From: Thermoplasmata archaeon
GTDB taxonomy: Archaea; Thermoplasmatota; Thermoplasmata; Lutacidiplasmatales; UBA184
Assembly: GCA_052326485.1 (NCBI GenBank)
Contig: JBKQMS010000019.1
Coordinates: forward strand, 34 to 64,033
Length of the DNA stretch: 64,000 nucleotides
Reading direction: 5' to 3'
Shown piece after piece: positions 1-64,000 of this stretch. The stretch's first letter is position 1. Every line of letters begins with the position of its first letter. A program made the position numbers and the translations under genes. The notes beneath the pieces are model-generated. The model was not told the origin of the DNA, made no database searches, and saw only the letters and a program-made list of their open reading frames with translations.

Positions 1-131
1 CGATCGCCGTCGGCGGCAACACGCTCTACGGGGGCCGGAACCGCTGCCGGTTCCTATCGTGGATCACCATCGGGGAGGCGACGGTCGCCGTTGATGGGGC
101 GCCGCTCTGCGACCGCGGCAAGGTCCTATAG
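1..131 (+). CDS. C-terminal end of a probable aminopeptidase (M29/thermophilic metalloprotease-like), 5'-truncated by the window edge
   Basis: Frame from nt 3 reads IAVGGNTLYGGRNRCRFLSWITIGEATVAVDGAPLCDRGKVL* (TAG 129-131), resembling the M29-like C-terminus. Not in the ORF track. Confidence 0.55.
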   Translation, partial: IAVGGNTLYGGRNRCRFLSWITIGEATVAVDGAPLCDRGKVL

Positions 132-132
132 G

Positions 133-687
133 ATGGGGTCGGGCCTGCGGACGCGCCGCGCGTTCTTCGACCGTCCGGCGGACCAGCTCGCGCGCGACCT
201 CCTCGGGGCGACGATCGTGGTCCGGTCGGGTCGTGTTTCGCGATCCGCGCGTATCGTCGAGACAGAGGCATACGTCCGCAGCGACCCGGCGAGTCACGCG
301 TATCGTGGGCCGACCCCCCGCAACCGCTCGATGTTCTCGGCGCCCGGAACGCTCTACGTCTACCGGATTCACCAGGTAGTGTGCGCGAACTTGGTCGCAC
401 GCCGTGGGGAAGCGGTGCTCTTGCGTGCCGGCGCAGCGGACCCTTCCCTCCCGGGCCTGGCTTCAGGTCCCGGCCGTCTGTGCCGTTTCCTCGGCATCAC
501 GTGGAAGGACGATGGAACGGACACGGTCGACGAGAAGGGCCGGATTGTAGTTCGACAACCACGCGAACGCGGCGGGCGTGTCCAGATAGGACCCCGAGTG
601 GGGATCGGGAGGGCCGTCGGCCGTCCCCTACGGTTCGTGCTCGTCGGTGAACCCGCCGTCTCGCGGCGTCGACTGCGCGTACCCTGA
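133..687 (+). CDS. mpg: 3-methyladenine DNA glycosylase (MPG/AAG family)
   Basis: FFDRPADQLARDLLG, RIVETEAY, DPASHAY, GPGRLC and GPRVGI motifs; ATG at 133 follows the upstream stop. Confidence 0.9.
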   Translation: MGSGLRTRRAFFDRPADQLARDLLGATIVVRSGRVSRSARIVETEAYVRSDPASHAYRGPTPRNRSMFSAPGTLYVYRIHQVVCANLVARRGEAVLLRAGAADPSLPGLASGPGRLCRFLGITWKDDGTDTVDEKGRIVVRQPRERGGRVQIGPRVGIGRAVGRPLRFVLVGEPAVSRRRLRVP

Positions 688-766
688 TCGCGGTCGCAGG
701 GGCGTTTCCTCACAACGCCTCAAATACGACCGAGCCGCCTTTTGCCGGTGCCTCCGGTGGACGGGT

Positions 767-1261
767 ATGACCGGGTCGTCGGCTCCGCGCGCACGAGTGG
801 TTCTGCTCGTGGCGACGGCGGTCGCCGTCGTGGCGATCCTCGCGCTATCAATCCTTCCGGGATATCTGACGGGGACCTCGAAGTGCCCCGCTCATCCGAC
901 TCTCGCGGGACGAATCTACTGTGCGGAGGTCGCAACCGTGACGTCGTCCGCCCCGTGCGATGGAGGCAGGGATTGTCCGGCGTGTCCGACGGCGGGTTTT
1001 GCTTTTGACGGGGTTGAATTCAACCTCACCTTACGGAACCTGACCTTCGCGTTCAGCATCAACGGATGTGTCACCGAGGCCAATTCAACGATGTATTTCG
1101 TCCAGATCTCCGTCCGCCCTCTCGGACCCCCACCGTTGAACTGGACCTCGCCGGACCTGGTGATTCTCATCGAGTGGCCGAGCCCGTTCGTGACCGTCGG
1201 AAGCGACGGTCGGCTGACCGCGAACGTGATGTGCGGGGTGGCTCAGGCAGCGGCCACGTGA
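767..1261 (+). CDS. Hypothetical exported/membrane-anchored Cys-containing protein
   Basis: N-terminal hydrophobic helix (VVLLVATAVAVVAILALSIL) followed by a beta-rich domain with several Cys and N-x-S/T sequons. Confidence 0.6.
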   Translation: MTGSSAPRARVVLLVATAVAVVAILALSILPGYLTGTSKCPAHPTLAGRIYCAEVATVTSSAPCDGGRDCPACPTAGFAFDGVEFNLTLRNLTFAFSINGCVTEANSTMYFVQISVRPLGPPPLNWTSPDLVILIEWPSPFVTVGSDGRLTANVMCGVAQAAAT

Positions 1262-1305
1262 TGGTAGGGTTGCCGCGACCTCCGCGGCCGTATCCCGCGG
1301 CCTAC

Positions 1306-1467
1306 CTACTTCAGCTTCTTCCAGTCGTAGCCGCGGCGTCGCGCCGTATTCCCGAACCCGCAGGAGGAGCAGACGTTCTTCTGACGGTGGTAGGAGTGAC
1401 GGCCGCAGCGACGGCAGATGATGTGGACGATCTTTCCTCCGCGGCGGGACGGTGTTCCTTTGGTCAT
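1306..1467 (-). CDS. rpl37e: 50S ribosomal protein L37e
   Basis: Manual translation MTKGTPSRRGGKIVHIICRRCGRHSYHRQKNVCSSCGFGNTARRRGYDWKKLK*; classic Lsm-L37e pair. Below the ORF-track cutoff. Confidence 0.95.
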   Translation of the reverse strand: MTKGTPSRRGGKIVHIICRRCGRHSYHRQKNVCSSCGFGNTARRRGYDWKKLK

Positions 1468-1478
1468 GGTTCCTCCTC

Positions 1479-1691
1479 TTACGGCGAAATGTAGATGATC
1501 GAATCGCCGCGCACCAGGGTGAGACCTGAGCGCGGCGTCACCTGGTCCTTCACGACCTCCTCGGCGGAGGAGAGGACGAGGTTCAGGTGCTGGTCGAACG
1601 CATCGAGCGTTCCCCGGAACGAGCGTCCGCCCTTGAGCTCCACAAGCACCCGCTTGTGCAGGCTTTGCTGCAGGGCATCGAGCGGCTTCAT
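1479..1691 (-). CDS. lsm: Sm/Lsm RNA-binding protein (SmAP1)
   Basis: MKPLDAL...VLVELKGGRSFRGTLDAFDQHLNLVL (Sm1) and LVRGDSIIYISP (Sm2). Confidence 0.95.
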   Translation of the reverse strand: MKPLDALQQSLHKRVLVELKGGRSFRGTLDAFDQHLNLVLSSAEEVVKDQVTPRSGLTLVRGDSIIYISP

Positions 1692-1723
1692 GGCGAGGGA
1701 GCGGAGCAGACCGGGTGGGCTTC

Positions 1724-2446
1724 TTAACGGTTGGGGCCGACGTTCGTACGGCGCCCGTCCCGCGTCGACAGGCGGAGGAGGGAGACGAGCGCGAGCCCCT
1801 CGGTCTTGGACGCTGGAGCCGGGTCCGCCTCGGCGACGAGCGCCCGAAGGGTGAGCACGGGACCGGGCGGTCCCGAACGGGCGCGGAGGATCCGGAACCG
1901 ATCGGGGAGCGCCATCGGGAACAGCTCCTCGAAGTACCGTTGCTCGAAGGCGCCGACGGCCTCGTGCCGGCCGACGAGGGTGGTCGGGTGGTGCGTCGCG
2001 TCGGCCCGAGCGTGGCGGGCGCGTTCCCTCGCCGTCGTCTCCAGGTAAACGGTGAGGTCCGGGAGCCCGAGGGCCCTTCTCCGAACGAGCGACCGCGTGC
2101 TCCGCTCGACCGCGCGTCCCACCGACGCGGGCGCCCGTCCGAGGCTGACGAGCCCGTGGGTGTACAACAGGGGTCCCAGGAACCCGGTGTCGGCGAGCAC
2201 CGTGCGGCCCTGTGCGCAGAGGGCGCGCGCCTCCCGGTAGCGGCGCACCTCCTCGGAGAGGAGGGCCGCTTCGAGGAGGAGGAGCTCGCGGGGGGAACCG
2301 TACTCGAGTGACGGAGCCGGGTCGAGGCGGTCGAACGCTTCCATCAGCGGCTGCCACCCCAGCTCCGAGGCCGCGGCCCGGACGAGGGTGGTCTTCCCGG
2401 CCGCAGAGCGACCCTCGATCGCGATCAACCGACCCCGGCGCGCCAT
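1724..2446 (-). CDS. P-loop kinase, thymidylate/deoxynucleoside kinase-like
   Basis: LIAIEGRSAAGKTT Walker A, VLADTG in place of DR, PDLTVYL motif. Confidence 0.7.
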   Translation of the reverse strand: MARRGRLIAIEGRSAAGKTTLVRAAASELGWQPLMEAFDRLDPAPSLEYGSPRELLLLEAALLSEEVRRYREARALCAQGRTVLADTGFLGPLLYTHGLVSLGRAPASVGRAVERSTRSLVRRRALGLPDLTVYLETTARERARHARADATHHPTTLVGRHEAVGAFEQRYFEELFPMALPDRFRILRARSGPPGPVLTLRALVAEADPAPASKTEGLALVSLLRLSTRDGRRTNVGPNR

Positions 2447-2538
2447 CGGATCTCCCATCGCGCCATTCCCTCGCTCACGGAAAACCGTGCCGTCGGCTTC
2501 AGCGCGCCTTTTTCTCGCCTCGGCCCATCCCGACGGAG

Positions 2539-3834
2539 GTGTCCGGACCTTCCCCGCCCCCCCCGACGCGGCCCCGCCACCCGGCCCGGGTCCTCGAGGT
2601 GGAGACCCTCGCCGACATCGCCCGAGAGCTCGAGCGGACGGAGAGCGACCCCGAGGGGGTCGCAATCATGACGCGGAAGGGTCGGATCTACCCGGTCCGC
2701 CTCGAGAACGTGTCGCTCAAGGCGGCCCCCCTCCTGAAGCAGGAGACCCTGTCCGTCGGGGCGGACTCGGCCCACGCACGGGGGATCGCCGACCACTCCG
2801 TCGCGACGACCTCGGTCGTTCTCCTCGCCACGTGGGGGCAGTACCAGCGGCTCCTCCCGAAGCTGCGGCGCCAGCCGTTCCGCCTGGCGGAGGCGGCCCA
2901 GGAGATCGACCGCGCGCTCCGGGCCTATCTCACCCGCTCGCCCCGCACGATTCGTGGCCCTCACCGCTCGTTCGTGGTGGGGGACCGTCCGCGCGTCATG
3001 GGCGTGGTGAACGTGACCCCGGACTCGTTCTCGGACGGGGGGCTCCACCTCGCCCCCAAGGAGGCGGTCGCGCACGCGGAGCGGTTGGTCGCCGAGGGCG
3101 CGGAGATGATCGATGTCGGCGGCGAGTCGACCCGGCCGGGGGCGAAGCCGGTCTCCCCCGAGGCCGAGTGGGCGCGGGTCGCGCCCGTCCTCGCGGGGCT
3201 CGCGGGTCGCCTCTCGGTCCCGGTCTCGGTCGACACTCGCCACTCCGAGGTCGCGGAGCGAGCGGTCGACGCGGGAGCGGACCTCATCAACGATGTCGAG
3301 GGGCTCCGCTCCGAGGCGATGCGTCGCGCGGTCGCGAGGAGCGGGGCCGTCGTGATCGCGATGCACATGCGCGGGGACCCCACGACCATGCAGACGAACC
3401 TCACCTACACGGACCTGCGCGGGGAGGTCTTCGCCGCGCTCGCCGAGGCCACCGACCGCGCGGTCGAGGAGGGGGTTCCCGCCGAGAGGATCCTGGTCGA
3501 CCCCGGGCTCGGTTTCGGCAAGTCGGCCGAGCAGTCGCTCGAGCTCCTGCTCCACGTGGGCGAGCTCAGGAGCCTCGGCTACCCCATCGTCCTCGGGGCA
3601 TCCCGGAAGTCATTCCTCGGGTGGGTGCTCGGGAACGAGGACCCCGCACGCCGACTCGAGGCGGGGATCGCCGCCGCGGTCGTCGCGGCCGAGCGAGGGG
3701 TCGCGCTCGTCCGGACGCATGACGTGGGACCGACGGTGCGGGCCCTCGCGCTCGTCCGGGCCGCCCAAGGGCTCGCGAACGCCCCCCCGACGGTCCCACC
3801 CGAGCTCGACGCCTCCGACCCGGACCTACGCTGA
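2539..3834 (+). CDS. folP: Dihydropteroate synthase with N-terminal extension
   Basis: VMGVVNVTPDSFSDGG, IDVGGESTRPG, DPGLGFGK, GASRKSF, VRTHDV; GTG start approximate. Confidence 0.92.
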   Translation: MSGPSPPPPTRPRHPARVLEVETLADIARELERTESDPEGVAIMTRKGRIYPVRLENVSLKAAPLLKQETLSVGADSAHARGIADHSVATTSVVLLATWGQYQRLLPKLRRQPFRLAEAAQEIDRALRAYLTRSPRTIRGPHRSFVVGDRPRVMGVVNVTPDSFSDGGLHLAPKEAVAHAERLVAEGAEMIDVGGESTRPGAKPVSPEAEWARVAPVLAGLAGRLSVPVSVDTRHSEVAERAVDAGADLINDVEGLRSEAMRRAVARSGAVVIAMHMRGDPTTMQTNLTYTDLRGEVFAALAEATDRAVEEGVPAERILVDPGLGFGKSAEQSLELLLHVGELRSLGYPIVLGASRKSFLGWVLGNEDPARRLEAGIAAAVVAAERGVALVRTHDVGPTVRALALVRAAQGLANAPPTVPPELDASDPDLR

Positions 3835-3875
3835 GCCGATCAAACCGGACGAGCCCCGACCGGACCCGACTCTGC

Positions 3876-4061
3876 CTAACCCTGAGAGAGCGGGGTGCCG
3901 TCTTCCGCGACGTCGGTCTCGAAGACGAGCGACCCTTGGTAGTCACACTTCTGGCAATGGTAGACCTGGCCGAGGATCGACCCCGCGATGAGGGAGACGC
4001 GCATCGAGCCGCACTTCGGGCAGAGGAGGACGGTCTTACCCCGCTTGGGACGGTGACGCAT
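3876..4061 (-). CDS. Small zinc-ribbon protein
   Basis: CPKCGS...[10 protein letters not shown], 61 aa, overlapping the gyrA 3' end. Confidence 0.75.
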
Positions 4062-6681
4062 CGTCGTCCTCCGTGTCGTCGTCGGAGTCGTCCTTCCCCG
4101 GCTTCTTGCGGGGCTCCTCGTTCTCGTCGTCGTCGGCCTCGTCGGCCGGAGGCTCGGGCGCCTCGGGGCCCGCCTTGGCCGCCCGCCCGGTCTTCTCACC
4201 GGACCCTTCACCGACGAGCCCTTCGATGGGAGGCTCGAGGATCACCGCGTCCCGTACGGTGTCGCCCTCGTCGAGGCGGATGACGCGGACGCCGAGGGTG
4301 TTGCGCGCCTGGGAGCGGATCCCCTTCACCGCCATCCGGATGGTGATCCCGTGCTGGGTGGTCACGAGCACCTCGCTCGCGTCGGTCGTCGGGAGGACGG
4401 CGACCACCGTGCCGTTCCGGCCCCCAGTCTTGATCGTGCGGACGCCCTTCGCGCCCCGCCGGGTCCGTCGGTAGTCCGCGGTCGGGCTCCGCTTCCCGTA
4501 ACCGGTGGTGGTCAGGGAGAGGAGCATCGGGAACCGCTCGCTCACGGGCGCCATCGCCACCACGCGGTCGTCCTTCCCCTGGGAGAGCCGGACCCCGATG
4601 ACCCCGTACGTCGCCCGGCCCATGGGGCGTAGCTCGGAGAGCAGGAACCGAACGAGCTGGCCGGCCTGCGTCGCGAGCACGATCTCGGTCGTCTCGCCGG
4701 TGACGAGGGAGACGTCGACGAGCTCGTCCCCCTCCTCGAGCAGGACCGCCTGGATCCCGTTCGTTCGGATGTTCTGGTACTGGTCGAGGGTCGTCCGCTT
4801 GACGAGGCCCTTGCGGGTCGCGAAGAGGAGCGAGCCCTCGCTCGTCAGGTCCCTCAGCGGGAGCAAGGTCTGGACCCGCTCCCCTTCCTTGAGCTTCGGG
4901 AGGAGGTTGATGACCGCCTTCCCCTTCGAGTGGCGGCTCCCCTCGGGGAGCTCGTACGCCTTCAGTTGGTAGACCCGACCTAGGTTCGTCAGGAACAGGA
5001 CGTCGCTGTGCGTCCGGGTGACGAACGTGCGGATGACGAAGTCCTCCTCCTTCGTCTCCATCTGGATCAGCCCCCGGCCGCCTCGGCGCTGGCGCCGGTA
5101 CTGGTCGAGCGGCAGGCGCTTCACGTACCCGTCCCGGGTGACGAGCACGACCACGTCCGTGTCGGGGATCAGGTCCTCGAGCGTGCGCTCCGTGAACGCG
5201 GGCACGATCCGCGTGCGGCGGGGGTCGCCGAACCGCTTCTTCAGGTCGGCAAGCTCGTCGGCGACCAGCTGGTCGAGGAGCTTCGGCGAGGCGAGGATCG
5301 CTTTGAGGTGTTTCGCGAGCGCCTCCTTCTCGGCCTTCTCCTTCTCGACGGCCTCGCGCTCGAGCGCGGTGAGACGCGCGAGCCGCATGTCGAGGATCGC
5401 CTTCGCCTGCTCGCTCGAGAGCAGGAACTTCCCCATCAGGTTCGTCTCGGCGACCTGGACGTCCTTCGACCGCCGGATGATCCGGATCACCTCGTCGATG
5501 TGGTCGATCGCAGTGAGGAACCCCTCGAGCAGGTGGAGCCGCTCCTCGGTCTTCCGAAGGTCGAACTTCGTGCGCCGGGTGAGGATCGTCCGACGGTGGT
5601 CCACGTGCAGCGCGAGCAGTTCGAGGAGAGGGAGGACCTTGGGGTGTCCCTCGACCAGGCAGAGATTGATCACGCCGAAGCTCGTCTCGAGCGGGGTGTG
5701 CTCGTAGAGCCGGTTGAGGACGATCTCGGCCGGAGCGTCGCGACGGAGCTCGAGCACGACGCTCGTCCCACGACGGTCGGACTCGTCCCGTAGGTCGGTG
5801 ATCCCGTCCATCCGCTTCCCCTTCACGAGGTCCGCGATCAGCTCGAGGAGGGCGGCCTTGTTCACCTCGTACGGGGTCTCGGTGATGACGATCTCGTCCT
5901 TCCCTCCGCGCTCCCGGATCTCCGCAGAGCCGCGCAGGTGGATCATTCCGCGCCCGGTCTCGTACGCCTCCCGGATCCCCTCGGTCGAGACGTAGCCGCC
6001 CGTCGGGAAGTCCGGTCCGGGAAGGACCTTCATCACGTCGTCCAGCGACGCGTTGGGGTGCGCGAGGAGGAGGAGGAGCGCGTCCGCGACCTCGCCCAGG
6101 TTGTGCGGGGGCATGTTGGTCGCCATGCCGACCGCGATCCCGGCGGAGCCGTTGACGAGCAGGTTCGGGACCTTCGACGGCAGCAGGAGTGGTTCCTTGA
6201 GGGTGCCATCGAAGTTGTCGATCCATTCGACCGTCTCCTTCTCGATGTCGAGGAGCAGCTCCTCCGCGATCGCCGAGAGCCGGGCCTCGGTGTACCGCAT
6301 CGCCGCCGGAGAGTCACCGTCGATCGAGCCGAAGTTCCCCTGCCCATCGATGAGCGGATACCGCAGGCTGAACGACTGCGCCATCCGGACGAGGGCGTCG
6401 TAGACCGCCATGTCCCCGTGCGGGTGGTACTTGCCGAGCACGTCCCCGACGGTGCGGGCGGACTTGCGGAACGCCCGGTCGTGGGTCGCCCCCGACTCCC
6501 ACATCGACCAGAGGATCCGTCGGTGGACCGGCTTGAGGCCATCCCCGGCCAGGGGCAGTGCCCGGCCGACGATGACGCTCATCGCGTAATCGATGTAGGA
6601 ATGATGCATCTCCTGCTCGAGCACCCGGTCGTGGATCCGGTCGACCGGGGGCTCGGGGACCGTGGACGGAGGTGTGCTCAT
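4036..6681 (-). CDS. gyrA: DNA gyrase subunit A
   Basis: [40 protein letters not shown] catalytic Tyr, GyrA-box QRRGGRG, pinwheel repeats and acidic tail. Confidence 0.97.
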
Positions 6682-8075
6682 GGGACGGTCCCTTCGGTCG
6701 GGCCGAGCTGTTCGGCCAGGACTTGGTCCGCCACCTCGAGGAACTTAGGACGGGTGCCGGGGGGGATCGTCGCGCCGCTCGCGACGCGATGGCCTCCTCC
6801 CTCGCCTCCCACCGCGGCGGCCGCGATGCGGCAGGCCGCGGAGAGGTCGAGCCCCCGGTCGACCTGGCGAAGGGTCCCGCGCGCGCTGAGGTTGATCGGG
6901 CCCGCCCCGACGTCCGAGAAGACGAAGACGGGGTGGTCGGGCGGGAGCAGATAGTTCATCGCGAGGCCGGCCTGAGTGCCCGCGAGGGTGGTCTCGGGGC
7001 TCTCGAACCACCGAAGGAATCGCATCGAGTTAACGCCGTCGTTCTCGACCCGGAGGAGCCCCCGGAGGATGCCCGTGCGCCATTCGCCCTCCGCCGTCCG
7101 GACGCGCTCGGCGGACCGCGGGTCCCCGAGCGCGTAGGCGACCCCGACCCCGGGCACGCCCGCGCGTCCCGCGGCGTTCTGGAGGTTCGAGAGCTCCTCG
7201 GCATCGAGGCCGAGGGATGGCAGGAACCAACGGTCCTGGTCGAGGACGTCCGCGGACTCCCGGACCACCCCGCTCGCGGCGAGCCGCTCCTTGAGGGCTG
7301 CGACCAGCCTACGGTTCTCCGCCTCGGTCAGCTTCGCCGGGCGTCGACCGGGGTCGAGACCGAGGCCGTGGAGGAACGGGTCGACCGCCTCGGGACGCCC
7401 CGAGAGGCCCCGTACGAACGGGTCGATGCTTCCCGCGAGCGCCTCGCCGATGGTCGGGCCGAAGAGAGCGACCCCCGGCCGCCGAACGACGAGCGAGCGG
7501 CGGACCGCTTCCTCGACGAGAAGGGCGTTGAGGCCCCGGAACCCGCCGACGTGCTGCCGGTCGGCGATCGCGCCCGAGAGGCCCCAGGGGGCGTTGTCCC
7601 AGTTGACGGGGTCTAGGAAGACGGTGAAGAGCCAGGTGAGGGTGGCGGCGCAGAGCTCGGTCATCCCGTCCACCCCCCAGTCGAGGGGATTGACGAACGC
7701 GACGTGGGGGGGGAGCGCGGGCGGGTTGGGAACGCCCGGATACTTGTGGTGGTCGAGCACCACGACGGGAGCGCGGTGCCCGGAGAAGAGGTCGAGCCAG
7801 GTCGCCCCGGTATCGACCACCAGGACCGGCCCCGTCGTCGCGTTCAAGAGGGTGGCGACGAGCTCCCGTTCGACCCCGACGAGCGGGGTAGCCTGGGCCG
7901 GGTAGCCCAGACGGTGAAACGCCCGGAGGGCGCTCGACGCGCTCGCGATCCCGTCCCCGTCGTAGTGATAGATGATGCGCCAGCGCCGGGGGTGGGCGAG
8001 AAGCAGGGCGCGGGCGCGTTCGAACTCCTGGGTATAGTGTGGGTCGGAAACGAATCCGTCCGGGCCCGAGGGCAT
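6678..8075 (-). CDS. DHH-family phosphoesterase / archaeal RecJ-like (GAN/Cdc45-related) nuclease
   Basis: HYDGDG, VVDTG, LDHH and [10 protein letters not shown] (DHHA1); conserved position downstream of rps15, start overlapping its stop. Confidence 0.88.
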
Positions 8076-8530
8076 CACTCCACCTGGAGCGCCGCCGTGG
8101 TGGCCGTGTAGCGCCACGTTTCGGGAATCCGCTTGCGTTGCCGGTAGTACCGGGCGAGGCGGCGGATCCGGGACTCCATCAACGTGAGGCTACGGCGGTT
8201 CGAGAGGTCCTTCGGATGGGTCTCGAGGTGCCGCTGCAGGTGGACGACCCTCTTCAGCAGCGCCTGGAGGTCGTCCGGGATCTCCGGCGAGATGCCCTTC
8301 TCGCGGAGCAGCGTGCCGAGCCGCTTTCCCGTCACCGCCCGCGCGGACGGGATTCCCTCGGTGTCCCGGAGGTGCAACCCTACCTGAGCGGAGGAGAGTC
8401 CCGTCTTCGAAAGCTGGACGGCCTGCGCGACCAGCTCCTCCTGCGTTGTGGTGACCCACTCGGGCTTCGTGAGGGGATAGGGCCGGTGGGAACCGGCGCG
8501 TCCCTTGTGCCCGGAGTGGATCCGCGACAT
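8075..8530 (-). CDS. rps15: 30S ribosomal protein S15P/S13e (uS15)
   Basis: MSRIHSGHKGRAGSHRP, IPDDLQALLKR, ESRIRRLARYY, WRY. Confidence 0.97.
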   Translation of the reverse strand: MSRIHSGHKGRAGSHRPYPLTKPEWVTTTQEELVAQAVQLSKTGLSSAQVGLHLRDTEGIPSARAVTGKRLGTLLREKGISPEIPDDLQALLKRVVHLQRHLETHPKDLSNRRSLTLMESRIRRLARYYRQRKRIPETWRYTATTAALQVE

Positions 8531-8554
8531 GGATTCGCGCTCACACTCGTCCGC

Positions 8555-8561
8555 TATTTAA
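8555..8561 (-). promoter_or_regulatory. TATA-box-like element for rps15
   Basis: TTAAATA on the minus strand ~25 nt upstream of the ATG in GC-rich DNA. Confidence 0.6.
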
Positions 8562-8611
8562 CGGCTGGCGCGCTCGGCGGTTCCCCCGAGGGGGAAACGG
8601 TCGTTCCCCCG

Positions 8612-8956
8612 TCAGCGAATGCGGTCCGATTGCTGGGAAGTGTCGATCAGGAACCGCTTCCCTTCGGTCGTGATCCGGTACGAGGCAGGAGTCGGGGTCC
8701 GGGAGCGGGCGGAGGCGGGGGGTCCGGCCTGGGCCTCGACCATCCCATTGCGGACGAGGAGGCCGAGCGCGAGCGGGATCTTGACGTGGTCGTGCTTGAT
8801 CGCCCAGAAGTCGGAGAGGAGCCGTTCGATCTCCCGAAGCTCGAGCGTCTGACGGCGTTCCTGGCCTTCGTGGATCGACTCGACCCGGTTGAGCTGCTGG
8901 AGGATCGCGACCAGCGTCGCGTGGACGGGGTCGCGTTGGTCGTCGTCGGGCGACAT
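8612..8956 (-). CDS. Hypothetical winged-helix-like protein (paralog A)
   Basis: LVAILQQLNRVE...LGLLVRNGMVE...YRITTEGKRFL, a wHTH wing-like ending. Confidence 0.7.
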   Translation of the reverse strand: MSPDDDQRDPVHATLVAILQQLNRVESIHEGQERRQTLELREIERLLSDFWAIKHDHVKIPLALGLLVRNGMVEAQAGPPASARSRTPTPASYRITTEGKRFLIDTSQQSDRIR

Positions 8957-9016
8957 CCCGTCGAAGATTACGCGGGCCGCCCCTACTTAAAGTGAGACGG
9001 TCCGTCCGACCGGGAG

Positions 9017-9355
9017 CTAATCGATGCGGCCGGTCCGTCGCAGACGGGAGACCAGGTAGGCCTTCCCCTGGGAGGTGATCGTGAACCGGGTCATGACGAC
9101 CCGACCCCGCTCCCAGGAGTACAGGGGGGTGTCGAGGCAGCGGGCGTAGCCGTTCCCCACGAGGACGGTGACGGCCCGCTCGACGTCGGGGGCACTGACG
9201 CGTGGGAGCGGTCCCCGACCGAGCAGGTGGTGGAGCTCATCGACCTCGAGACCCGTGTCGGCCCCGGCCTCCATCTCGGAACGGTTGAGTTGCTTCAGGA
9301 CCTCGACGAGCTCGTCCTGGAGGTCGAGCGCCGACTCGAGCGGGGAGAGCGCCAT
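9017..9355 (-). CDS. Hypothetical winged-helix-like protein (paralog B)
   Basis: LVEVLKQLNRSE...VTVLVGNGYAR...FTITSQGKAYL; similar to the adjacent ORF. Confidence 0.7.
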   Translation of the reverse strand: MALSPLESALDLQDELVEVLKQLNRSEMEAGADTGLEVDELHHLLGRGPLPRVSAPDVERAVTVLVGNGYARCLDTPLYSWERGRVVMTRFTITSQGKAYLVSRLRRTGRID

Positions 9356-9446
9356 CGGCGCGAAGATTCCTACGACGGGCATTTGAACGTATCCTTCGAG
9401 CGGGCCGGCGGTCTTTTAGGCGAGTTCGACAGGTACCCTTGCGCAC

Positions 9447-9755
9447 ATGGGATGCACCTGCCGCAACCCGGCTCGCTGTCCGATCTGCAACACGCCCGTC
9501 CGCGTCCCGCTGACGAACCTCGAGAGCGCCGCCGGCGCCGCGATCCTGGTAGAGAAGTTCGCGCGCCGGGACACCTCCTCCTCGCGGGAGGGGCTCCGCA
9601 GTTTGATCCAGGGCTGGGCGAGCTGCCCGTCCTGCGGGCACACGATCAACTTTGAGCACTCCCGTCAGTGCTTCGGAGGCGCGTTGAGCACGGCGGGGGT
9701 ACCGATGGCCGAGCGCGAGGCGATCCTCTCCAAGATCACGTTCCCCGAGGGCTGA
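9447..9755 (+). CDS. Hypothetical Cys-rich (zinc-binding) protein
   Basis: CTC..CPIC and CPSC motifs; ends 11 nt before trpS. Confidence 0.65.
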   Translation: MGCTCRNPARCPICNTPVRVPLTNLESAAGAAILVEKFARRDTSSSREGLRSLIQGWASCPSCGHTINFEHSRQCFGGALSTAGVPMAEREAILSKITFPEG

Positions 9756-9766
9756 CCGAGAGGCGC

Positions 9767-10915
9767 ATGCCCGAGCCCGAGGAGTTCGTCGTTACCCCGT
9801 ACGAGGTACGCGGGCACATCGACTACGCGCGCCTCCGGGAGCTGTTCGGGACCCAGGAGCTCTCCGCCGAGCTCCTTGCGAAGTTCCACCACCTCACGGG
9901 CGGCGACCTCCACCCGCTCCTGACCCGGGGCGTCTACTACTCGCACCGCGACCTCGCACCGGTCCTGGACGGGTTCGCGAACGGGAAGCCGTTCTTCCTC
10001 TACTCCGGGCGGGGGCCCTCGGGGCCCCTCCACACGTCCCACCTCGTACCGTTCGACCTCTGCCAGTGGCTCCAGCGCCGGCTCGGGGTGCCGATGTACA
10101 TCCAGATCACGGACGACGAGAAGTTCTGGGCGCGCTCGGGGCTCACCCGTGAGGAGACCGCCTACTGGGGGCTCGAGAACCTCTACGACATCCTCGCGCT
10201 CGGCTTCGACCCGAAGCGCACCCACGTCTTCTTCGACTCGCGATCGATCGCGGCGCTCTACCCGCTCGCGGTCCGCGTCGCGCGGAAGATCCCCTACTCC
10301 ACGGTGAAGGCCGTCTTCGGGTTCGAGCCGAGCACCAACATCGGGCTCGTCTTCTACACGGCGCTCCAGAGCGTCCCCTGCTTCTGGCCGTCCTGGGCGG
10401 AGGGTCGCTCGGTCCCCTGCCTCATCCCGTGCGGGATCGACCAGGACCCGCACTTCCGGGTCACCCGGGACGTCGCGGAGGGGCTCGGCTACCCGAAGCC
10501 CGCGCTCCTGCACAGCCAGATGATCCCCGGCCTCCTCGGGGAGGCCGCGATGTCGACCTCGGGAGATCGACCCGACAACGCCCTATTCCTGAACGACCCG
10601 CCGGAAGCGGTCGACCGGAAGGTCCGCAACGCGTTCACCGGGGGGCGGGCGACGGTCGAGGAGCAGCGGCGGCTCGGCGCCACGCCCGAGGTCTGCTCGG
10701 TCTGGGCGCTCTGGCGCACCCGGTTCGCCGAGTCGGAGGAGAAGTTCCGCGAGGTGACGGCCGACTGCCGGTCGGGAGCCCTCCTTTGCGGGGAGTGCAA
10801 GTCCCAGGTGCTCGAGCGGGTCCACGGGTTCTACCGTCACCACGCGGAGGCCCGGGAGAAGGTCAAGAGCTGGGCCGAGTCGACGATCGTGACGTCGGCT
10901 CCGAAGGAGCTGTAA
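9767..10915 (+). CDS. trpS: Tryptophanyl-tRNA synthetase (archaeal/eukaryotic type)
   Basis: VTPYEV, YSGRGPSGPLHTSH, QITDDEKF, IDQDPHFR, AFTGG, CGECK. Confidence 0.96.
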   Translation: MPEPEEFVVTPYEVRGHIDYARLRELFGTQELSAELLAKFHHLTGGDLHPLLTRGVYYSHRDLAPVLDGFANGKPFFLYSGRGPSGPLHTSHLVPFDLCQWLQRRLGVPMYIQITDDEKFWARSGLTREETAYWGLENLYDILALGFDPKRTHVFFDSRSIAALYPLAVRVARKIPYSTVKAVFGFEPSTNIGLVFYTALQSVPCFWPSWAEGRSVPCLIPCGIDQDPHFRVTRDVAEGLGYPKPALLHSQMIPGLLGEAAMSTSGDRPDNALFLNDPPEAVDRKVRNAFTGGRATVEEQRRLGATPEVCSVWALWRTRFAESEEKFREVTADCRSGALLCGECKSQVLERVHGFYRHHAEAREKVKSWAESTIVTSAPKEL

Positions 10916-10931
10916 GCGGGTCGGGGCCCGG

Positions 10932-11708
10932 CTAGAGGACCTCAGGCCGCGCCGGCCGGCGAGGGACCTCGGGGGGACGGCGGGGCTCGTTCGGCCAGGG
11001 ACCTTCGGGCGCTTCCGCCCCATCCTGGACCGCGGTGAGCAGCCGGAGCATCGGGCGGAAGAGGGAACGGCGGGCCCGCTCCGGGTCCAGTGTGTAGGCT
11101 CGTTCGTACGCGGCGATCGCTTCGTCCTCGTCGCCGAGGCTCAGGAGCGACAGCGCGAGGTCGAGCCAACTCTTCGCTTCCCGGGCTCCCTCGCGCTCCC
11201 CGGTCTCCTCGAGATGGTCGTCGGCCCCAGGGCGGGAGCGCGGGCCTTCAGGGTACGGTGTTGGTGCGGTGGCCGGTTCGGGGAAGTCCGGGCCATCCGA
11301 GACCTCGCGGGAGAGGACGAGCGCTCGCTCGAACGCGACGGTGGCGGCCGGTTCGTCCCCGGATTCGGCCAGGGCGACCCCGAGACGGTGCCAGGCGACC
11401 ATGTCGCTCGGTGTGAGCGCGACCGTCCGCTGGTAGGCCTGGGCCGCCGACACCCACTCGTCTCGCAGGGAGCGCGCGACACCCAGGTGGAACCACGCTT
11501 CGGAGTTCTCGGGGGCAAGGGCGAGCGCCCGACTGAGGGCGCCTTCGGCCGCGGTGGCGTGCCCGAGGTGGGCGAGCGCGATCCCGAGATAGGTCCAGCC
11601 GCGGCCGTCCGCGGGGCTCTCCCGTACGACGTCCCGGAACGCCATCGCGGCGGCCTCGTACTCGTGTCGGAGGAAGTAGTGGACGGCGAGGTCGAAACGG
11701 TGGGTCAC
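10932..11708 (-). CDS. Tetratricopeptide repeat protein
   Basis: Repeated W..LG.A / A...Y..A..L.P units. Confidence 0.85.
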   Translation of the reverse strand: MTHRFDLAVHYFLRHEYEAAAMAFRDVVRESPADGRGWTYLGIALAHLGHATAAEGALSRALALAPENSEAWFHLGVARSLRDEWVSAAQAYQRTVALTPSDMVAWHRLGVALAESGDEPAATVAFERALVLSREVSDGPDFPEPATAPTPYPEGPRSRPGADDHLEETGEREGAREAKSWLDLALSLLSLGDEDEAIAAYERAYTLDPERARRSLFRPMLRLLTAVQDGAEAPEGPWPNEPRRPPEVPRRPARPEVL

Positions 11709-11814
11709 GCGCGGTACCGGCCCGCCGAACGCGGCGGGGACGGAAAAGCCTGCCGTCCGGACCGCGGCTCCCCGGTGCGCCTCCTTCCGAGCGACGCCGG
11801 CGCACGGGCGCGAC

Positions 11815-11820
11815 TTTATA
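11815..11820 (+). promoter_or_regulatory. TATA box upstream of the SSB-like gene
   Basis: TTTATA, the clearest TATA in the intergenic region, ~155 nt before the ATG. Confidence 0.55.
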
Positions 11821-11975
11821 TCCTACCCCCGGGGTGAGTTGTCCGAGGAATCCCAAAGCCCAGCCCGATCCGAGCGTCCCGCCCGTCCTATTTCTGCGAC
11901 GAGTGTTCGCGCGAGAAGTGTTGCGCCACGGCTCCTCAAAACAAACGCGAAACGCGAAAGAAGAGGCGACCCGAA

Positions 11976-12506
11976 ATGGTAGACAAACCCCTGACAAAAG
12001 TGCGAGACCTGACGCCGAACTCGAAGCAAGTGAACGTGCTGGCCAAAGTGATCAACGTTGGCGAGGCCAAAGAGGTCATGGGCAAGTTCGGCGACCCGAG
12101 GAAGGTCTGCGAGGCCGTTGTCGGCGACGACACGGCCACGATCATCCTCTCGTTGTGGAACGAGCAGATTGGCTCCATCGCGAAGGATGAGGTCATCCTG
12201 GTGGACAACGGCTACGTTTCCCTCGTGCGCGGCCACATGCGCCTGAACGTGGGCCGGTACGGGAACCTGTCGAAGTCGACCGAGGCAATCCCCGAGGTCA
12301 ACCAGACGCTCGACATGAGCCAGCAAGAGTTCGAGAGCGAGCGCCGGTCGTTCGGCGGCGGTGGCGGAGGCTACCGTGACCGCGGAGGCGGCGGCGGTGG
12401 CGGCGGCGGATATGGCGGCGGCCGCTATGGTGGCGGCGGCGGCGGTGGCAGTGGCGGCGGCGGGGGCGGGGGGCGCGAGCGCTCCGACTCCTACAAGCGC
12501 TACTAG
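11976..12506 (+). CDS. Single OB-fold ssDNA/RNA-binding protein (SSB/RPA-like) with Gly/Arg-rich tail
   Basis: KVRDLTP..KQVNVLAKV, VGDDTATIILSLWNEQ, NGYV, LNVGRYG; (GGC)n-encoded tail. Confidence 0.9.
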   Translation: MVDKPLTKVRDLTPNSKQVNVLAKVINVGEAKEVMGKFGDPRKVCEAVVGDDTATIILSLWNEQIGSIAKDEVILVDNGYVSLVRGHMRLNVGRYGNLSKSTEAIPEVNQTLDMSQQEFESERRSFGGGGGGYRDRGGGGGGGGGYGGGRYGGGGGGGSGGGGGGGRERSDSYKRY

Positions 12507-12540
12507 GCTACGGCTCCGACCGGATTCGTGCCAACCCTTT

Positions 12541-12562
12541 CCCCCGCCCTTGCGGGCGGGGG
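12541..12562. terminator. GC-rich hairpin after the SSB-like gene (possible terminator or 3' stabiliser)
   Basis: CCCCCGCCC-TTGC-GGGCGGGGG, a perfect 9-bp stem. Confidence 0.4.
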
Positions 12563-12613
12563 CCCCTCCGCGGGTTTGATTAAATAGGCCCGCCGATTCT
12601 TGCCCTCGAAGCC

Positions 12614-13285
12614 ATGCCCGATGATCTCCACGAACTGACGCTCTACGTCCAATCGAAGAAAGCGGTCACGACCTTCTTCCGCCCCGCCGCCGCTCAGAGC
12701 CAAGAGGCTGCCATGAGCGGCATGGGGGCAGGCCCCTCGGCTTCTTCGTCCTCCGGGGACGCGGTCGGCGAATCGGTCTTCTTCCTCTCGGACGACCAGG
12801 CCCGATGCCAGGCGATGGTGGAGGACATCGCGGCCCAGCGAGGCTACCATCTCCGGGTGATCGACATCGAGCGGGTCGGTCGGATCGAGCGCCTGGTGGC
12901 CGAGCACCTCCGAGGCGTCCAGAAGTTCCCGGTCCTGATCTCGCCCCTCGGGCGCCGCTTGGAAGGGGTCGAAGCGTTCACGGAGGACGAGCTCGCGGCG
13001 ATCATGCCGGCCGACCTCAAGAGCGTCCGTGCGTTCTCCTACCTCAAGGTCCGCGGCGGCGACCTCGACAAGATCAAGCGGCTCCTCGAGACCCTCCACG
13101 AGGTCCGGGAGCTCCACTTCCTCACGGGCGACTGGGACATCTTGGTCGTGCTCGACTTCGAGCCGAGCGCGGCGAACAAGCGGCGGGTCCTCGACTTCGT
13201 GACCGAGCGAATCCGGGGCATCCCCGAGGTCATCGATACCTCGACGATCATCCCCGAGTACTCGCTGACGAAGTTCCCGCTATAG
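12614..13285 (+). CDS. Thioredoxin/glutaredoxin-like domain fused to an Lrp/AsnC ligand-binding (RAM) domain
   Basis: C-terminal AFSYLKV..EVRELHFLTGDWDILV..IRGIPEVIDTST; central RVIDIE..FPVLISP.GRRLEG; TTAAATA at 12580-12586. Confidence 0.75.
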   Translation: MPDDLHELTLYVQSKKAVTTFFRPAAAQSQEAAMSGMGAGPSASSSSGDAVGESVFFLSDDQARCQAMVEDIAAQRGYHLRVIDIERVGRIERLVAEHLRGVQKFPVLISPLGRRLEGVEAFTEDELAAIMPADLKSVRAFSYLKVRGGDLDKIKRLLETLHEVRELHFLTGDWDILVVLDFEPSAANKRRVLDFVTERIRGIPEVIDTSTIIPEYSLTKFPL

Positions 13286-16200
13286 TCGGTCCCGGGCTCC
13301 GCCGCCCGCGGCGCGGCCGAACGCGACCCCGACGCGGCACGACGGAGGCTCCCGGGGGACGTTCTGCCTTCGTTCCCGGTTCCGGGGTCCCGTAGAGCGC
13401 GTCCCCTGTGAGGGGATGCTCCTCGAGCCACGCGACCCCTTCGACGTAGGCGGCGAACGCCTCGAGGCTCGTGAAGAGCGGGATCCCGAGCTCGATCGCC
13501 CGGCGCCTGAGGACGTACTCGTCCTCGAGCATCCGCTCGAACTTCTCCTGGGTGAGGGAGAGCGGGACGTCGAGGAGGAGGTCGATCCCGCCCTGGTCGA
13601 GGGCCTCGAGGACGTTCGGGTGACGATCGGGCTCCGACACCTTGTGGGCGACCCGAACCCCGCGGACCCCCCGCTCGGTGAGGAACGCCTGCGTGTCCTC
13701 CGTCGCGCTTACCCCGAGGCCGAGGGAGCGCAGGCGCTCGGCGGTGGGCAGGAGCTGCTCCTTGAGGGCGGGTCCCCCGACCGAGAGGAACGCGGTCCCT
13801 CGTCGCGGGACGAGCTTCACCCCGGTCGCCACGAGCGCCTTCACGAGGGCGTCCGAGAAGGTAGGTCCGAAGCAGGCGACCTCGCCGGTCGACTGCATCT
13901 CCACTCCGAGGAGCGGGTCGGAGCCGGAGAGCTGGAGGAAGGAGAACTGGGGGACCTTCACGCCCCAGCGACCCGGTGGGAGGGGGGCGACCCCCTCCCG
14001 CGAGAGGGGCTTCCCGAGCATCGCGCGTGCGGCCTCTCGGAGGAGGGGCACGCCGGTCGCCTTCGCGAGGAACGGCAGCGATCGGCTCGCCCGGAGGTTG
14101 AGCTCGATGACCTGGTACCCCTGCTCCTTCACGAGGAACTGGACGTTGAACGGACCCCGAATGCGCAAGTGGCGGGCGAGCTCGCCGGCCGCGCGGAGGA
14201 GCTGGCCCTGGACCTCGGGCGAGGTGTGGCGCGGGGGAAAGCAGAAGATGGCGTCCCCCGAGTGGACCCCCGCGCGTTCGACGTGCTCTAGGATCCCCGC
14301 CACCAGCACCCGCTTCCCGTCCGAGACCCCGTCCAGCTCGACCTCGTCGGCGCCCTCGACGAACTTCGTGATCACGACGGGATGCTCGGGCGAGACGCGC
14401 GCCGCCTCGGAGAGGAAACGGCCGAGGTCGTTCCGGCCGGCGATGACCCGCATTGCCTGCCCGCTCAGGACGTACGACGGCCGGACGAGGACCGGGTACC
14501 CCACCTCGTCGGCGAACGCGCTCGCTTCCTCGAACGTCGTGAACGCTTGCCAGGCCGGTTGCGGGATCGCGAGAGTCTCGAGCAGCCGCGCGAAGCGGGC
14601 GCGGTCCTCGGCCGTGTCGATCGACTCGGACGCGGTCCCGAGGATCGGGATCCCGCACATGTGGAGGAGCGGGGTCAGGTTCTGGGCGAGCTGGCTACCG
14701 ACGCAGGTGACGACCCCACCGAACGATTCGAAGTCGAAGATGTCCCGGACGCGCTCGAGCGTGATCTCCTCGAAGTAGAGCCGGTCCGAGCGGTCGTAGT
14801 CGGTGGAGACAGTCTCGGGGTTCGAGTTGAGGACCGCGACACCGGGGACCCCCTCGACCTTCAGCCCATCCACCAGGTTCATGGTCGACCAGTCGAACTC
14901 CACGCTCGAGCCGATCCGATACGGGCCCGCGCCGACGACGAGCACGGACCCTTTCGGCATCGGGGCGACGTCGTCCGCGTCGGCCCGGTACGTGAGGTAG
15001 AGGTAGTTCGTCCGCGAGGGCCATTCCCCGGCGAGGGTGTCGATCATTCGAACCCGCGGTCGGACCCCGGCCGCGAGGCGACGGCGACGGACCTCTTCCT
15101 CGTCCAGCCGCGCGATCCGGGCCACCGCCCGGTCGGAAAGTCCGAGCTCCTTGGCCCGGCGCAGGAGCGCGGGCGAGAGCCCCGGCCCGCCGGCCGACGC
15201 GATCGCGCGGTCGACCGCTACGATCTCCCCAAGGGCCTCGACGAACCAACGGTCGATGTAGGAGAGGCGGCTCACCTCCTCGGGTGGGATCCCCGCGCGA
15301 AGCGCCTCGAGGACCCGGAAGAGGATCTCGGGCGTGGGGGTCGCGAGCTCCGCGCGGACCTCCTCGCGGGACCGCGGCTCGGCGGGGGGGACGAGGTCCG
15401 CCCGCGGGTCCCCCATGCGGACCGCCTTCGAGATCGCCTCGGGGAACGACGCCCCGATCCCCATCACCTCCCCGACCGACTTCATCGCCGGGCCGAGCCG
15501 ACGGTCGGCGCGCTCGAACTTGTCGAGGTCCCAGCGCGGTAGCTTTACGACCACGTAGTCGAGGGCCGGCTCGAACGCCGCACTGGTCACGCCCGTGATC
15601 CGGTTCTTGAGCTCGGGGAGCGTGTAACCGAGCGCGAGCTTCGCGGCGACGTAGGCGAGCGGGTAGCCGGTCGCCTTGCTCGCGAGCGCGCTCGAGCGGG
15701 AGAGGCGGGCGTTCACCTCGATCGCGTAGTACTCCTCGCTCGTGGGATTCAGGCAGAACTGGACGTTGCACTCCCCCACGATCCCGCACGCTTCCGCCGC
15801 CCGCAGCGCGGCCTGGCGGAGCATCTGGTATTCGAAGTCGGTCAGCGTCTGGCTGGGCGCGACGACGACGTTGTCCCCGGTGTGGACGCGCATCCCGAGG
15901 ACGTTCTCCATGTTACAGACCGTGATCGCGTTCCCCCGCGCGTCGCGGACCACCTCGTACTCGAGCTGCTTGAACTCGCCGACGTACCGTTCGAGGAGAA
16001 GCTGACCCACCGGGCTCGCGCGCAGGCCGCGGTCGACGACGTCGCGGAGCTCCTCCTTCGTCCGGGCGACCCCTCCTCCCCGGCCCCCGAGGGTGAACGC
16101 GACCCGGACCATGACCGGGAATCCGAGCGCCGCCGCGGCCTCGAGCGCCTCCGGGTAGGAGTAGACCGCCCGGCTCGGCAGGGTCGGGACCCGTGCCTTC

Positions 16201-16607
16201 GTCATCGTCCGCACGAACTTCGCGCGGTCCTCGGTCGCCCGGATGCCCGAAAGGGGGGTCCCCAGGACCCTCGTCCCGGTGCGTCGGAGGACCCCCCGGT
16301 CGGAGAGCCCGACGCCGCAGTTGAGCGCGGTCTGGCCCCCGAAGGAGAGCAGGATCCCGTCGGCCCGTTCGGCCTCGAGGATCGGCGCCACGAACTCGGG
16401 CGTGAGGGGCTGGAAGTAGACCCGACCGCGCTTCGGAGGGTCGGTCTGGAGGGTGGCGATGTTCGGGTTGATCACGACCGCATAGACCCCCTCCTCGTCG
16501 AGGGCCTTCAAGCACTGGCTGCCGGAGTAGTCGAACTCGCCGGCCTCGCCGATCTTGAGCGCCCCGCTGCCGAGCAGGACGACCTTGGAGGGCAGCGAGG
16601 CCGTCAT
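13248..16607 (-). CDS. carB: Carbamoyl-phosphate synthase large subunit
   Basis: LGSGALKIGEAGEFDYSGSQ, HTGD, EVNARLSRSSALASKATGYP, duplicated ATP-grasp, MGS domain. Confidence 0.97.
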   Translation of the reverse strand: MTASLPSKVVLLGSGALKIGEAGEFDYSGSQCLKALDEEGVYAVVINPNIATLQTDPPKRGRVYFQPLTPEFVAPILEAERADGILLSFGGQTALNCGVGLSDRGVLRRTGTRVLGTPLSGIRATEDRAKFVRTMTKARVPTLPSRAVYSYPEALEAAAALGFPVMVRVAFTLGGRGGGVARTKEELRDVVDRGLRASPVGQLLLERYVGEFKQLEYEVVRDARGNAITVCNMENVLGMRVHTGDNVVVAPSQTLTDFEYQMLRQAALRAAEACGIVGECNVQFCLNPTSEEYYAIEVNARLSRSSALASKATGYPLAYVAAKLALGYTLPELKNRITGVTSAAFEPALDYVVVKLPRWDLDKFERADRRLGPAMKSVGEVMGIGASFPEAISKAVRMGDPRADLVPPAEPRSREEVRAELATPTPEILFRVLEALRAGIPPEEVSRLSYIDRWFVEALGEIVAVDRAIASAGGPGLSPALLRRAKELGLSDRAVARIARLDEEEVRRRRLAAGVRPRVRMIDTLAGEWPSRTNYLYLTYRADADDVAPMPKGSVLVVGAGPYRIGSSVEFDWSTMNLVDGLKVEGVPGVAVLNSNPETVSTDYDRSDRLYFEEITLERVRDIFDFESFGGVVTCVGSQLAQNLTPLLHMCGIPILGTASESIDTAEDRARFARLLETLAIPQPAWQAFTTFEEASAFADEVGYPVLVRPSYVLSGQAMRVIAGRNDLGRFLSEAARVSPEHPVVITKFVEGADEVELDGVSDGKRVLVAGILEHVERAGVHSGDAIFCFPPRHTSPEVQGQLLRAAGELARHLRIRGPFNVQFLVKEQGYQVIELNLRASRSLPFLAKATGVPLLREAARAMLGKPLSREGVAPLPPGRWGVKVPQFSFLQLSGSDPLLGVEMQSTGEVACFGPTFSDALVKALVATGVKLVPRRGTAFLSVGGPALKEQLLPTAERLRSLGLGVSATEDTQAFLTERGVRGVRVAHKVSEPDRHPNVLEALDQGGIDLLLDVPLSLTQEKFERMLEDEYVLRRRAIELGIPLFTSLEAFAAYVEGVAWLEEHPLTGDALYGTPEPGTKAERPPGASVVPRRGRVRPRRGRRSPGPTIAGTSSASTRG

Positions 16608-17761
16608 GCGCGTCGCTTCACCTTCCCCACGAACCGGTCGAAGACGAAGCCGGCCTCCTGGGGGCCTGGGTGGCCCTCGGGGTGGCCCTGCAGTGCGAGC
16701 ACGCGACCGGACCGGTCCCGGAACCCTTCGAGCGTCCCGTCGTCGGGGTTCGTCGCCCAGAGGTCGAGGCCGGTCCCGTGCAGCGAGCGTGGGTCGACCG
16801 CGTAGCCGTGATTCTCGCTCACGATGAGGGCGCGGCCGTCAGCGAAACAGAGCGTCTTGTTCTGTCCACGGTGACCGTACTTGAGCTTGAACGTCGTCCC
16901 GCCGCGGGCCAGCGCGAGGAGCTGGTGGCCGAGGCAGATCCCGAGGGTGGGGAGCGCTCGGGTCGACGGCCGGCGGAGCTCGGAGACGGTCGCCGCGAGC
17001 TCGGCCGGGTCCCCCGGTCCGTTCCCGACGACCAGCCCCGCGACCGTCCGTCCCTCCCACTTCGCCGGGACGGTCTCGTCGAACGGCAGGCGAAGAACGC
17101 TCACGCCTCGACCGAGCAGCGCCCGTAGGATGCTCGCCTTGACCCCGCAATCGAGGGCCGCCACGAGCGGTCCCTTCAGAGGTCCGAGGAGCTTCGGGTG
17201 CTTTGGCGCGACGGCCGCCATGTAGTTCTCTTCGGCGTAGCGGGGGGCGTTCGAGAGCGCTCGACGGAGCTCCTCGTCGCTCGGGACGTCGTCTGCCTCC
17301 CCCACGTGAACGACCCCTCGGAGGACTCCGCCCGAGCGCAGGTGCTGCGTGAGACGCCGGGTGTCGACCCCCCGGATCCCCGGGACGCCCTCGTCGGCCA
17401 GCCACGCGTCGAGGGAGCGATGGCTCGACCAATGGTTCGGAGCGGCCGTGCCCCGTACGACCACGCCGCGGACCTGGACCTCCTCGCTCTCGAGCACCGG
17501 CAGGCCCCAGCCGTCGCGACGGTCGGTCCGCGGGACCCCGTAGTTTCCGATCAATGGGTAGGTGAAGGTCAGAACCTGCCCCCGGAACGATGGGTCGGTG
17601 AGCGACTCCGGATACCCCACCATCCCGGTGGTGAACACGACCTCGCCGACGCGACGGGTGGGTGCCCCGAACCCATCCCCTTCGAAGCGTGTCCCGTCCT
17701 CGAGAAAAAGCGACCCACGGAGGCCGGCGGTTCCGGGGTGATTCGGCACGGGCGTTGGCAA
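16604..17761 (-). CDS. carA: Carbamoyl-phosphate synthase small subunit
   Basis: GEVVFTTGMVGYPESLTDPS, GPGDP, GICLGHQ, HPE; overlaps the carB start. Confidence 0.96.
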   Translation of the reverse strand: MPTPVPNHPGTAGLRGSLFLEDGTRFEGDGFGAPTRRVGEVVFTTGMVGYPESLTDPSFRGQVLTFTYPLIGNYGVPRTDRRDGWGLPVLESEEVQVRGVVVRGTAAPNHWSSHRSLDAWLADEGVPGIRGVDTRRLTQHLRSGGVLRGVVHVGEADDVPSDEELRRALSNAPRYAEENYMAAVAPKHPKLLGPLKGPLVAALDCGVKASILRALLGRGVSVLRLPFDETVPAKWEGRTVAGLVVGNGPGDPAELAATVSELRRPSTRALPTLGICLGHQLLALARGGTTFKLKYGHRGQNKTLCFADGRALIVSENHGYAVDPRSLHGTGLDLWATNPDDGTLEGFRDRSGRVLALQGHPEGHPGPQEAGFVFDRFVGKVKRRA

Positions 17762-17885
17762 CCCGAGCGCCCCCGAGGAAGCGATTCGGCCTTAACGCTT
17801 ACCCTCGCCCCGTCGTCGAAATCGCTCCGAGCCACCGCCGTCCACCCGGCGAGGCATCAAATCCCCCCGCCGGTTGCTCGGCACG

Positions 17886-18881
17886 ATGCCCGGGTTCCCG
17901 CGCCTAAAGGACCGCTACGACCTCGTCGTGGTCGGGGGCGGGCACGCAGGCCTCCAGGCGGCGGTCAAGGCAGCGCTCCTCCAGCACTCGGTGGCGCTGC
18001 TCGACCGGGGACCGAAGTACTCACGTTCGTACTACGCTCCCCACATGGCCAACATCCCCGGCTTCCCTGAAGGGGTGTCGGGGCACCGCCTCTTGGACCT
18101 ACAGATCGCGGCCGTCCGCAGGCTCGACGACCAGGTGGGCTACTTCACGCCGGCCACCGTGGCCTCCGTCGAGCGGACCGCGGAGGGGTTCGCGGTCTCG
18201 TTCGATTGGCTGAAGCAGACCCACGTCGCCCAGGGCCGGGTTGTCGTCCTCGCGATGGGCGTGGTCGACCGGATCCCGGTCGTCGGAGGGAAGATCGACC
18301 CGATCTTCCCCTGGGCGAACCAGGCGCTCGTCGACTTCTGCCTCGTCTGCGACGGGTACGACCTCGTGGGAAAGTCCGTCGCGGTGCTCGGCCACGACGC
18401 GTTCGCGGCCCGCACGGCGCTCGACATCCTTCACTTCCGACCGAAGGGGGTCGAGCTCCTCACGCACGGCCGCCCCCTCTTGGACGGGGTCCCCGAGCCC
18501 GACCGCTCCACCCTCGCGAAGGCCCTTCAAGACCACGGGATCCCCACCGTCACCGCCGAGATGGTCGGCTTCGACGGGATCCGCGAGAAGCTCTTCGGGG
18601 TCCGGTTCGCCGACGGGAGCCACCGGACGTACGACCGGGGGTTCAGCGGCCTCGGCTGGTACGACATGCACGACACGATCCCGCGGTCGCTCGGGTGTCG
18701 GTTCGACGGCGACGGGTACGTCGTCACGGACGAGGACTGCCGCGCGATCGCGGACGCGACCGGTGAGCCGATCCCCGGCCTCTATTGTGTGGGCGACCAG
18801 CGGAACGGTTGGAACCAGATTCCGGAAGCGTGGGCGACCGCGGAGCGGGCGGTCGTCCACGCCTGGGCGTCGTACCTGTAG
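17886..18881 (+). CDS. Thioredoxin reductase-like FAD/NAD(P) oxidoreductase
   Basis: VVGGGHAGL, CLVCDG redox motif, PGLYCVGD. Confidence 0.85.
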   Translation: MPGFPRLKDRYDLVVVGGGHAGLQAAVKAALLQHSVALLDRGPKYSRSYYAPHMANIPGFPEGVSGHRLLDLQIAAVRRLDDQVGYFTPATVASVERTAEGFAVSFDWLKQTHVAQGRVVVLAMGVVDRIPVVGGKIDPIFPWANQALVDFCLVCDGYDLVGKSVAVLGHDAFAARTALDILHFRPKGVELLTHGRPLLDGVPEPDRSTLAKALQDHGIPTVTAEMVGFDGIREKLFGVRFADGSHRTYDRGFSGLGWYDMHDTIPRSLGCRFDGDGYVVTDEDCRAIADATGEPIPGLYCVGDQRNGWNQIPEAWATAERAVVHAWASYL

Positions 18882-18888
18882 GGCCCCG

Positions 18889-19641
18889 TTACCCTCCTAC
18901 GGGAGGGGGAGTCGCGATCGTGAGGTGGTGAGCGAGCTCGGGAAGGTCCTTCGCGATCGCGGACGCCCCCGCCGCGAGGAACCGGTCCTCGGTCATGGTC
19001 GAATGGGAGGCTGCGGCCTCGCTCGGGTCGGGCATGACCGCGTAGAAGCGGACGCCCGCGGCCCGAGCGCACTCGGCGTCGAGGAGGTGGTCTCCGACGA
19101 AGAGGGCCCGGTCGATCGGGACCCCCATCTCCTTGAGCAGCATGAGGAGGGCCTCGGGCGACGGCTTCGTCGGCCCCGCGGCGCTGCGGCTCCGTAGATA
19201 GCTGAAGAACGGGGCGAGCTGCGTGCGGACGAGCGCCTGACGGGCGAAGGTCTCCGAGCTCCGGGTGAGGAGCCCGATCCGGAACCCCCTCAGGGAAAGG
19301 ATCTTCAGAAGCTCCGGGGCGCCCGGACGGGGGACCGTTCTCGGCAACGCCTCGAGCTCGATCGCATCGATGGCGCGCTGGTAGTCGGCCTCGAACCGGT
19401 AGAGGATGCTGTCCGCCGCGCCGGTGTTCCGTAGCTCCTCTCGGGCGGCCTCGACGATTCGGTGGATCGGGTCCTGCACCGAGAGATGTCCGGGCATGAT
19501 CCCGTAGTGCTCCGCGATGCGGATCACGTCCGATCGCATCCGCCCGAAGTCGTGGTGCGACAGGACGAGCGTGCCGTCCAGGTCGAACACGACCCCAAGC
19601 AGTGGCTCCAAGAACTTCGGCTGGGACCCTGGGGGTGGCAT
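18889..19641 (-). CDS. HAD-family hydrolase (phosphoglycolate phosphatase-like)
   Basis: FDLDGTL, LLTRS, KPSP, VGDHLLD. Confidence 0.9.
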   Translation of the reverse strand: MPPPGSQPKFLEPLLGVVFDLDGTLVLSHHDFGRMRSDVIRIAEHYGIMPGHLSVQDPIHRIVEAAREELRNTGAADSILYRFEADYQRAIDAIELEALPRTVPRPGAPELLKILSLRGFRIGLLTRSSETFARQALVRTQLAPFFSYLRSRSAAGPTKPSPEALLMLLKEMGVPIDRALFVGDHLLDAECARAAGVRFYAVMPDPSEAAASHSTMTEDRFLAAGASAIAKDLPELAHHLTIATPPPVGG

Positions 19642-19721
19642 CTCCCCTCCTTGGCCGGAAAGCGAACGCGCGGCGCGATACGTTAAGCGTTTGCTTCGAG
19701 CGGAAGGCTCTGCGCCGGACG

Positions 19722-20009
19722 TCAGGGAGCCAGGTGGTAGGCGAGGCCGTACCAGGTGCCCTGTTCCTTATCGAACGTCGTACCGCACTGGAAGCAGAAG
19801 AACACGCGGGCCGGCGGATCCTTCGGCTCGACCTCCATCGAGCCTCCGCAGATGGGGCAGCAGAGCTTCTCTTCGACCTCGGGAAGGCCGTGCCAGGAGT
19901 CGCGCTTCCGGTCGTAGACCACTCCGTCGTGGCCACAGACGAACATCGGGAACGGCACGTTCGCGGCGGGCGGACCGCTCATGGCCCGACCGCAAACGGG
20001 GCAGAACAT
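19722..20009 (-). CDS. Tandem zinc-ribbon protein
   Basis: Internally duplicated CPVCG..M / CPICG..M halves, each ending W-H/Y-GL. Confidence 0.75.
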   Translation of the reverse strand: MFCPVCGRAMSGPPAANVPFPMFVCGHDGVVYDRKRDSWHGLPEVEEKLCCPICGGSMEVEPKDPPARVFFCFQCGTTFDKEQGTWYGLAYHLAP

Positions 20010-20052
20010 CGGAGGAGGGTAGCACCTCCCCGACCGAATAACCTAGCGCTGC

Positions 20053-21564
20053 TCAGCGGGAGGCCTTGGGTCGCTCGAGGGTGACGATCGACTCCCTCAG
20101 CTCGAAGCTCCGCCGCTGGCCGCTGCGCCGGCGCCGGGCGACCTCGACCGAGACGATCCGGAACCCCTCGTCCGCGCCGAGCCGGGCCAGGAGGAGGTCG
20201 CCCGGCACGTAGGCCCCTGCGAGGAGCGAGTCCCCTACCACCACGACGAACCGGCCTCCCGGCACGAGGGATCGGTAGACCCCGGCCAGCACGGGCTTGA
20301 GGTCGGCGAAGTACCGGTGGACGACCGCGTGCATGTCATCGCGGCGGTACGTCCTCTTGCGCGCAAGGTTCTCCCGGATCCGGGGCAGGATCTCGGTGAG
20401 CCAAGCGTCCGTGACCGCGCTCGTGTCGAGGTAGGGAGCGGCCTCCCGACGCGGGAGGTTGTCGCAGGCCACCTGGGCCCGTCGCAGGGCCACGAGGTCG
20501 CCGTACGAGTGAGCATAGCCGAGCCAGGCCAGGTCGACCTTGTAGTTCATCACGTAGTCCATGCCGTTCACGTACGGCGGGCTCGTGACGGCGAGTTCGA
20601 CTGAGCGAGAAGGCCAGCCTCCGGTGCGAGCGTCCCGAAGTGCGACCTCGGAGGCGGGACCCCAACGCGGGTGGTCCACGCCGAGGTCCCGAAGGTCGGC
20701 GGCCATCTCGTCGATTGCAGCACGGAATCGCTCGAACGGGGCCACCTCGTTTTCCACGGCGCGCTTCCCGTACCCGAGACACGGGGACCGGTGGAGGCGA
20801 CTCGAGGGGATCAGGATGCGGCCGAACGCGAGTCGGAGCGCGTCGTCGAGCGGATCCCCCTCCGGGGGCAACGCGTCGCGAAGGCGAGTGAGGTCCCGAA
20901 GCGCCTCCGGCGCGAACTGACGACGCGTTTCCCGAAGGAACGGGAGCGCTCCCGCGCTCCTCCGCTCGGCTCGTCTCAGGACCCGGTCGCCCCCTCGAAC
21001 GAGCGCGCGGGGGTCGGTCTCGAAGTTCGTCTTCACTCGGGCGGCGAGCACGGCCGGGGCGAGGAGCTCGGTACCGATGGCCCGGGCCCCGGACCGGCGC
21101 GCCTCCACGAGGGTCGTGCCGCTGCCGGCGAACGGGTCGAGCACGGTGGCCCCGCGGGGCAGCTCGGCGGCCTCCAGGACGCCGGCCACGAACTCCGCGG
21201 AGTACCCCTGGACGTACGGCCACCAGCGGTGGACGGGGAGAGCCTCGTTCGACCGGAACGTGATCGGCCCGGCGTACCGTCCGAGCGCCACCCCGTTCTC
21301 CTGTTCGAACCGTTCGACGAAGGCCGCCGGGTCGACGAAGTCGTCGCGTTCCGTGAGGCGCTCGAAGTCCCGGAGAACGAAGAGCCCCCGTCCCATTCGC
21401 AGGACGTCCCCCTGGCTTCGGAGCCGGTCGAGGACCTCGGCGACACGGTCCGGGCGGTCATCCAAACGTGTGGCGATCTGGCGGGCGGTGGCACCGATCG
21501 CTCCGGTCTCTCCGAGCACGTCGCGTACGGCCCCGATGAGGTCGCTCTCCTCCGGGGCCGGCAC
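20053..21564 (-). CDS. Site-specific amino-DNA methyltransferase (probably m4C) with N-terminal HTH-like extension
   Basis: VHRWWPYVQGYS, VLDPFAGSGTT (motif I) before VTSPPY (motif IV), L.PGG.FVVVVGDS; start approximate. Confidence 0.85.
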   Translation of the reverse strand: MPAPEESDLIGAVRDVLGETGAIGATARQIATRLDDRPDRVAEVLDRLRSQGDVLRMGRGLFVLRDFERLTERDDFVDPAAFVERFEQENGVALGRYAGPITFRSNEALPVHRWWPYVQGYSAEFVAGVLEAAELPRGATVLDPFAGSGTTLVEARRSGARAIGTELLAPAVLAARVKTNFETDPRALVRGGDRVLRRAERRSAGALPFLRETRRQFAPEALRDLTRLRDALPPEGDPLDDALRLAFGRILIPSSRLHRSPCLGYGKRAVENEVAPFERFRAAIDEMAADLRDLGVDHPRWGPASEVALRDARTGGWPSRSVELAVTSPPYVNGMDYVMNYKVDLAWLGYAHSYGDLVALRRAQVACDNLPRREAAPYLDTSAVTDAWLTEILPRIRENLARKRTYRRDDMHAVVHRYFADLKPVLAGVYRSLVPGGRFVVVVGDSLLAGAYVPGDLLLARLGADEGFRIVSVEVARRRRSGQRRSFELRESIVTLERPKASR

Positions 21565-21608
21565 GGGCTCGGGAGACCGTAGTAGGGTAATAACGGAACG
21601 ATGCGGGC

Positions 21609-22469
21609 TCAGGTGACCTTTGGCCGAGGGCGCCGACCCGCCGGCGGAATCCGCGTTGGGGACTCGAGCGCTTTCAGGACGTCGCGTCGACGTCGGCGCC
21701 GTTCCTCTCGAAGCGCGTCGGCCCACGCGGTCTTGCGGACCTCCTCGTCGAGCCCGACCAGGACCATGTCGAGGTCGTGGAGGTCGCCGAGGTCCTTCTG
21801 AAGTCGCACCAAGGAGCTCGAGAACCCCCGCTCGTGCCGGGGGTCGAGCGCGACAGCGAGGTCGGTGAACTGTCGGGCGCGGCGGATTCGGATCCGGAGT
21901 CGGTGAAGCCGCTCCATCGACGGACGGCGGAGGGCCTTGCGGTGCGCCCTCCTCAGGTTCTCGCTGGTACGGGCATGGGCGAGCGCAACGGCGTGGTGGG
22001 GGTCGCGGAAAGACCCGGAGCGGGGCAGGCTGCGCAGCCTCTCTCCGACATCGTCTAGCAGCCGCGCCTGCCGCTCCGAGCGCAGGAACGCCCGCAGGAG
22101 CTCGCGACCGGTGCGCGCGTCGTCCTGGACCCGGGTGCGGTACCGTTCGAGCCGCTCGAGGTCGCGGCGACCGGGACGCCTCCCGCCGAATCGCTGGAGG
22201 AGCGCGAGGGAGATGTCGCGGTCCCGGATGCGACCGACGAGGCGGGAGAGCCGCTTGATCCGGACGTCGAGCGGGTGGAGAAGGTCACGTTCCGCGCTCG
22301 GGAGCAGGGCTTCCCACAAAGCGAGCCCGGTCCGCAGACGTCGCATCTGCCGATGTAGGCGGTGAAGGCTCTCCGGGGAGGGGTGGGCCGAGGCGACCAC
22401 CTGGTCGACGGCCCGGGTCGCCTCTTCGAGGATTTCCCCGATCTCGCGAGCGACGCGTTCGGGTCGCAT
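21609..22469 (-). CDS. CHAD-domain polyphosphate-binding protein
   Basis: LHRLHRQMRRLR, GRIRDRD, LHRLRIRIRRAR, LQKDLGDLHDLD. Confidence 0.9.
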   Translation of the reverse strand: MRPERVAREIGEILEEATRAVDQVVASAHPSPESLHRLHRQMRRLRTGLALWEALLPSAERDLLHPLDVRIKRLSRLVGRIRDRDISLALLQRFGGRRPGRRDLERLERYRTRVQDDARTGRELLRAFLRSERQARLLDDVGERLRSLPRSGSFRDPHHAVALAHARTSENLRRAHRKALRRPSMERLHRLRIRIRRARQFTDLAVALDPRHERGFSSSLVRLQKDLGDLHDLDMVLVGLDEEVRKTAWADALREERRRRRRDVLKALESPTRIPPAGRRPRPKVT

Positions 22470-22611
22470 CGTGCGGCTCTCGCTACCCCGAAACATCGGA
22501 CCGTCTCCCTCGTGGGGCGAACCAGGACCCCCACGTAAACCATTCGGAGGGAACACTCCGTCCGCCGGACTTTACCCGAGTCCTATTAGCGACAAGGCGT
22601 TCTCGGGGGAC

Positions 22612-24171
22612 ATGCACCGTCCCCGCCTCGCGGACCTCGAGCGGGGCGAGCCGGCGAGCCGCGCCGTTTCCACGATCGGAGTGATGGACATCGGGTCGAA
22701 CACGGCCCGGTTCGTCGTGTTCGATACCTCCAGCGCCGGGACCGTCCGGGCGGTCTACCAGACCAAGGACGCGCCTCGCCTCGGGTCGGGGACAGGCCCG
22801 GACGGCAGCCTCTCTCCCGAGGCGATGATCCGGGGGGTCGCCACGGTCCGACGGTTCGCCCGCACCGTCCGCTCGCTCAAGGTGCCGAAGACCCTGGCGG
22901 TAGCGACCAGCGCCGTACGGGATGCACCGAACGGCCCGGAGTTCGTCCGGGACGTGTCGCGGGCGACCGGAGTGTCGCTAAGGACCATCTCGGGGACCGA
23001 GGAGGCTCGTTATGCCTACCTTGGGATCGCGAGCGCCTGGGAGCTCTCGAACGACCTCATCTGCGACCTGGGCGGCGGCTCGCTCCAGCTCGCCGACGTC
23101 CGGGACGGCTCGCTGCGCAACTCCGTCAGCCTGCCGCTCGGCGTCCTGCGGCTCTCGCAACGATTCTTCGACCATGACCCGCCCAAACGGCGAGAGCATG
23201 ACGCGCTGCGCGAGCACGTGCGGGGAACGCTCTCCTCGGTCCTCGAGGCGTTCGGTGGGGGACCGTACCGCCTCTTCGGCATCGGCGGCACCGTCCGTTC
23301 CCTCGCTCGCGCGTCGATCGAGTTCCGGGAGTACCCGGTCCGTCGGGTCCACGGCTATCTCCTCTACGAGAACGACATCGAGGCACTCGAGGAGCTCTTG
23401 GGCGAGATGCCCGCCGCCCGCCGTCGGGCGGTCACCGGTATCGGAGGGGACCGCGCGGACGTCGTCCTCGCGGGGATCATCGTCTTCTCCGAGCTCCTGC
23501 GGGCGGTGAAGGCCGAGCGGGTCGTCGTCTCGGGTACGGGGATCCGGGAGGGGATCGCCCTCGAGTCGATCGGAGCAAAGCTTCCCGCCCCGGCGGAGAC
23601 GCTAGCCGAGCGTTCGACGGCCGCCGCGGCGGAGTCGTTCGCCTTCGACCTCGAGCACGGACGGGAGGTCGCCGAGACCGCCAGCGCCCTCTTTCGGGTC
23701 CTGTCGGACCGGTTCGACGGGGGTCCGAGCGAGGCGCTCGTCCTTCGGGTCGCCGCGTGGATGCACGACGCGGGAGTCGCGGTCGACCTCTGGAACCACG
23801 CCCGCCACTCATCCTACCTGATCCAGAACTACCCAATCTGGGGGCTCGATCAGCGCGAGGTCCTCCTCGCCGGGATGGCCGCCTACCTGCACGAGGGGAA
23901 GAACGCGGTCCCCTCGGAATGGAAGAGGGGGTTCCTTCCAATCATCGGTCCGTCCGACCTGGAGAAGGCGGTCCGCCTCGGCGCGATCCTGGGCGTGGCG
24001 GAGCTGCTATCATCGGTCCGGCCGAAGTTCTCGCTCGTCGCGGACGGGAAAGCGCTCGGGGTGAGCTTTTCTTCTGCGCGGGATACGACCCTCTCCCCAC
24101 GCTGGGCAGAGAAGGTCCGAAAGGTGATGGAACGCGTCTTCGAGCTCGAGGTGCGCTATCGCGATGCCTGA
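22612..24171 (+). CDS. ppx: Exopolyphosphatase Ppx/GppA family with C-terminal HD domain
   Basis: DIGSNTAR, VATSAVRDAPN, DLGGGS, GIGGT, GIREG, AWMHDAG. Confidence 0.93.
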   Translation: MHRPRLADLERGEPASRAVSTIGVMDIGSNTARFVVFDTSSAGTVRAVYQTKDAPRLGSGTGPDGSLSPEAMIRGVATVRRFARTVRSLKVPKTLAVATSAVRDAPNGPEFVRDVSRATGVSLRTISGTEEARYAYLGIASAWELSNDLICDLGGGSLQLADVRDGSLRNSVSLPLGVLRLSQRFFDHDPPKRREHDALREHVRGTLSSVLEAFGGGPYRLFGIGGTVRSLARASIEFREYPVRRVHGYLLYENDIEALEELLGEMPAARRRAVTGIGGDRADVVLAGIIVFSELLRAVKAERVVVSGTGIREGIALESIGAKLPAPAETLAERSTAAAAESFAFDLEHGREVAETASALFRVLSDRFDGGPSEALVLRVAAWMHDAGVAVDLWNHARHSSYLIQNYPIWGLDQREVLLAGMAAYLHEGKNAVPSEWKRGFLPIIGPSDLEKAVRLGAILGVAELLSSVRPKFSLVADGKALGVSFSSARDTTLSPRWAEKVRKVMERVFELEVRYRDA

Positions 24172-24862
24172 GGCGCCGCCCCCGAACCACGGCTTCCCCG
24201 GCCGGTTGCTCGTCTTCGAAGGTCTCGATGGCAGCGGCAAGTCGACGCAGGCCGACCTCCTCGGGAAGTGGCTCCAGTCGAAAGGCTACCGCGTCTTCTT
24301 CACCGAATGGAACTCGTCGGAGCTCGTCTCGAGCACCATCCGTCGCGGCAAGAAGAAAGGCCTGCTCACGCCCACCACCTTCTCGCTCCTGCACGCGGTC
24401 GACTTCGCGGACCGGTTCGAGCGGAAGATCCTCCCCCCGTTGCGGGCGGGGTACCTCGTCGTCTGCGACCGCTACACCTATACCGCGTTCGTCCGGGACG
24501 CGGCCCGGGGATGCGACCCGGACTGGGTCCGGACGATCTATTCGTTCGCGCCCCGACCGGACCGGGTCTTCTACTTCCGCGTGCCGGTCGCGGTGACGCT
24601 CCGGCGTAAGCTCGCCTCCCGGCTCAAGATGAACTACTACGAGGCCGGCATGGACCTCGGGCTCTCGGACGACCTGGTCGAGAGCTACACGCGGTTCCAG
24701 GGCCGCTTGAAGCGCGAGTACGACCGCCTCTCGACGGTCGACGGCTTCCGCGTCGTCGACGCGACGCGCTCGGTCGAGGCGATCCAGGCCGAGCTGAGGG
24801 CCGACCTCAAGCCGCTGCTCGTGAAGTTCCCGACGGTGGAGCGACTGACGCATGACCGATAG
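24164..24862 (+). CDS. Thymidylate-kinase-like protein, subunit 1 (candidate polyphosphate kinase subunit)
   Basis: EGLDGSGKST Walker A, CDRY, YYEAGMDLGLS; overlaps the ppx stop. Confidence 0.85.
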   Translation: MPEAPPPNHGFPGRLLVFEGLDGSGKSTQADLLGKWLQSKGYRVFFTEWNSSELVSSTIRRGKKKGLLTPTTFSLLHAVDFADRFERKILPPLRAGYLVVCDRYTYTAFVRDAARGCDPDWVRTIYSFAPRPDRVFYFRVPVAVTLRRKLASRLKMNYYEAGMDLGLSDDLVESYTRFQGRLKREYDRLSTVDGFRVVDATRSVEAIQAELRADLKPLLVKFPTVERLTHDR

Positions 24863-25616
24863 GACGTACGGGACCCGGCTTCCCCGGATGCCCGAGGAAG
24901 CGCTCGTCGGGAAGCTCATCGTCGTGGAAGGGGCGGACGGCTCGGGCCGCACGACCGAGGTCACGATGCTGCGGGAGTGGCTCGAGGTCGAGGGCCACGC
25001 CGTCGTCGACACGGGTCTTCGCCGCTCCGACCTCGTGAGCGAGGAGATCGACCGTGCGAAGCAGGGCCACACCTTGGCGTCCACGACGATGGCCCTCCTT
25101 TACGCCGCGGACTTCGCCGACCAGCTCGAGAACAAGATCGTTCCGGCCCTCGCGGCCGGGAGCACGGTCCTCGCCGACCGGTACATCTACACGCTGATGG
25201 CACGGGCGATCGTCCGCGGCGCCTCCCGCGAGTACGCCCGCCACCTCTACGGGTTCGCGGTCCGTCCCGACCTCATCATCTTCTTGAGGGCGCGGCCCGA
25301 GATCCTGCTCCACCGGTCGATCGGGAAGTACGGCTCCCTCGACTACTGGGAGTCGGGCATGGACCTCTGCCTCTCCCGGGACCTCTTCGAGAGCTTCTTC
25401 CTCTACCAGGACCTCCTCTCGAAGGAGTTCGACTGGATGGCGACCGAGTACGGGTTCGAGTACGTGGACGCGAACCGAATGCCCGAGCAGGTCCACCAGG
25501 ACGTCCAGCGACTGGTCGCCCCGCTCTACGGGGCCCGGTTCGCCGCTCCGCGCCGCTCGCCCCGACGGCCCTCCCGGGCGGTCAGTCGCGTTCCGCGGCG
25601 AGCTGCTTCCGCGTAA
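24852..25616 (+). CDS. Thymidylate-kinase-like protein, subunit 2 (Walker A K->R)
   Basis: EGADGSGRTT, ADRY, YWESGMDLCLS; overlaps subunit 1 by 11 nt. Confidence 0.85.
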   Translation: MTDRTYGTRLPRMPEEALVGKLIVVEGADGSGRTTEVTMLREWLEVEGHAVVDTGLRRSDLVSEEIDRAKQGHTLASTTMALLYAADFADQLENKIVPALAAGSTVLADRYIYTLMARAIVRGASREYARHLYGFAVRPDLIIFLRARPEILLHRSIGKYGSLDYWESGMDLCLSRDLFESFFLYQDLLSKEFDWMATEYGFEYVDANRMPEQVHQDVQRLVAPLYGARFAAPRRSPRRPSRAVSRVPRRAASA

Positions 25617-26118
25617 GCAGCCAGACGAGGCGACCCGCCCCCGGGCGGACGGAGTTCGAGAACTCGAGGCAAACGGCGCCGCCCTTCGTCAATCGGACGA
25701 CGGACAGCCCCTCGCCGGTCAGCGCCTCCCCCACGAACTCCGCGAGGGTCGGCTCATGGCCTACCAGGACCACGGTATCGCGAGGCCGCGCGGAGCGGCG
25801 GATCCGGTCGAAGATCGGGGTCGCGATGTTTCCCGGGGCGAGCTCTTCCCAGGTCTCCGGCGAGGGCGCCTTGGCCAGTTCCCGACGGATCAGCTCGGCG
25901 GTGCGGATCGCCCGGTCGGCCGAGCTGGTCGCGAGACGGTCGGCGGACCGGACGACGTTGGCGAGACCGCGGGCCGCGCGTCGGGTCGCTGTCTCTCCCT
26001 TTCGGGTCAAGGGTCGAAGGTCGTCGTCGGGCCAGCGCGCGGGGTCCCGGACCTCGGCCGGACCGTGGCGCACGGCGATGACGCGAATGCTGTTGGTATG
26101 GGCTTGCTTGCGCGGCAA
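25582..26118 (-). CDS. sixA: SixA-like histidine phosphatase
   Basis: VRHGPA, DDDLRPLT, SSADRAIRTA, LVGHEP, L.WLL; TTG start approximate. Confidence 0.85.
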   Translation of the reverse strand: MPRKQAHTNSIRVIAVRHGPAEVRDPARWPDDDLRPLTRKGETATRRAARGLANVVRSADRLATSSADRAIRTAELIRRELAKAPSPETWEELAPGNIATPIFDRIRRSARPRDTVVLVGHEPTLAEFVGEALTGEGLSVVRLTKGGAVCLEFSNSVRPGAGRLVWLLTRKQLAAERD

Positions 26119-26171
26119 AGATCCAGAGCGGGCCCAGATGCAGGCGTCGAGGTAGAAAATCTCTCCGCCTG

Positions 26172-27221
26172 CTATGGAGTTAGCGCCGGATATACGGTAC
26201 CGCGCCGTCCGGGAGTCCGTTCCTTGGCCCCGGCCCTCGGCACCCATCGGTCGAGCGTCACTTGGGCGACGTCCTGTGCATAGGCGACCGTGCGACCGAT
26301 CGACTCGAGGATCCGTGTGACGGCGGCCGCCGTCGCGGGGGGCATCGTGCCATCCCCCACGGCCGGGAGGAGTCGGTCGGAGAGGGCGCGGCCCGACGCC
26401 TGGAGCGCGTCCCCGAGGTCGAGGAGGTCGTTGGCGACGGAGCCCTCCGTGGCACCCAGGACCCCTTCGAGGTGGTCCATCGCCTGCCGGTGGAACTGCC
26501 GCAGCGAGGTCGCGGGGCCGGTCCCGTTCGGGAGGTCCACGAGACGTCGACCGACCTCGCCGAGAACGACCGCGTGATCGGCGATCCGTTCGAGGCTTCG
26601 AGCGGTCGTCCATAGACCGAGCCACTCGGCCCCGCGGTCGGCCGCCCCCAACTGGATCGCGGCGACGCGCTCGACGTACCAGGCATCCCGGTCGATCTCG
26701 TCGTCGCGGTGCTCCCAGTACCCATCATCGAGGAACGGAAGGTGAGACCAGCTCTCGACCGCTTCGCGGTGGAACTCGACCACGAGCCGACCCATCCGAG
26801 CGATCCGCTGGTCGAGAGGGATCTGGCTCTCGAACGCGAGGTCGCGCAGGTGAAGGACCCCGGCCTCGTCCGAAATGATCTCGGGCTGGCGGGTCCGTCG
26901 GCAGAACGTAAGGACGACCTCGCGGGTGTCCGGTCGGATGTTCGGGCGTTCGCGGACGACGAACTCGCGGGCTCCGGCAAGGTACGCACCCAAGAGACGG
27001 CGGAACAGATGCTCGGAAGGTTCTCCACGGCCGACATCGATCGTCGCGCCTTCGAACGCTTCGAAGGCAGGCGGCGCTTCGTTCCGCAAGACGCGGGCGA
27101 CACGGAGAGGAGAGGTCGGGTGGGCTAGTTCCTCCTTTGGAGGAGAGGACGGTCTTTCTCGGGAACCGGAGGTCCCTCCGGACGCTCCCGCACCGCCCCC
27201 AACGGGGTTCTTGGTCTTCAT
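26172..27221 (-). CDS. PhoU-like phosphate uptake regulator (archaeal long form)
   Basis: FRRLLGAYLAGA, DDEIDR, ARSLERIADHA, LESIGR..AYAQDVA, i.e. two PhoU repeats. Confidence 0.8.
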   Translation of the reverse strand: MKTKNPVGGGAGASGGTSGSRERPSSPPKEELAHPTSPLRVARVLRNEAPPAFEAFEGATIDVGRGEPSEHLFRRLLGAYLAGAREFVVRERPNIRPDTREVVLTFCRRTRQPEIISDEAGVLHLRDLAFESQIPLDQRIARMGRLVVEFHREAVESWSHLPFLDDGYWEHRDDEIDRDAWYVERVAAIQLGAADRGAEWLGLWTTARSLERIADHAVVLGEVGRRLVDLPNGTGPATSLRQFHRQAMDHLEGVLGATEGSVANDLLDLGDALQASGRALSDRLLPAVGDGTMPPATAAAVTRILESIGRTVAYAQDVAQVTLDRWVPRAGAKERTPGRRGTVYPALTP

Positions 27222-27244
27222 CGAGCCGGACAAGCAGCCTATCC

Positions 27245-27295
27245 CATATATAGAGTTCCAATTTAGACTATAGTTAATGCTATAGCTATGGTATT
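27245..27295. promoter_or_regulatory. AT-rich promoter/operator region upstream of the phoU-like gene
   Basis: TATAG at 27249 and palindromic CTATAG at 27268 and 27280 in a strongly AT-rich patch. Confidence 0.55.
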
Positions 27296-27432
27296 TCGCG
27301 TACACCGGCCCATCCTCGGAGTTTCGGGGCCTGCCGGCCCGTCTCTGGCAGACGCTCCGGTCGGTGAGGTTCGGCTCGGCAGGTCCGTGCCGGCACGATA
27401 CTCCATAAGAGAGGGGAGCATTCCCCCGTCGC

Positions 27433-28002
27433 GTGACTACGACCTCCCCCCGCCGGTTCGCGCGCTATCGGCCCACCGAAGGCGAGGTCGCGGGCCGCCG
27501 AATGTGGACGGTCCCCCGCGCCGGCCTCTGCCTCTCCGCCTTCGTCCTCGTCGGGGACCCGAAGAACCCGAACCTGGTCGTCTTGGGCCGTCCCTCGCCC
27601 TCAGCCCCATGGGCGGAGGTGGGGAACCTTGAGCCGGCGTCCCTCGAGGCCCTCCAGGAACACTGGGTGTTGCCCGCCTGCCACCTCGTCGAATTCGAGA
27701 GCCCCCGGTCGGCGGCCGAACGAATCGTCCACGAGCAGCTCGGCCTCGAGCACCTGGAGCTGCGGGGTCCCGAGGTCTTCTCCGAGGCGTACCCCTCCCG
27801 TCTCGACCCCGAGAGCGGGAACCACTGGGACCTGGACATCCTCTTCCGGGGCGACTGGCCCCACGGCCGCGAGCTCCACTCGCCGGCGTTCAAGGAGCTG
27901 CGGCTCATCGACACCCGGACCGTCGGTGCCCCCAACCTCGGCCGAGGGCACGGAGACATCCTCTTGCTGGCCGGCTACCCGCTCGGCGCCCGGATGACCT
28001 GA
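27433..28002 (+). CDS. NUDIX-fold-like hypothetical protein
   Basis: WVLPACHLVEFESPRSAAERIVHEQLGL, a degenerate Nudix box. Confidence 0.65.
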   Translation: MTTTSPRRFARYRPTEGEVAGRRMWTVPRAGLCLSAFVLVGDPKNPNLVVLGRPSPSAPWAEVGNLEPASLEALQEHWVLPACHLVEFESPRSAAERIVHEQLGLEHLELRGPEVFSEAYPSRLDPESGNHWDLDILFRGDWPHGRELHSPAFKELRLIDTRTVGAPNLGRGHGDILLLAGYPLGARMT

Positions 28003-28016
28003 GCTGCCGACGAGAT

Positions 28017-29201
28017 CTACGGGCGGAAGTAGAGCACCTGACCGCCGCGGACGGTCGCGTGGACGCGGGCGAAAGCGAGAAGGTCATTCATCGGGTCCCC
28101 GTCCAGTAGCACCAGGTCCGCTCGCCCACCGACCGCGACGGACCCCGACTCCTTCCCGACACCGAAGCGCTCGGCGGGTGCCGTGGTCAACATCCTCAGC
28201 ACGTCACGCGCGTCCAACCCGGAGCGCGCCAGCGCTCGGAACTCGTCCTCCGTCGAGTAATCGGCCATGTATCCGACATCCGTGCCGAAGAGCAGCTCAC
28301 CGCCCAGCACATGGAACCGGTGGACCACCTCGTAGATCGGGTTGAGGTAGTCGAGGCTCGGGCTCGCCGTATCGGCGAACATCTTGAGGGTAGGGATCAT
28401 CGCCATCCGACGGTCGACCATCTCCTGAAGCACCGCCTCGTCGACCCCCTCGGTCGTGTCCGGCGGATGGGCGAGGACGTCCACGCCGGACCGTACCGCG
28501 ATACGCGTCCCCTCGAGATTCGAGGGGTGGCTGTACACGAGCTGGCCGTGCGAGTGGGCGACGTCCGCGGCCGCGCGCGCGATAGGCTCGGGCATCGTCT
28601 TGACCGTTCCCCGCGCGACGTACGAACCGGTGAACAGTTTGAGGAGGTCGGTGCCGTGGGCGATGTTCCGCTCGGCGATCCTCTTCGCGGCCTCCGGGGT
28701 CGAGGGTCTTGGCAGGAAGGGGCGGAGCCAGAACGGCAGGCTGTTCCGGAGGTAGTACGGGGTCCCTCTCGGAGGGAACATGCTCGGGCCCGCCGTGTAG
28801 ATGGAAGGGCCTAGCAGCTCACCGGACCCGATTCTCCGACGTAGAGGGAGCGTGGTCCGGGGGTCGGAGCCGGCATCCACGACGGTGGTGAACCCTCGGC
28901 TCGTGAGCATGTCGCGAAGCTGCGCTTCGAGGATTGCCGGAGACTTCCGCGCGGCGGACCGCCACTTTGCCTCGGTGAAGTGCACGTGTGCGTTCCAGAA
29001 GCCCGCGGTGACGACCCGCCCCTCCCCCGGGATGACCCGGGCGTCCGGAGGGACGGAGACCCCCACTCCCATCGCGACGATCCGTCCGTCCCGGATGAGG
29101 ACGGTTCCCCGATCGATCGGAGGCGCGTCGGGAGAGGGGTAGAGCTTGGCATTCCGGATCGCGAGGGGTGTCCCACTCGCTCCCCTTCGGACCGACCCCA
29201 T
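28017..29201 (-). CDS. Amidohydrolase family protein (imidazolonepropionase-like fold)
   Basis: VLIRDGRI, GFWNAHVH (HxH), LFGTD, G.VAVG..ADLVLLDGDP. Confidence 0.9.
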   Translation of the reverse strand: MGSVRRGASGTPLAIRNAKLYPSPDAPPIDRGTVLIRDGRIVAMGVGVSVPPDARVIPGEGRVVTAGFWNAHVHFTEAKWRSAARKSPAILEAQLRDMLTSRGFTTVVDAGSDPRTTLPLRRRIGSGELLGPSIYTAGPSMFPPRGTPYYLRNSLPFWLRPFLPRPSTPEAAKRIAERNIAHGTDLLKLFTGSYVARGTVKTMPEPIARAAADVAHSHGQLVYSHPSNLEGTRIAVRSGVDVLAHPPDTTEGVDEAVLQEMVDRRMAMIPTLKMFADTASPSLDYLNPIYEVVHRFHVLGGELLFGTDVGYMADYSTEDEFRALARSGLDARDVLRMLTTAPAERFGVGKESGSVAVGGRADLVLLDGDPMNDLLAFARVHATVRGGQVLYFRP

Positions 29202-29342
29202 CGTCGACGGAGGCCCCCCCTCGGTCCGTTGGAACGACGAAGAAGAGCGGCTCACGGGCTTCGCAGGCGGGGGCGCGTCTAAAGCCCTTCTCGCCCCCGA
29301 TGGCTCTTGAGCCAGGCGCAGGACGGACGTCGGCGGACCCGA

Positions 29343-29365
29343 TGGGCCGGGACGGATTCGAACCG
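29343..29365 (-). repeat. att-like direct repeat: exact 23-bp copy of the tRNA-Val 3' end
   Basis: TGGGCCGGGACGGATTCGAACCG is identical to 37125-37147; the flanking bases differ. Confidence 0.9.
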
Positions 29366-29408
29366 CCCGGCGTTTCGAGTATCGTGGAAAGTGCTCCCGA
29401 CGAGATGA

Positions 29409-29762
29409 CTCCCCCGATTCGGCGGCTACTCGCGGACGCGGTTCGAGTCGCGCGTCCCGTTCGGTGACCAGGACGAGGACGCGGGCGAGGAGCCCGTCAC
29501 GCACCGGTTCAGTCTCCTGGAGATTACGAGCGGGCTCCTCGACGACTCGCGGGAGGCGGACGAGCGGGTCGCGGAGCGGAGCCTTCGCGACATGCGGTGG
29601 CGCTTGAAGGCGGCCCGCGAGGCGATTTCGGCCACGCCCGATGCCGAGGACGCCCTCCGGCAGGGAGTGGCCACCCTCTCCAACGAGGAGGTGGACCGTA
29701 TCGTGAAGGGCCGGGACACTCGCTCAGGCAGGTCGGCCGAGGCGCACGAGCGGGACGTCTAA
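29409..29762 (+). pseudogene. Probable 5'-truncated gene remnant just inside the att repeat
   Basis: 118-codon stop-free frame (…RFGGYSRTRFESRVPFGDQDED…LRDMRWRLKAAREAIS…HERDV*) with G/C-ending codons and no start near its 5' end. Confidence 0.45.
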
Positions 29763-29978
29763 GCGTTACAGTCATAGCATAACGCGGTTCAGGACTCTGG
29801 TCATTCGACATCATCCCACCGAACCGCACGGTGACGCACACCGAGAGTCTTATTGACATGGAGTCGTTGAAGCCGCTGATGGTTCCTCGGGGGCTGCCGT
29901 TGAGGCCGGTCCTTCTGAGAACTGTCGTGAGACGGCTCGGGTCCGGGTCTCGGGCACGTCTCGGGGAGAACGAATCCC

Positions 29979-32900
29979 ATGGTGGCAAACGAAGACCCGG
30001 GAATAGGCGATAGCCGAAACAGCGAGCGAGGTGCGTCCGCTTCGGGCCACCGACTCCGTGGAGGCCCAAGCGTCTTGCGACGCGGATCGAGGTACCGAAA
30101 GCCCCTCACCGTCTCCGTCGCCATCGGCTGCTGCCTCCTCATGCTTCTGACCTCGGTCCCGTCGGCCGCGGCATCATCTTCTGGGAATCCCCCACCACCG
30201 CCTGCTGGCGTTACCCCGAGCATCCTCGACTACGTTTACAACGTCGATCCATCGCTCTTCCCGCTTCCGTCCAACTTGCTGTCTTCGACGACCACGTCCC
30301 TCGTGAAGCTGATCTCCCTTCCCTCCGGAGCAAACTCGTTTGGGATGCTCAACGCGTCTCTCAGCAGTGGCGGAGCCGGCGGAGTATGGTTCGAATCGGG
30401 GGGTTATAGCCCGTCCATCGCGGCGGCCCTTGTGAAGCCGGGTTGCTCTAGCAGTTCGTGCCCGCCGAGCGTCCCGATTCAGTGGAACCCCGCCCTCAGG
30501 GTCGCCTCCTTTTCCCATGCCGTGACCGCCGACGCCCTGACGGTGTCGGGCACCATGGTGATCGCGGCCGCATCCAGCGCGGGAACGACCCAGCTTTGGA
30601 ACTCAAGCACGTCAGGTTCGACATGGAACCCTTTCGGTGTCCCGATTACGGGAACGGTGGTTTCCCTCGGCGCGAATGCTACGAATTCGGTCGTCGTGAC
30701 GGTCGCCGCGTCCGGCTGGGCGGCGACGGCCTTCGGCCTCGGCGGTGTAGAGATTGGCCAGGCCGATCTCGCCCCCAGAGGGTCCGGAGCGACAGGGATT
30801 CTGTCGGCGGCCGCGACCTTTGTGGCCAGCGGATTGGGTTCCCTCGTTGCAATCGCGTTCTCCGTTGGTGGATCCAATCAGGTCCAGATGGTCACCTCGA
30901 CCAACGGAGGCGTGTCCTACAGCTCCCCTCTGACCGTGGGACTGTCCAGTTCCACGCAACCGAACCCTGCACTCTCCTCGCTCGGTGACAGCCAGCTTGC
31001 CTCTCCCGGGTGGATCGCGGGACAGCTCGGGTTGGTTTCCTTCGGGTCCGGGCTCTTCCTGGCGTATCCCTCGCTGACTGCGGGTCAGCTCGACCTTCTC
31101 ACCGAGAGCTCGGGGAACGGGGGGCAAACATGGCAGGGTCCATTCGAATCCGGCCCGGTTTCCGGAGGCATTCACAATCTCAGCGTCACAGCCTCAGTTG
31201 CGGGTCTCGCATACGCTACTTGGGCGAATCCGGGTTGGGGAACGGGTGGTGTGGAGGAAGCGATATTCTTCGCCGACGGGTCCCCGTTGCTGTCCCCAAG
31301 CCCAATCCCAGGAGCCGGAGGAGCAGGCCCGGGACTTACGGGGGCCCCATCCCTCGCCATCGACTCGTTCCAACGACCGTTGATCGCGTGGCCTGTTTCC
31401 AACGGGATGGCACGGGGGATCGCGTTCACGGGCGACTTCCTCACCGCCAATCAATCCCTGGCGCAGGTCGATCAGATGGTTAACGACCCCTTGGTAGGGG
31501 GCGACTTCCCTTCAGGGGGCGGGTCTTCGCAACAGGCGGCGTTCAACGCGAGCGTCGCGAACGCTGTGTCCCTGGTCTCCGCCGGTCTTTCCACCAACAA
31601 ACTCTGCAACGCGCAGAACGCGACCGCCCTGTCACTCTACCAGAACGTGACCCATCTCCCTCTATCCATCCTTCCCGGGTCGGGGACCGTTTGCTCCTCG
31701 AAGCTGACACCTAACAACCTCACGTCGCCCATCGCCAACACGGTGGGCGTCAACGCGCCGAACACCTACCTCGCCGTGTACTCCGATTGGTTGCTGGAGT
31801 CGCTCGGCGTTCCCCTCGGCGTTTCGCCGCTATTGAACGCAACCAATCCGTGGGGTCCTTCGGCTACGCCTGCGCCTACGCCTTTGCCTCTGTCAAAGAT
31901 CACCAATTTCACGGGTAACCCGGGTTGTCTCCCAGGATTGGGAGGATGGTCCCAGTGTGGTACCCAGGAGAACGTGGCAGTCCTACCGTTTGTCTATAGC
32001 CCGACCGCTTTCAACCTTGCCGTGACCGCTGGGTTTCCTTCATCCAGTTACTCGACGCAATGGAAGACCTGCGGAAAGGTCAGTCCCCCGATAAACGGCG
32101 GTGAATTCACCTATACGGCCAACTATGCAGTCGTCAAGACCTGGACCAACGTTTCGATCAACAATGGGACCGTCCATTCGTTCACCGGGACGGGGTTCTA
32201 TCCCTCTCCCTACGTCTCCAATCTCACGCCGAGCAGCTCGTTCTACTGGAGCGTCACCCTCTCTCCGCTCTATCAGCTCCAAATTAGCGGGACTTGGTGC
32301 GGGGCCGGCTCGCAGCCTTCGGCCCCCTTCACCGTGTCCAAAACGACCTTTTCTGGGGTGGTCAAGACCACTCTCGCATTCGGCTTTACTTCTTACTCGT
32401 GGCACACGACGTATACAACGAAGTCGAACAGCGCTCCGGTTTCTTTGTCCTTCGCCTCGGGTGCGAACATGGGTGTGGTCGGCAATGTAACGATCACCGA
32501 CAACTCGAACGGCGGCGTGACCGTCGCCAGGTGGACGAGCTGGCCTCCCGGGTGGTATCTGCCTGCAACCCAGGGAGGCGTGGGCTTCACGGGTGTCGTT
32601 GGACATACCTACCAGGCCACCGTTTGGTCGACCAGTCGCCCTGGAGGCTGGACCTCGGCTCAGGTTCCCTCGTTCTCGTATTCACCTCCAGTCAAAGCCC
32701 CCGCTCAGACGGTCTCATGGTCCTTCTCGTTCACGCTAACGCGTCCATCCATCACGGTCTGGGGTTGGCAGGTGAGCAACATAACCGCCACGACCGCCCA
32801 GCTGACATGGCTTGCCAACTTCAAGGCGGCCGGATTTGTGACGTATTCCACGGAAGGAGGCGGAAGCAACCTCACAATCTCGGGAATGTCAGGAACCGTA

Positions 32901-35900
32901 CTCTCCAATGGGACCGCATGGAGGTTCACGGTAGAGTTGCACGGGCTCGAGCCGTGGGCGTTCTACCAGGGCACCTACGGAGTCGTCGCCTCCACAAAGA
33001 CGTACACCTATTCCGTAAGCCAAGCCTTCAGTCCGTTCCAGACGGCGGCCGCGCTGGTCCTCTGGGAGTCCGACAACCTCTACGATTCCATAACCAACAC
33101 CGGGGGAGGGGCGGAGTTCCACTGGAGCCTGCCGCCTGCCGTGGCCGAATCGAATCCCGCGGCGAAAGTGTCGGGCGGGACTCTGACGATCTGGAATGCC
33201 ACTCAGACGCTAGTGATCCCGGTTTCCCCGTCCGAAATCAACACGAATCCCACTAGCGCGTGGTTCAACACGCTGAATGTTTCCCTGGCAGCTTTGAACA
33301 ACACGTACGGCGCTGCTCTCCAGCTGAACTACACCGGTTCTCCTGCATTCTCCGCCTACAGCCAGAACTACGCCTTCACCTATCAGAAGGATTCGAGCGG
33401 GGACGGTCTTACGGATCTCGAGAAAGAGAACGGATGGGAGATCACCTCCACGGGTACCTGGGGGACCGTGAGCTACCCCGTGTACGCCTCTCCATCCCTA
33501 TACTCCACGAACGGGCTGGTCAGCGACTACTACGAAAAGGCCTACGGTCTCAATCCGCTGGTCGTCGACACTGCTGGCAGCCACATGCTCGACATGTGGA
33601 ATTTGACGTTTGACTTGGGCAGTTCATCAGCCCCTGTGTCGATTCCCGACTCCAGTGCTTTCCACCTCTGGTGGGAGAACAACACCACCTTCTATCCATT
33701 CAATTTCGCGCCATACCCCAACGACCCGAGCTGGGGCGGAAAGGCGTTGGCCAAGGACATCAGCAACATCTCATGCACGGCCACAAACTGCCCCGGAAAC
33801 TCACCCTACTCTTCCGAGGTTCTCTGGTCCAGCCAGGCTCTGACCACTTTTCTCAACATGCCGGGGGTCATCAACTCGGTGACCGGAAGTTGGCTCCGGG
33901 GTGTGATTTCTACCGCCGGCACGAATCGCACACTGACACTCTGGGGGAAGCTTTCCTGGGGGGCAAACCCGCTCGTGAATGCCGCTCTTGGCAATGGGGT
34001 TCCAGACGGGGCCCGAGTGAACCCGCTCCTCGCGCAGGACTTGGAGATCAGTTTCGGCGAGGGGGGGGCAGAGCTGAGTTCGGGCAGCTGCAGCGGGGTG
34101 CCTTCGGGCTCTGCCTACGCACTCAGGATGTGGGTAAACGGATCCGCGGCGAGTCCCGTGACCGAGTTGGCCGGTGCTTACTCGCAGGAGGTGGGCGTCA
34201 GCGGGGGATCCTGCGGCGCCATCTATAGCGGGAACCCAGTCGTCTGGACATTCCCTGTTGACAACCAGGTGCAGTTCCAGAGGGTCACCATCCAGATTGT
34301 GCTCAACACATCGACCCCCGGGTTGGTGCCGGTCAACGGCTCGTCCACGTCAGTCGTTATCCCGATAGACATGCTCAACCCGCCTCCTCTGACGGCCTGC
34401 ACGCGTGCCGGTTGCAGTCCTTGGTTCGAATACTTCGGGTCGAGCTCGACCTACGGGACGTACTCCGACCTCGAGTTCGGCATCACCGCCGTTCCGGCTG
34501 GCGCGAAGACCCCTACTTATCTCTGGCTTCCACCGGGAAACGCGACGGTCAGTTCCCTCCCTGCGGGCCTTCAACGATACACCGGGGCACAGAACTTTGC
34601 GTTGTTGCTAGTCAATGCGTCTGCAACTCAACAGGTGTACAACATTCCGACCCCCTGGGGTAGCACTTACTCGGTCACGCTTTCATCCGGACTGAACAAC
34701 ATCCTGATCCCGATGGTTGCCCTCAGCAACTCCCCCCTGGGCGACGCTCTGTTTCTGAACAAGGTGGCCGCGGACTCGAGCCAAGCCGTGCCTCCGATGT
34801 TGCAAACGGCACAAGCCGGGGGCCTGATCGACGGTTCCGGCACTGCTTCCCTCTCCGACCTCGCGTGCTACTGGCAGAATCGGGCGGTGAGCTCGAGCTC
34901 GTCGGTTACTCCCCTGTGTTCCGCTCATCATTCGGCGGACAAGGGTTCGTCGGTCGGGTCGGGGCTACGTATGATGCTGCTCAACGCCACGCCGAGCAGT
35001 TGCATCATCAATTGCGGAACGGTGCCCAACAATCCATCGGTCGAGAGCGGGGCCAACGCCCTCCCCGCGCTCGGAGTGTTGGTCGCCTTGAACGTCACCA
35101 ACACGTCGATGGTCTACGCCCTCCTCGCGGGAATCCTCGACAACTCTTCGGGAGGAGTCAATGGAACCTTCGAGGCCCTCCAGCCGTACCAGATCGCCAC
35201 TCTCGGCCTTCCCTCCGTTGTTCTCGACGCCATGGCCAACGTTTCCGCCCAGAACACACCAATCTTCGGACCGCCCAAGGCGAATCTTGGCGCCCAGCAC
35301 CAAGACTCCTGTTCTGGCTGGTTGGGCTGCGCGGCTCAGACTTGGAACTCGCTGGCTGGAGACGTCGTTTCTGGATTCGCTGTTGTCGCAGCGTTCTTGT
35401 GGAGTGCGACGATCGTCTCTGTTGTCTTCTGGGCGAACTTGGTCGTCGCGGCCGCGAGCCTCTATTACGAGTACGTCATTCAGCCCACAATCAGCACCAT
35501 AGAGAGAGTTGGGAGCGTGATCGTGGGCGCCCTGAACGCGCTCCTCAACTACATCATCTCGCTCGTGAAGGCGGCGCTGGCGGCGGTTATCAATCCCATC
35601 GTGAATGCTGCAGAAAGCTTCGATAGCGCGCTGGGCGCGGCAACTAATGCTAGCGTCGCGGATGTGGCTGGAGGTGGGAGCGTCACGATTGCTCATGCGA
35701 TGGCATGGGCACACTCTTTCGATGAGATAGCTCTCATAGGAAGCGTCCTCGGCTCAGTCATCGCAATTGTGATCACTCTCACCGCTCCGTTCGAGCTGGG
35801 TGCCAATTTCCTGTTGGGATTGATTGTCGGCTTGCTTCCGACCGTCGCGAGTCAGCTGATTTCCGGCTTCCCTTTTGGCATGGCCACTCTCACTCAGTCA

Positions 35901-36305
35901 GCGGTAACCGCGCTCGAGAGTTCGCTCGGGACCCCGCTCAGTGCCACCGCTTGGACTGCAGTGGCCGAATTGGTCGGGATTGCGGCTCCGAGCGGAGATT
36001 TTCTATTCTCGTTGATCAAGGCCTCTGAGAACAATTTCCCTGAGGCGGTCGCCCTATCGTTCTTTACAACTACAATCGTGGATGTGATTGTCGTCCTGTT
36101 CAATGTCGCCACTTGGTTCATCCACGTCTCCGCGATGGTCATCACCGCACTCATTCTCGCTGGATTCGCGGGCGGTCTTGCCGCTGTTGAGTACCCTAAG
36201 TACAGTGCGTTCCCGGAATTGGCAACCTTCGCAAGTCTCTCACGAATTCTAGGTATCGTTGGGTTTGGTGCTGCTTGCGCAGATTTTGTGTTGGCCGGTG
36301 GGTGA
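29979..36305 (+). CDS. Giant (2108 aa) exported multidomain protein with hydrophobic multi-helix C-terminus
   Basis: Signal-like segment (RYRK-PLTVSVAIGCCLLMLLTSVPSAAA), three Asp-box-like motifs, FN3-like module, DSSGDGLTDLE Ca-binding-like motif, many N-x-S/T sequons, ~330-aa hydrophobic tail. Confidence 0.85.
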   Translation: MVANEDPGIGDSRNSERGASASGHRLRGGPSVLRRGSRYRKPLTVSVAIGCCLLMLLTSVPSAAASSSGNPPPPPAGVTPSILDYVYNVDPSLFPLPSNLLSSTTTSLVKLISLPSGANSFGMLNASLSSGGAGGVWFESGGYSPSIAAALVKPGCSSSSCPPSVPIQWNPALRVASFSHAVTADALTVSGTMVIAAASSAGTTQLWNSSTSGSTWNPFGVPITGTVVSLGANATNSVVVTVAASGWAATAFGLGGVEIGQADLAPRGSGATGILSAAATFVASGLGSLVAIAFSVGGSNQVQMVTSTNGGVSYSSPLTVGLSSSTQPNPALSSLGDSQLASPGWIAGQLGLVSFGSGLFLAYPSLTAGQLDLLTESSGNGGQTWQGPFESGPVSGGIHNLSVTASVAGLAYATWANPGWGTGGVEEAIFFADGSPLLSPSPIPGAGGAGPGLTGAPSLAIDSFQRPLIAWPVSNGMARGIAFTGDFLTANQSLAQVDQMVNDPLVGGDFPSGGGSSQQAAFNASVANAVSLVSAGLSTNKLCNAQNATALSLYQNVTHLPLSILPGSGTVCSSKLTPNNLTSPIANTVGVNAPNTYLAVYSDWLLESLGVPLGVSPLLNATNPWGPSATPAPTPLPLSKITNFTGNPGCLPGLGGWSQCGTQENVAVLPFVYSPTAFNLAVTAGFPSSSYSTQWKTCGKVSPPINGGEFTYTANYAVVKTWTNVSINNGTVHSFTGTGFYPSPYVSNLTPSSSFYWSVTLSPLYQLQISGTWCGAGSQPSAPFTVSKTTFSGVVKTTLAFGFTSYSWHTTYTTKSNSAPVSLSFASGANMGVVGNVTITDNSNGGVTVARWTSWPPGWYLPATQGGVGFTGVVGHTYQATVWSTSRPGGWTSAQVPSFSYSPPVKAPAQTVSWSFSFTLTRPSITVWGWQVSNITATTAQLTWLANFKAAGFVTYSTEGGGSNLTISGMSGTVLSNGTAWRFTVELHGLEPWAFYQGTYGVVASTKTYTYSVSQAFSPFQTAAALVLWESDNLYDSITNTGGGAEFHWSLPPAVAESNPAAKVSGGTLTIWNATQTLVIPVSPSEINTNPTSAWFNTLNVSLAALNNTYGAALQLNYTGSPAFSAYSQNYAFTYQKDSSGDGLTDLEKENGWEITSTGTWGTVSYPVYASPSLYSTNGLVSDYYEKAYGLNPLVVDTAGSHMLDMWNLTFDLGSSSAPVSIPDSSAFHLWWENNTTFYPFNFAPYPNDPSWGGKALAKDISNISCTATNCPGNSPYSSEVLWSSQALTTFLNMPGVINSVTGSWLRGVISTAGTNRTLTLWGKLSWGANPLVNAALGNGVPDGARVNPLLAQDLEISFGEGGAELSSGSCSGVPSGSAYALRMWVNGSAASPVTELAGAYSQEVGVSGGSCGAIYSGNPVVWTFPVDNQVQFQRVTIQIVLNTSTPGLVPVNGSSTSVVIPIDMLNPPPLTACTRAGCSPWFEYFGSSSTYGTYSDLEFGITAVPAGAKTPTYLWLPPGNATVSSLPAGLQRYTGAQNFALLLVNASATQQVYNIPTPWGSTYSVTLSSGLNNILIPMVALSNSPLGDALFLNKVAADSSQAVPPMLQTAQAGGLIDGSGTASLSDLACYWQNRAVSSSSSVTPLCSAHHSADKGSSVGSGLRMMLLNATPSSCIINCGTVPNNPSVESGANALPALGVLVALNVTNTSMVYALLAGILDNSSGGVNGTFEALQPYQIATLGLPSVVLDAMANVSAQNTPIFGPPKANLGAQHQDSCSGWLGCAAQTWNSLAGDVVSGFAVVAAFLWSATIVSVVFWANLVVAAASLYYEYVIQPTISTIERVGSVIVGALNALLNYIISLVKAALAAVINPIVNAAESFDSALGAATNASVADVAGGGSVTIAHAMAWAHSFDEIALIGSVLGSVIAIVITLTAPFELGANFLLGLIVGLLPTVASQLISGFPFGMATLTQSAVTALESSLGTPLSATAWTAVAELVGIAAPSGDFLFSLIKASENNFPEAVALSFFTTTIVDVIVVLFNVATWFIHVSAMVITALILAGFAGGLAAVEYPKYSAFPELATFASLSRILGIVGFGAACADFVLAGG

Positions 36306-36312
36306 GTCGGGG

Positions 36313-36915
36313 ATGGAGCCCGGGCACGTAGCGACAGTTTACGACGTACGAGAGCTGAGTGACAAGCTGGCGAATCTTGGGCGGGTCGGTCGAATTTCGT
36401 CATGGGTTGGGTTCGGCATAGGCGCTATCGCTCTTGCAGTCGGTGCCCTGGAGCTGACTCGATTCTTGCGCATGGGGACCGTCGCTGTATCAGTGACAGG
36501 AACCGGATTCGGTCTCTTTGTGCTTGGAATTTCCTGGTGGTCATTTCGGAGGGGAAGAGTCGGCGCCGTGTTGGTGGAGGTTGATGATGAGGGCGTCAAG
36601 CTTCATTACAGAAGGCGACGGGTGAAGCATCTTCGCTGGGCCGACCCGCATTTGTCGTTCATCTTGGAGGACGGCAGCGTTCTCCCCGCTGAGGTAACTA
36701 AGGGCGGGTTGCTCTTTCGTCTAAATGTAGGAAGTGGTGACACCCCTCTAACGAGAGCTGCCTTCTTCGACATCCTTTCCCGAGCCCGACAACACGGCTT
36801 GGTAGCGCGAAGCGGCCGGGACCGCGTACTGCTAATGCCACCCAGCATGTGGCTGATGGATTACCACATTCGCGGCTCGACTCATCGGCCGCGACATCGA
36901 GACGAGTCCGCTTGA
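36313..36915 (+). CDS. Small membrane protein: two TM helices plus a basic cytoplasmic PH-like domain
   Basis: WVGFGIGAIALAVGAL and VTGTGFGLFVLGISWW helices, then VEVDDEGVKLHY…HLRW; starts 7 nt after the giant ORF. Confidence 0.75.
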   Translation: MEPGHVATVYDVRELSDKLANLGRVGRISSWVGFGIGAIALAVGALELTRFLRMGTVAVSVTGTGFGLFVLGISWWSFRRGRVGAVLVEVDDEGVKLHYRRRRVKHLRWADPHLSFILEDGSVLPAEVTKGGLLFRLNVGSGDTPLTRAAFFDILSRARQHGLVARSGRDRVLLMPPSMWLMDYHIRGSTHRPRHRDESA

Positions 36916-37102
36916 AGGCGGCGGAAGCGGTGGTCGCAACCCCCCCGGGTCCGGCCGAGACGCTCGCGCGCGATCCTCAAATTGGTTGTTCTGAACCGAA
37001 GGGCGACGCGAGGCTGATCCGTAGGTAACTCCCGCGTTCTGCGCGGTTTCTTCCCTCTGGTGTCTCAGCCGATAAGGTAGGGGAGATGTCGGGAGTTGAA
37101 TG

Positions 37103-37124
37103 TGGGCGTCTGGGATTCGAACCG
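37103..37124 (-). repeat. Degenerate tRNA-3'-end-like copy abutting tRNA-Val
   Basis: TGGGC-GTCTG-GGATTCGAACCG versus att TGGGC-CGGGAC-GGATTCGAACCG. Confidence 0.6.
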
Positions 37125-37197
37125 TGGGCCGGGACGGATTCGAACCGTCGATCTCCGCGTTGTAAGCGCGACGTCATCACCGCTAGACTACCGGCCC
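37125..37197 (-). tRNA. tRNA-Val (anticodon TAC), intronless, CCA not encoded
   Basis: GGGCCGG acceptor stem, TCGCG-CTTACAA-CGCGG anticodon arm, GACGG-TTCGAAT-CCGTC T arm. Confidence 0.95.
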
Positions 37198-39051
37198 CGC
37201 ATCCGGAGGAGACCGTTCCTCGGTCATGGGGCTGTCGGTCGGAGCGTGTTCACGGTGGCGAACACGGACCGCCAGACCTCGGGCGAGTTCGGTCATCAGC
37301 CGACCGGGGAGGGACGCTTCGCCCACCGCGGCTAGCTGACCGTCCCGTACGAGGATCACGGCATCGCCGGTTCGGATGCGTTCGTCCGCGTGACGGACCC
37401 CCGGGACGAACAGATCCCCTTCGAGAGGGACGCCCGGGTCTACCTCGACGGCGAGCGGAGGGTTGGGCCAAAGTCGTCGCGCGCCGGCTACGGTGAGGTG
37501 GAACAATCCGCGTTCCTCCCGCCAGGTGGCGAGGTCCGCGCGCCCGTCGGTCACGCGCTGGAACCACGGCCGACCGCTGAGTCGCACCGGGGGAACGAAC
37601 AGCCGACGCGCGGCCTCGGGCCCGAATTGAACGCCCGCGAGCGCCTCGAGTTCCTCACGCACGACCGATAGGGGACCTCCCGGCACCGTGCTCTCGCCCG
37701 CGAGCGCATGCCCGACCGCGGACCGCAGCGCGGCGACCGCCTCGTTCGTGGTGGTCCGATCGTCGGCGAGGGTCCATCGAACGGTGTCGGACGGCGGGAG
37801 GTCCGAGGAGAGGAACGAGTACTCCTGAGGGTCGAGGTGCACGACCACCGACCGATACTTTCCGCTCGTGCGCAGATGGGCGAGCGCGGCCCGGACGAAC
37901 TCTCGCTCGCTCTCCTCCCAGTCCCCGGTGACCGGTATGTCATAGTGACGAGCAGGAGGGAGGTCCTCGAGCTCGCGCGGAACGAGACCGATCGGCGAGC
38001 TGACGGAGACGATGTGGACCCGTTCGAGCGGGGAAAGTCCTTCGAGGGCCCCCCAGAAGCGACGGTGGCTCCGGGAGCGACGGTACGGCTTCGTCTTCGA
38101 GCACGGGACCAAGAGGAGGACCGTCTTCGACGGCGGCGGACGGTACCGCTCCAGCAGTCGAGTGCGGAACCGCACCATTTCGGGCCGTCGGTGGGATTCG
38201 AGGAGGACGTAGTCACGAGACCCGGAGAACGCGACCGGTGTCCGTTCGTCGAGAAGTCCCCCGAGCTCCCGGTCGGCGTACCGGAGCATCTCGGCGAGCG
38301 CCGGCTCGGCCACGAGCCGGGACTCGACCAGCTCTCGGAGGCGCCCTCCCCGGGCGGCCGCGACGGTCTCGGCCATCGCCCGACGGCAGGCGAAGACGGC
38401 ATGTGCCGAAAGGGGACCCGCTGGGTCCGACGAGCAGGCCGTGCAATCACACGCCCGCTCGAAGGGAGGGGGAGCCGGCACGCGAGGGCCGAGCCCAGGG
38501 TCGAGGAACACGCCCTCTGCGGCCACGAGGTGGGCTTCGGTGGTGTCGACGAGGTCGATTCCGAGGTAGGCTAGGAGAGGGATCCGGTGCGGGAGTGCGA
38601 GCCGCGGGGTCCAGATCAGTGGAGACGCCCCGAATCGGGACCGAATGTCTCGAATCGCTCGCACGAACGGCAAGCCCTCGGCCCAGAGGGCCCGGGCGTT
38701 GCCGAGGACGATCAGCTCCGGCCGCTCCGAGCGCGCGGGGGCCACGGCAGCGTCCGGTGCGAGAGGCGGGTGGACCAGGAACGCCCCGGGTGCGATCGGG
38801 TAGACGCCCGGTCCCTCGCCGCTGACCTCCGGCGCGGGGATAGGGGTCTCGAGGGCGTACCGCGCGACCGAGTCAGAGAGCTCGAAACCGCGCTTTCCGG
38901 CCGGTGCCGGCACGGTGCGGAGCGAGAGACCAGGACCCCCCTCCCCATCGACCCTGCTCTCGAGGAGGGCCGGGGTCACGACCGAGAGGGGACCTAGAGT
39001 CGCCCCTCCGATCAGGGAGAGCCCCTCGAGACGTTCCACCGTTCGGGGCAT
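37183..39051 (-). CDS. arcS: Archaeosine synthase (ArcS/TgtA2 family)
   Basis: LAYLGIDLVD, CDCTAC, GRLRELVE, LLVPCSKTKPYRRSRSH, SPIGLVPRELE, YDIPVTGDW, C-terminal PUA domain. Confidence 0.9.
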   Translation of the reverse strand: MPRTVERLEGLSLIGGATLGPLSVVTPALLESRVDGEGGPGLSLRTVPAPAGKRGFELSDSVARYALETPIPAPEVSGEGPGVYPIAPGAFLVHPPLAPDAAVAPARSERPELIVLGNARALWAEGLPFVRAIRDIRSRFGASPLIWTPRLALPHRIPLLAYLGIDLVDTTEAHLVAAEGVFLDPGLGPRVPAPPPFERACDCTACSSDPAGPLSAHAVFACRRAMAETVAAARGGRLRELVESRLVAEPALAEMLRYADRELGGLLDERTPVAFSGSRDYVLLESHRRPEMVRFRTRLLERYRPPPSKTVLLLVPCSKTKPYRRSRSHRRFWGALEGLSPLERVHIVSVSSPIGLVPRELEDLPPARHYDIPVTGDWEESEREFVRAALAHLRTSGKYRSVVVHLDPQEYSFLSSDLPPSDTVRWTLADDRTTTNEAVAALRSAVGHALAGESTVPGGPLSVVREELEALAGVQFGPEAARRLFVPPVRLSGRPWFQRVTDGRADLATWREERGLFHLTVAGARRLWPNPPLAVEVDPGVPLEGDLFVPGVRHADERIRTGDAVILVRDGQLAAVGEASLPGRLMTELARGLAVRVRHREHAPTDSPMTEERSPPDAGPVV

Positions 39052-39091
39052 CGGACTGCTTCCCGCTGACGTTGATCGCGACCGGACCGGC

Positions 39092-39442
39092 CTATCCCTC
39101 GGACTTCGAACCCTTCCGACGGCCGCGCGAGGAGGGGGTCGGGCTCGGGAAGAACCCCTGCCATTGAGCGACCATCGCCTCGCGGCGACCCGCTCCTGCT
39201 TCCGACCTTCCCCGCCGACCGAAGAGGGGGTCGTGGGTGTCCCGGACGTCCCGAAGGAACTCCGCGGGGTCCGCACTGGCCTTCTCGAACCCGTACAGGA
39301 TCAGCTGTCGCAGGAACGACGAACGCCCCCGCCAGCCAATCCGACGGCGCACGGCGGGGTTCAGGTGGCGCTTCGCGAGGCGCCACACCTCATTGGTCGT
39401 CCGATAGTCGCGGGCCGAGAGGCCGATCATGACCTGGGGCAT
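39092..39442 (-). CDS. Hypothetical basic protein (possible ribbon-helix-helix-like)
   Basis: 116-aa ORF filling the gap between ubiA and arcS; RSSFLRQLILYG; family not recognised. Confidence 0.45.
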   Translation of the reverse strand: MPQVMIGLSARDYRTTNEVWRLAKRHLNPAVRRRIGWRGRSSFLRQLILYGFEKASADPAEFLRDVRDTHDPLFGRRGRSEAGAGRREAMVAQWQGFFPSPTPSSRGRRKGSKSEG

Positions 39443-39511
39443 ATCAATCGAAGGTAGAGGACTCCGGAGGAGGTATTGAGCTAGTTCCTACGGCCTAACC
39501 TACGGTTTTGC

Positions 39512-40402
39512 CTATAGAACCCACGCCGGACCGAGCGTAAGGAATACGGCGAGTGCCACTCCGGCTAGGAAGAGCGCGCTCAACGCAAAATGTCGTTCGA
39601 ACGGTACTCGCGCCTGTGAGGGGTTTCGCGCGAGGTCCCGGTCGGTGACCGCGACAAGGGCCGCCATGATGAGGAGCGCCACGAAGTAGGCGGTCGTGAG
39701 ATGAAGCGCGAGCCCGAAGACGGCGAGGAGGACGAGCGCACTCGCGTGGAGGACCGGAACGAGGCGCACCGACGCGGGGACGCCCCATCGCACCGGTACG
39801 GAAAAGAGCCCGAGCTCGCGGTCGCTCTCCACGTCCCCCAGGCTGTGGATCGTCTCGAAGGCGGTCCCCCAGGCGAGCAGACCCCCGACCGCGAGCAGGA
39901 CCACCGCGGGCAGAGTGCCCGTGACGGCGATGTAGACCGCGGCGGGCGTGATCGCCTGGACGAGGCCGAGGAACGCCGTGGTGAATGAGGTGACCCTCTT
40001 CGTGTAGCTGTAGCCGAGAACTAGGACGAGGGCGACCGGCGCGAGCACGAACGCGAGGGGGTTGAGAAGGTAGGCCGCGAGGACAAGGACCGCGGCGTTC
40101 GCCGCGCAGAAGCCGAGCGCGAACGCTGCGGAGATGCGGCCGGTCACCAGCGCGCGGTCCTGCGTCCGCGGGTTCCTCGCATCGAGCCGTCGGTCGGTCC
40201 AGCGGTTGAACGAGTGACCGGCGTTCCGCGCCGCAACGAAGGCGACCACGATCCAGAGGAGGGTCCAGAGGCTGGGTCTCCCGTTCGAGGCGAGGAGGAG
40301 GAACGCGAGGGCGAACGCGAGGTTGAGACCCAGGGTCTGGATCTCGAGGAACCGGCCGAGGGTACGGGCCGGACCCGGGGTCGGGGCGGCGTTCGCCGTC
40401 AC
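39512..40402 (-). CDS. UbiA-family aromatic prenyltransferase (MqnP-like)
   Basis: FNRWTDRRLDARNPRT, YSYTKR, D.ESDR..GLFS.P; multiple TM helices. Confidence 0.9.
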   Translation of the reverse strand: MTANAAPTPGPARTLGRFLEIQTLGLNLAFALAFLLLASNGRPSLWTLLWIVVAFVAARNAGHSFNRWTDRRLDARNPRTQDRALVTGRISAAFALGFCAANAAVLVLAAYLLNPLAFVLAPVALVLVLGYSYTKRVTSFTTAFLGLVQAITPAAVYIAVTGTLPAVVLLAVGGLLAWGTAFETIHSLGDVESDRELGLFSVPVRWGVPASVRLVPVLHASALVLLAVFGLALHLTTAYFVALLIMAALVAVTDRDLARNPSQARVPFERHFALSALFLAGVALAVFLTLGPAWVL

Positions 40403-41880
40403 GGCTTCGGTCGGCCGAACAGCCCGGCGAGGACCGGATCTTCCCGGATCGCCCGTTCCGCGGCGGCGACGGCCGTCGGGTCCGACCGGATCTCCTCGGG
40501 CCAGGGTCGCGGAAATCCGTCCTCGGGCCGCTTACGGGTCGCGTCGATGCCGACCTTGGCGCCGAGGTTCGGCACGGGGTTCGAGATCGACAGCTGGTCG
40601 ACCGGGCCGTGCGAGAGCTCGAAGTCGCGTCCCGGGTCGGCCTGGAGGCCGACGCGGTAGAGGACCTCGGAGAGGTCGTGGACGTCCACGTCCTCGTCGA
40701 CCACGACAAGGTAGCGCAGGAACATCATCTGGCCGAGGCCCCAGAGGGCGTGCATCACCTTGCGGGGGTGCTCCGGATACGCCTTGCGGATGGAGACGAT
40801 TCCGACGTTGATGAACAGCCCCTCCATCGGGAGGTTCATGTCGACGATCTCGGGGAGGACCATCCGGACCACCGGCCGGAAGATCCGCTCGACTGCCTTC
40901 CCGAGGACAGCGTCCTCGGTCGGAGGCTTGCCGGTGACGGTCGCGAGGTAGACGGGCCGGCTTCGGTGGGTCACGCGAGTGACGTGGAAGACCGGGAAGG
41001 GTTCGGGAGCCGAGTAGTAGCCCGTGTGGTCCCCGAAGGGACCCTCCACGGCCCGCTCGGTGGGGTGCACGTATCCTTCGAGGACGACCTCGGCGTTCGC
41101 GGGGACCTCGAGGTCGACGGAGCGGGCCGGGACGAGCTCGACCGGCTCGGACCGCAGGAACCCGGCAAAGACGAAGTTCGACAGACCCTCGGGAACCGGA
41201 GCGAGCCCCGAGAAGACCGTGGCCGGGTCCGCGCCGATCACGGCGGCGACCGGCATTCTCTCCCCCCGGGCGGCCCACTTGCGATAGTTGTTCGCCCCCA
41301 CCCGGTGGACCTGGAAATGCATTCCGAGGGTGTCCGGCCCGTACTGCTGCAGGCGGTAGATTCCGGCGTGCGGCTCGCCTGTCTCCGGGTCCTTCGTGAG
41401 AACGACGGGGAAAGTGATCGTCCGCCCCCCGTCGTTCGGCCAGCACTTCAGGATAGGGAGACGGTCGAGGTCCACGGTCGTCTCCTCGACCTCCTGGCAG
41501 GGCGCGGACCGGACCCGTTTGGGGGCAAGCGAGCGCAGGGTCGAGAGGGTCTCGATAGTCCCCGAGAGGTCCCGGACGGCTCCGAGCACGCCGGCGGGTG
41601 GTCGGAGGTGGACGAGCCGTTCTACCCGCTCGGCCACTTCCTCGATGGATTTCGCCCCGAGCGCGGTGGCGATCCGTCGCGGCGACCCAAGAAGGTTCGT
41701 GACGACCGGCATGGACGCCCCCGGGACGTTCTCGAACAGGAGGGCGGGGCCGTCGGCCCGGAGGACCCGTTGGGTGATCTCGGTGATCTCGAGGTCCCTC
41801 GACACCGGTCGCGTCACGCGGACCAGGTCGCCGCGCGACTCGAGCGCGGACAGGAACTCCCCCAGGGAACGGAACGCCAC
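40399..41880 (-). CDS. UbiD-family decarboxylase (MqnL-like)
   Basis: GPALLFEN, WPNDGG, EVVLEG, EGPFGDHTGYY, VVVDEDVD, GIDAT. Confidence 0.92.
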   Translation of the reverse strand: MAFRSLGEFLSALESRGDLVRVTRPVSRDLEITEITQRVLRADGPALLFENVPGASMPVVTNLLGSPRRIATALGAKSIEEVAERVERLVHLRPPAGVLGAVRDLSGTIETLSTLRSLAPKRVRSAPCQEVEETTVDLDRLPILKCWPNDGGRTITFPVVLTKDPETGEPHAGIYRLQQYGPDTLGMHFQVHRVGANNYRKWAARGERMPVAAVIGADPATVFSGLAPVPEGLSNFVFAGFLRSEPVELVPARSVDLEVPANAEVVLEGYVHPTERAVEGPFGDHTGYYSAPEPFPVFHVTRVTHRSRPVYLATVTGKPPTEDAVLGKAVERIFRPVVRMVLPEIVDMNLPMEGLFINVGIVSIRKAYPEHPRKVMHALWGLGQMMFLRYLVVVDEDVDVHDLSEVLYRVGLQADPGRDFELSHGPVDQLSISNPVPNLGAKVGIDATRKRPEDGFPRPWPEEIRSDPTAVAAAERAIREDPVLAGLFGRPKP

Positions 41881-41960
41881 GAGGGCCGGCGAATCTCCCG
41901 AGTTATTAAACGAGGGGGACGGGGTCAAGGTTCATATCGGAACCCCCGGTCGGGCCGGGG

Positions 41961-42695
41961 ATGCAGACCGTCACGCTCGAAATCCGTACAGAGGACCTCG
42001 CGCTCCTCGGGCTCATTCCCGAAGGGTTGTTCGCGAAGTACGAGGAGGTCGAGCTCCTCGAGACCCTTCGCCTCGAACAAGGCTGGCGCCTCCAGCTGCT
42101 CCGGGTCCGGCGTCGGGGCCCCCTCAAGACCGCGTCCGAGCTCGAGCGCGAATCCCGACGCATCCGAGCATTGTACGGCCTCGAGAGCTTCGAGCTCGTC
42201 GAGCGACGGCCCCGCACCCACGACTACATCCTGCTCGTCCGCCAACGCAACCCCGAACGCCTCCGCCGGCTCCTCTCGCTCGCCGGCGGAGAGATCTCGC
42301 CGACCGCCCCCTTCCGGATCGACGCCGAGAAGGTCATCGCAACGTTCCACGGTCAGGAGCGAGCGTTGCGTCGCGTGCTCAAGCGCCTCGACCGCGAGGA
42401 GTTCCCGTACCGCGTGATGCGGGCGTCGGGACGCCCGTACGCCCCGGACGAGGGGACGGCCCCGCTCACGCCCCTCCAGTCGCGCCTCTTGGCCCGAGCG
42501 TGGGTCATGGGCTACTACGCGGTGCCCCGCCGCATCACGCTGACCCGCCTCGCCCATCAGACCGGTCGAAGCGCTCCCGCGCTCGGCAAGGTCCTCCGCC
42601 GGGCCGAGGGCCATATCGTGGCCCGCTGGCTGGCCGCGGAAGGAACGGTGCCCGAAGGGGAACCGTCCGAGGGGAACCCCGCGCGGGAACCGTAA
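41961..42695 (+). CDS. Bat-type (HTH_10) transcriptional regulator
   Basis: C-terminal LTPLQ…AWVMGYYAVPRRITLTRLA…LRRAE. Confidence 0.85.
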   Translation: MQTVTLEIRTEDLALLGLIPEGLFAKYEEVELLETLRLEQGWRLQLLRVRRRGPLKTASELERESRRIRALYGLESFELVERRPRTHDYILLVRQRNPERLRRLLSLAGGEISPTAPFRIDAEKVIATFHGQERALRRVLKRLDREEFPYRVMRASGRPYAPDEGTAPLTPLQSRLLARAWVMGYYAVPRRITLTRLAHQTGRSAPALGKVLRRAEGHIVARWLAAEGTVPEGEPSEGNPAREP

Positions 42696-42720
42696 AGAGA
42701 CACGGGAGCTCGCGACGACC

Positions 42721-43164
42721 GTGCCTCGTCGAGCGCGAACGGTCCGGGTCGAGCGGGTTCACGGAGTGCCCGAGGTCGCCCTCCCGGTCCGAGCCACCCG
42801 TGGGTCGGCGTGCTTCGACCTCGCGAGCGCCGAGGCCGTCGAGCTCGAGCGCGGTCGGGTCACGCTCGTGCGGACCGGGCTCAAGGTGCGCTGCCCTCCC
42901 GGGACGTTCCTCGAGGTGCGGCCTCGCAGCGGGCTCAGCAGCCGCGGGGTCCTCATGGTGAATGCCCCCGGTACGGTCGACCGGGATTACTCCGGGGAGG
43001 TCCGCGTTCCCCTCACGTACTTGTTCGAAGGGAGGTATCGCATCGAGGCCGGCGACCGGATCGGCCAGGTCCGCCTCGTCTCCGACGAGCCCGCCGTCTT
43101 CCAGCACGGCAAGGTCGCCCCCGTCCGCTCCCGCGCGGGGGGGTTCGGCAGCACCGGCCGCTAG
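42721..43164 (+). CDS. dut: dUTP diphosphatase
   Basis: SACFDL, RPRSGL, PGTVDRDYSGE, GDRIGQ, RAGGFGSTG. Confidence 0.95.
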   Translation: MPRRARTVRVERVHGVPEVALPVRATRGSACFDLASAEAVELERGRVTLVRTGLKVRCPPGTFLEVRPRSGLSSRGVLMVNAPGTVDRDYSGEVRVPLTYLFEGRYRIEAGDRIGQVRLVSDEPAVFQHGKVAPVRSRAGGFGSTGR

Positions 43165-44765
43165 CGGAACTCGGAAAGGAGCCGCTGCACCCGCTTCCGG
43201 TCGGGCGGCGGCGGCGCGTGACCTTTCTCTACCTCGTCCTGGATCTCGACCAGCATGTCGTGCATCCGTCGCTCCCGCGCGAACGCGGAGCGATGCAACC
43301 CGACGTCTCGAGTTCCCTCGGCCACGAGGACGATCGCGCGCCCCGTCCGAACCCGGCCGGTGCGACCCCGTCGCTGGATCGTGCGGATCACGTCCGGGAC
43401 CGGTTCGTAGAAGACGACGAGGTCGGTCGCGGGGATATCCAGGCCTTCCTCGGCCACGGACGTCGCCACGAGACAGTTCCGCTCGCCCGACCGGAACCGG
43501 TCGAGGACGGAGCCCTGCTCGCGCTGAGAGAGCCCCACGTCCTTCCCATGGCTCGCCTGGCCGACGAACCGGGCGGGCCGTACGCCGGGGTCGCTGAGGC
43601 GTTCGATCTCCTCGACGACGTGGTCGACGGTGCCGCGGTACTGGGCGAAGACGATCACGCGCGCGTTCGGGTTCCGGTGGAGCTCGTCGCGCACGATCTC
43701 CACGGTCTTCGCGAGCTTCGGGTGCTCCACCGTTAGGGACTCGAGGCGCCGGGCGACCTCCTCGACATCGGGGTCGCCCAGGAACGCCCGGAGGGACGCG
43801 GTCCATCGCCGTCCTTCGCTGGGGCGCTGGCGAGCAAGGAATTCCCGGAGGGAGTCGACCCCTTGGGTCTCAATGAGCTCGAGCGCATGGAGCCCCTTCA
43901 TGGCCGCCGCCTGGGTCGTCCGGGCCTTCCAGAGCAATCCCGAGGCCGAGCCCGATTGGGCCTCCTCCGCACCGATCTGCCGGTTCAGGCGGCTTCCGAG
44001 GTCGAGGAGGACCCGTCGGCCCGCCTCTCCAGGCGGCAACAGGTCGAGCTTCCGGAGGATGTCCACTTGCCGCTGCACCGCCGCGCGGAGGAGGATCGCG
44101 AGGTACTGGACCTCGGGCGGCACCGGCACCTCCACCGTCTCCACTCCGATCCCATGGATGTACGGCGCGACGTCGGGGCTCAGTTCGGTGCGATACTCGA
44201 AACGCTCGATACCGAGGTTCGCCCATACCTCCCGGATCCGCCGTCGGCTACCGCCCGGAGAGGCGGTCATCGCGAGCACGCGCGCGCCGGGTCCGTCGCG
44301 GTTCGCCTTCGCGATGGTCACGTACGGATAGTCGCCGACCGCTCGGTGCGCCTCGTCGAATACGATGAGGGAGAACGTGTTCAGCGGGAACTCGCCCGTG
44401 GCGAGGTCGTTCCCGATCACTTGCGGAGTGGCGGCCACCACCTGGGGGGGTCGCAGGAGGGTCGCCCGGCGCTCCGGTGCGATCGCCCCGGTGAGCGTCA
44501 GGGGCTCGGGCGCGAGGAGGGTTCGCGCGACGCTCGCCGCATGCTGCACGACGAGCGGTCGGGTCGGCGCGAGGAGCAGCACCGACTCGGTCGGGGCCCG
44601 GCGCAGGAACTCGGCGATCACCCGGAGGGCGATCGCGGTCTTCCCGAGGCCCGTAGGAAGGACCACGAGCGTGTTCCGCTCGACCGCGACCTCGGCGATG
44701 CGCTCCTGATAGACCCGGTCCTCGAGGAGGCCGGGCCGGACCCGGGGGTGCTCGACGGTGGCCAT
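43161..44765 (-). CDS. hef: Hef/FANCM-like SF2 helicase (helicase portion only)
   Basis: LPTGLGKT, DEAH, MTASPG, FVGQ, ATSVAEEGLDIP, QRRGRTGR; no ERCC4 domain. Confidence 0.9.
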   Translation of the reverse strand: MATVEHPRVRPGLLEDRVYQERIAEVAVERNTLVVLPTGLGKTAIALRVIAEFLRRAPTESVLLLAPTRPLVVQHAASVARTLLAPEPLTLTGAIAPERRATLLRPPQVVAATPQVIGNDLATGEFPLNTFSLIVFDEAHRAVGDYPYVTIAKANRDGPGARVLAMTASPGGSRRRIREVWANLGIERFEYRTELSPDVAPYIHGIGVETVEVPVPPEVQYLAILLRAAVQRQVDILRKLDLLPPGEAGRRVLLDLGSRLNRQIGAEEAQSGSASGLLWKARTTQAAAMKGLHALELIETQGVDSLREFLARQRPSEGRRWTASLRAFLGDPDVEEVARRLESLTVEHPKLAKTVEIVRDELHRNPNARVIVFAQYRGTVDHVVEEIERLSDPGVRPARFVGQASHGKDVGLSQREQGSVLDRFRSGERNCLVATSVAEEGLDIPATDLVVFYEPVPDVIRTIQRRGRTGRVRTGRAIVLVAEGTRDVGLHRSAFARERRMHDMLVEIQDEVEKGHAPPPPDRKRVQRLLSEFR

Positions 44766-44826
44766 CGACGGAGCGCTCCGAGCGCCCACAGGCCAGCCCT
44801 TTATTAGGGGCGGTCTACGCCGGACG

Positions 44827-45969
44827 ATGGTACCCTTCTGGGTCGAGCTCCTTCTCGTCGTCGCTTCGGTCGCCGTTCTGCTGTACCAGGGGTTCGCGCT
44901 GTTGCTCGCGGCCCAGATGCCGCGCTTGGACCCCGCGCCGCCGGCGCTCTCGGCCGAGGCCCTCCCCCGGGTCAGCGTGGTGATCGCCGCCCGCAACGAG
45001 GAGCTCGACCTGCCGGCCACACTGGACGACCTGCTGGCCCAGGACTACCCGGACCTCGAGATCCTCGTCGTGGAGGACAGCTCGACCGACCGGACCGGAG
45101 AGGTGATCGACGCGCGGGCCCCTCGGGTGCGTCGCCTCAACCCTCCGCCGCTGCCTGCCGGGTGGGTTGGGAAGAACTGGGCGTGCTGGAACGGCGCCCG
45201 CGCGGCCACGGGAGAATGGATCCTTTTCGAGGATGCCGACGTCCGCACCCACCCCGCGGCGGTCCGAACCTCCCTCGAGTGGGCGCAGCGAGAGCACGCC
45301 GACCTCGCGTCGATCGGGCCGGCCGTCGACATGCGGAGCTTCTGGGAGCGGGTGGTCCTTCCGTTCTACATCCAGGTGGTCCTCACGTACTTCCGTGCCC
45401 CGCACGTCAACCGAACGCGCTCGAAGAGCGCGATGGCGAACGGGCAGTTCTGGCTCACTCCCCGGACCGTGTACTACGGGCTCGGCGGCCACGAGGCCGT
45501 CCGGTCGATCGTCCTCGAGGACGTCGCGATCGCGCGGCGGTATCGGACGGCCGGTCGTGCGCTGAGGTTCGCGTGGGCTCCTCGGCTCGCCCACACCCGG
45601 ATGTACCGGAACCGTCCGGAGATGTTCGAGGGCCTCCTCAAGAACGTCCACGGGACCGAGTTCTCCGCCGCCCGCCTCGTCGTCTCCATCGCGGGGCTGG
45701 TCGGATTCTTCCTCCTCCCGCTCGCCCTCCTCCCGTTCGGGCTCCTGACAGGCGCGTTCGGACTGACCCTGCTGGGCGGCTTCCTCTATTTCGCGCTCTT
45801 CGGCAAGCACGTCGTCTTCGCCCGGGCCCTCGGAGCTCCCTCGGCCTACGGGCTCCTCTATCCGGTCGCGGTGGGGTACTACGTGGTGCTGCTCGTGACC
45901 TCGCTCGCCCGCGGGCTCCGACGGAGAACGGTCGCTTGGAAAGGCCGCTCCTATCCGATGGGGCCATAG
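44827..45969 (+). CDS. Membrane GT2 glycosyltransferase (CrtQ/HpnB-like)
   Basis: VSVVIAARNEE, D.STDRT, GWVGKNWAC, FEDAD, ANGQF, EDV, RMY, WKGR. Confidence 0.88.
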   Translation: MVPFWVELLLVVASVAVLLYQGFALLLAAQMPRLDPAPPALSAEALPRVSVVIAARNEELDLPATLDDLLAQDYPDLEILVVEDSSTDRTGEVIDARAPRVRRLNPPPLPAGWVGKNWACWNGARAATGEWILFEDADVRTHPAAVRTSLEWAQREHADLASIGPAVDMRSFWERVVLPFYIQVVLTYFRAPHVNRTRSKSAMANGQFWLTPRTVYYGLGGHEAVRSIVLEDVAIARRYRTAGRALRFAWAPRLAHTRMYRNRPEMFEGLLKNVHGTEFSAARLVVSIAGLVGFFLLPLALLPFGLLTGAFGLTLLGGFLYFALFGKHVVFARALGAPSAYGLLYPVAVGYYVVLLVTSLARGLRRRTVAWKGRSYPMGP

Positions 45970-46029
45970 GTCCCCAAAACGCTCGGCGAATACGCCGGAT
46001 CGTGGTCCCGAACGAAGTGGTCGCAGCGG

Positions 46030-46707
46030 CTACGCGTCGGCGTCCGGCTCGGCGGGCGCGTCTGCCGGGAGGGGCACTTCGGACCGCTTCAGGTACTCCG
46101 GAGGCACCCGATCGACGAGGTAGACGGTCTTCCCGGCCTTCATGATGACGAGGCCGCCCTCCCGGGCACGCTTCGCGTCCACCTCGAGGATCACCGGTTC
46201 GGGGGTGCGCACCCGGCCGGCGGCTTGAGCGTCTCCCGCGGTCTTCGAAAGGTGGACCTTCTTCCGGTCCGAGGGCTTGAGGCCTACCTCGAGAACGATC
46301 GGCGCCTCTTCGGCCGTGACCGGGTAGTACAGGCAGTCGGGGATGTTCTCCGTGGGCAGGTCGAGGTCCAGGTCGACCGTGTGCCCGTACGTCGCCCGGA
46401 TCCGGTCGTCCCGGACCTCGTAGCGGCCTTTCGCATCGGTCTCGGCGATCGCGACCAGATGTTGGGGACGCAGCCAGTGGTACGCAGGGTGTTTCTGCGA
46501 AATCGCACGGACCATCTGTGGGAGGGCGACCCAACCCTGGGGGTCGATCGGGAGTTGGTAGCGGTCCGGGAAGTGCCGGAGGATACCGGTCACGATCCGA
46601 CCGAGGTGGTCGAGCTCCCGGTCGTTCATCAGGAACCGTCCGGGTTGGCCGCAGACCGGGCAGCTCTCCGCCCGGAAGTACCCGTGCTGTGCGCACTCCT
46701 TCAGCAT
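46030..46707 (-). CDS. kptA: RNA 2'-phosphotransferase (Tpt1/KptA)
   Basis: ILRH, KGRYE, IRATYGHT, VHLS; N-terminal C..H..CPVC. Confidence 0.93.
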   Translation of the reverse strand: MLKECAQHGYFRAESCPVCGQPGRFLMNDRELDHLGRIVTGILRHFPDRYQLPIDPQGWVALPQMVRAISQKHPAYHWLRPQHLVAIAETDAKGRYEVRDDRIRATYGHTVDLDLDLPTENIPDCLYYPVTAEEAPIVLEVGLKPSDRKKVHLSKTAGDAQAAGRVRTPEPVILEVDAKRAREGGLVIMKAGKTVYLVDRVPPEYLKRSEVPLPADAPAEPDADA

Positions 46708-46721
46708 CGACTCGGTTCTCG

Positions 46722-47009
46722 TCAGGTCTTGACCTTGTCCGCCTTCTTCTCGAAGTCCGTCAGGAGGTCCCCGTAGAGGTCCGTCAGGTCCTTCAGCACC
46801 CGCTTCAGGACCTGCTGGGGCTTCTCTCCCTTCGTCTTCAGGTAGAGCGTGGGGCGGTCGAGGTAGGGGTGGCCGAGGTAGTAACGGGCCTCGAGGACCT
46901 TCTCCTCCTTCTGGAGCGCCTCGACGAGCGGGATGAGAAGCGTCTCCTCGCCCTTCGGGAACTCGACCCGGAGAAGGTCGTGCTCCTTTTCGACGACGCG
47001 AATCTCCAT
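46722..47009 (-). CDS. rpoL: DNA-directed RNA polymerase subunit L (Rpo11)
   Basis: MEIRVVEKE…GEETLL…ARYYLGHP…TKGEKP. Confidence 0.9.
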   Translation of the reverse strand: MEIRVVEKEHDLLRVEFPKGEETLLIPLVEALQKEEKVLEARYYLGHPYLDRPTLYLKTKGEKPQQVLKRVLKDLTDLYGDLLTDFEKKADKVKT

Positions 47010-47141
47010 CGGTGGCCCCGGAGGCCCGGCCACTTGCGAGCGCTTCTTAAGCGTGGCGGGAGCGAACGTGGAGCGTCCGCCGCTGACGTCCCCCGCCGAC
47101 GCCCATAATATAACGTTCATCGACTCCTCCGAAACGCAACC

Positions 47142-48548
47142 ATGCGGTTCCTCGTGGTCGGCGGCGGCGCCCGAGAACATGCCATCGCCCTCGCGCTCCA
47201 CCGGGCGGGCTCCGAGCTCCTGGTCGCGAGCTCGAACGCGAACCCCGGTCTCGAGCAGCTCGCCCGAGGGTCCGCCCGGGTCGACCCCACGGACGCTGCC
47301 CGGGTCGTCGCGTTCGCGAAGGAGGCGCGGGCCGAAGCGGCGGTGATCGGGCCGGAGGCCCCGCTTGCGGCCGGGGTCGCGGACGCGCTGCGCGCCGCGG
47401 GGATCCCTACGGTCGGCCCCGACCGGGCCGCCGCCCAGATCGAAACCTCGAAGTTGTTCTGCCGCGAGCTCCTCCAGCGACACGGGATCGCCGGACAGCC
47501 GCAGTTCGCCGCTCCGACGACCGCCGACGAGGTCGACCGGGCCGTGGCCGGGTTCCCGGGTCCCTTCGTCGTGAAGCCGAGCGGCCTCACCGCAGGAAAG
47601 GGGGTCTGGGTCCAGGGGTCCGACTTCCTCGATGCGAAAGAAGGGGCGGTCTACGCGAAGTCGATCCTCGCCCAGGGCCAGCGGGTCCTCCTCGAGGAGA
47701 AGCTCGAAGGCGAGGAGTTCAGCCAGATGGCGTTCGTGACCGACTCCGGCGTCTACCCGTTGCCCGCGGTCCAGGACTTCAAGAGGGCGCTCGAGGGGGA
47801 CCACGGTCGGAACACGGGCGGCATGGGGTCGTACTCCCAGCGGGACCACCTCCTGCCGTTCCTCTCGGCGGCCGACCGGGACCTCGCGATCGGGCTCATC
47901 GAGAAGACGGCCGCGACGCTTCGCGCGGAGGGCCTCCCGTACCGCGGGATCCTCTATGGCGGCTTCATGCTGACCGCGAACGGCCCTCGTCTCGTCGAGT
48001 TCAACGCTCGGCTCGGCGACCCCGAGGGGATCAACGCTCTTGCGCTCTACGAGCCGGGCGACTTCGCCGCGCTCCTCTACGGGGTCGCCACTGGCAAGGT
48101 CGACCCCAACCTCGTACGGTTCCAGCTCCGAGCGACGGTCGTCAAGTACGTCGTGCCCCCCGGGTACGGGGATCGGCCGAAGTCCGGAGGTCTTGTCACG
48201 GTCGACGCGGGCGCCATCGAGGCCGCCGGGGTCCATCTCGTGTACGGCAGCGTGGACGCCGCCGGCCCGGGCATCGTGCGCCTGAGCTCCTCCCGCGGCC
48301 TCGCGCTGGTCGGTGAGGCGAGCGCGATCCACGAGGCCGGGAGCCGCGTCGAGGCCGCCCTCGCCTACGTGAAGGGCGACTACTACGTCCGCCACGACAT
48401 CGGGACGAAGGAAGACCTCACCCGCCGTTGGGAGCACATGCGCAAGCTTCTGGCCCCGAACGCGAAGCCTTCCCCGATCCCGCTCTCCGTCGCGTCCCCC
48501 GAGGCCCCTCCCTCGAGCGCGGGGGCCCCGGACCAGGTGATCGGCTGA
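47142..48548 (+). CDS. purD: Phosphoribosylamine-glycine ligase
   Basis: GGGAREHA, IGPEAPL, GLTAGKGV, NTGGMG, EFNARLGDPE. Confidence 0.96.
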   Translation: MRFLVVGGGAREHAIALALHRAGSELLVASSNANPGLEQLARGSARVDPTDAARVVAFAKEARAEAAVIGPEAPLAAGVADALRAAGIPTVGPDRAAAQIETSKLFCRELLQRHGIAGQPQFAAPTTADEVDRAVAGFPGPFVVKPSGLTAGKGVWVQGSDFLDAKEGAVYAKSILAQGQRVLLEEKLEGEEFSQMAFVTDSGVYPLPAVQDFKRALEGDHGRNTGGMGSYSQRDHLLPFLSAADRDLAIGLIEKTAATLRAEGLPYRGILYGGFMLTANGPRLVEFNARLGDPEGINALALYEPGDFAALLYGVATGKVDPNLVRFQLRATVVKYVVPPGYGDRPKSGGLVTVDAGAIEAAGVHLVYGSVDAAGPGIVRLSSSRGLALVGEASAIHEAGSRVEAALAYVKGDYYVRHDIGTKEDLTRRWEHMRKLLAPNAKPSPIPLSVASPEAPPSSAGAPDQVIG

Positions 48549-48603
48549 GGACCGACCAGCGAAGCGTCAAATACCGCGCCCCCGCTTTCTCGGACCCCTC
48601 ACC

Positions 48604-48915
48604 ATGTTCTGCCCTTCCTGCAAGCGACTCATGCGCCCCGACCGCGCCGCGGGGGTCTGGAACTGCTCGGCGTGCGGGAAGAAGGTCCCGCTCGGCCGCG
48701 GGGTCGAGGTCCGGCAGACCGATGCGAGCGGGCGGGGCAAGGTCGCGGTCGTCGAGACGAAGCACGTTACCCTGCCGAAGACCGAGGAGACCTGCCCGAA
48801 GTGTTCGAACGGCGAGGCGTACTGGGTGCTGCGGCAGACGCGCGGGTCTGACGAGCCCGAGACGCGGATCTTCGAATGCACGAAGTGCGGCCACAAGTGG
48901 CGGGAGTACTCGTGA
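48604..48915 (+). CDS. tfs: Transcription elongation factor S (TFS/RpoM)
   Basis: MFCPSC…CPKC…QTRGSDEPET…C..CGHKWREY. Confidence 0.95.
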   Translation: MFCPSCKRLMRPDRAAGVWNCSACGKKVPLGRGVEVRQTDASGRGKVAVVETKHVTLPKTEETCPKCSNGEAYWVLRQTRGSDEPETRIFECTKCGHKWREYS

Positions 48916-50216
48916 GCGCTCCGACCATCGACCGAGTCGCCCGGGTGTTCGCTCCCGACGCGCTCGGCACGGCCGTACGCCTCCGGGGCTGGGTCCTGCG
49001 GACCCGCTCCTCCGGGGGGATCCTCTTCCTCGTCCTGCGGGACCGGACCGGGGTGGTCCAGGTGACGGCCCGCCGGGACGCGCTCGGTGACGAGGCGTTC
49101 TCGGCCGCCGAGCACGTGCAGATCGAGGGCGCGGTGTTGGCCGAGGGGACGGTGGCCGAGGACCGGAGGGCCCCGGAAGGACGCGAGGTCCGAGCGACCC
49201 GGATCGGGGTGATCGATTCGGGAGAGCCGTTCCCCATCTTCTCCGACCAGACCGAGGAGTTCCTGCTCGACCAACGCCACCTCGCGATCCGCTCCCAGGA
49301 GAACGTCGCCATCTTCCGCGTGAAGGCCGAGCTCCTGCGGGCGTTCCGGGAGTTCCTCGAGCGAGAGGACGTCCTCGAGATGACCCCGCCGATCCTCACG
49401 GGGAACGCCGCGGAGGGAGGCTCCGAGGCGTTCCAGTTCGACTACTTCGGCCGTCCGGGGTACCTCTCCCAGACCGCCCAGCTCTACCTCGAGGCGCTCC
49501 TGTTCCCGCACGAGCGGGTCTACGCGCTGACCCCTTCGTTCCGCGCCGAGAAGTCCCGGACCCCACGGCACCTCACCGAGTTCCTGAACCTCGAGATCGA
49601 GCTCGCCTGGTGCGACCTTGACGGTCTCCTCGACTTCATCGAGCGGATGATGGTCTCGGCCATCCACGCGGTCGCGCAGCGCCGCCCGAAGGAGCTCAAG
49701 GCGCTCGGTCGACCTCCCGAAGAGCTCCTCGCGATCCGCGCCCCGTTCCCACGGATCCATTATGCGGAGGCGATCGAGCGGCTCGTGAAGCTCGGCTTCC
49801 CGGTCCAGTTCGGGAGCGACCTCGGCACGGCCGAGGAGCGGGCGCTCACGCTCGAGAGCGCGTCGCCGCTCTTCGTCACGCACTACCCTCGCGAGCTGAA
49901 GGCGTTCTACATGCTCCGCTCGTCCGACGACCCGCGCACCGTCGAAGCGACGGACCTCCTCGGCCCCGAAGGGTACGGCGAGATCGTCGGCGCTTCGTGC
50001 CGTGAGACCGACATCGCCCGTCTGAAGGAACGGATCGCGCAGGTCGGCGCGAAGACCGAGGAGTACGAGTGGTACCTCGACCTTCGCCGACACGGCAACG
50101 TCCCCCACGCCGGCTTCGGCCTCGGGGTCGAGCGGGTCCTGCGCTGGATGCTCCGTCGCGAGCACATTCGCGACACGACGCCGTTCCCCCGCACTCCGTC
50201 CCGCAATACTCCGTGA
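48912..50216 (+). CDS. asnS: Asparaginyl-tRNA synthetase
   Basis: OB domain, AAEGGS, YLSQTAQLYLE, FRAEKSRT.RHLTEF, GYGEIVG, WYLDLR, GFGLGVER. Confidence 0.92.
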   Translation: MSAPTIDRVARVFAPDALGTAVRLRGWVLRTRSSGGILFLVLRDRTGVVQVTARRDALGDEAFSAAEHVQIEGAVLAEGTVAEDRRAPEGREVRATRIGVIDSGEPFPIFSDQTEEFLLDQRHLAIRSQENVAIFRVKAELLRAFREFLEREDVLEMTPPILTGNAAEGGSEAFQFDYFGRPGYLSQTAQLYLEALLFPHERVYALTPSFRAEKSRTPRHLTEFLNLEIELAWCDLDGLLDFIERMMVSAIHAVAQRRPKELKALGRPPEELLAIRAPFPRIHYAEAIERLVKLGFPVQFGSDLGTAEERALTLESASPLFVTHYPRELKAFYMLRSSDDPRTVEATDLLGPEGYGEIVGASCRETDIARLKERIAQVGAKTEEYEWYLDLRRHGNVPHAGFGLGVERVLRWMLRREHIRDTTPFPRTPSRNTP

Positions 50217-50315
50217 CCGGACGCTCGTCGCGAGCGTTTCCAGGCGAGGGCGTGGGCAACGTTCAAGAGCGGTCGCGCGCTTACGGAAGTACACTCCCCC
50301 GACGGAGAACCTAGA

Positions 50316-50849
50316 GTGGCACCAGAGCAGGAAGCGGTCCGGGGAGGCGAGCGCTCGGGACCCCCGACCGAGAAACCGTCGGGCGCCGTCGTAGTCGAAC
50401 GGATCACCCACCAGGACGTCCCGGCGATCTGCGGCCTCTATCGTAAGGTCTGGGACCCGGCCCCCTCCGGCGTGCCCCCCGAACTCGTGAAGGCGTGGCA
50501 GCCAACCCCGCTCGAGTTCACGAGCTGGATGGGGGGTGTCACGTACTTCGCGGCCCGGAAGGACGGCCGCTTGGTGGGCGTGGTCGGTTGCGAGCTCCGC
50601 CACGGGAGCTGTCGGATGGTGCACCTCGTGGTCGACCCGGAGTTCCGGCGCCAGGGCGTGGCGACCGCGCTCGTCGGGGTCGCGGTCGAATGGACGAAGA
50701 AGGGGAACGTCGCATCGATCTGGGTCGATTCGCTCCACGGCCTCGAGTCGGCGACGGGGCTCTTCCGACGCCTCGGCTTCACCCTCGTGGGCGTGCTCCA
50801 CCAGCACGAGTGGGGCGAAGACGTCAACTTCTGGGAACGGCTCGTTTAG
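50316..50849 (+). CDS. GNAT-family N-acetyltransferase
   Basis: LVVDPEFRRQGVATAL, FRRLGF. Confidence 0.88.
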   Translation: MAPEQEAVRGGERSGPPTEKPSGAVVVERITHQDVPAICGLYRKVWDPAPSGVPPELVKAWQPTPLEFTSWMGGVTYFAARKDGRLVGVVGCELRHGSCRMVHLVVDPEFRRQGVATALVGVAVEWTKKGNVASIWVDSLHGLESATGLFRRLGFTLVGVLHQHEWGEDVNFWERLV

Positions 50850-51859
50850 GGGGAAAGGGCCGAGCGCGGGGCCGGCCGGTTCGGCGGCATTCCGTGCCGC
50901 TGCTGGAGCCCCCGTAGCCGACGGACCCCGTCCTCCGGACGACCGCGGAAGAACTCCCGAGCGCCGCGCGCGAGCTCGATTGCCTCGAGCTCGGTCGCGA
51001 CCCCGTGCGCCCGTTCGCTGAGCAGGTAGTCGCCGTACTCGGAGATGTACTGGGGAAGGCCCGCCTTGAGCCGGGTGACGGCCTGAAGACGGATCGCGCG
51101 GATCTGCTGCTTCAGCGCGGCGAGCTTTCCGGCCCGAAGCTCGCTCTCGAGGTCGTCCGCGACCTCGGTCGAGTCCTGCGGCGGCTCGATCCCGAGGGCC
51201 TGCATGTCGTGGAGGAGGGCGATGACCCGTTCGAGCTCCTCCCGAGCTTGGTCGAGGTGCCGTTCCTTGAGCGTCACGACCCGGTCGACCTGCTGGAATG
51301 ACGAGAGCGCCTGGGCGACGTCGCCACTCCGGGCCGAGTGCAGCGCGTCCTCGATCTGGTCCCGCTCGAGTCGGCTGTCCACCGCGTAGGCCTCCAGACG
51401 GGTGAGACGGGCTTTCGTCCGCTTCTCCCATTCCTCGAACGCTCCGACGACCCGCTTCTGGGCGATCCGCTCGATCCCGCGGACGACCTCGGCCCACGGC
51501 TCGGGGTTGGTGGCCGCCCGCGCAGACTCCTCGGCCCACGGCGGGAGCCTCGGGAGCTGCACCCCGAGCGCCTGGACCCCCTCCGCCCACTGGTTGAGCC
51601 GTGTGAGACGACGCCCGAGCTCGGCCGAGAACGGGTTCGGTCCCTCCGCGGTGCCGGCCCGCGCGGAGCGAGGGGGAGCGGCGCGTCGGGGCGGGGGTTC
51701 GTCGGTCATCGGGGCGGGGAGCGCCACGACCGGTGCGGGGGGCACCACGCTCCCCGCGAAGGTGGTCTCGACGAGGAGACTGTGGCACTCGGGACAAACC
51801 AGGGCCTCCACGGGGACCGTCGCCCCACATTTCGGGCAGACCGCGGTTTCCTCGGCCAT
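50846..51859 (-). CDS. Hypothetical protein: N-terminal zinc ribbon, Pro-rich linker, long alpha-helical domain
   Basis: CPKCG…CPEC followed by an E/R/L/A-rich helical region. Confidence 0.75.
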   Translation of the reverse strand: MAEETAVCPKCGATVPVEALVCPECHSLLVETTFAGSVVPPAPVVALPAPMTDEPPPRRAAPPRSARAGTAEGPNPFSAELGRRLTRLNQWAEGVQALGVQLPRLPPWAEESARAATNPEPWAEVVRGIERIAQKRVVGAFEEWEKRTKARLTRLEAYAVDSRLERDQIEDALHSARSGDVAQALSSFQQVDRVVTLKERHLDQAREELERVIALLHDMQALGIEPPQDSTEVADDLESELRAGKLAALKQQIRAIRLQAVTRLKAGLPQYISEYGDYLLSERAHGVATELEAIELARGAREFFRGRPEDGVRRLRGLQQRHGMPPNRPAPRSALSP

Positions 51860-51988
51860 CCGATCGAGAAGATACAGGCGTGCAGGGCCTTAAAGCACAA
51901 GTTGCCCCGGGGCTCCCCGCCCCCGGCCCCTCTCCCTCGCCCCCGCCACCGATTTCCCCCTCGGTTGGCGCGGGGCCGGTCCTCGGAC

Positions 51989-53905
51989 TTAGCGAGAGGA
52001 TCGGGGCGGGCGCGAGACTCCGCCGTGTCGTCCCGCGCGCCGCTCCGTGAAGAACCGCTCCACCACGTTGAGGTGGCGCAGCATGGCCGTCTTCTTCGCC
52101 TGGTGCGACTGCATCCGTCGCAGGATGCTGTCGAGAGCGCTGACCGCCACCCCGATGTGGGGGCCCTTGTTCAGCATGACGCACTCGGCCCGGACCCCCA
52201 TCGCGGCGTCCGTCACCTCCGCGCGCGACGGGAGCCCGGTCCTTGTGAGCCCCTCGAGGACCTGCGTGGCCCAGATGGAGGGGAGATGGGCGGCCTCGCA
52301 AAGCCAGAGGATCTCTTCCTGAACTTCGGCGAGCCGTTCGTAGCCGACCTCGACCGCCAGGTCGCCGCGCGCGATCATCACGCCGACCGGCGGCTGACGG
52401 ATGGCCGCGAGCAGGATCCCGGGAAGCTCCTCGAACGCCCGCCGTGTCTCGACCTTGAGGATGATGCCCATCCGCGGACGGCCGAGGCGGGTGAGCTCCT
52501 CCCGAAGTCGGCCGAGGTCGGTCGCGGTCTGAACGAACGAATAGCCGACCAGGTCGGCGTGGCGGGCGATGAACCGGAGGTCGTCCCGGTCCTTCGCGGA
52601 GATCGCCGGTATCTCGATCTCCGAATCCGGGAAGTTGATCCCCTTGTCGGCCCCGAGCCACGCCCCCAACGGAGGGGCGTGCGTGACCTCGACCTGGAGT
52701 CGGTCCGCGTTGGCCGACCGAACGATGCCGCCGATCCGACCGTCGTCGAACCAGATCGATTGGTCGTGGCGCACGAACCCGAACGCCTCCGGGGCCGTGC
52801 ACGCGATGTGGGCGGGTCGGAGGACGTTACCATCTGCGTCCCGACGGGCCTCCTCGCCCGGGTCGGGACGGGCGGTGACCGTGATACGGTCGCCGACCCG
52901 AAGGCGTATGCGCTGTTCCATGGGCGTGACAGGCCCGACCGAGGCCAGGTCCTCCTGTCCGCTGACTAGGGTCGCGACGAGCCGGGTCCCTGTCGTGAGG
53001 TAGCACGTCTTTCCCATCTCGGCCCGGTACCGAGACCCCGTGCGCTCGACGAGCCGAAGCGTGCGACGGGCACCGCGCGCGTCGATGAAGTCGACCAGCT
53101 CTCGCAGGCGACGCCGGCGAAGCCAACCCCCCGAGACCGTCACGGTCTCTTGGCCGGAGGATTCTGGTGGGAATCTCGAGTACGGAGCGAGCCAGACGGA
53201 GGCGGGGACCGTCACGTGCCCGACCGCATCGCGCTTGGGCCGCAATTTCATGACCGCCGGCCCGGGCCGGATCGTTCCCGTACGGATCTTCGGTCCCGCG
53301 AGGTCCATCTCGATCCGGCAGTGACGCCCGACGGCGCGCTCGGCCCGCTGGAGATGCGCGATCATCCGGGCCCATTCGGCGGGCTTCTCATGGGCGCAGT
53401 TGATCCGGGCGCAGTCCATCCCTCCCTCGACCAGGTCCCGGACGAGCCCGTAATCGGTGGCCGCCTCGGCGGGCATCGTCACCATGATCCGCACGGCCCG
53501 CCCGGGCCGCGTCGGGCCGAGTAGCCGCCGAGCGTTCCGCGCGAGGATCCGTCGACCCCGTTCGGGGTCCGGAACCGGTGGAGCGGGGCGAACGGCGGGA
53601 GACCGGCCGCGAAGCCGGTCGAGCCCGCCGAGCACCGCGTCTAGGTTGTACAGGACGTGGCTCTCCGACCGGCCGAGCGACGACAGGCCCCAGTGTGAGA
53701 GACGGGTCTGGTCGCGACGCAGGTCGAACCGACGGAAGGCGAGGTAGTGCAGCAGGTTTCGCGCGCTGTCCCTCTGCGAGCCATACGGGGTGAGGTCGAC
53801 CGCCTGCTCGAGCTCGATCAGGCTCGCTCGCAGACGCTCGAGCCGCGTCGCCAGCAGCCCTAGGGCACTCGCCGCCGGGGAAATAGGGCCGGCACGCTGG
53901 ACCAT
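51989..53905 (-). CDS. pyk: Pyruvate kinase (long bacterial-type variant)
   Basis: ARINCAH, DLAGPKIRTG, FDDG, KGIN, LKVET, MIARGDL, WATQVLE, PSRAEVTD, CVMLNKG. Confidence 0.9.
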   Translation of the reverse strand: MVQRAGPISPAASALGLLATRLERLRASLIELEQAVDLTPYGSQRDSARNLLHYLAFRRFDLRRDQTRLSHWGLSSLGRSESHVLYNLDAVLGGLDRLRGRSPAVRPAPPVPDPERGRRILARNARRLLGPTRPGRAVRIMVTMPAEAATDYGLVRDLVEGGMDCARINCAHEKPAEWARMIAHLQRAERAVGRHCRIEMDLAGPKIRTGTIRPGPAVMKLRPKRDAVGHVTVPASVWLAPYSRFPPESSGQETVTVSGGWLRRRRLRELVDFIDARGARRTLRLVERTGSRYRAEMGKTCYLTTGTRLVATLVSGQEDLASVGPVTPMEQRIRLRVGDRITVTARPDPGEEARRDADGNVLRPAHIACTAPEAFGFVRHDQSIWFDDGRIGGIVRSANADRLQVEVTHAPPLGAWLGADKGINFPDSEIEIPAISAKDRDDLRFIARHADLVGYSFVQTATDLGRLREELTRLGRPRMGIILKVETRRAFEELPGILLAAIRQPPVGVMIARGDLAVEVGYERLAEVQEEILWLCEAAHLPSIWATQVLEGLTRTGLPSRAEVTDAAMGVRAECVMLNKGPHIGVAVSALDSILRRMQSHQAKKTAMLRHLNVVERFFTERRAGRHGGVSRPPRSSR

Positions 53906-54191
53906 CGGTAGCGCCAGTCAACAATGGTAGAAAGTATAGTCGGGGGTACCACTGGGTGGAACAGACTCCCCCCCACCCACAGTGGTCGGCGAGACGAGTC
54001 GGAGGCCGCGATATCATGGGTCGAAGGAAACCCAGGGTCCCCCCTCCGGACGAGAAGGGGCGGCCACCCACCGATATCGTGTGGGGTCTGCGACGTCACA
54101 CCACGCGTGTCGACGGGCGCATCGTTCCGGGTCTCGCGTCAAGAGAACGTGACCCGTGGCTTAACTAGCATCGATGCGGAGTACGGCGACG

Positions 54192-54446
54192 ATGGCGAGC
54201 ACGCTGACCAACGAGATTCCGAAGTCCCGGGTCGTCGTGGATGCGGAACGGTGCAAGGGCTGCGACCTCTGCGTCGTGGCGTGCCCGCAGCAGAACCTGC
54301 ACCTCTCTGGCTCCCTGAACCGGAGTGGCTACCACCCGGCCGAGTTCGAGTATCACGGGAAGAAGGGCGCGTGCACGGCGTGCGGCATCTGCTACTGGGT
54401 CTGCCCGGACTTCGCAATCATCGAGGTGTCGAGGTGGAAAGCATGA
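54192..54446 (+). CDS. 2x[4Fe-4S] ferredoxin-like delta subunit of 2-oxoacid:ferredoxin oxidoreductase
   Basis: CKGCDLCVVACP and CTACGICYWVCPD. Confidence 0.92.
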   Translation: MASTLTNEIPKSRVVVDAERCKGCDLCVVACPQQNLHLSGSLNRSGYHPAEFEYHGKKGACTACGICYWVCPDFAIIEVSRWKA

Positions 54447-55510
54447 CCACGGCGCGCGACTTCCTCAAGGGAAACGAGGCTTTGGCCTACGGGGCTCTCC
54501 GGACAGGGTTGAATGCCTTCTTCGGGTATCCTATCACACCCTCGAGCGAGATTCCGGAGACCCTCGCGGTCGAGTTCGGCAATCCGCAGTACCCCGCGTT
54601 CAAGATCTTCCTGCAGGCGGCGAGCGAGATCGAGGCCATCAACATGGTCATCGGAGCGGCCGCGACCGGGGCGAAGGTGATGGCCGCCACCTCCGGTCCC
54701 GGGTTCAGCCTGAAGCAGGAGGGGATCTCCTTCGCCTCGGGGATGGAGCTCCCGATGCTCATCGTCGATGTGAACCGAGGCGGGCCGGGCCTTGGGAACC
54801 TCGGGCCGGAGCAGTCGGACTACTTCCAGGCCACTAAGGGAGGGGGCCATGGGGGATACCGCACGATCGTTCTCGCGCCGAGCTCGGTGCCCGAGATGGC
54901 GTCCTTCCCCGCGCTCGCGTTCTCTCTCGCGTTCCAGTATCGAACCCCGGTGATTATCCTCACCGACGCGTTCTTGGGCCAGCTCAAGGAGGACCTCATG
55001 TTTCCCGAGGTCCCGGCCCCGGTGTTCGACACCTCGTGGGCGACCACCGGCGCCCGAGGCCCCGAGCGGCACGTCATTTCCTCGATGCATCTTGACCTCC
55101 CGGAGTTGAGCCGCCATTCAGAGCATCTCCGGTCCAAGTTCGAGGAGGTAGACCGCCGGGAGCAGAGGTCCGAGAAGTTTGAGACCGATGACGCGGACAT
55201 CATCATAGTCGCCTACGGGATCTGCGCGCGCCTGTGCCAGCGCGCGGTCGGAGCGCTCCGCGCAAAGGGGATCCGAGCCGGTCTCCTGCGACCGATCACC
55301 CTCTCCCCCTTCCCGAAGGGGGAGCTCGCGGCGTTCGTCGAGCGCGGGGTCCAGAAGTTCCTCGTGGTCGAGCTCAACACGGGCCAGATGCTGCAGGACG
55401 TGCAGCTCGCGACCGGCGGCCGGGCCCGGATCGGGTCGCTGCAACGGGTCGGAGGCCTGATTCCTTCGCCCTCAGAGATCGTTCGCGAGGTGGAGGTGAT
55501 GGTCCGATGA
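54443..55510 (+). CDS. 2-oxoacid:ferredoxin oxidoreductase alpha subunit (VorB/KorA-like)
   Basis: KGNEA, GYPITPSSE, TSGPGFSLKQE, RGGPGLG, KGGGHG, VELNTGQM. Confidence 0.93.
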   Translation: MTTARDFLKGNEALAYGALRTGLNAFFGYPITPSSEIPETLAVEFGNPQYPAFKIFLQAASEIEAINMVIGAAATGAKVMAATSGPGFSLKQEGISFASGMELPMLIVDVNRGGPGLGNLGPEQSDYFQATKGGGHGGYRTIVLAPSSVPEMASFPALAFSLAFQYRTPVIILTDAFLGQLKEDLMFPEVPAPVFDTSWATTGARGPERHVISSMHLDLPELSRHSEHLRSKFEEVDRREQRSEKFETDDADIIIVAYGICARLCQRAVGALRAKGIRAGLLRPITLSPFPKGELAAFVERGVQKFLVVELNTGQMLQDVQLATGGRARIGSLQRVGGLIPSPSEIVREVEVMVR

Positions 55511-56307
55511 TCGACATCGAAGGGCACTACGAGGTTAAGCTCGGCCCGCTACCCACGCTGACCGGCAAGCCCACGCATTATTGCGCCGGGTGCGAACACG
55601 GAACCCTGACGCGGCTCATCGCGTCCGCCCTTCATGAATTGCATGCGCGGGAACGAACGGTTCTCGTCGACTCGGTCGGGTGCAGCGTTCTCGCTCACGA
55701 GTATCTGAACGTCGATGCCATCCAGTCCCCCCACGGACGGGCGCCGGCCGTGATGACGGGCATCAAGCGGATGCGCCCCGACCTCCTGGTCTTCGCGGTC
55801 CAGGGAGACGGGGACGCGGTCTCGATCGGCCTATCCGAGCTCATCTACGCGGCGAACCGGGGCGAGCCGATCACCGTCTTCCTCGTCAACAACGGGATCT
55901 ACGGCATGACCGGCGGCCAAATGGCTCCCACCACGCCGGAGGGCATGGTCACCATGACCTCGCCGCACGGGAGGGACATCGCTACCACCGGGGCACCGAT
56001 CGACGCGTCGAAGCTGCTTGCGACGTTCGAGGCGCCGGCGTACGTGAAGCGGGTGCTCCTGCCCGTGACTCCGACCCCGGCGACCGACTTCTACAACGCT
56101 CGCGGATCGATCGAAGGCGCCCGAAGCGTTCGGAACGCGTTCCGGGTACAGGAGATGGGCGGATTCTCCTTCGTCGAGTTCGTCAGCACCTGCAACGTCA
56201 ACTGGAAGATGTCGATTCTGAAGTCGAAGCAGTACGCGGCCGACGTGTTGGCGAAAGTCTTCCCTCCGGGGCTCTTCAGGGACAAGTTCGGGGTGGAGAA
56301 GCGATGA
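55507..56307 (+). CDS. 2-oxoacid:ferredoxin oxidoreductase beta (TPP-binding) subunit
   Basis: HYCAGCEHG, VGCS, HGRAP, QGDGD, NNGIYGMTGGQ. Confidence 0.93.
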   Translation: MIDIEGHYEVKLGPLPTLTGKPTHYCAGCEHGTLTRLIASALHELHARERTVLVDSVGCSVLAHEYLNVDAIQSPHGRAPAVMTGIKRMRPDLLVFAVQGDGDAVSIGLSELIYAANRGEPITVFLVNNGIYGMTGGQMAPTTPEGMVTMTSPHGRDIATTGAPIDASKLLATFEAPAYVKRVLLPVTPTPATDFYNARGSIEGARSVRNAFRVQEMGGFSFVEFVSTCNVNWKMSILKSKQYAADVLAKVFPPGLFRDKFGVEKR

Positions 56308-56933
56308 AGATCGAGACGATCCTCGCCGGCCACGGAGGCCAAGGGGTTCTGGAGCTCGCGAACTGGCTCGCCTACTTCAACCTCGTCCGGGGGCGGCACG
56401 TCGCCTACACTCCGTCCTACGGTCCCGAGACCCGCGGAGGGAAGGTGAAGTGCTATGTCGTCAGCTCCGACGAGCGGATCGATTCCCCCATCGTCGAGGA
56501 CCCCGATATCCTGGTCGTGATGAACCGCCCCTCGCTGGACTTTCTTCCCCTCCTCAAGGCGGGAGGAACCCTCTTGGTCAACAGCTCGCTCGTGAAGGAA
56601 GGCCCCCGACGCGACGACGTGACGGTCGTGGAGGTACCCGCGACCGAGATCGCCGGCGGGCTGCGCGAGTACAGCCCGGAGAAAGGCAAGGACACGGCGA
56701 TAGCGGCGAACAGCGTGATGTTCGGGGCCTGCCTCGCCGTCAGCGGCGAGAACCTCCGAAACGAGATCGAGGGGATCCGGGAGGTCTTCGGCCACTTCTT
56801 GACCGGACGGAAGGCCGCGTACATCCCCCTGAACGTGAAGGCCGTGGAGGAGGGGTTCGAGCACGTGACCCGCGCGCGCTCGGCGGAACCGTTCCCCAAG
56901 AGTTCGGTTCCCCTTCCCCGACCTGCGCCGTGA
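56304..56933 (+). CDS. 2-oxoacid:ferredoxin oxidoreductase gamma subunit
   Basis: AGHGGQG, PSYGPETRGG, LLVNSS, NSVMFGA, N.KAVEEG. Confidence 0.93.
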   Translation: MKIETILAGHGGQGVLELANWLAYFNLVRGRHVAYTPSYGPETRGGKVKCYVVSSDERIDSPIVEDPDILVVMNRPSLDFLPLLKAGGTLLVNSSLVKEGPRRDDVTVVEVPATEIAGGLREYSPEKGKDTAIAANSVMFGACLAVSGENLRNEIEGIREVFGHFLTGRKAAYIPLNVKAVEEGFEHVTRARSAEPFPKSSVPLPRPAP

Positions 56934-57094
56934 TCCCACTTGCGAACATCCGATAACGGGCTCCGGTAACGTTCCGTTGGGCCCCCCTTACACAACCCCG
57001 TCGTAAGACGAAGGCGTGTGACCCGGGCGAAGGACCCGGACTTCGACCGGGTGCCCCATTCGAAATAGGCCCTGGATCATCTGGGTGCGGGAGC

Positions 57095-57513
57095 ATGAAG
57101 AAGGGCGCCTCGCGGAACGCCGAGTCCCCCTCTACGGGGATCGACGCGAGAATCGCGGGATCACCCGACTGGCGACGGGAGATGCTCTCCCGAATCCGCC
57201 GGCTCATCGAGGAGGCCGACCCCGAGGCGGTCGAGGAGCGGAAATGGAGGAAACCATCGAAGCCCGCCGGCGTTCCGGTGTGGTACCACGACGGGATCAT
57301 TTGCCACACGGAGGCCTTCAAGGACCACGTGAGGCTGACCTTCCTCAAGGGCGCCTCTCTGAAGGACCCGAAAGGCCTCTTCAACTCCGGCCTCAAGGCA
57401 ATGCTCTGCGGGCGATCGTCATCCATCAAGGAGACGGAATCGACGACGAGGGCATCAAGTCCCTTATCCGCGCCGCAGCAGCCCTGAACGCGTCCTCAGC
57501 CCGAGGTCGATAA
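57095..57513 (+). pseudogene. DUF1801 (YdhG-like) gene with a frameshift near 57395
   Basis: Frame 1 gives DWR…EADP…KWRKP…GVPVW.HDG…LFNSGL; the expected tail GNALRAIVIHQGD.IDDEGIKSLIRAA..LN is in another frame. Confidence 0.75.
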
Positions 57514-57649
57514 CGGAACCGCAATCCGCGCGTGAGACGAGGCCCGATCGCGAGGAGCGCGCGGGTGGCTCAAGGGGCGCAGCCGAGATGAGTCTTGTTC
57601 GGAAACCCACCGGTTTTGCGAGGTCGGAAGGTTCTTCTCTTGAACGTCA

Positions 57650-57910
57650 ATGGCGGACGCCATGCCCCTCTACATGGACACGCACCGAAAGGTGAAGGGC
57701 GTTACCGCGGCAGCCGTAGCCGAAGCCCACGCAAAGGATCTGAAGGTGCAGGGCAAGCACGGCGTCAACTACAAGAGCTACTGGGTCGATGAAAAGACCG
57801 AGACGATCTTCTGTCTAGTTGAGGCGCCGTCTCCGGAAGCCGCGGCTCGGGTCCATAAGGAAGCTCATGGTCTCGTCGCTGACGAGATACACGAAGTCCA
57901 CCAAGGCTGA
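57650..57910 (+). CDS. DUF4242 / SCO4226-like metal-binding protein
   Basis: MPLYMDTH, AHAKDL, YWVDE, FCLVEAP, VHKEAHG. Confidence 0.85.
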   Translation: MADAMPLYMDTHRKVKGVTAAAVAEAHAKDLKVQGKHGVNYKSYWVDEKTETIFCLVEAPSPEAAARVHKEAHGLVADEIHEVHQG

Positions 57911-58014
57911 GCCGATTCTCTCGGCGGCCCCTCATCAGGGTCCGAAACGGCACCCCTTTCCAAATACACGGTTCGCGGAGGGGTTGGGCAATCCGCAACG
58001 AACGATAGGAGAGG

Positions 58015-58099
58015 TGCAGGGGGTGAGATTTGAACTCACGGACTCCTACGAGACTAGGACCTCAACCTAGCGCCTTTGACCAAGCTGGGCCACCCCTGC
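58015..58099 (-). tRNA. tRNA-Leu (anticodon GAG) with long variable arm
   Basis: GCAGGGG acceptor, CTAGG-TTGAGGT-CCTAG anticodon arm, GTGAG-TTCAAAT-CTCAC T arm. Confidence 0.95.
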
Positions 58100-58219
58100 A
58101 CGGGCCTTCCGCGCGTAGTGGGTTTTGGCGATAACCTTTACGAGCGCGACCCACCCCGGCGGGGCGGCCGGGCGGAGGCCGCAAAACGCCTTGTACGGGG
58201 AGAGGGTGGCAGCCGTTCC

Positions 58220-58576
58220 ATGACCGACCACGGAACGACCGGCGCGACCGTGTTTATCGGCCAGAAACCGACCATGACCTACGTCTTCCAGGTCGTGAGC
58301 CAGCTCAACTCGGGAGCTGGGCCGGTCGTCGTGAAGGCCCGGGGGAACGCGATCGGGAAGGCGGTCGACGTGGTCGAGGTGGTCCGCCGCCGTTTCCTCG
58401 AGGGTCAGGTGAGCCTCGGAACCATCGTGATCGACACCGAGCGCCTCGTGAACCGCGAGGGACGGGACGCCAACGTCTCGTCGATCGCAATCCCGCTCAG
58501 CCGGACGGGCCCGGCCCCGGGGGGCCCGGCGGCGCCGCCGTCCCCGCCGCCCCCATCGGAACCGTCCCACCACTAG
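58220..58576 (+). CDS. albA: DNA/RNA-binding protein Alba with Pro-rich tail
   Basis: VFIGQKPTMTYV, VKARGNAIGKAVDVVE, NVSSIAIPL. Confidence 0.93.
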   Translation: MTDHGTTGATVFIGQKPTMTYVFQVVSQLNSGAGPVVVKARGNAIGKAVDVVEVVRRRFLEGQVSLGTIVIDTERLVNREGRDANVSSIAIPLSRTGPAPGGPAAPPSPPPPSEPSHH

Positions 58577-60383
58577 GGCTTGAAGGTCCCCGTCGGACCA
58601 CCCAGGTATCGGCCCATAGGTCCCCGAGCCGCTGGCGCTCGGAGGTCGCGGCAATCAGCACGACGGCTCCCGCCCCGAGCAGGGCGACGCCTCCGAGGAC
58701 GAACGACAGCACCCCGACCAGCGCGAGGAGCCCGACCGGCAACGCCACCCCCCCCAGGGTGATCGTCGCCGAGGTCCCGGCCTTGAGGCCGAACGTGAGG
58801 GCGATCGCGACGCCGATGCCGACCACGGTGAGGAGGGGGAGCACGGTCGTGTTGCGAACCAGTGAGGAGAGTCCGCTCGGCGGCGCGAGCGAGCGCTCCC
58901 GGACCTCGAGGCCGAGAAGGCGCTTTCCCACGGTCGTGCCCCAGAACGTCTCGGCGAGGACGAAGTAGAGGAACGCCCAGGCGATGAACCCGAAGATGGC
59001 GGCATTGAACGGCACGTTCGCGAGCGCGTCCGAGAACCCGCCGGACATCGCAAGGAGCATCGCCGTCCAGAGGGCGACCGCCGGTACGGTCACGAGCGCC
59101 AGGTCGAGGAGGAACGCAGCGACCCGGGCCCCCACGGTCGCGAACCGACGAAGACCCATGTCCCGCGCGACCCCGACGAGCCAACGCGCGGTCCGCCACG
59201 ACCGGAACCCTTCCCGACCGTCGGCGGTCCCCGCCCGGGCGATGGCGTCGAGGTTCGTCTGGTCCGAGACGATCCAGCCCGGTACCGGGAGGTCCTGCCA
59301 GGGACGGTCCACCACGGTCGGACCCAGCCCGAGCAGCTGACGTGCCTGCTCCGCCGCGGCGTAGCTCGCGGCCGCGGAGTCGCGAAGCGAATCGGAGAGC
59401 CGTCCGTCAAGGCCGGCGCGGAACCCTCGTGCGAGCCGCGTGTTCGGCGAGAAGGGGGTCGGCGGAAGAGGTGTCCCGACGGGGGCCCAGTTCCGGCCGG
59501 CGGCCCGGTGCCCGAGGTACGCCGCGACGAAGGCCAGGATCCCAGAGATGTACACGAGGTCGAGGATCCCCGCCCCTCCGATCGTGTAGAGGCCGGGCGG
59601 CCCGGTCCCGTAGAGCGGCGGCTGCCGAAGGAGGTCCGCCCCGAGCAGCACCCCGAACGTGCTCGCGAGGAACGCGGTAGGGATCGCGAACCCCTCTTCG
59701 TTCGGGAAGACCCTATGGGCGAACCCTGCCGCGACGAGGCCCGCCGCTACGGGCGGGACCAGGAAGAACGGGAACGACTCGGTGATGCCGACTCCGGGGA
59801 TGGCGCTCGCCGCTACGAACGTGAGCACGAGGACCGCGGAGGTCAGCGAGACGAGGAACGCTACCCGTCGGCCGAGCCGGTCGTCGGAGGCGAGCGCGAA
59901 TCCCCCGACGAGGGCCGAGAAGGCCGCCGCCCCGACCAGGACCACGAGGTCGTTCCCGAGATAGGCCGATAAGCCCAGCGCGGAGGCGAAGGCGTTCGAA
60001 AGGCCCGCGGTCACGGGAAGGACGAGCAGGAAGAGCAGCCCGCCCTCCACCGCGAGCAGGGCGAGGACCCAGGTCAGCGACCGGGACCGGGGAGGCGCAA
60101 CGCGACCGAAGGCGAGCAACCCGACGAGGAGGGGGAAGAGCGCGCCGGCGAAGCTCACCGTGACCCAGTCAGTGGACACGGGAGCGATCGGAAGGAGCCC
60201 GAACGTCCCCAAGAACGCCCCAGGCAGGAGCAGCCAGAACGCCTTGCGGCCGAACCCGATGCTCTCTGCGAACGGTTCGCGCTCCCAGGCGACCAGGAAC
60301 AGGACCACCCAGAGGAGCGCGGGAAGGGCAAGGGAGACGGTGTCTGCGACGATGTCGTTCGTAAGCTGGAAGAGGTCAACCAC
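58497..60383 (-). CDS. Polytopic membrane protein, DUF1614-like N-terminus fused to an RDD domain
   Basis: GALFPL…GVLLGADLL…IGGAGILDLVY (DUF1614-like); RVAAFLLD…GTTVGKRLLGLEV…RQRLGDLWADTWVV (RDD). Confidence 0.8.
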   Translation of the reverse strand: MVDLFQLTNDIVADTVSLALPALLWVVLFLVAWEREPFAESIGFGRKAFWLLLPGAFLGTFGLLPIAPVSTDWVTVSFAGALFPLLVGLLAFGRVAPPRSRSLTWVLALLAVEGGLLFLLVLPVTAGLSNAFASALGLSAYLGNDLVVLVGAAAFSALVGGFALASDDRLGRRVAFLVSLTSAVLVLTFVAASAIPGVGITESFPFFLVPPVAAGLVAAGFAHRVFPNEEGFAIPTAFLASTFGVLLGADLLRQPPLYGTGPPGLYTIGGAGILDLVYISGILAFVAAYLGHRAAGRNWAPVGTPLPPTPFSPNTRLARGFRAGLDGRLSDSLRDSAAASYAAAEQARQLLGLGPTVVDRPWQDLPVPGWIVSDQTNLDAIARAGTADGREGFRSWRTARWLVGVARDMGLRRFATVGARVAAFLLDLALVTVPAVALWTAMLLAMSGGFSDALANVPFNAAIFGFIAWAFLYFVLAETFWGTTVGKRLLGLEVRERSLAPPSGLSSLVRNTTVLPLLTVVGIGVAIALTFGLKAGTSATITLGGVALPVGLLALVGVLSFVLGGVALLGAGAVVLIAATSERQRLGDLWADTWVVRRGPSSPSGGTVPMGAAGTAAPPGPPGPGPSG

Positions 60384-60469
60384 AACTCACTCGTTCTCCC
60401 GGAACAGAGGGTCCCCCGAGGGGCCCGGGGGGCCTAAACGTTTTGTCGGGTGTCCGGCATCGGAACCGC

Positions 60470-61870
60470 ATGACTCCATCCCGTCAAGAGAAGGACTCGC
60501 TGGGCCCGCGGGACGTTCCCGAATCGGCGTACTGGGGCATCCAGAGCCTCCGCGGCAAGGAGAACTTCCCGGTGAGCGGTCTCCACGCCTCAAAGCACCT
60601 CATCCGGTCGTACGCCTGGCTCAAGCTCGCGTGCTGCCGCGCGAACGTGGAGAAGGGGGGCCTCGACGCCGAGCGCGGGAAGTTCATCGCGCAGGCGGCC
60701 GAGGAGATGGCCGCCGGCAAGTTCGATGGCGAGTTCATCGTCGACGTCTTCCAGGCCGGGGCGGGGACCTCGACCAACATGAACGTGAACGAGGTCCTGG
60801 CGAACCGTGCGCTCGAGCTCGCGGGAAAGCCCCGCGGCAATTACGAGTACATGAGCCCGAACGACCACGTGAACCGAGGCCAGTCGACGAACGACACGTA
60901 CCCGGCCGCGGCCCAGGTCGCGGTGATGCTCGCGCTCAAGGACCTGAGGGTCTCGGTCACGACCCTCATCGAGAGCCTGCGTCGCAAGGGTCAGGAGTTC
61001 GGCCGGTTCCCGAAGTCGGGACGCACCCACCTCAAGGACGCACCTCCGATTTCGCTGGGGTCGGAGTTCCTCGCGTACGCGACCGTGCTCGAACGGGTCC
61101 TCGAGCTTCTCCCGAGCGTCGAGACCGCCCTCGGGGAGATTCCCCTGGGCGGAAGCGCGGTCGGTACGGGCCTCAACTCCGTCGTCGGCTTCCGTGCCCG
61201 CTCCGTCCAAGAGTACGCGCGGCTCACCGGCCTCCCGCTCCGGGTCGCCCGGGACCCGTTCGAGACGATGCAGAGCCGGTTCCCGCTCGGCGCCGCGTCG
61301 GGCTGGCTCCGGACGCTCGCGCTCGAGCTGATCCGCATCGCAAACGACCTCCGCCTGCTCTGCAGCGGGCCCGCGACGGGGTTCGACGAGATCCGTCTGC
61401 CCGAGATCCAGCCGGGCTCGTCCATCATGCCGGGAAAGGTCAACCCCTCGGCGGCCGAGGCCCTCGACCAGATCGCCTTCCACGTCGTCGGGGCGGACAC
61501 GGCCACGATGCTCGCGGTCCAGGGGGGTCAACTCGAGATCAACGTGATGATGCCGCTCGCCGCGTTCGAGGTGATCTTCTCGGCGGAGATCCTGACGAAC
61601 TACTTGCCCGTCTTCGCCCGGACGTGCGTGGACGGCATCACCGCAAACCCGGCGCGCCTCGAGCAGTACATGGTCCGGTCCGCGGCGATCGCGACCATTC
61701 TCACGCCCAAGCTCGGCTACATGAAGGTCGCCGAGGTGATCCACGAAGCCGAGCGGACGAGCCGACCGGTGAAGGAAATCTTGGTCGAGCGTAAGCTCAT
61801 GACAAAGGACGAGGTCGAGGCCATGCTCGGGGACGCCGCGCTCCTCAAGCTCACCCAACCCGTACCCTAG
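60470..61870 (+). CDS. Aspartate ammonia-lyase / class II fumarase family (closer to AspA)
   Basis: EKDSLG, FQAGAGTSTNMNVNEV, QSTND, GRTHLKDA, GSSIMPGKVNP, GQLEINVM. Confidence 0.92.
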   Translation: MTPSRQEKDSLGPRDVPESAYWGIQSLRGKENFPVSGLHASKHLIRSYAWLKLACCRANVEKGGLDAERGKFIAQAAEEMAAGKFDGEFIVDVFQAGAGTSTNMNVNEVLANRALELAGKPRGNYEYMSPNDHVNRGQSTNDTYPAAAQVAVMLALKDLRVSVTTLIESLRRKGQEFGRFPKSGRTHLKDAPPISLGSEFLAYATVLERVLELLPSVETALGEIPLGGSAVGTGLNSVVGFRARSVQEYARLTGLPLRVARDPFETMQSRFPLGAASGWLRTLALELIRIANDLRLLCSGPATGFDEIRLPEIQPGSSIMPGKVNPSAAEALDQIAFHVVGADTATMLAVQGGQLEINVMMPLAAFEVIFSAEILTNYLPVFARTCVDGITANPARLEQYMVRSAAIATILTPKLGYMKVAEVIHEAERTSRPVKEILVERKLMTKDEVEAMLGDAALLKLTQPVP

Positions 61871-61927
61871 GGCCTTCCGGGCGACCCACCGGGTTAAGTC
61901 CCTTCGCTCTGTCTGCGAGCCCACGCC

Positions 61928-62683
61928 ATGGCGACCATCGAGGAGACGGCCGTCTCCCTGGGCAACCAGAACTCGGAAGAGTTCCGAAAGGCCGTGGAAG
62001 TCCTCGGGAAGGTCGGCCTGACCCAGTACGAGGCCCGGGCCTACATCGCGCTGGTCGCCCGGGGGCTCGGGGACGCGGCCACCTTGGCCACCGCCGCCGG
62101 TATCCCGCGCACGAGCGCCTACAAGGTCCTGGAGTCGCTCGCGCAGAAGGGGTACGCGAAGCCAACCGGCGGCAAGCCGATCCTGTTCCGTCCCACGCCC
62201 CCGCTGGACGTCGCCGAGACCCTCAAGGGCGCGATCCAGGAGGTGTTCGAGAAGCTCGCGGCGCTCCACCGCGTCGTCGCCGAGCACGGAGAGCCACAGC
62301 TCGTCTACCTGCTCTCGGGCCGGGAGAAGGTCCTTCAGAAGATCGGGGAGCTCCTCGACCAGTCGACCGGGGCGTTCATCCTGACGACCCCTCAGCTGGC
62401 CGACCTGAGGGATGAGCTCGGGAAGAAGATCCAGCACGCGGTGAAGCGGGGGGTCCACGTGACGTTCATCACGACCCCGTTGCAACGCATCCCAGAAGGG
62501 GTGGAGTTCGTCTCCCGAGAGAACCTCCGCGCGACGGAGGCGCTTTCGGACGGGGCCCACGCCCTGCTCGCGGCCCCCGGCCTGGAAGCATGCGGCTTCA
62601 CCGACAACCCGATCCTGATCGCCCACCTGAAGCAGTTCCTCGAGATGGTCCTCGAGAAGGGGCCCGACGAACCGGCTCCGTGA
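61928..62683 (+). CDS. TrmB-family transcriptional regulator
   Basis: GLTQYEARAYIAL, GIPRTSAYKVLESLAQKG. Confidence 0.92.
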   Translation: MATIEETAVSLGNQNSEEFRKAVEVLGKVGLTQYEARAYIALVARGLGDAATLATAAGIPRTSAYKVLESLAQKGYAKPTGGKPILFRPTPPLDVAETLKGAIQEVFEKLAALHRVVAEHGEPQLVYLLSGREKVLQKIGELLDQSTGAFILTTPQLADLRDELGKKIQHAVKRGVHVTFITTPLQRIPEGVEFVSRENLRATEALSDGAHALLAAPGLEACGFTDNPILIAHLKQFLEMVLEKGPDEPAP

Positions 62684-63561
62684 CGAGACCCTCGCGCGCC
62701 GAGCGTCGGGTCCGCCCCCCTCCTCCCGCCGAGCGCGTCCGCCACCGTCTTGCCGCGGTCGCGGGGGAGCGTGCGGCCCGAACGATGCCGAGCGGCTACT
62801 ACCGGCTCGGTCGGGTCCTCGTCATCCAGCGACCCGAGAGCCTCGCCCCATACGACTCTCTGCTCGGCAACGCCTGGCGTGAGGAGCTCGGGGTCGAAAC
62901 GGTCCTCGTCAAGTACGGTCCCGTCGAAGGCGAGCTTCGGACGCCCCGGGTCCGCTGCGTGGCCGGAGAACGGACCGAGACCGAGGTCGTCGAGCACGGG
63001 GTGCGTTGGCGGTTCGACGCGGCCCGCATCATGTTCGCGGCCGGGAACCGGACCGAGCGGATCCGAGCCGGTCGTCTGGTCCGGCCGGGGGAGACCGTCG
63101 TCGACCTCTTCGCCGGGATCGGTTACTTCGCCATCCCCGCGGCGCTCCTCGGTCGGGCGGCGTGTGTCTGGGCGGTAGAGAAGAACCCGGTCTCGGTCCG
63201 GTACCTGCGGGAAAACGCGCTCCTCAACGGTGTCGAGGAGCGCCTCCTCGTCGTTCCGGGCGACAACCGGACCGTCCCCCTCCCCCAGGGCTCGTTCGAC
63301 CGCGCGTTCCTCGGGTACCTGCCGAGCGCGCTCCCGTGGGTCCCTCACGCGGTCGCGCTCCTTCGACCGACCGGCGGCTGGCTCCATGTCCACACGGTGG
63401 CGGACGTCCGGGCCCCACTTTCCGACGCCGTGGCCGCCGTGGAGCGCTCGGCCGAATCGGTCGGGGCCCGTCCCCTCGAGCCGAGCCGGGTGAGGGTCGT
63501 GAAGCCGTACGGCCCGGGCCGTAACCACCTAGTGGTGGATGTTCGGCTCGTCCCGCGCTAG
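62680..63561 (+). CDS. Trm5/Tyw2-family SAM-dependent tRNA modification enzyme (Taw2-like)
   Basis: GELRTP, MFAAGNRTER, DLFAGIGYF, EKNP, GWLHVH, VKPYGP…VVD. Confidence 0.88.
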   Translation: MTRPSRAERRVRPPPPAERVRHRLAAVAGERAARTMPSGYYRLGRVLVIQRPESLAPYDSLLGNAWREELGVETVLVKYGPVEGELRTPRVRCVAGERTETEVVEHGVRWRFDAARIMFAAGNRTERIRAGRLVRPGETVVDLFAGIGYFAIPAALLGRAACVWAVEKNPVSVRYLRENALLNGVEERLLVVPGDNRTVPLPQGSFDRAFLGYLPSALPWVPHAVALLRPTGGWLHVHTVADVRAPLSDAVAAVERSAESVGARPLEPSRVRVVKPYGPGRNHLVVDVRLVPR

Positions 63562-64000
63562 CCGGTCCGAGCGGCCGGGGCACGCGCCCCGAGCACCTTC
63601 ATGGTGACCGGGAACGCCGTGGCGAACCGTTCGATGTCCGTCGGTGGGTTCGAGAACGAGACGCGTACGAACCGCCCCCCGTGCTTCGGGGAAAGGTAGT
63701 TACCGGCCCGAACGAACATGCCATGGTGGCGGAGCATCTCGTCCTGCACGGCGTCGGGACTGACCCCGGTCGGCGCGATGTCGATGACCATCATGTTCGC
63801 CCGCGAGGGGTAGACGGGCAGGGTGGCTCCCGGGACCCCGGCCACCACGTCCCGGATGCGGGCCCCGTTCGCCCGGGTCTGGCGCACGACGGCGCCGATC
63901 CACTGCGGCTTGGTCCGGAGAGCGGCGAGCGCCGCCGCCTGGGAGAGGACGTTGACCCCGAGGTCGTTCGTGTTGAACCGGGTGATCGTCTTCAGGAGCT
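63558..64000 (-). CDS. PLP-dependent class I/II aminotransferase, C-terminal part (5'-truncated by the window edge)
   Basis: LGVNVLSQAAALAAL…YPSRANM…GMFVRAG…FVRVSF. Confidence 0.8.
   Translation of the reverse strand, partial: LLKTITRFNTNDLGVNVLSQAAALAALRTKPQWIGAVVRQTRANGARIRDVVAGVPGATLPVYPSRANMMVIDIAPTGVSPDAVQDEMLRHHGMFVRAGNYLSPKHGGRFVRVSFSNPPTDIERFATAFPVTMKVLGARAPAARTG

Follow-up and report, generated by a model that had tools for sequence, protein, structure and literature searches.

To our knowledge, archaeal conflict and self/non-self systems are barely known. Polymorphic toxins typically bear many unrelated toxin folds at the C-terminus. In the CdiA-CT/CdiI, Rhs and MafB systems a large exported protein combines a conserved body with an independently swapping C-terminus, a cognate gene follows tightly downstream, and 5′-truncated orphan cassettes with homology arms and arrays of solitary partner genes occur. 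The same traits were found for the locus described here and its relatives: the C-terminus is independent of the remainder, the downstream gene co-varies with it, and orphan cassettes are present in relatives. The diverse and unrelated C-terminal toxins of polymorphic systems were not found, however. The present locus is archaeal, its C-termini belong to one homologous family of hydrophobic helices resembling a polytopic anchor, and neither a delivery system nor a VENN or PxxxxDPxGL demarcation motif was seen in it. Pore-forming colicins and CdiA-CT(EC93) are alike in that each of their homologous membrane-active C-termini has a small polytopic immunity protein matched to it in specificity, and the genes often reside on small mobile replicons; unlike these, the C-terminus described here gave no significant fold or sequence match, is far more hydrophobic and seemingly resides in the producer's membrane. 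In the entry-exclusion pairs TraG/Eex and TraG/TraS of conjugative elements and in the Proteus identity pair IdsD/IdsE, matching alleles of a large element-encoded and a small membrane protein decide cell interaction, and the segments that confer specificity are membrane or cytoplasmic ones or lie close to these. The likeness to these pairs is functional only, and no conjugation or T6SS genes were found among the island ORFs scanned.

The only comparable hypervariable archaeal module that we found in print is VARTIG of the Thermococcales (PMC8416519). That paper describes a large secreted protein whose hypervariable C-terminal part recombines and whose downstream genes are variable, without close counterpart beyond the Thermococcales; the module was likened there to polymorphic toxin systems, and conflict or self/non-self hypotheses were proposed. 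The locus studied here shares with it the archaeal host, the large secreted protein, the variable C-terminus and the variable downstream genes. The variable part of VARTIG is an Ig domain followed by varied, partly Ig-containing genes, whereas here a membrane domain varies, a single family of two-TM partners follows and the host belongs to a Thermoplasmata lineage. The archaeal fusexin Fsx1 (PMC9259645) provides another parallel, likewise with a signal peptide, a glycoprotein-type ectodomain, several C-terminal TMs, location in integrated elements and a patchy spread. Its ectodomain of ~55 kDa has a class II fusogen fold, while the one described here comprises ~1,700 aa and bears different motifs. 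The giant-protein family and its C-terminal domain (CT) appear to be without earlier description, as a literature search whose scope ended short of supplementary tables (e.g., those of PMC8416519) returned none.

The locus and its mobile-element context

The window, i.e., the whole stretch of 64,000 nt that was analysed, derives from a Thermoplasmata (Lutacidiplasmatales-like) soil MAG. It contains a low-GC island of 7.8 kb (GC 0.61 vs 0.69) in which the ORFs of 2108 and 200 aa were both found as claimed in an earlier, sequence-only reading (Table 1). The same reading regarded the C-terminal coding region and the next gene as the richest in A/T, and this is borne out by GC values of 0.568 for the CT and 0.580 for the partner gene against 0.609 for the island and 0.690 and 0.693 for its flanks. 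Its proposal of a tRNA island was only partly upheld: tRNA-Val(TAC) adjoins the pair and its 3′ end is repeated, but it is a single tRNA, the other one of the window lying 21 kb off.

Table 1. Coordinates of the features in the window.
Feature	Position (nt)	Strand	Remarks
Left 23-nt direct repeat copy (attL-like)	29343..29365	.	identical to the 3′ end of tRNA-Val
Q117 remnant frame	29409..29762	+	117 codons, truncated, N-terminal domain missing; parent family 200-300 aa
Giant surface glycoprotein gene	29979..36305	+	2108 aa; stop TGA 36303-36305
Signal peptide hydrophobic core (predicted)	30099..30176	+	residues 41-66; basic stretch before, SAAA/SS after
Asp-box-like region, possible BNR-type propeller	30276..31418	+	three degenerate motifs
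FN3-like module	32751..33008	+	weak: Pur_ac_phosph_N in 3/19 members, fn3 in 1/19
Most conserved family core	33381..34028	+	invariant columns 1133-1344
Helical hydrophobic CT	35319..36302	+	residues ~1781-2108, ~330 aa; swappable part from near residue 1841
Partner gene	36313..36915	+	200 aa, two-TM; ATG at 36313, 7 nt past the stop of the giant gene
tRNA 3′-end-like fragment (T-arm and acceptor, another tRNA)	37102..37124	-	abuts tRNA-Val inside the island
tRNA-Val(TAC)	37124..37197	-	3′ end 37125-37147 is the right repeat copy (attR-like)

The 23-nt direct repeat is exact, and two matches were obtained in 0 of 100 shuffles. Direct repeats of a tRNA end bound a compositionally distinct segment, which is the arrangement of a tRNA-integrating element. 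Att-like tRNA-end repeats also flank the module in L017, L026, L036, L045, L051 and L055; the tRNA concerned is again tRNA-Val in L026 and a different one in the remaining five loci. Genes for an integrase (phrog_1, E 2.8e-8) and for primases are present in larger related islands (L036, L045). No integrase or replication genes were found between 29366 and 37124, and the copy in the window is therefore a remnant; the genome has one integrase homolog at another place, the end of contig C1. In the contigs of soil and peat runs there are breaks at 37124/37125, the exact point of divergence, and at 34760, as well as a join of 36973 to 29431. Judged from sequence, a decayed mobile element integrated at tRNA-Val carries the pair as cargo.

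Two further features were inspected at the borders of the island. The remnant frame Q117 was considered as a fragment of an SSV-type split integrase, and this assignment was dropped because the frame is a member of another gene family of these elements, which does not encode integrases. Its homologs occur in L015, L045, L053, L042 and L030 (E 2e-24 to 1e-7) and in 8 copies in the window's own genome, and it has no match in Pfam. For the tRNA-like fragment next to tRNA-Val, a second copy is absent from this genome, which is 86.7% complete.

The giant protein, its C-terminal domain and the partner

The N-terminus, described in the sequence-only reading as signal-like, has a basic stretch, a hydrophobic segment and SAAA/SS in this order (Table 1). 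It is probably a cleaved Sec signal peptide, the cleavage being read from this residue pattern rather than from a predictor. The giant protein matched no model of Pfam or NCBIfam; it contains 39 N-glycosylation sequons, 38 of them in the ectodomain, and a Pro-rich linker precedes the CT. The proposed Asp-box-like motifs were located at residues 209-216, 307-314 and 378-385 (nt ~30603, ~30897 and ~31110). S307, S378, G382 and W385 are invariant across 19 homologs, and Pfam BNR_2 matched only one of the 19 family members (E 0.0089). The FN3-like module suggested near nt 32780 found weak support (Table 1), with W944, L990 and Y996 conserved, and a TIG module is present in some family members. The degenerate motifs noted between ~33390 and ~34030 turned out to fall where the family is most conserved, with the DSSGDGLTDLEKENGW motif at nt ~33390 and the NP..DG motifs extending to ~34030; the motifs of this core are DSSGDGLTDxEKxxGW, NGLVSDxxEK...DTWNLTF and TVWGKLSWGANP...DG. 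A search of the ESM Atlas with the ectodomain and the CT gave no usable match (best score 0.80). The sole match of the whole-family profile in the PDB was the tape-measure protein of phage 80alpha (E 2.6e-4, positions 1729-1840), and since it was absent with a CT-only profile, it was treated as compositional.

The long hydrophobic helical C-terminus that had been claimed was recovered as 6-8 hydrophobic helices in residues 1792-2108, whose KD reaches 2.44; modelled by AF2, the CT is all-helical (pLDDT 69). The domain has no invariant residue and only 2.5% K+R, and no enzyme signature is apparent in it. With the CT profile, 684 representatives were collected (E <= 1e-3, 50% identity clustering), all homologous and always C-terminal; L021, L025 and L056, in which no CT was detected, still end in hydrophobic helices. 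Pfam gave nothing consistent for 42 CT sequences, and the CT had no match in NCBIfam. Sequons in the CT are concentrated in two loops at residues 1879-1908 and 1979-1998 (82 of ~103) while K/R are concentrated in the alternate loops, which suggests a polytopic domain stably inserted in the producer's own membrane. The helices would enter that membrane during Sec export, and if the signal peptide is cleaved, the CT would be the sole anchor of the giant protein.

These results bear on the interpretation of the CT as a membrane-inserting effector with a cognate immunity protein, which was the main proposal of the sequence-only reading. The toxin/immunity-like organisation stands, and the delivered pore-former does not sit well with one CT family and the signs of polytopic topology. 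According to the latter explanation, a colicin- or Bcl-2-like CT would leave the producer and depolarise the target membrane, and the partner would be a membrane immunity protein. In its favour, the locus is organised as CDI and Rhs loci are, the candidate immunity protein is itself a membrane protein, and the CT has a strongly hydrophobic hairpin at residues 1913-1960 with a nearly invariant turn Gly1941 and amphipathic helices on both sides. Two matches below threshold hint at the Bcl-2 family, namely Bcl-w with the CT profile (E 0.03, profile positions 80-133) and Bak chain 9clb_B (Z 9.0, rmsd 4.1 over 109 residues, rank 11). Both lie within noise: the VIA structure search gave only generic helical bundles, up to Z 10.5, whereas helical models need about Z 13, and Foldseek found no match to the CT model in the PDB at E <= 0.001, so that the colicin-like pore fold suggested for the CT was not recovered by either search. 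Moreover, helices of this number and hydrophobicity would already have entered the producer's own membrane, the sequon pattern fits a fixed topology, and neither a release or cleavage motif nor delivery machinery for the CT was seen. A delivered pore-former is in our view improbable.

The partner model (AF2, pLDDT 88, pTM 0.78) consists of an N-terminal strand, a TM hairpin and a basic β-rich cytoplasmic domain (residues 85-190), the last being a PH-like β-sandwich capped by a C-terminal helix. Pfam bPH_6 matched only two of 36 partner members (best E 0.01), and Foldseek gave no match in the PDB at E <= 0.001, with PH-like folds at a probability of at most 0.23. In the VIA search the listed matches were all to the helical hairpin, with the β domain not covered. 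Prediction of a complex between CT and partner scored 0.00, 0.37 and 0.00 (mark 0.32), which is evidence neither for nor against binding.

An adhesin or fusogen with a polytopic anchor, named as the alternative in the sequence-only reading, is a rival explanation. Here the giant protein would be an element-encoded surface glycoprotein that attaches cells or fuses membranes, so that the element can spread from cell to cell or in vesicles; the CT would be a plain polytopic anchor, the partner an internal adaptor or matrix protein fitting it, and orphan cassettes and extra partner genes by-products of recombination among element variants. The signal peptide, the glycosylation sites of the ectodomain, the linker ahead of the CT and the adhesion-type modules (Asp-box, FN3 and, in some members, TIG) are consistent with such a role. 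So are the alternation of sequons and K/R in the CT, which is typical of a stable polytopic domain, the fact that small tRNA-integrating elements equipped with integrase and primase have this module as their chief cargo, and the well-folded cytoplasmic domain of the partner. Fsx1, with signal peptide, ectodomain and three C-terminal TMs in integrated elements (PMC9259645), is a precedent. Nevertheless, it is left unexplained why the swapped cassette is the membrane domain with the partner and not the exposed tip. IMG/VR viral contigs scanned with the family alignment contained no relative, and no ATPase or capsid gene was found among 30 island ORFs scanned. Taking in the partner-only arrays described below, which are also left unexplained, we consider an adhesin, fusogen or spike rather unlikely.

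Exchange and coupling of C-terminus and partner among relatives

A family alignment based on the core patterns led to 44 related loci, and a single CT sequence used as query against the genome contigs led to none. Two homologs (P0004 and P0005) show 54-68% identity over residues 1-1840 and only 11-36% over 1841-2108, while a third (P0008) shows 34-48% over residues 1-1790, yet 68-72% over 1841-2108. By these identities, and by the contig break at 34760, the CT varies independently of the remainder of the giant protein. The ectodomain is mosaic across relatives too.

A two-TM ORF was found to begin -123 to +28 nt from the stop in 36 of 43 complete CT-bearing ORFs, 24 of these partners being family members by jackhmmer and the other 12 being taken on two hydrophobic segments alone. 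The L038-type partner, for example, is 26% identical to that of the window. Similarities of CT and partner co-vary with a Spearman rho of 0.63 (Mantel 0/2000, partial r 0.72), compared with 0.34 and 0.23 against the adjacent core; since CT and partner are neighbours, plain linkage alone could yield co-variation. Within the partner, rho with the CT was 0.46-0.48 for the β domain and 0.16-0.24 for the TM hairpin, a difference that was not interpreted because TM scoring is composition-driven. The sequence-only reading had proposed examining homologs for joint variation of C-termini and downstream genes, and this was observed; with a variable CT and a consistent partner, the opposite outcome of conserved C-termini without a partner therefore did not occur.

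Relatives also carry 5′-truncated orphan cassettes of CT and partner 3′ of full-length genes (L018, L019, L029, L040 and L047); none occurs within the window itself. In L047, L019 and L029 the orphans have homology arms of 500-1600 nt with 75-84% nucleotide identity to the full gene in its core. L040 has short shared pieces, and in L018 the match is confined to a 112-nt overlap of two ranges. These range overlaps aside, orphan and full gene have no detectable sharing in CT plus partner.

Of 121 genus genomes, 97 have matches to the partner profile, with as many as 15 copies per genome, and 29 have matches to the CT profile. The former count is inflated by at least one further conserved subfamily that the partner profile also catches, the C16-type, which shows 35-80% identity in 17 of 60 genomes. 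Arrays of partner genes without CT comprise 7 ORFs in 12 kb (G007) and 4 in 6.6 kb (G010), and in relatives there are CT remnants with intact partner ORFs behind them. The intact partner-only arrays and the excess of partner over CT are the observations that attachment or fusion leaves unexplained.

The distribution also bears on the explanation that the giant protein is a host-beneficial, housekeeping-like surface protein in a variable region, i.e., an envelope component, a protein that binds glycans or a receptor for viruses that is under diversifying selection; the partner would then be one of a large family of generic membrane proteins. The partner family is indeed large, with some subfamilies fairly conserved, and the mosaic ectodomain would suit it as well. 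On the other hand, the giant protein was found in only 6 of 36 genus genomes (single-protein search), the CT is similarly patchy, some MAGs contain several copies of the locus per genome, and the pair resides in a low-GC island with att repeats and has a tightly coupled, co-varying partner. We hold a host surface protein of this kind to be very improbable.

Possible function of the module

Considering the established anatomy, mosaicism, co-variation, orphan cassettes, partner arrays and mobile-element context together, the explanation that we favour, with slightly less than even confidence, is an allele-specific matched-pair module carried by a mobile element, in which the partner may protect against the CT in the manner of an immunity or entry-exclusion factor. 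The giant protein would be exported, probably with cleavage of its signal peptide, heavily N-glycosylated, and anchored in the membrane by its own CT of roughly eight helices so as to show a large adhesion-type ectodomain. The partner, with its TM hairpin and basic PH-like cytoplasmic domain, would be translationally coupled to the giant gene, and we infer binding to a CT of the same type. The two would be traded as one cassette through recombination within the conserved core, with 5′-truncated orphan cassettes. The partner may neutralise the membrane-active CT of the matching allele when the membranes of neighbouring cells touch or merge, and the module could thereby distinguish cells with the same allele from all others, whether by antagonism, by exclusion or by recognition. 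Cultured Thermoplasmatales lack a cell wall, which may also hold for the lineage of this locus.

A further-reaching version of the matched-pair explanation is possible but doubtful. Here the locus would represent a new archaeal system of kin discrimination or contact-dependent antagonism on small tRNA-integrating elements, in which a membrane-active CT, possibly Bcl-2- or colicin-like and presented by the giant glycoprotein, kills or excludes cells without the matching PH-like partner upon contact or fusion of their membranes with those of a neighbour, and partner arrays would be acquired immunity.

The hosts of the family are abundant Thermoplasmata of acid soil and peat, and CT and partner form a compact pair of ~530 aa in total. 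If the partner protects in an allele-specific manner, the module would be a new archaeal membrane-level mechanism of toxin/immunity or exclusion, and the partner arrays in most genomes of the genus would be accounted for. If the giant protein is a fusogen or spike instead, it would bear on the way in which small integrative elements pass from one archaeal cell to another.

The giant protein and its C-terminal domain

Both the 2108-aa open reading frame and the frame adjoining it, proposed in the sequence-only reading, proved to be real (see table), and the motifs listed in that reading were found in place, coinciding with conserved columns in a 19-member alignment of the giant family. Conserved in this alignment are S307, S378, G382 and W385 as well as W944, L990 and Y996, and the block of residues 1133–1344 is nearly invariant. 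The giant protein has no match in Pfam or NCBIfam; when the 19 members were scanned singly, only weak Pfam hints were obtained (Pur_ac_phosph_N in three, and fn3, TIG and BNR_2 in one each). The N-terminus consists of a basic stretch, a hydrophobic segment (residues 41–66) and then SAAA/SS, and this segment is probably a cleavable Sec signal peptide. Of 39 NxS/T sequons, 38 lie before residue 1760, and the K+R content is low along the whole protein.

From residue ~1781 the protein is hydrophobic and Gly/Ala-rich, with 6–8 helices. With a cleaved signal peptide, this C-terminal domain (CT) would be the sole anchor. The AF2 model of the last 340 residues (42-row alignment; pLDDT 69, pTM 0.45) is all-helical, with two very long helices followed by shorter ones, and no column is invariant among the 42 CTs. 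The composition of CT is 2.5% K+R and 6.7% D+E. CT sequons cluster in two loops, 1879–1908 (41) and 1979–1998 (41), out of a total of ~103, while K/R cluster at residues 1819–1868, 2009–2028 and 2069–2088. Such an alternation is as would be expected of a polytopic domain held in a fixed topology in the membrane of its producer. This topology is well explained by the main rival explanation, in which the giant protein would be a structural protein of the element (adhesin, fusogen or spike), CT its anchor and the downstream partner an internal adaptor.

Comparison of CT with solved proteins by structure and by sequence gave nothing significant; the sole leads were Bcl-w (E 0.03) and Bak (Z 9.0, inside a noise band reaching Z 10.5). 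A CT profile search of 1.84 billion representatives returned 684 proteins at E ≤ 1e-3, 437 of them at ≤ 1e-10, with CT at the very C-terminus in every case. Among the best 150 of the 684, 54 are 1800 aa or longer and 84 are shorter than 900 aa; 51 of these 84 begin with M, and the rest may be cut by contig ends.

Joint exchange of the C-terminus and the downstream gene

The partner begins 7 nt after the giant stop codon and carries hydrophobic helices at about residues 28–48 and 55–75, followed by a very basic domain. Its AF2 model is confident (36 rows; pLDDT 88, pTM 0.78) and consists of a short strand at the N-terminus, a TM hairpin and a domain rich in beta structure that includes a single helix. 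A PH-like fold is weakly supported, bPH_6 being found in 2 of 36 members (best E 0.01) and Foldseek giving a probability of ≤ 0.23 only. In the window's own genome (G000), another partner-like two-TM ORF lies directly 3′ of an ORF of 1066 aa (locus L060). This large ORF lacks TM segments and does not resemble the giant family; members of the partner family may also pair with large proteins of other kinds.

The search for homologous proteins gave 21 proteins of 1361–2546 aa, none with a functional name, any named being hypothetical. Per-region comparison revealed that identity to the window's protein shifts abruptly along the length. In the homologs P0004 and P0005 it is 54–68% up to residue 1840 and 11–36% beyond; in P0008, 34–48% up to 1790, 14% over 1791–1840 and 68–72% beyond. 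P0006 falls from 73–75% up to 1150 to 35–43% up to 1790 and 9–37% beyond, and P0011 shows 27–37% up to 1150, 48–72% over 1151–1840 and 15–28% beyond.

The contig-collection search yielded 44 related loci. The tight linkage noted in the sequence-only reading recurs in them: 43 ORFs have the C-terminal region complete, and for 36 of them a two-TM ORF starts −123 to +28 nt from the stop. The window's pair, within the 36, was counted from the upstream open frame, its ATG being 8 nt past the last base of the stop. Searching every ORF of the loci by jackhmmer with the partner gave 41 matches; 12 of the 36 partners are too divergent for this model and were taken in on their two hydrophobic segments. 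Of the seven CT ORFs with no partner, at least two end at a contig edge (L007, L039). The joint variation of C-termini and downstream genes that the same reading had proposed as a check was found, pairwise similarities of CT and partner being correlated (Spearman 0.63; Mantel 0 of 2000). Against the 300 residues upstream of CT, the values are 0.34 for CT and 0.23 for the partner, both below the CT–partner value; the partial r is 0.72. At the level of sequence, this shows CT and partner behaving as a unit of exchange. As adjacent genes are co-inherited, the co-variation is evidence of such a unit and not of binding.

The relatives carry the database name 'Thermoplasmata archaeon', including UBA184, UBA61 and one Lutacidiplasmatales record. 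One locus, L045, with a full giant gene, partner, integrase and primase, comes from a MAG labelled 'bacterium isolate clean3188', while the 43 other loci are all labelled Thermoplasmata or Lutacidiplasmatales; the former is probably a binning or labelling issue.

Orphan cassettes, partner arrays and the island

Further ORFs of 230–941 aa, made up of part of the core (the most conserved block of the giant family) and CT, lie downstream of full-length genes in L018, L019, L029, L040 and L047. The orphan is followed by a jackhmmer-family partner gene in L018, L019 and L047 and, for the first orphan of L040, by a divergent two-TM ORF; none was found after that of L029. The 5′ parts of the orphans in L047, L019 and L029 share 75–84% nucleotide identity with the full-gene core over 500–1600 nt. 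In L040 the shared pieces are of 44–117 nt, and in L018 the match is confined to the 112 nt by which the two compared ranges overlap. In none of the five loci is anything of CT and partner detectably shared between orphan and full gene, apart from such range overlaps in L040 and L018.

In 121 genus genomes, a tally including the unpublished G019 and G118, the CT profile has matches in 29 and the partner profile in 97, at up to 15 places each and mostly with no internal stops. G007 holds seven partner ORFs in 12 kb and G010 four in 6.6 kb, with no CT or core match in either array; a stretch of G106 has three, with CT and core remnants. The adhesin, fusogen or spike explanation leaves these arrays unexplained. 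The window's genome, a MAG of 1.66 Mb (86.7% complete), has one giant gene; its other contigs hold five more solid partner-like ORFs, all without an adjacent CT. The copy on C25, matched in 14 of 60 genomes at no more than 36% identity, lacks a close ortholog and is matched best by CT-linked partners, whereas that on C16 belongs to a more conserved subfamily (35–80% identity in 17 of 60). Partner-like ORFs are thus not all of one kind, and 97 of 121 overstates the 'orphan' cognate partners.

The giant gene and partner lie in a 7.8-kb island between exact 23-nt direct repeats, with a GC of 0.609 against 0.690 and 0.693 in the flanks and the lowest values in CT (0.568) and partner (0.580). The only other gene content is a truncated frame; no integrase is present inside. 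The frame belongs to a 200–300-aa family, with eight copies in the window's genome, that accompanies module islands and partner-only arrays, where it is interleaved with the partner ORFs of G007 and G010. This family has no Pfam or PHROG match; its conserved parts are an N-terminal RTYEVRDVLRGxGLRWD and a central LPDDSREADER...RVKAAR. Besides the window, nine distinct loci have a tRNA gene (Pro, Gly, Thr, Leu, Val, Arg) at ≤ about 500 nt from the module, and tRNA-end repeats flank it in L017, L026 (same tRNA-Val), L036, L045, L051 and L055. Larger islands (17–22 kb) encode Prim-Pol or PriCT primases and a 466–471-aa protein abutting the tRNA and matching the phrog_1 integrase (E 2.8e-8, 2.1e-6). 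The 430–470-aa family with such weak matches, lacking any Pfam match, always abuts or overlaps a tRNA gene and is probably a divergent archaeal integrase family targeting several different tRNAs. Taken together, the repeats, low GC, missing integrase, and integrase and primase of larger kin show that the window's island belongs to a family of small elements that integrate at tRNA genes, and that it has decayed.

Inside the island, a fragment similar to part of another tRNA (T-arm and 3′ end of the acceptor) abuts the tRNA-Val 3′ end. It has no second copy in the assembled genome (86.7% complete) and may be the relic of an att site that the element used when it integrated at an earlier time. 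The island's neighbours are ordinary and archaeal, with an amidohydrolase on the left and ArcS (DUF5591+PUA) and UbiD on the right. A methylase ORF lies ~8 kb to the left of the island, and the window has two more very long ORFs.

Coordinates of the features (in the window unless a locus or contig is named)
Feature	Location	Remarks
Long ORF	13248-16607 (-)	1119 aa
Methylase ORF	20053-21726 (-)	557 aa; N6_N4_Mtase DNA methylase and UPF0020 domains
Ppx/GppA gene	22471-24171	between methylase ORF and island
PhoU-domain gene	26172-27305	between methylase ORF and island
Left repeat	29343-29365	23 nt
Truncated frame	29409-29762	117 codons
Giant gene	29979-36305 (+)	2108 aa; stop TGA 36303-36305
Partner gene	36313-36915 (+)	200 aa; ATG 36313
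tRNA fragment	37102-37124	23 nt
Right repeat	37125-37147	3′ end of tRNA-Val(TAC)
Long ORF	48567-52802 (-)	1411 aa
200-300-aa family, other copies	L015 4814-5719; L045 7833-8642; L042 11544-12305; G000 contigs C36, C44, C20, C25	
430-470-aa integrase-like family	L045 2390-3802; L036 22438-23835; L030 20861-22168; L049 21066-22382; L051 13874-14974; L056 14481-15899; G000 C1 2-1393	
L060	G000 C17 26135-30056	two-TM ORF 29484-30056

Four studies of soil or peat supplied the eleven DNA runs in which the island was found, in part or in whole; no RNA run was among those listed. One 7901-nt contig of a peat run spans 29939–37839 and shows 277 differences. In three runs, the similarity of contigs to the window ends precisely at the island edge (37124/37125); in two runs, a breakpoint within the core shows in contigs whose match begins at 34760 and extends to the right only. 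In several contigs 36973 is connected to 29431 through 25–28 other letters, so related copies have a right end followed by a left end. Depth in two soil/peat runs is 112–214 over 29211–29884; over the giant gene it is mostly 13–20, with a few bins up to 30.

Reading of the pair

As read from the sequence, the locus is organised like polymorphic toxin/immunity systems: the C-terminus swaps independently, the gene downstream is coupled to it and co-varies, orphan cassettes have homology arms, solitary partners in arrays outnumber CT, and the carriers are small mobile elements. Unlike in classical polymorphic toxins, all CTs are of one family, CT looks like a domain resident in the membrane, and no delivery apparatus was seen. 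Because of these three misfits a broader reading is preferred, in which CT and partner would form an allele-specific pair, the partner being protective against CTs of its own type by immunity- or entry-exclusion-type protection. The encounter would take place where membranes of neighbouring cells touch or merge, and the outcome might be killing, exclusion of the element or mere recognition, among which sequence does not distinguish.

No published description of the giant protein, CT or partner family was found in the literature, supplements being outside the search. The closest printed counterpart found is VARTIG of Thermococcales (PMC8416519), which differs in variable domain, partners and lineage. 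Fsx1 (PMC9259645) sets a precedent: it is an exported protein that has several C-terminal TMs and is carried on integrated elements. The locus would represent a polymorphic cassette system whose giant protein and CT match no known family model and whose partner has weak matches only.
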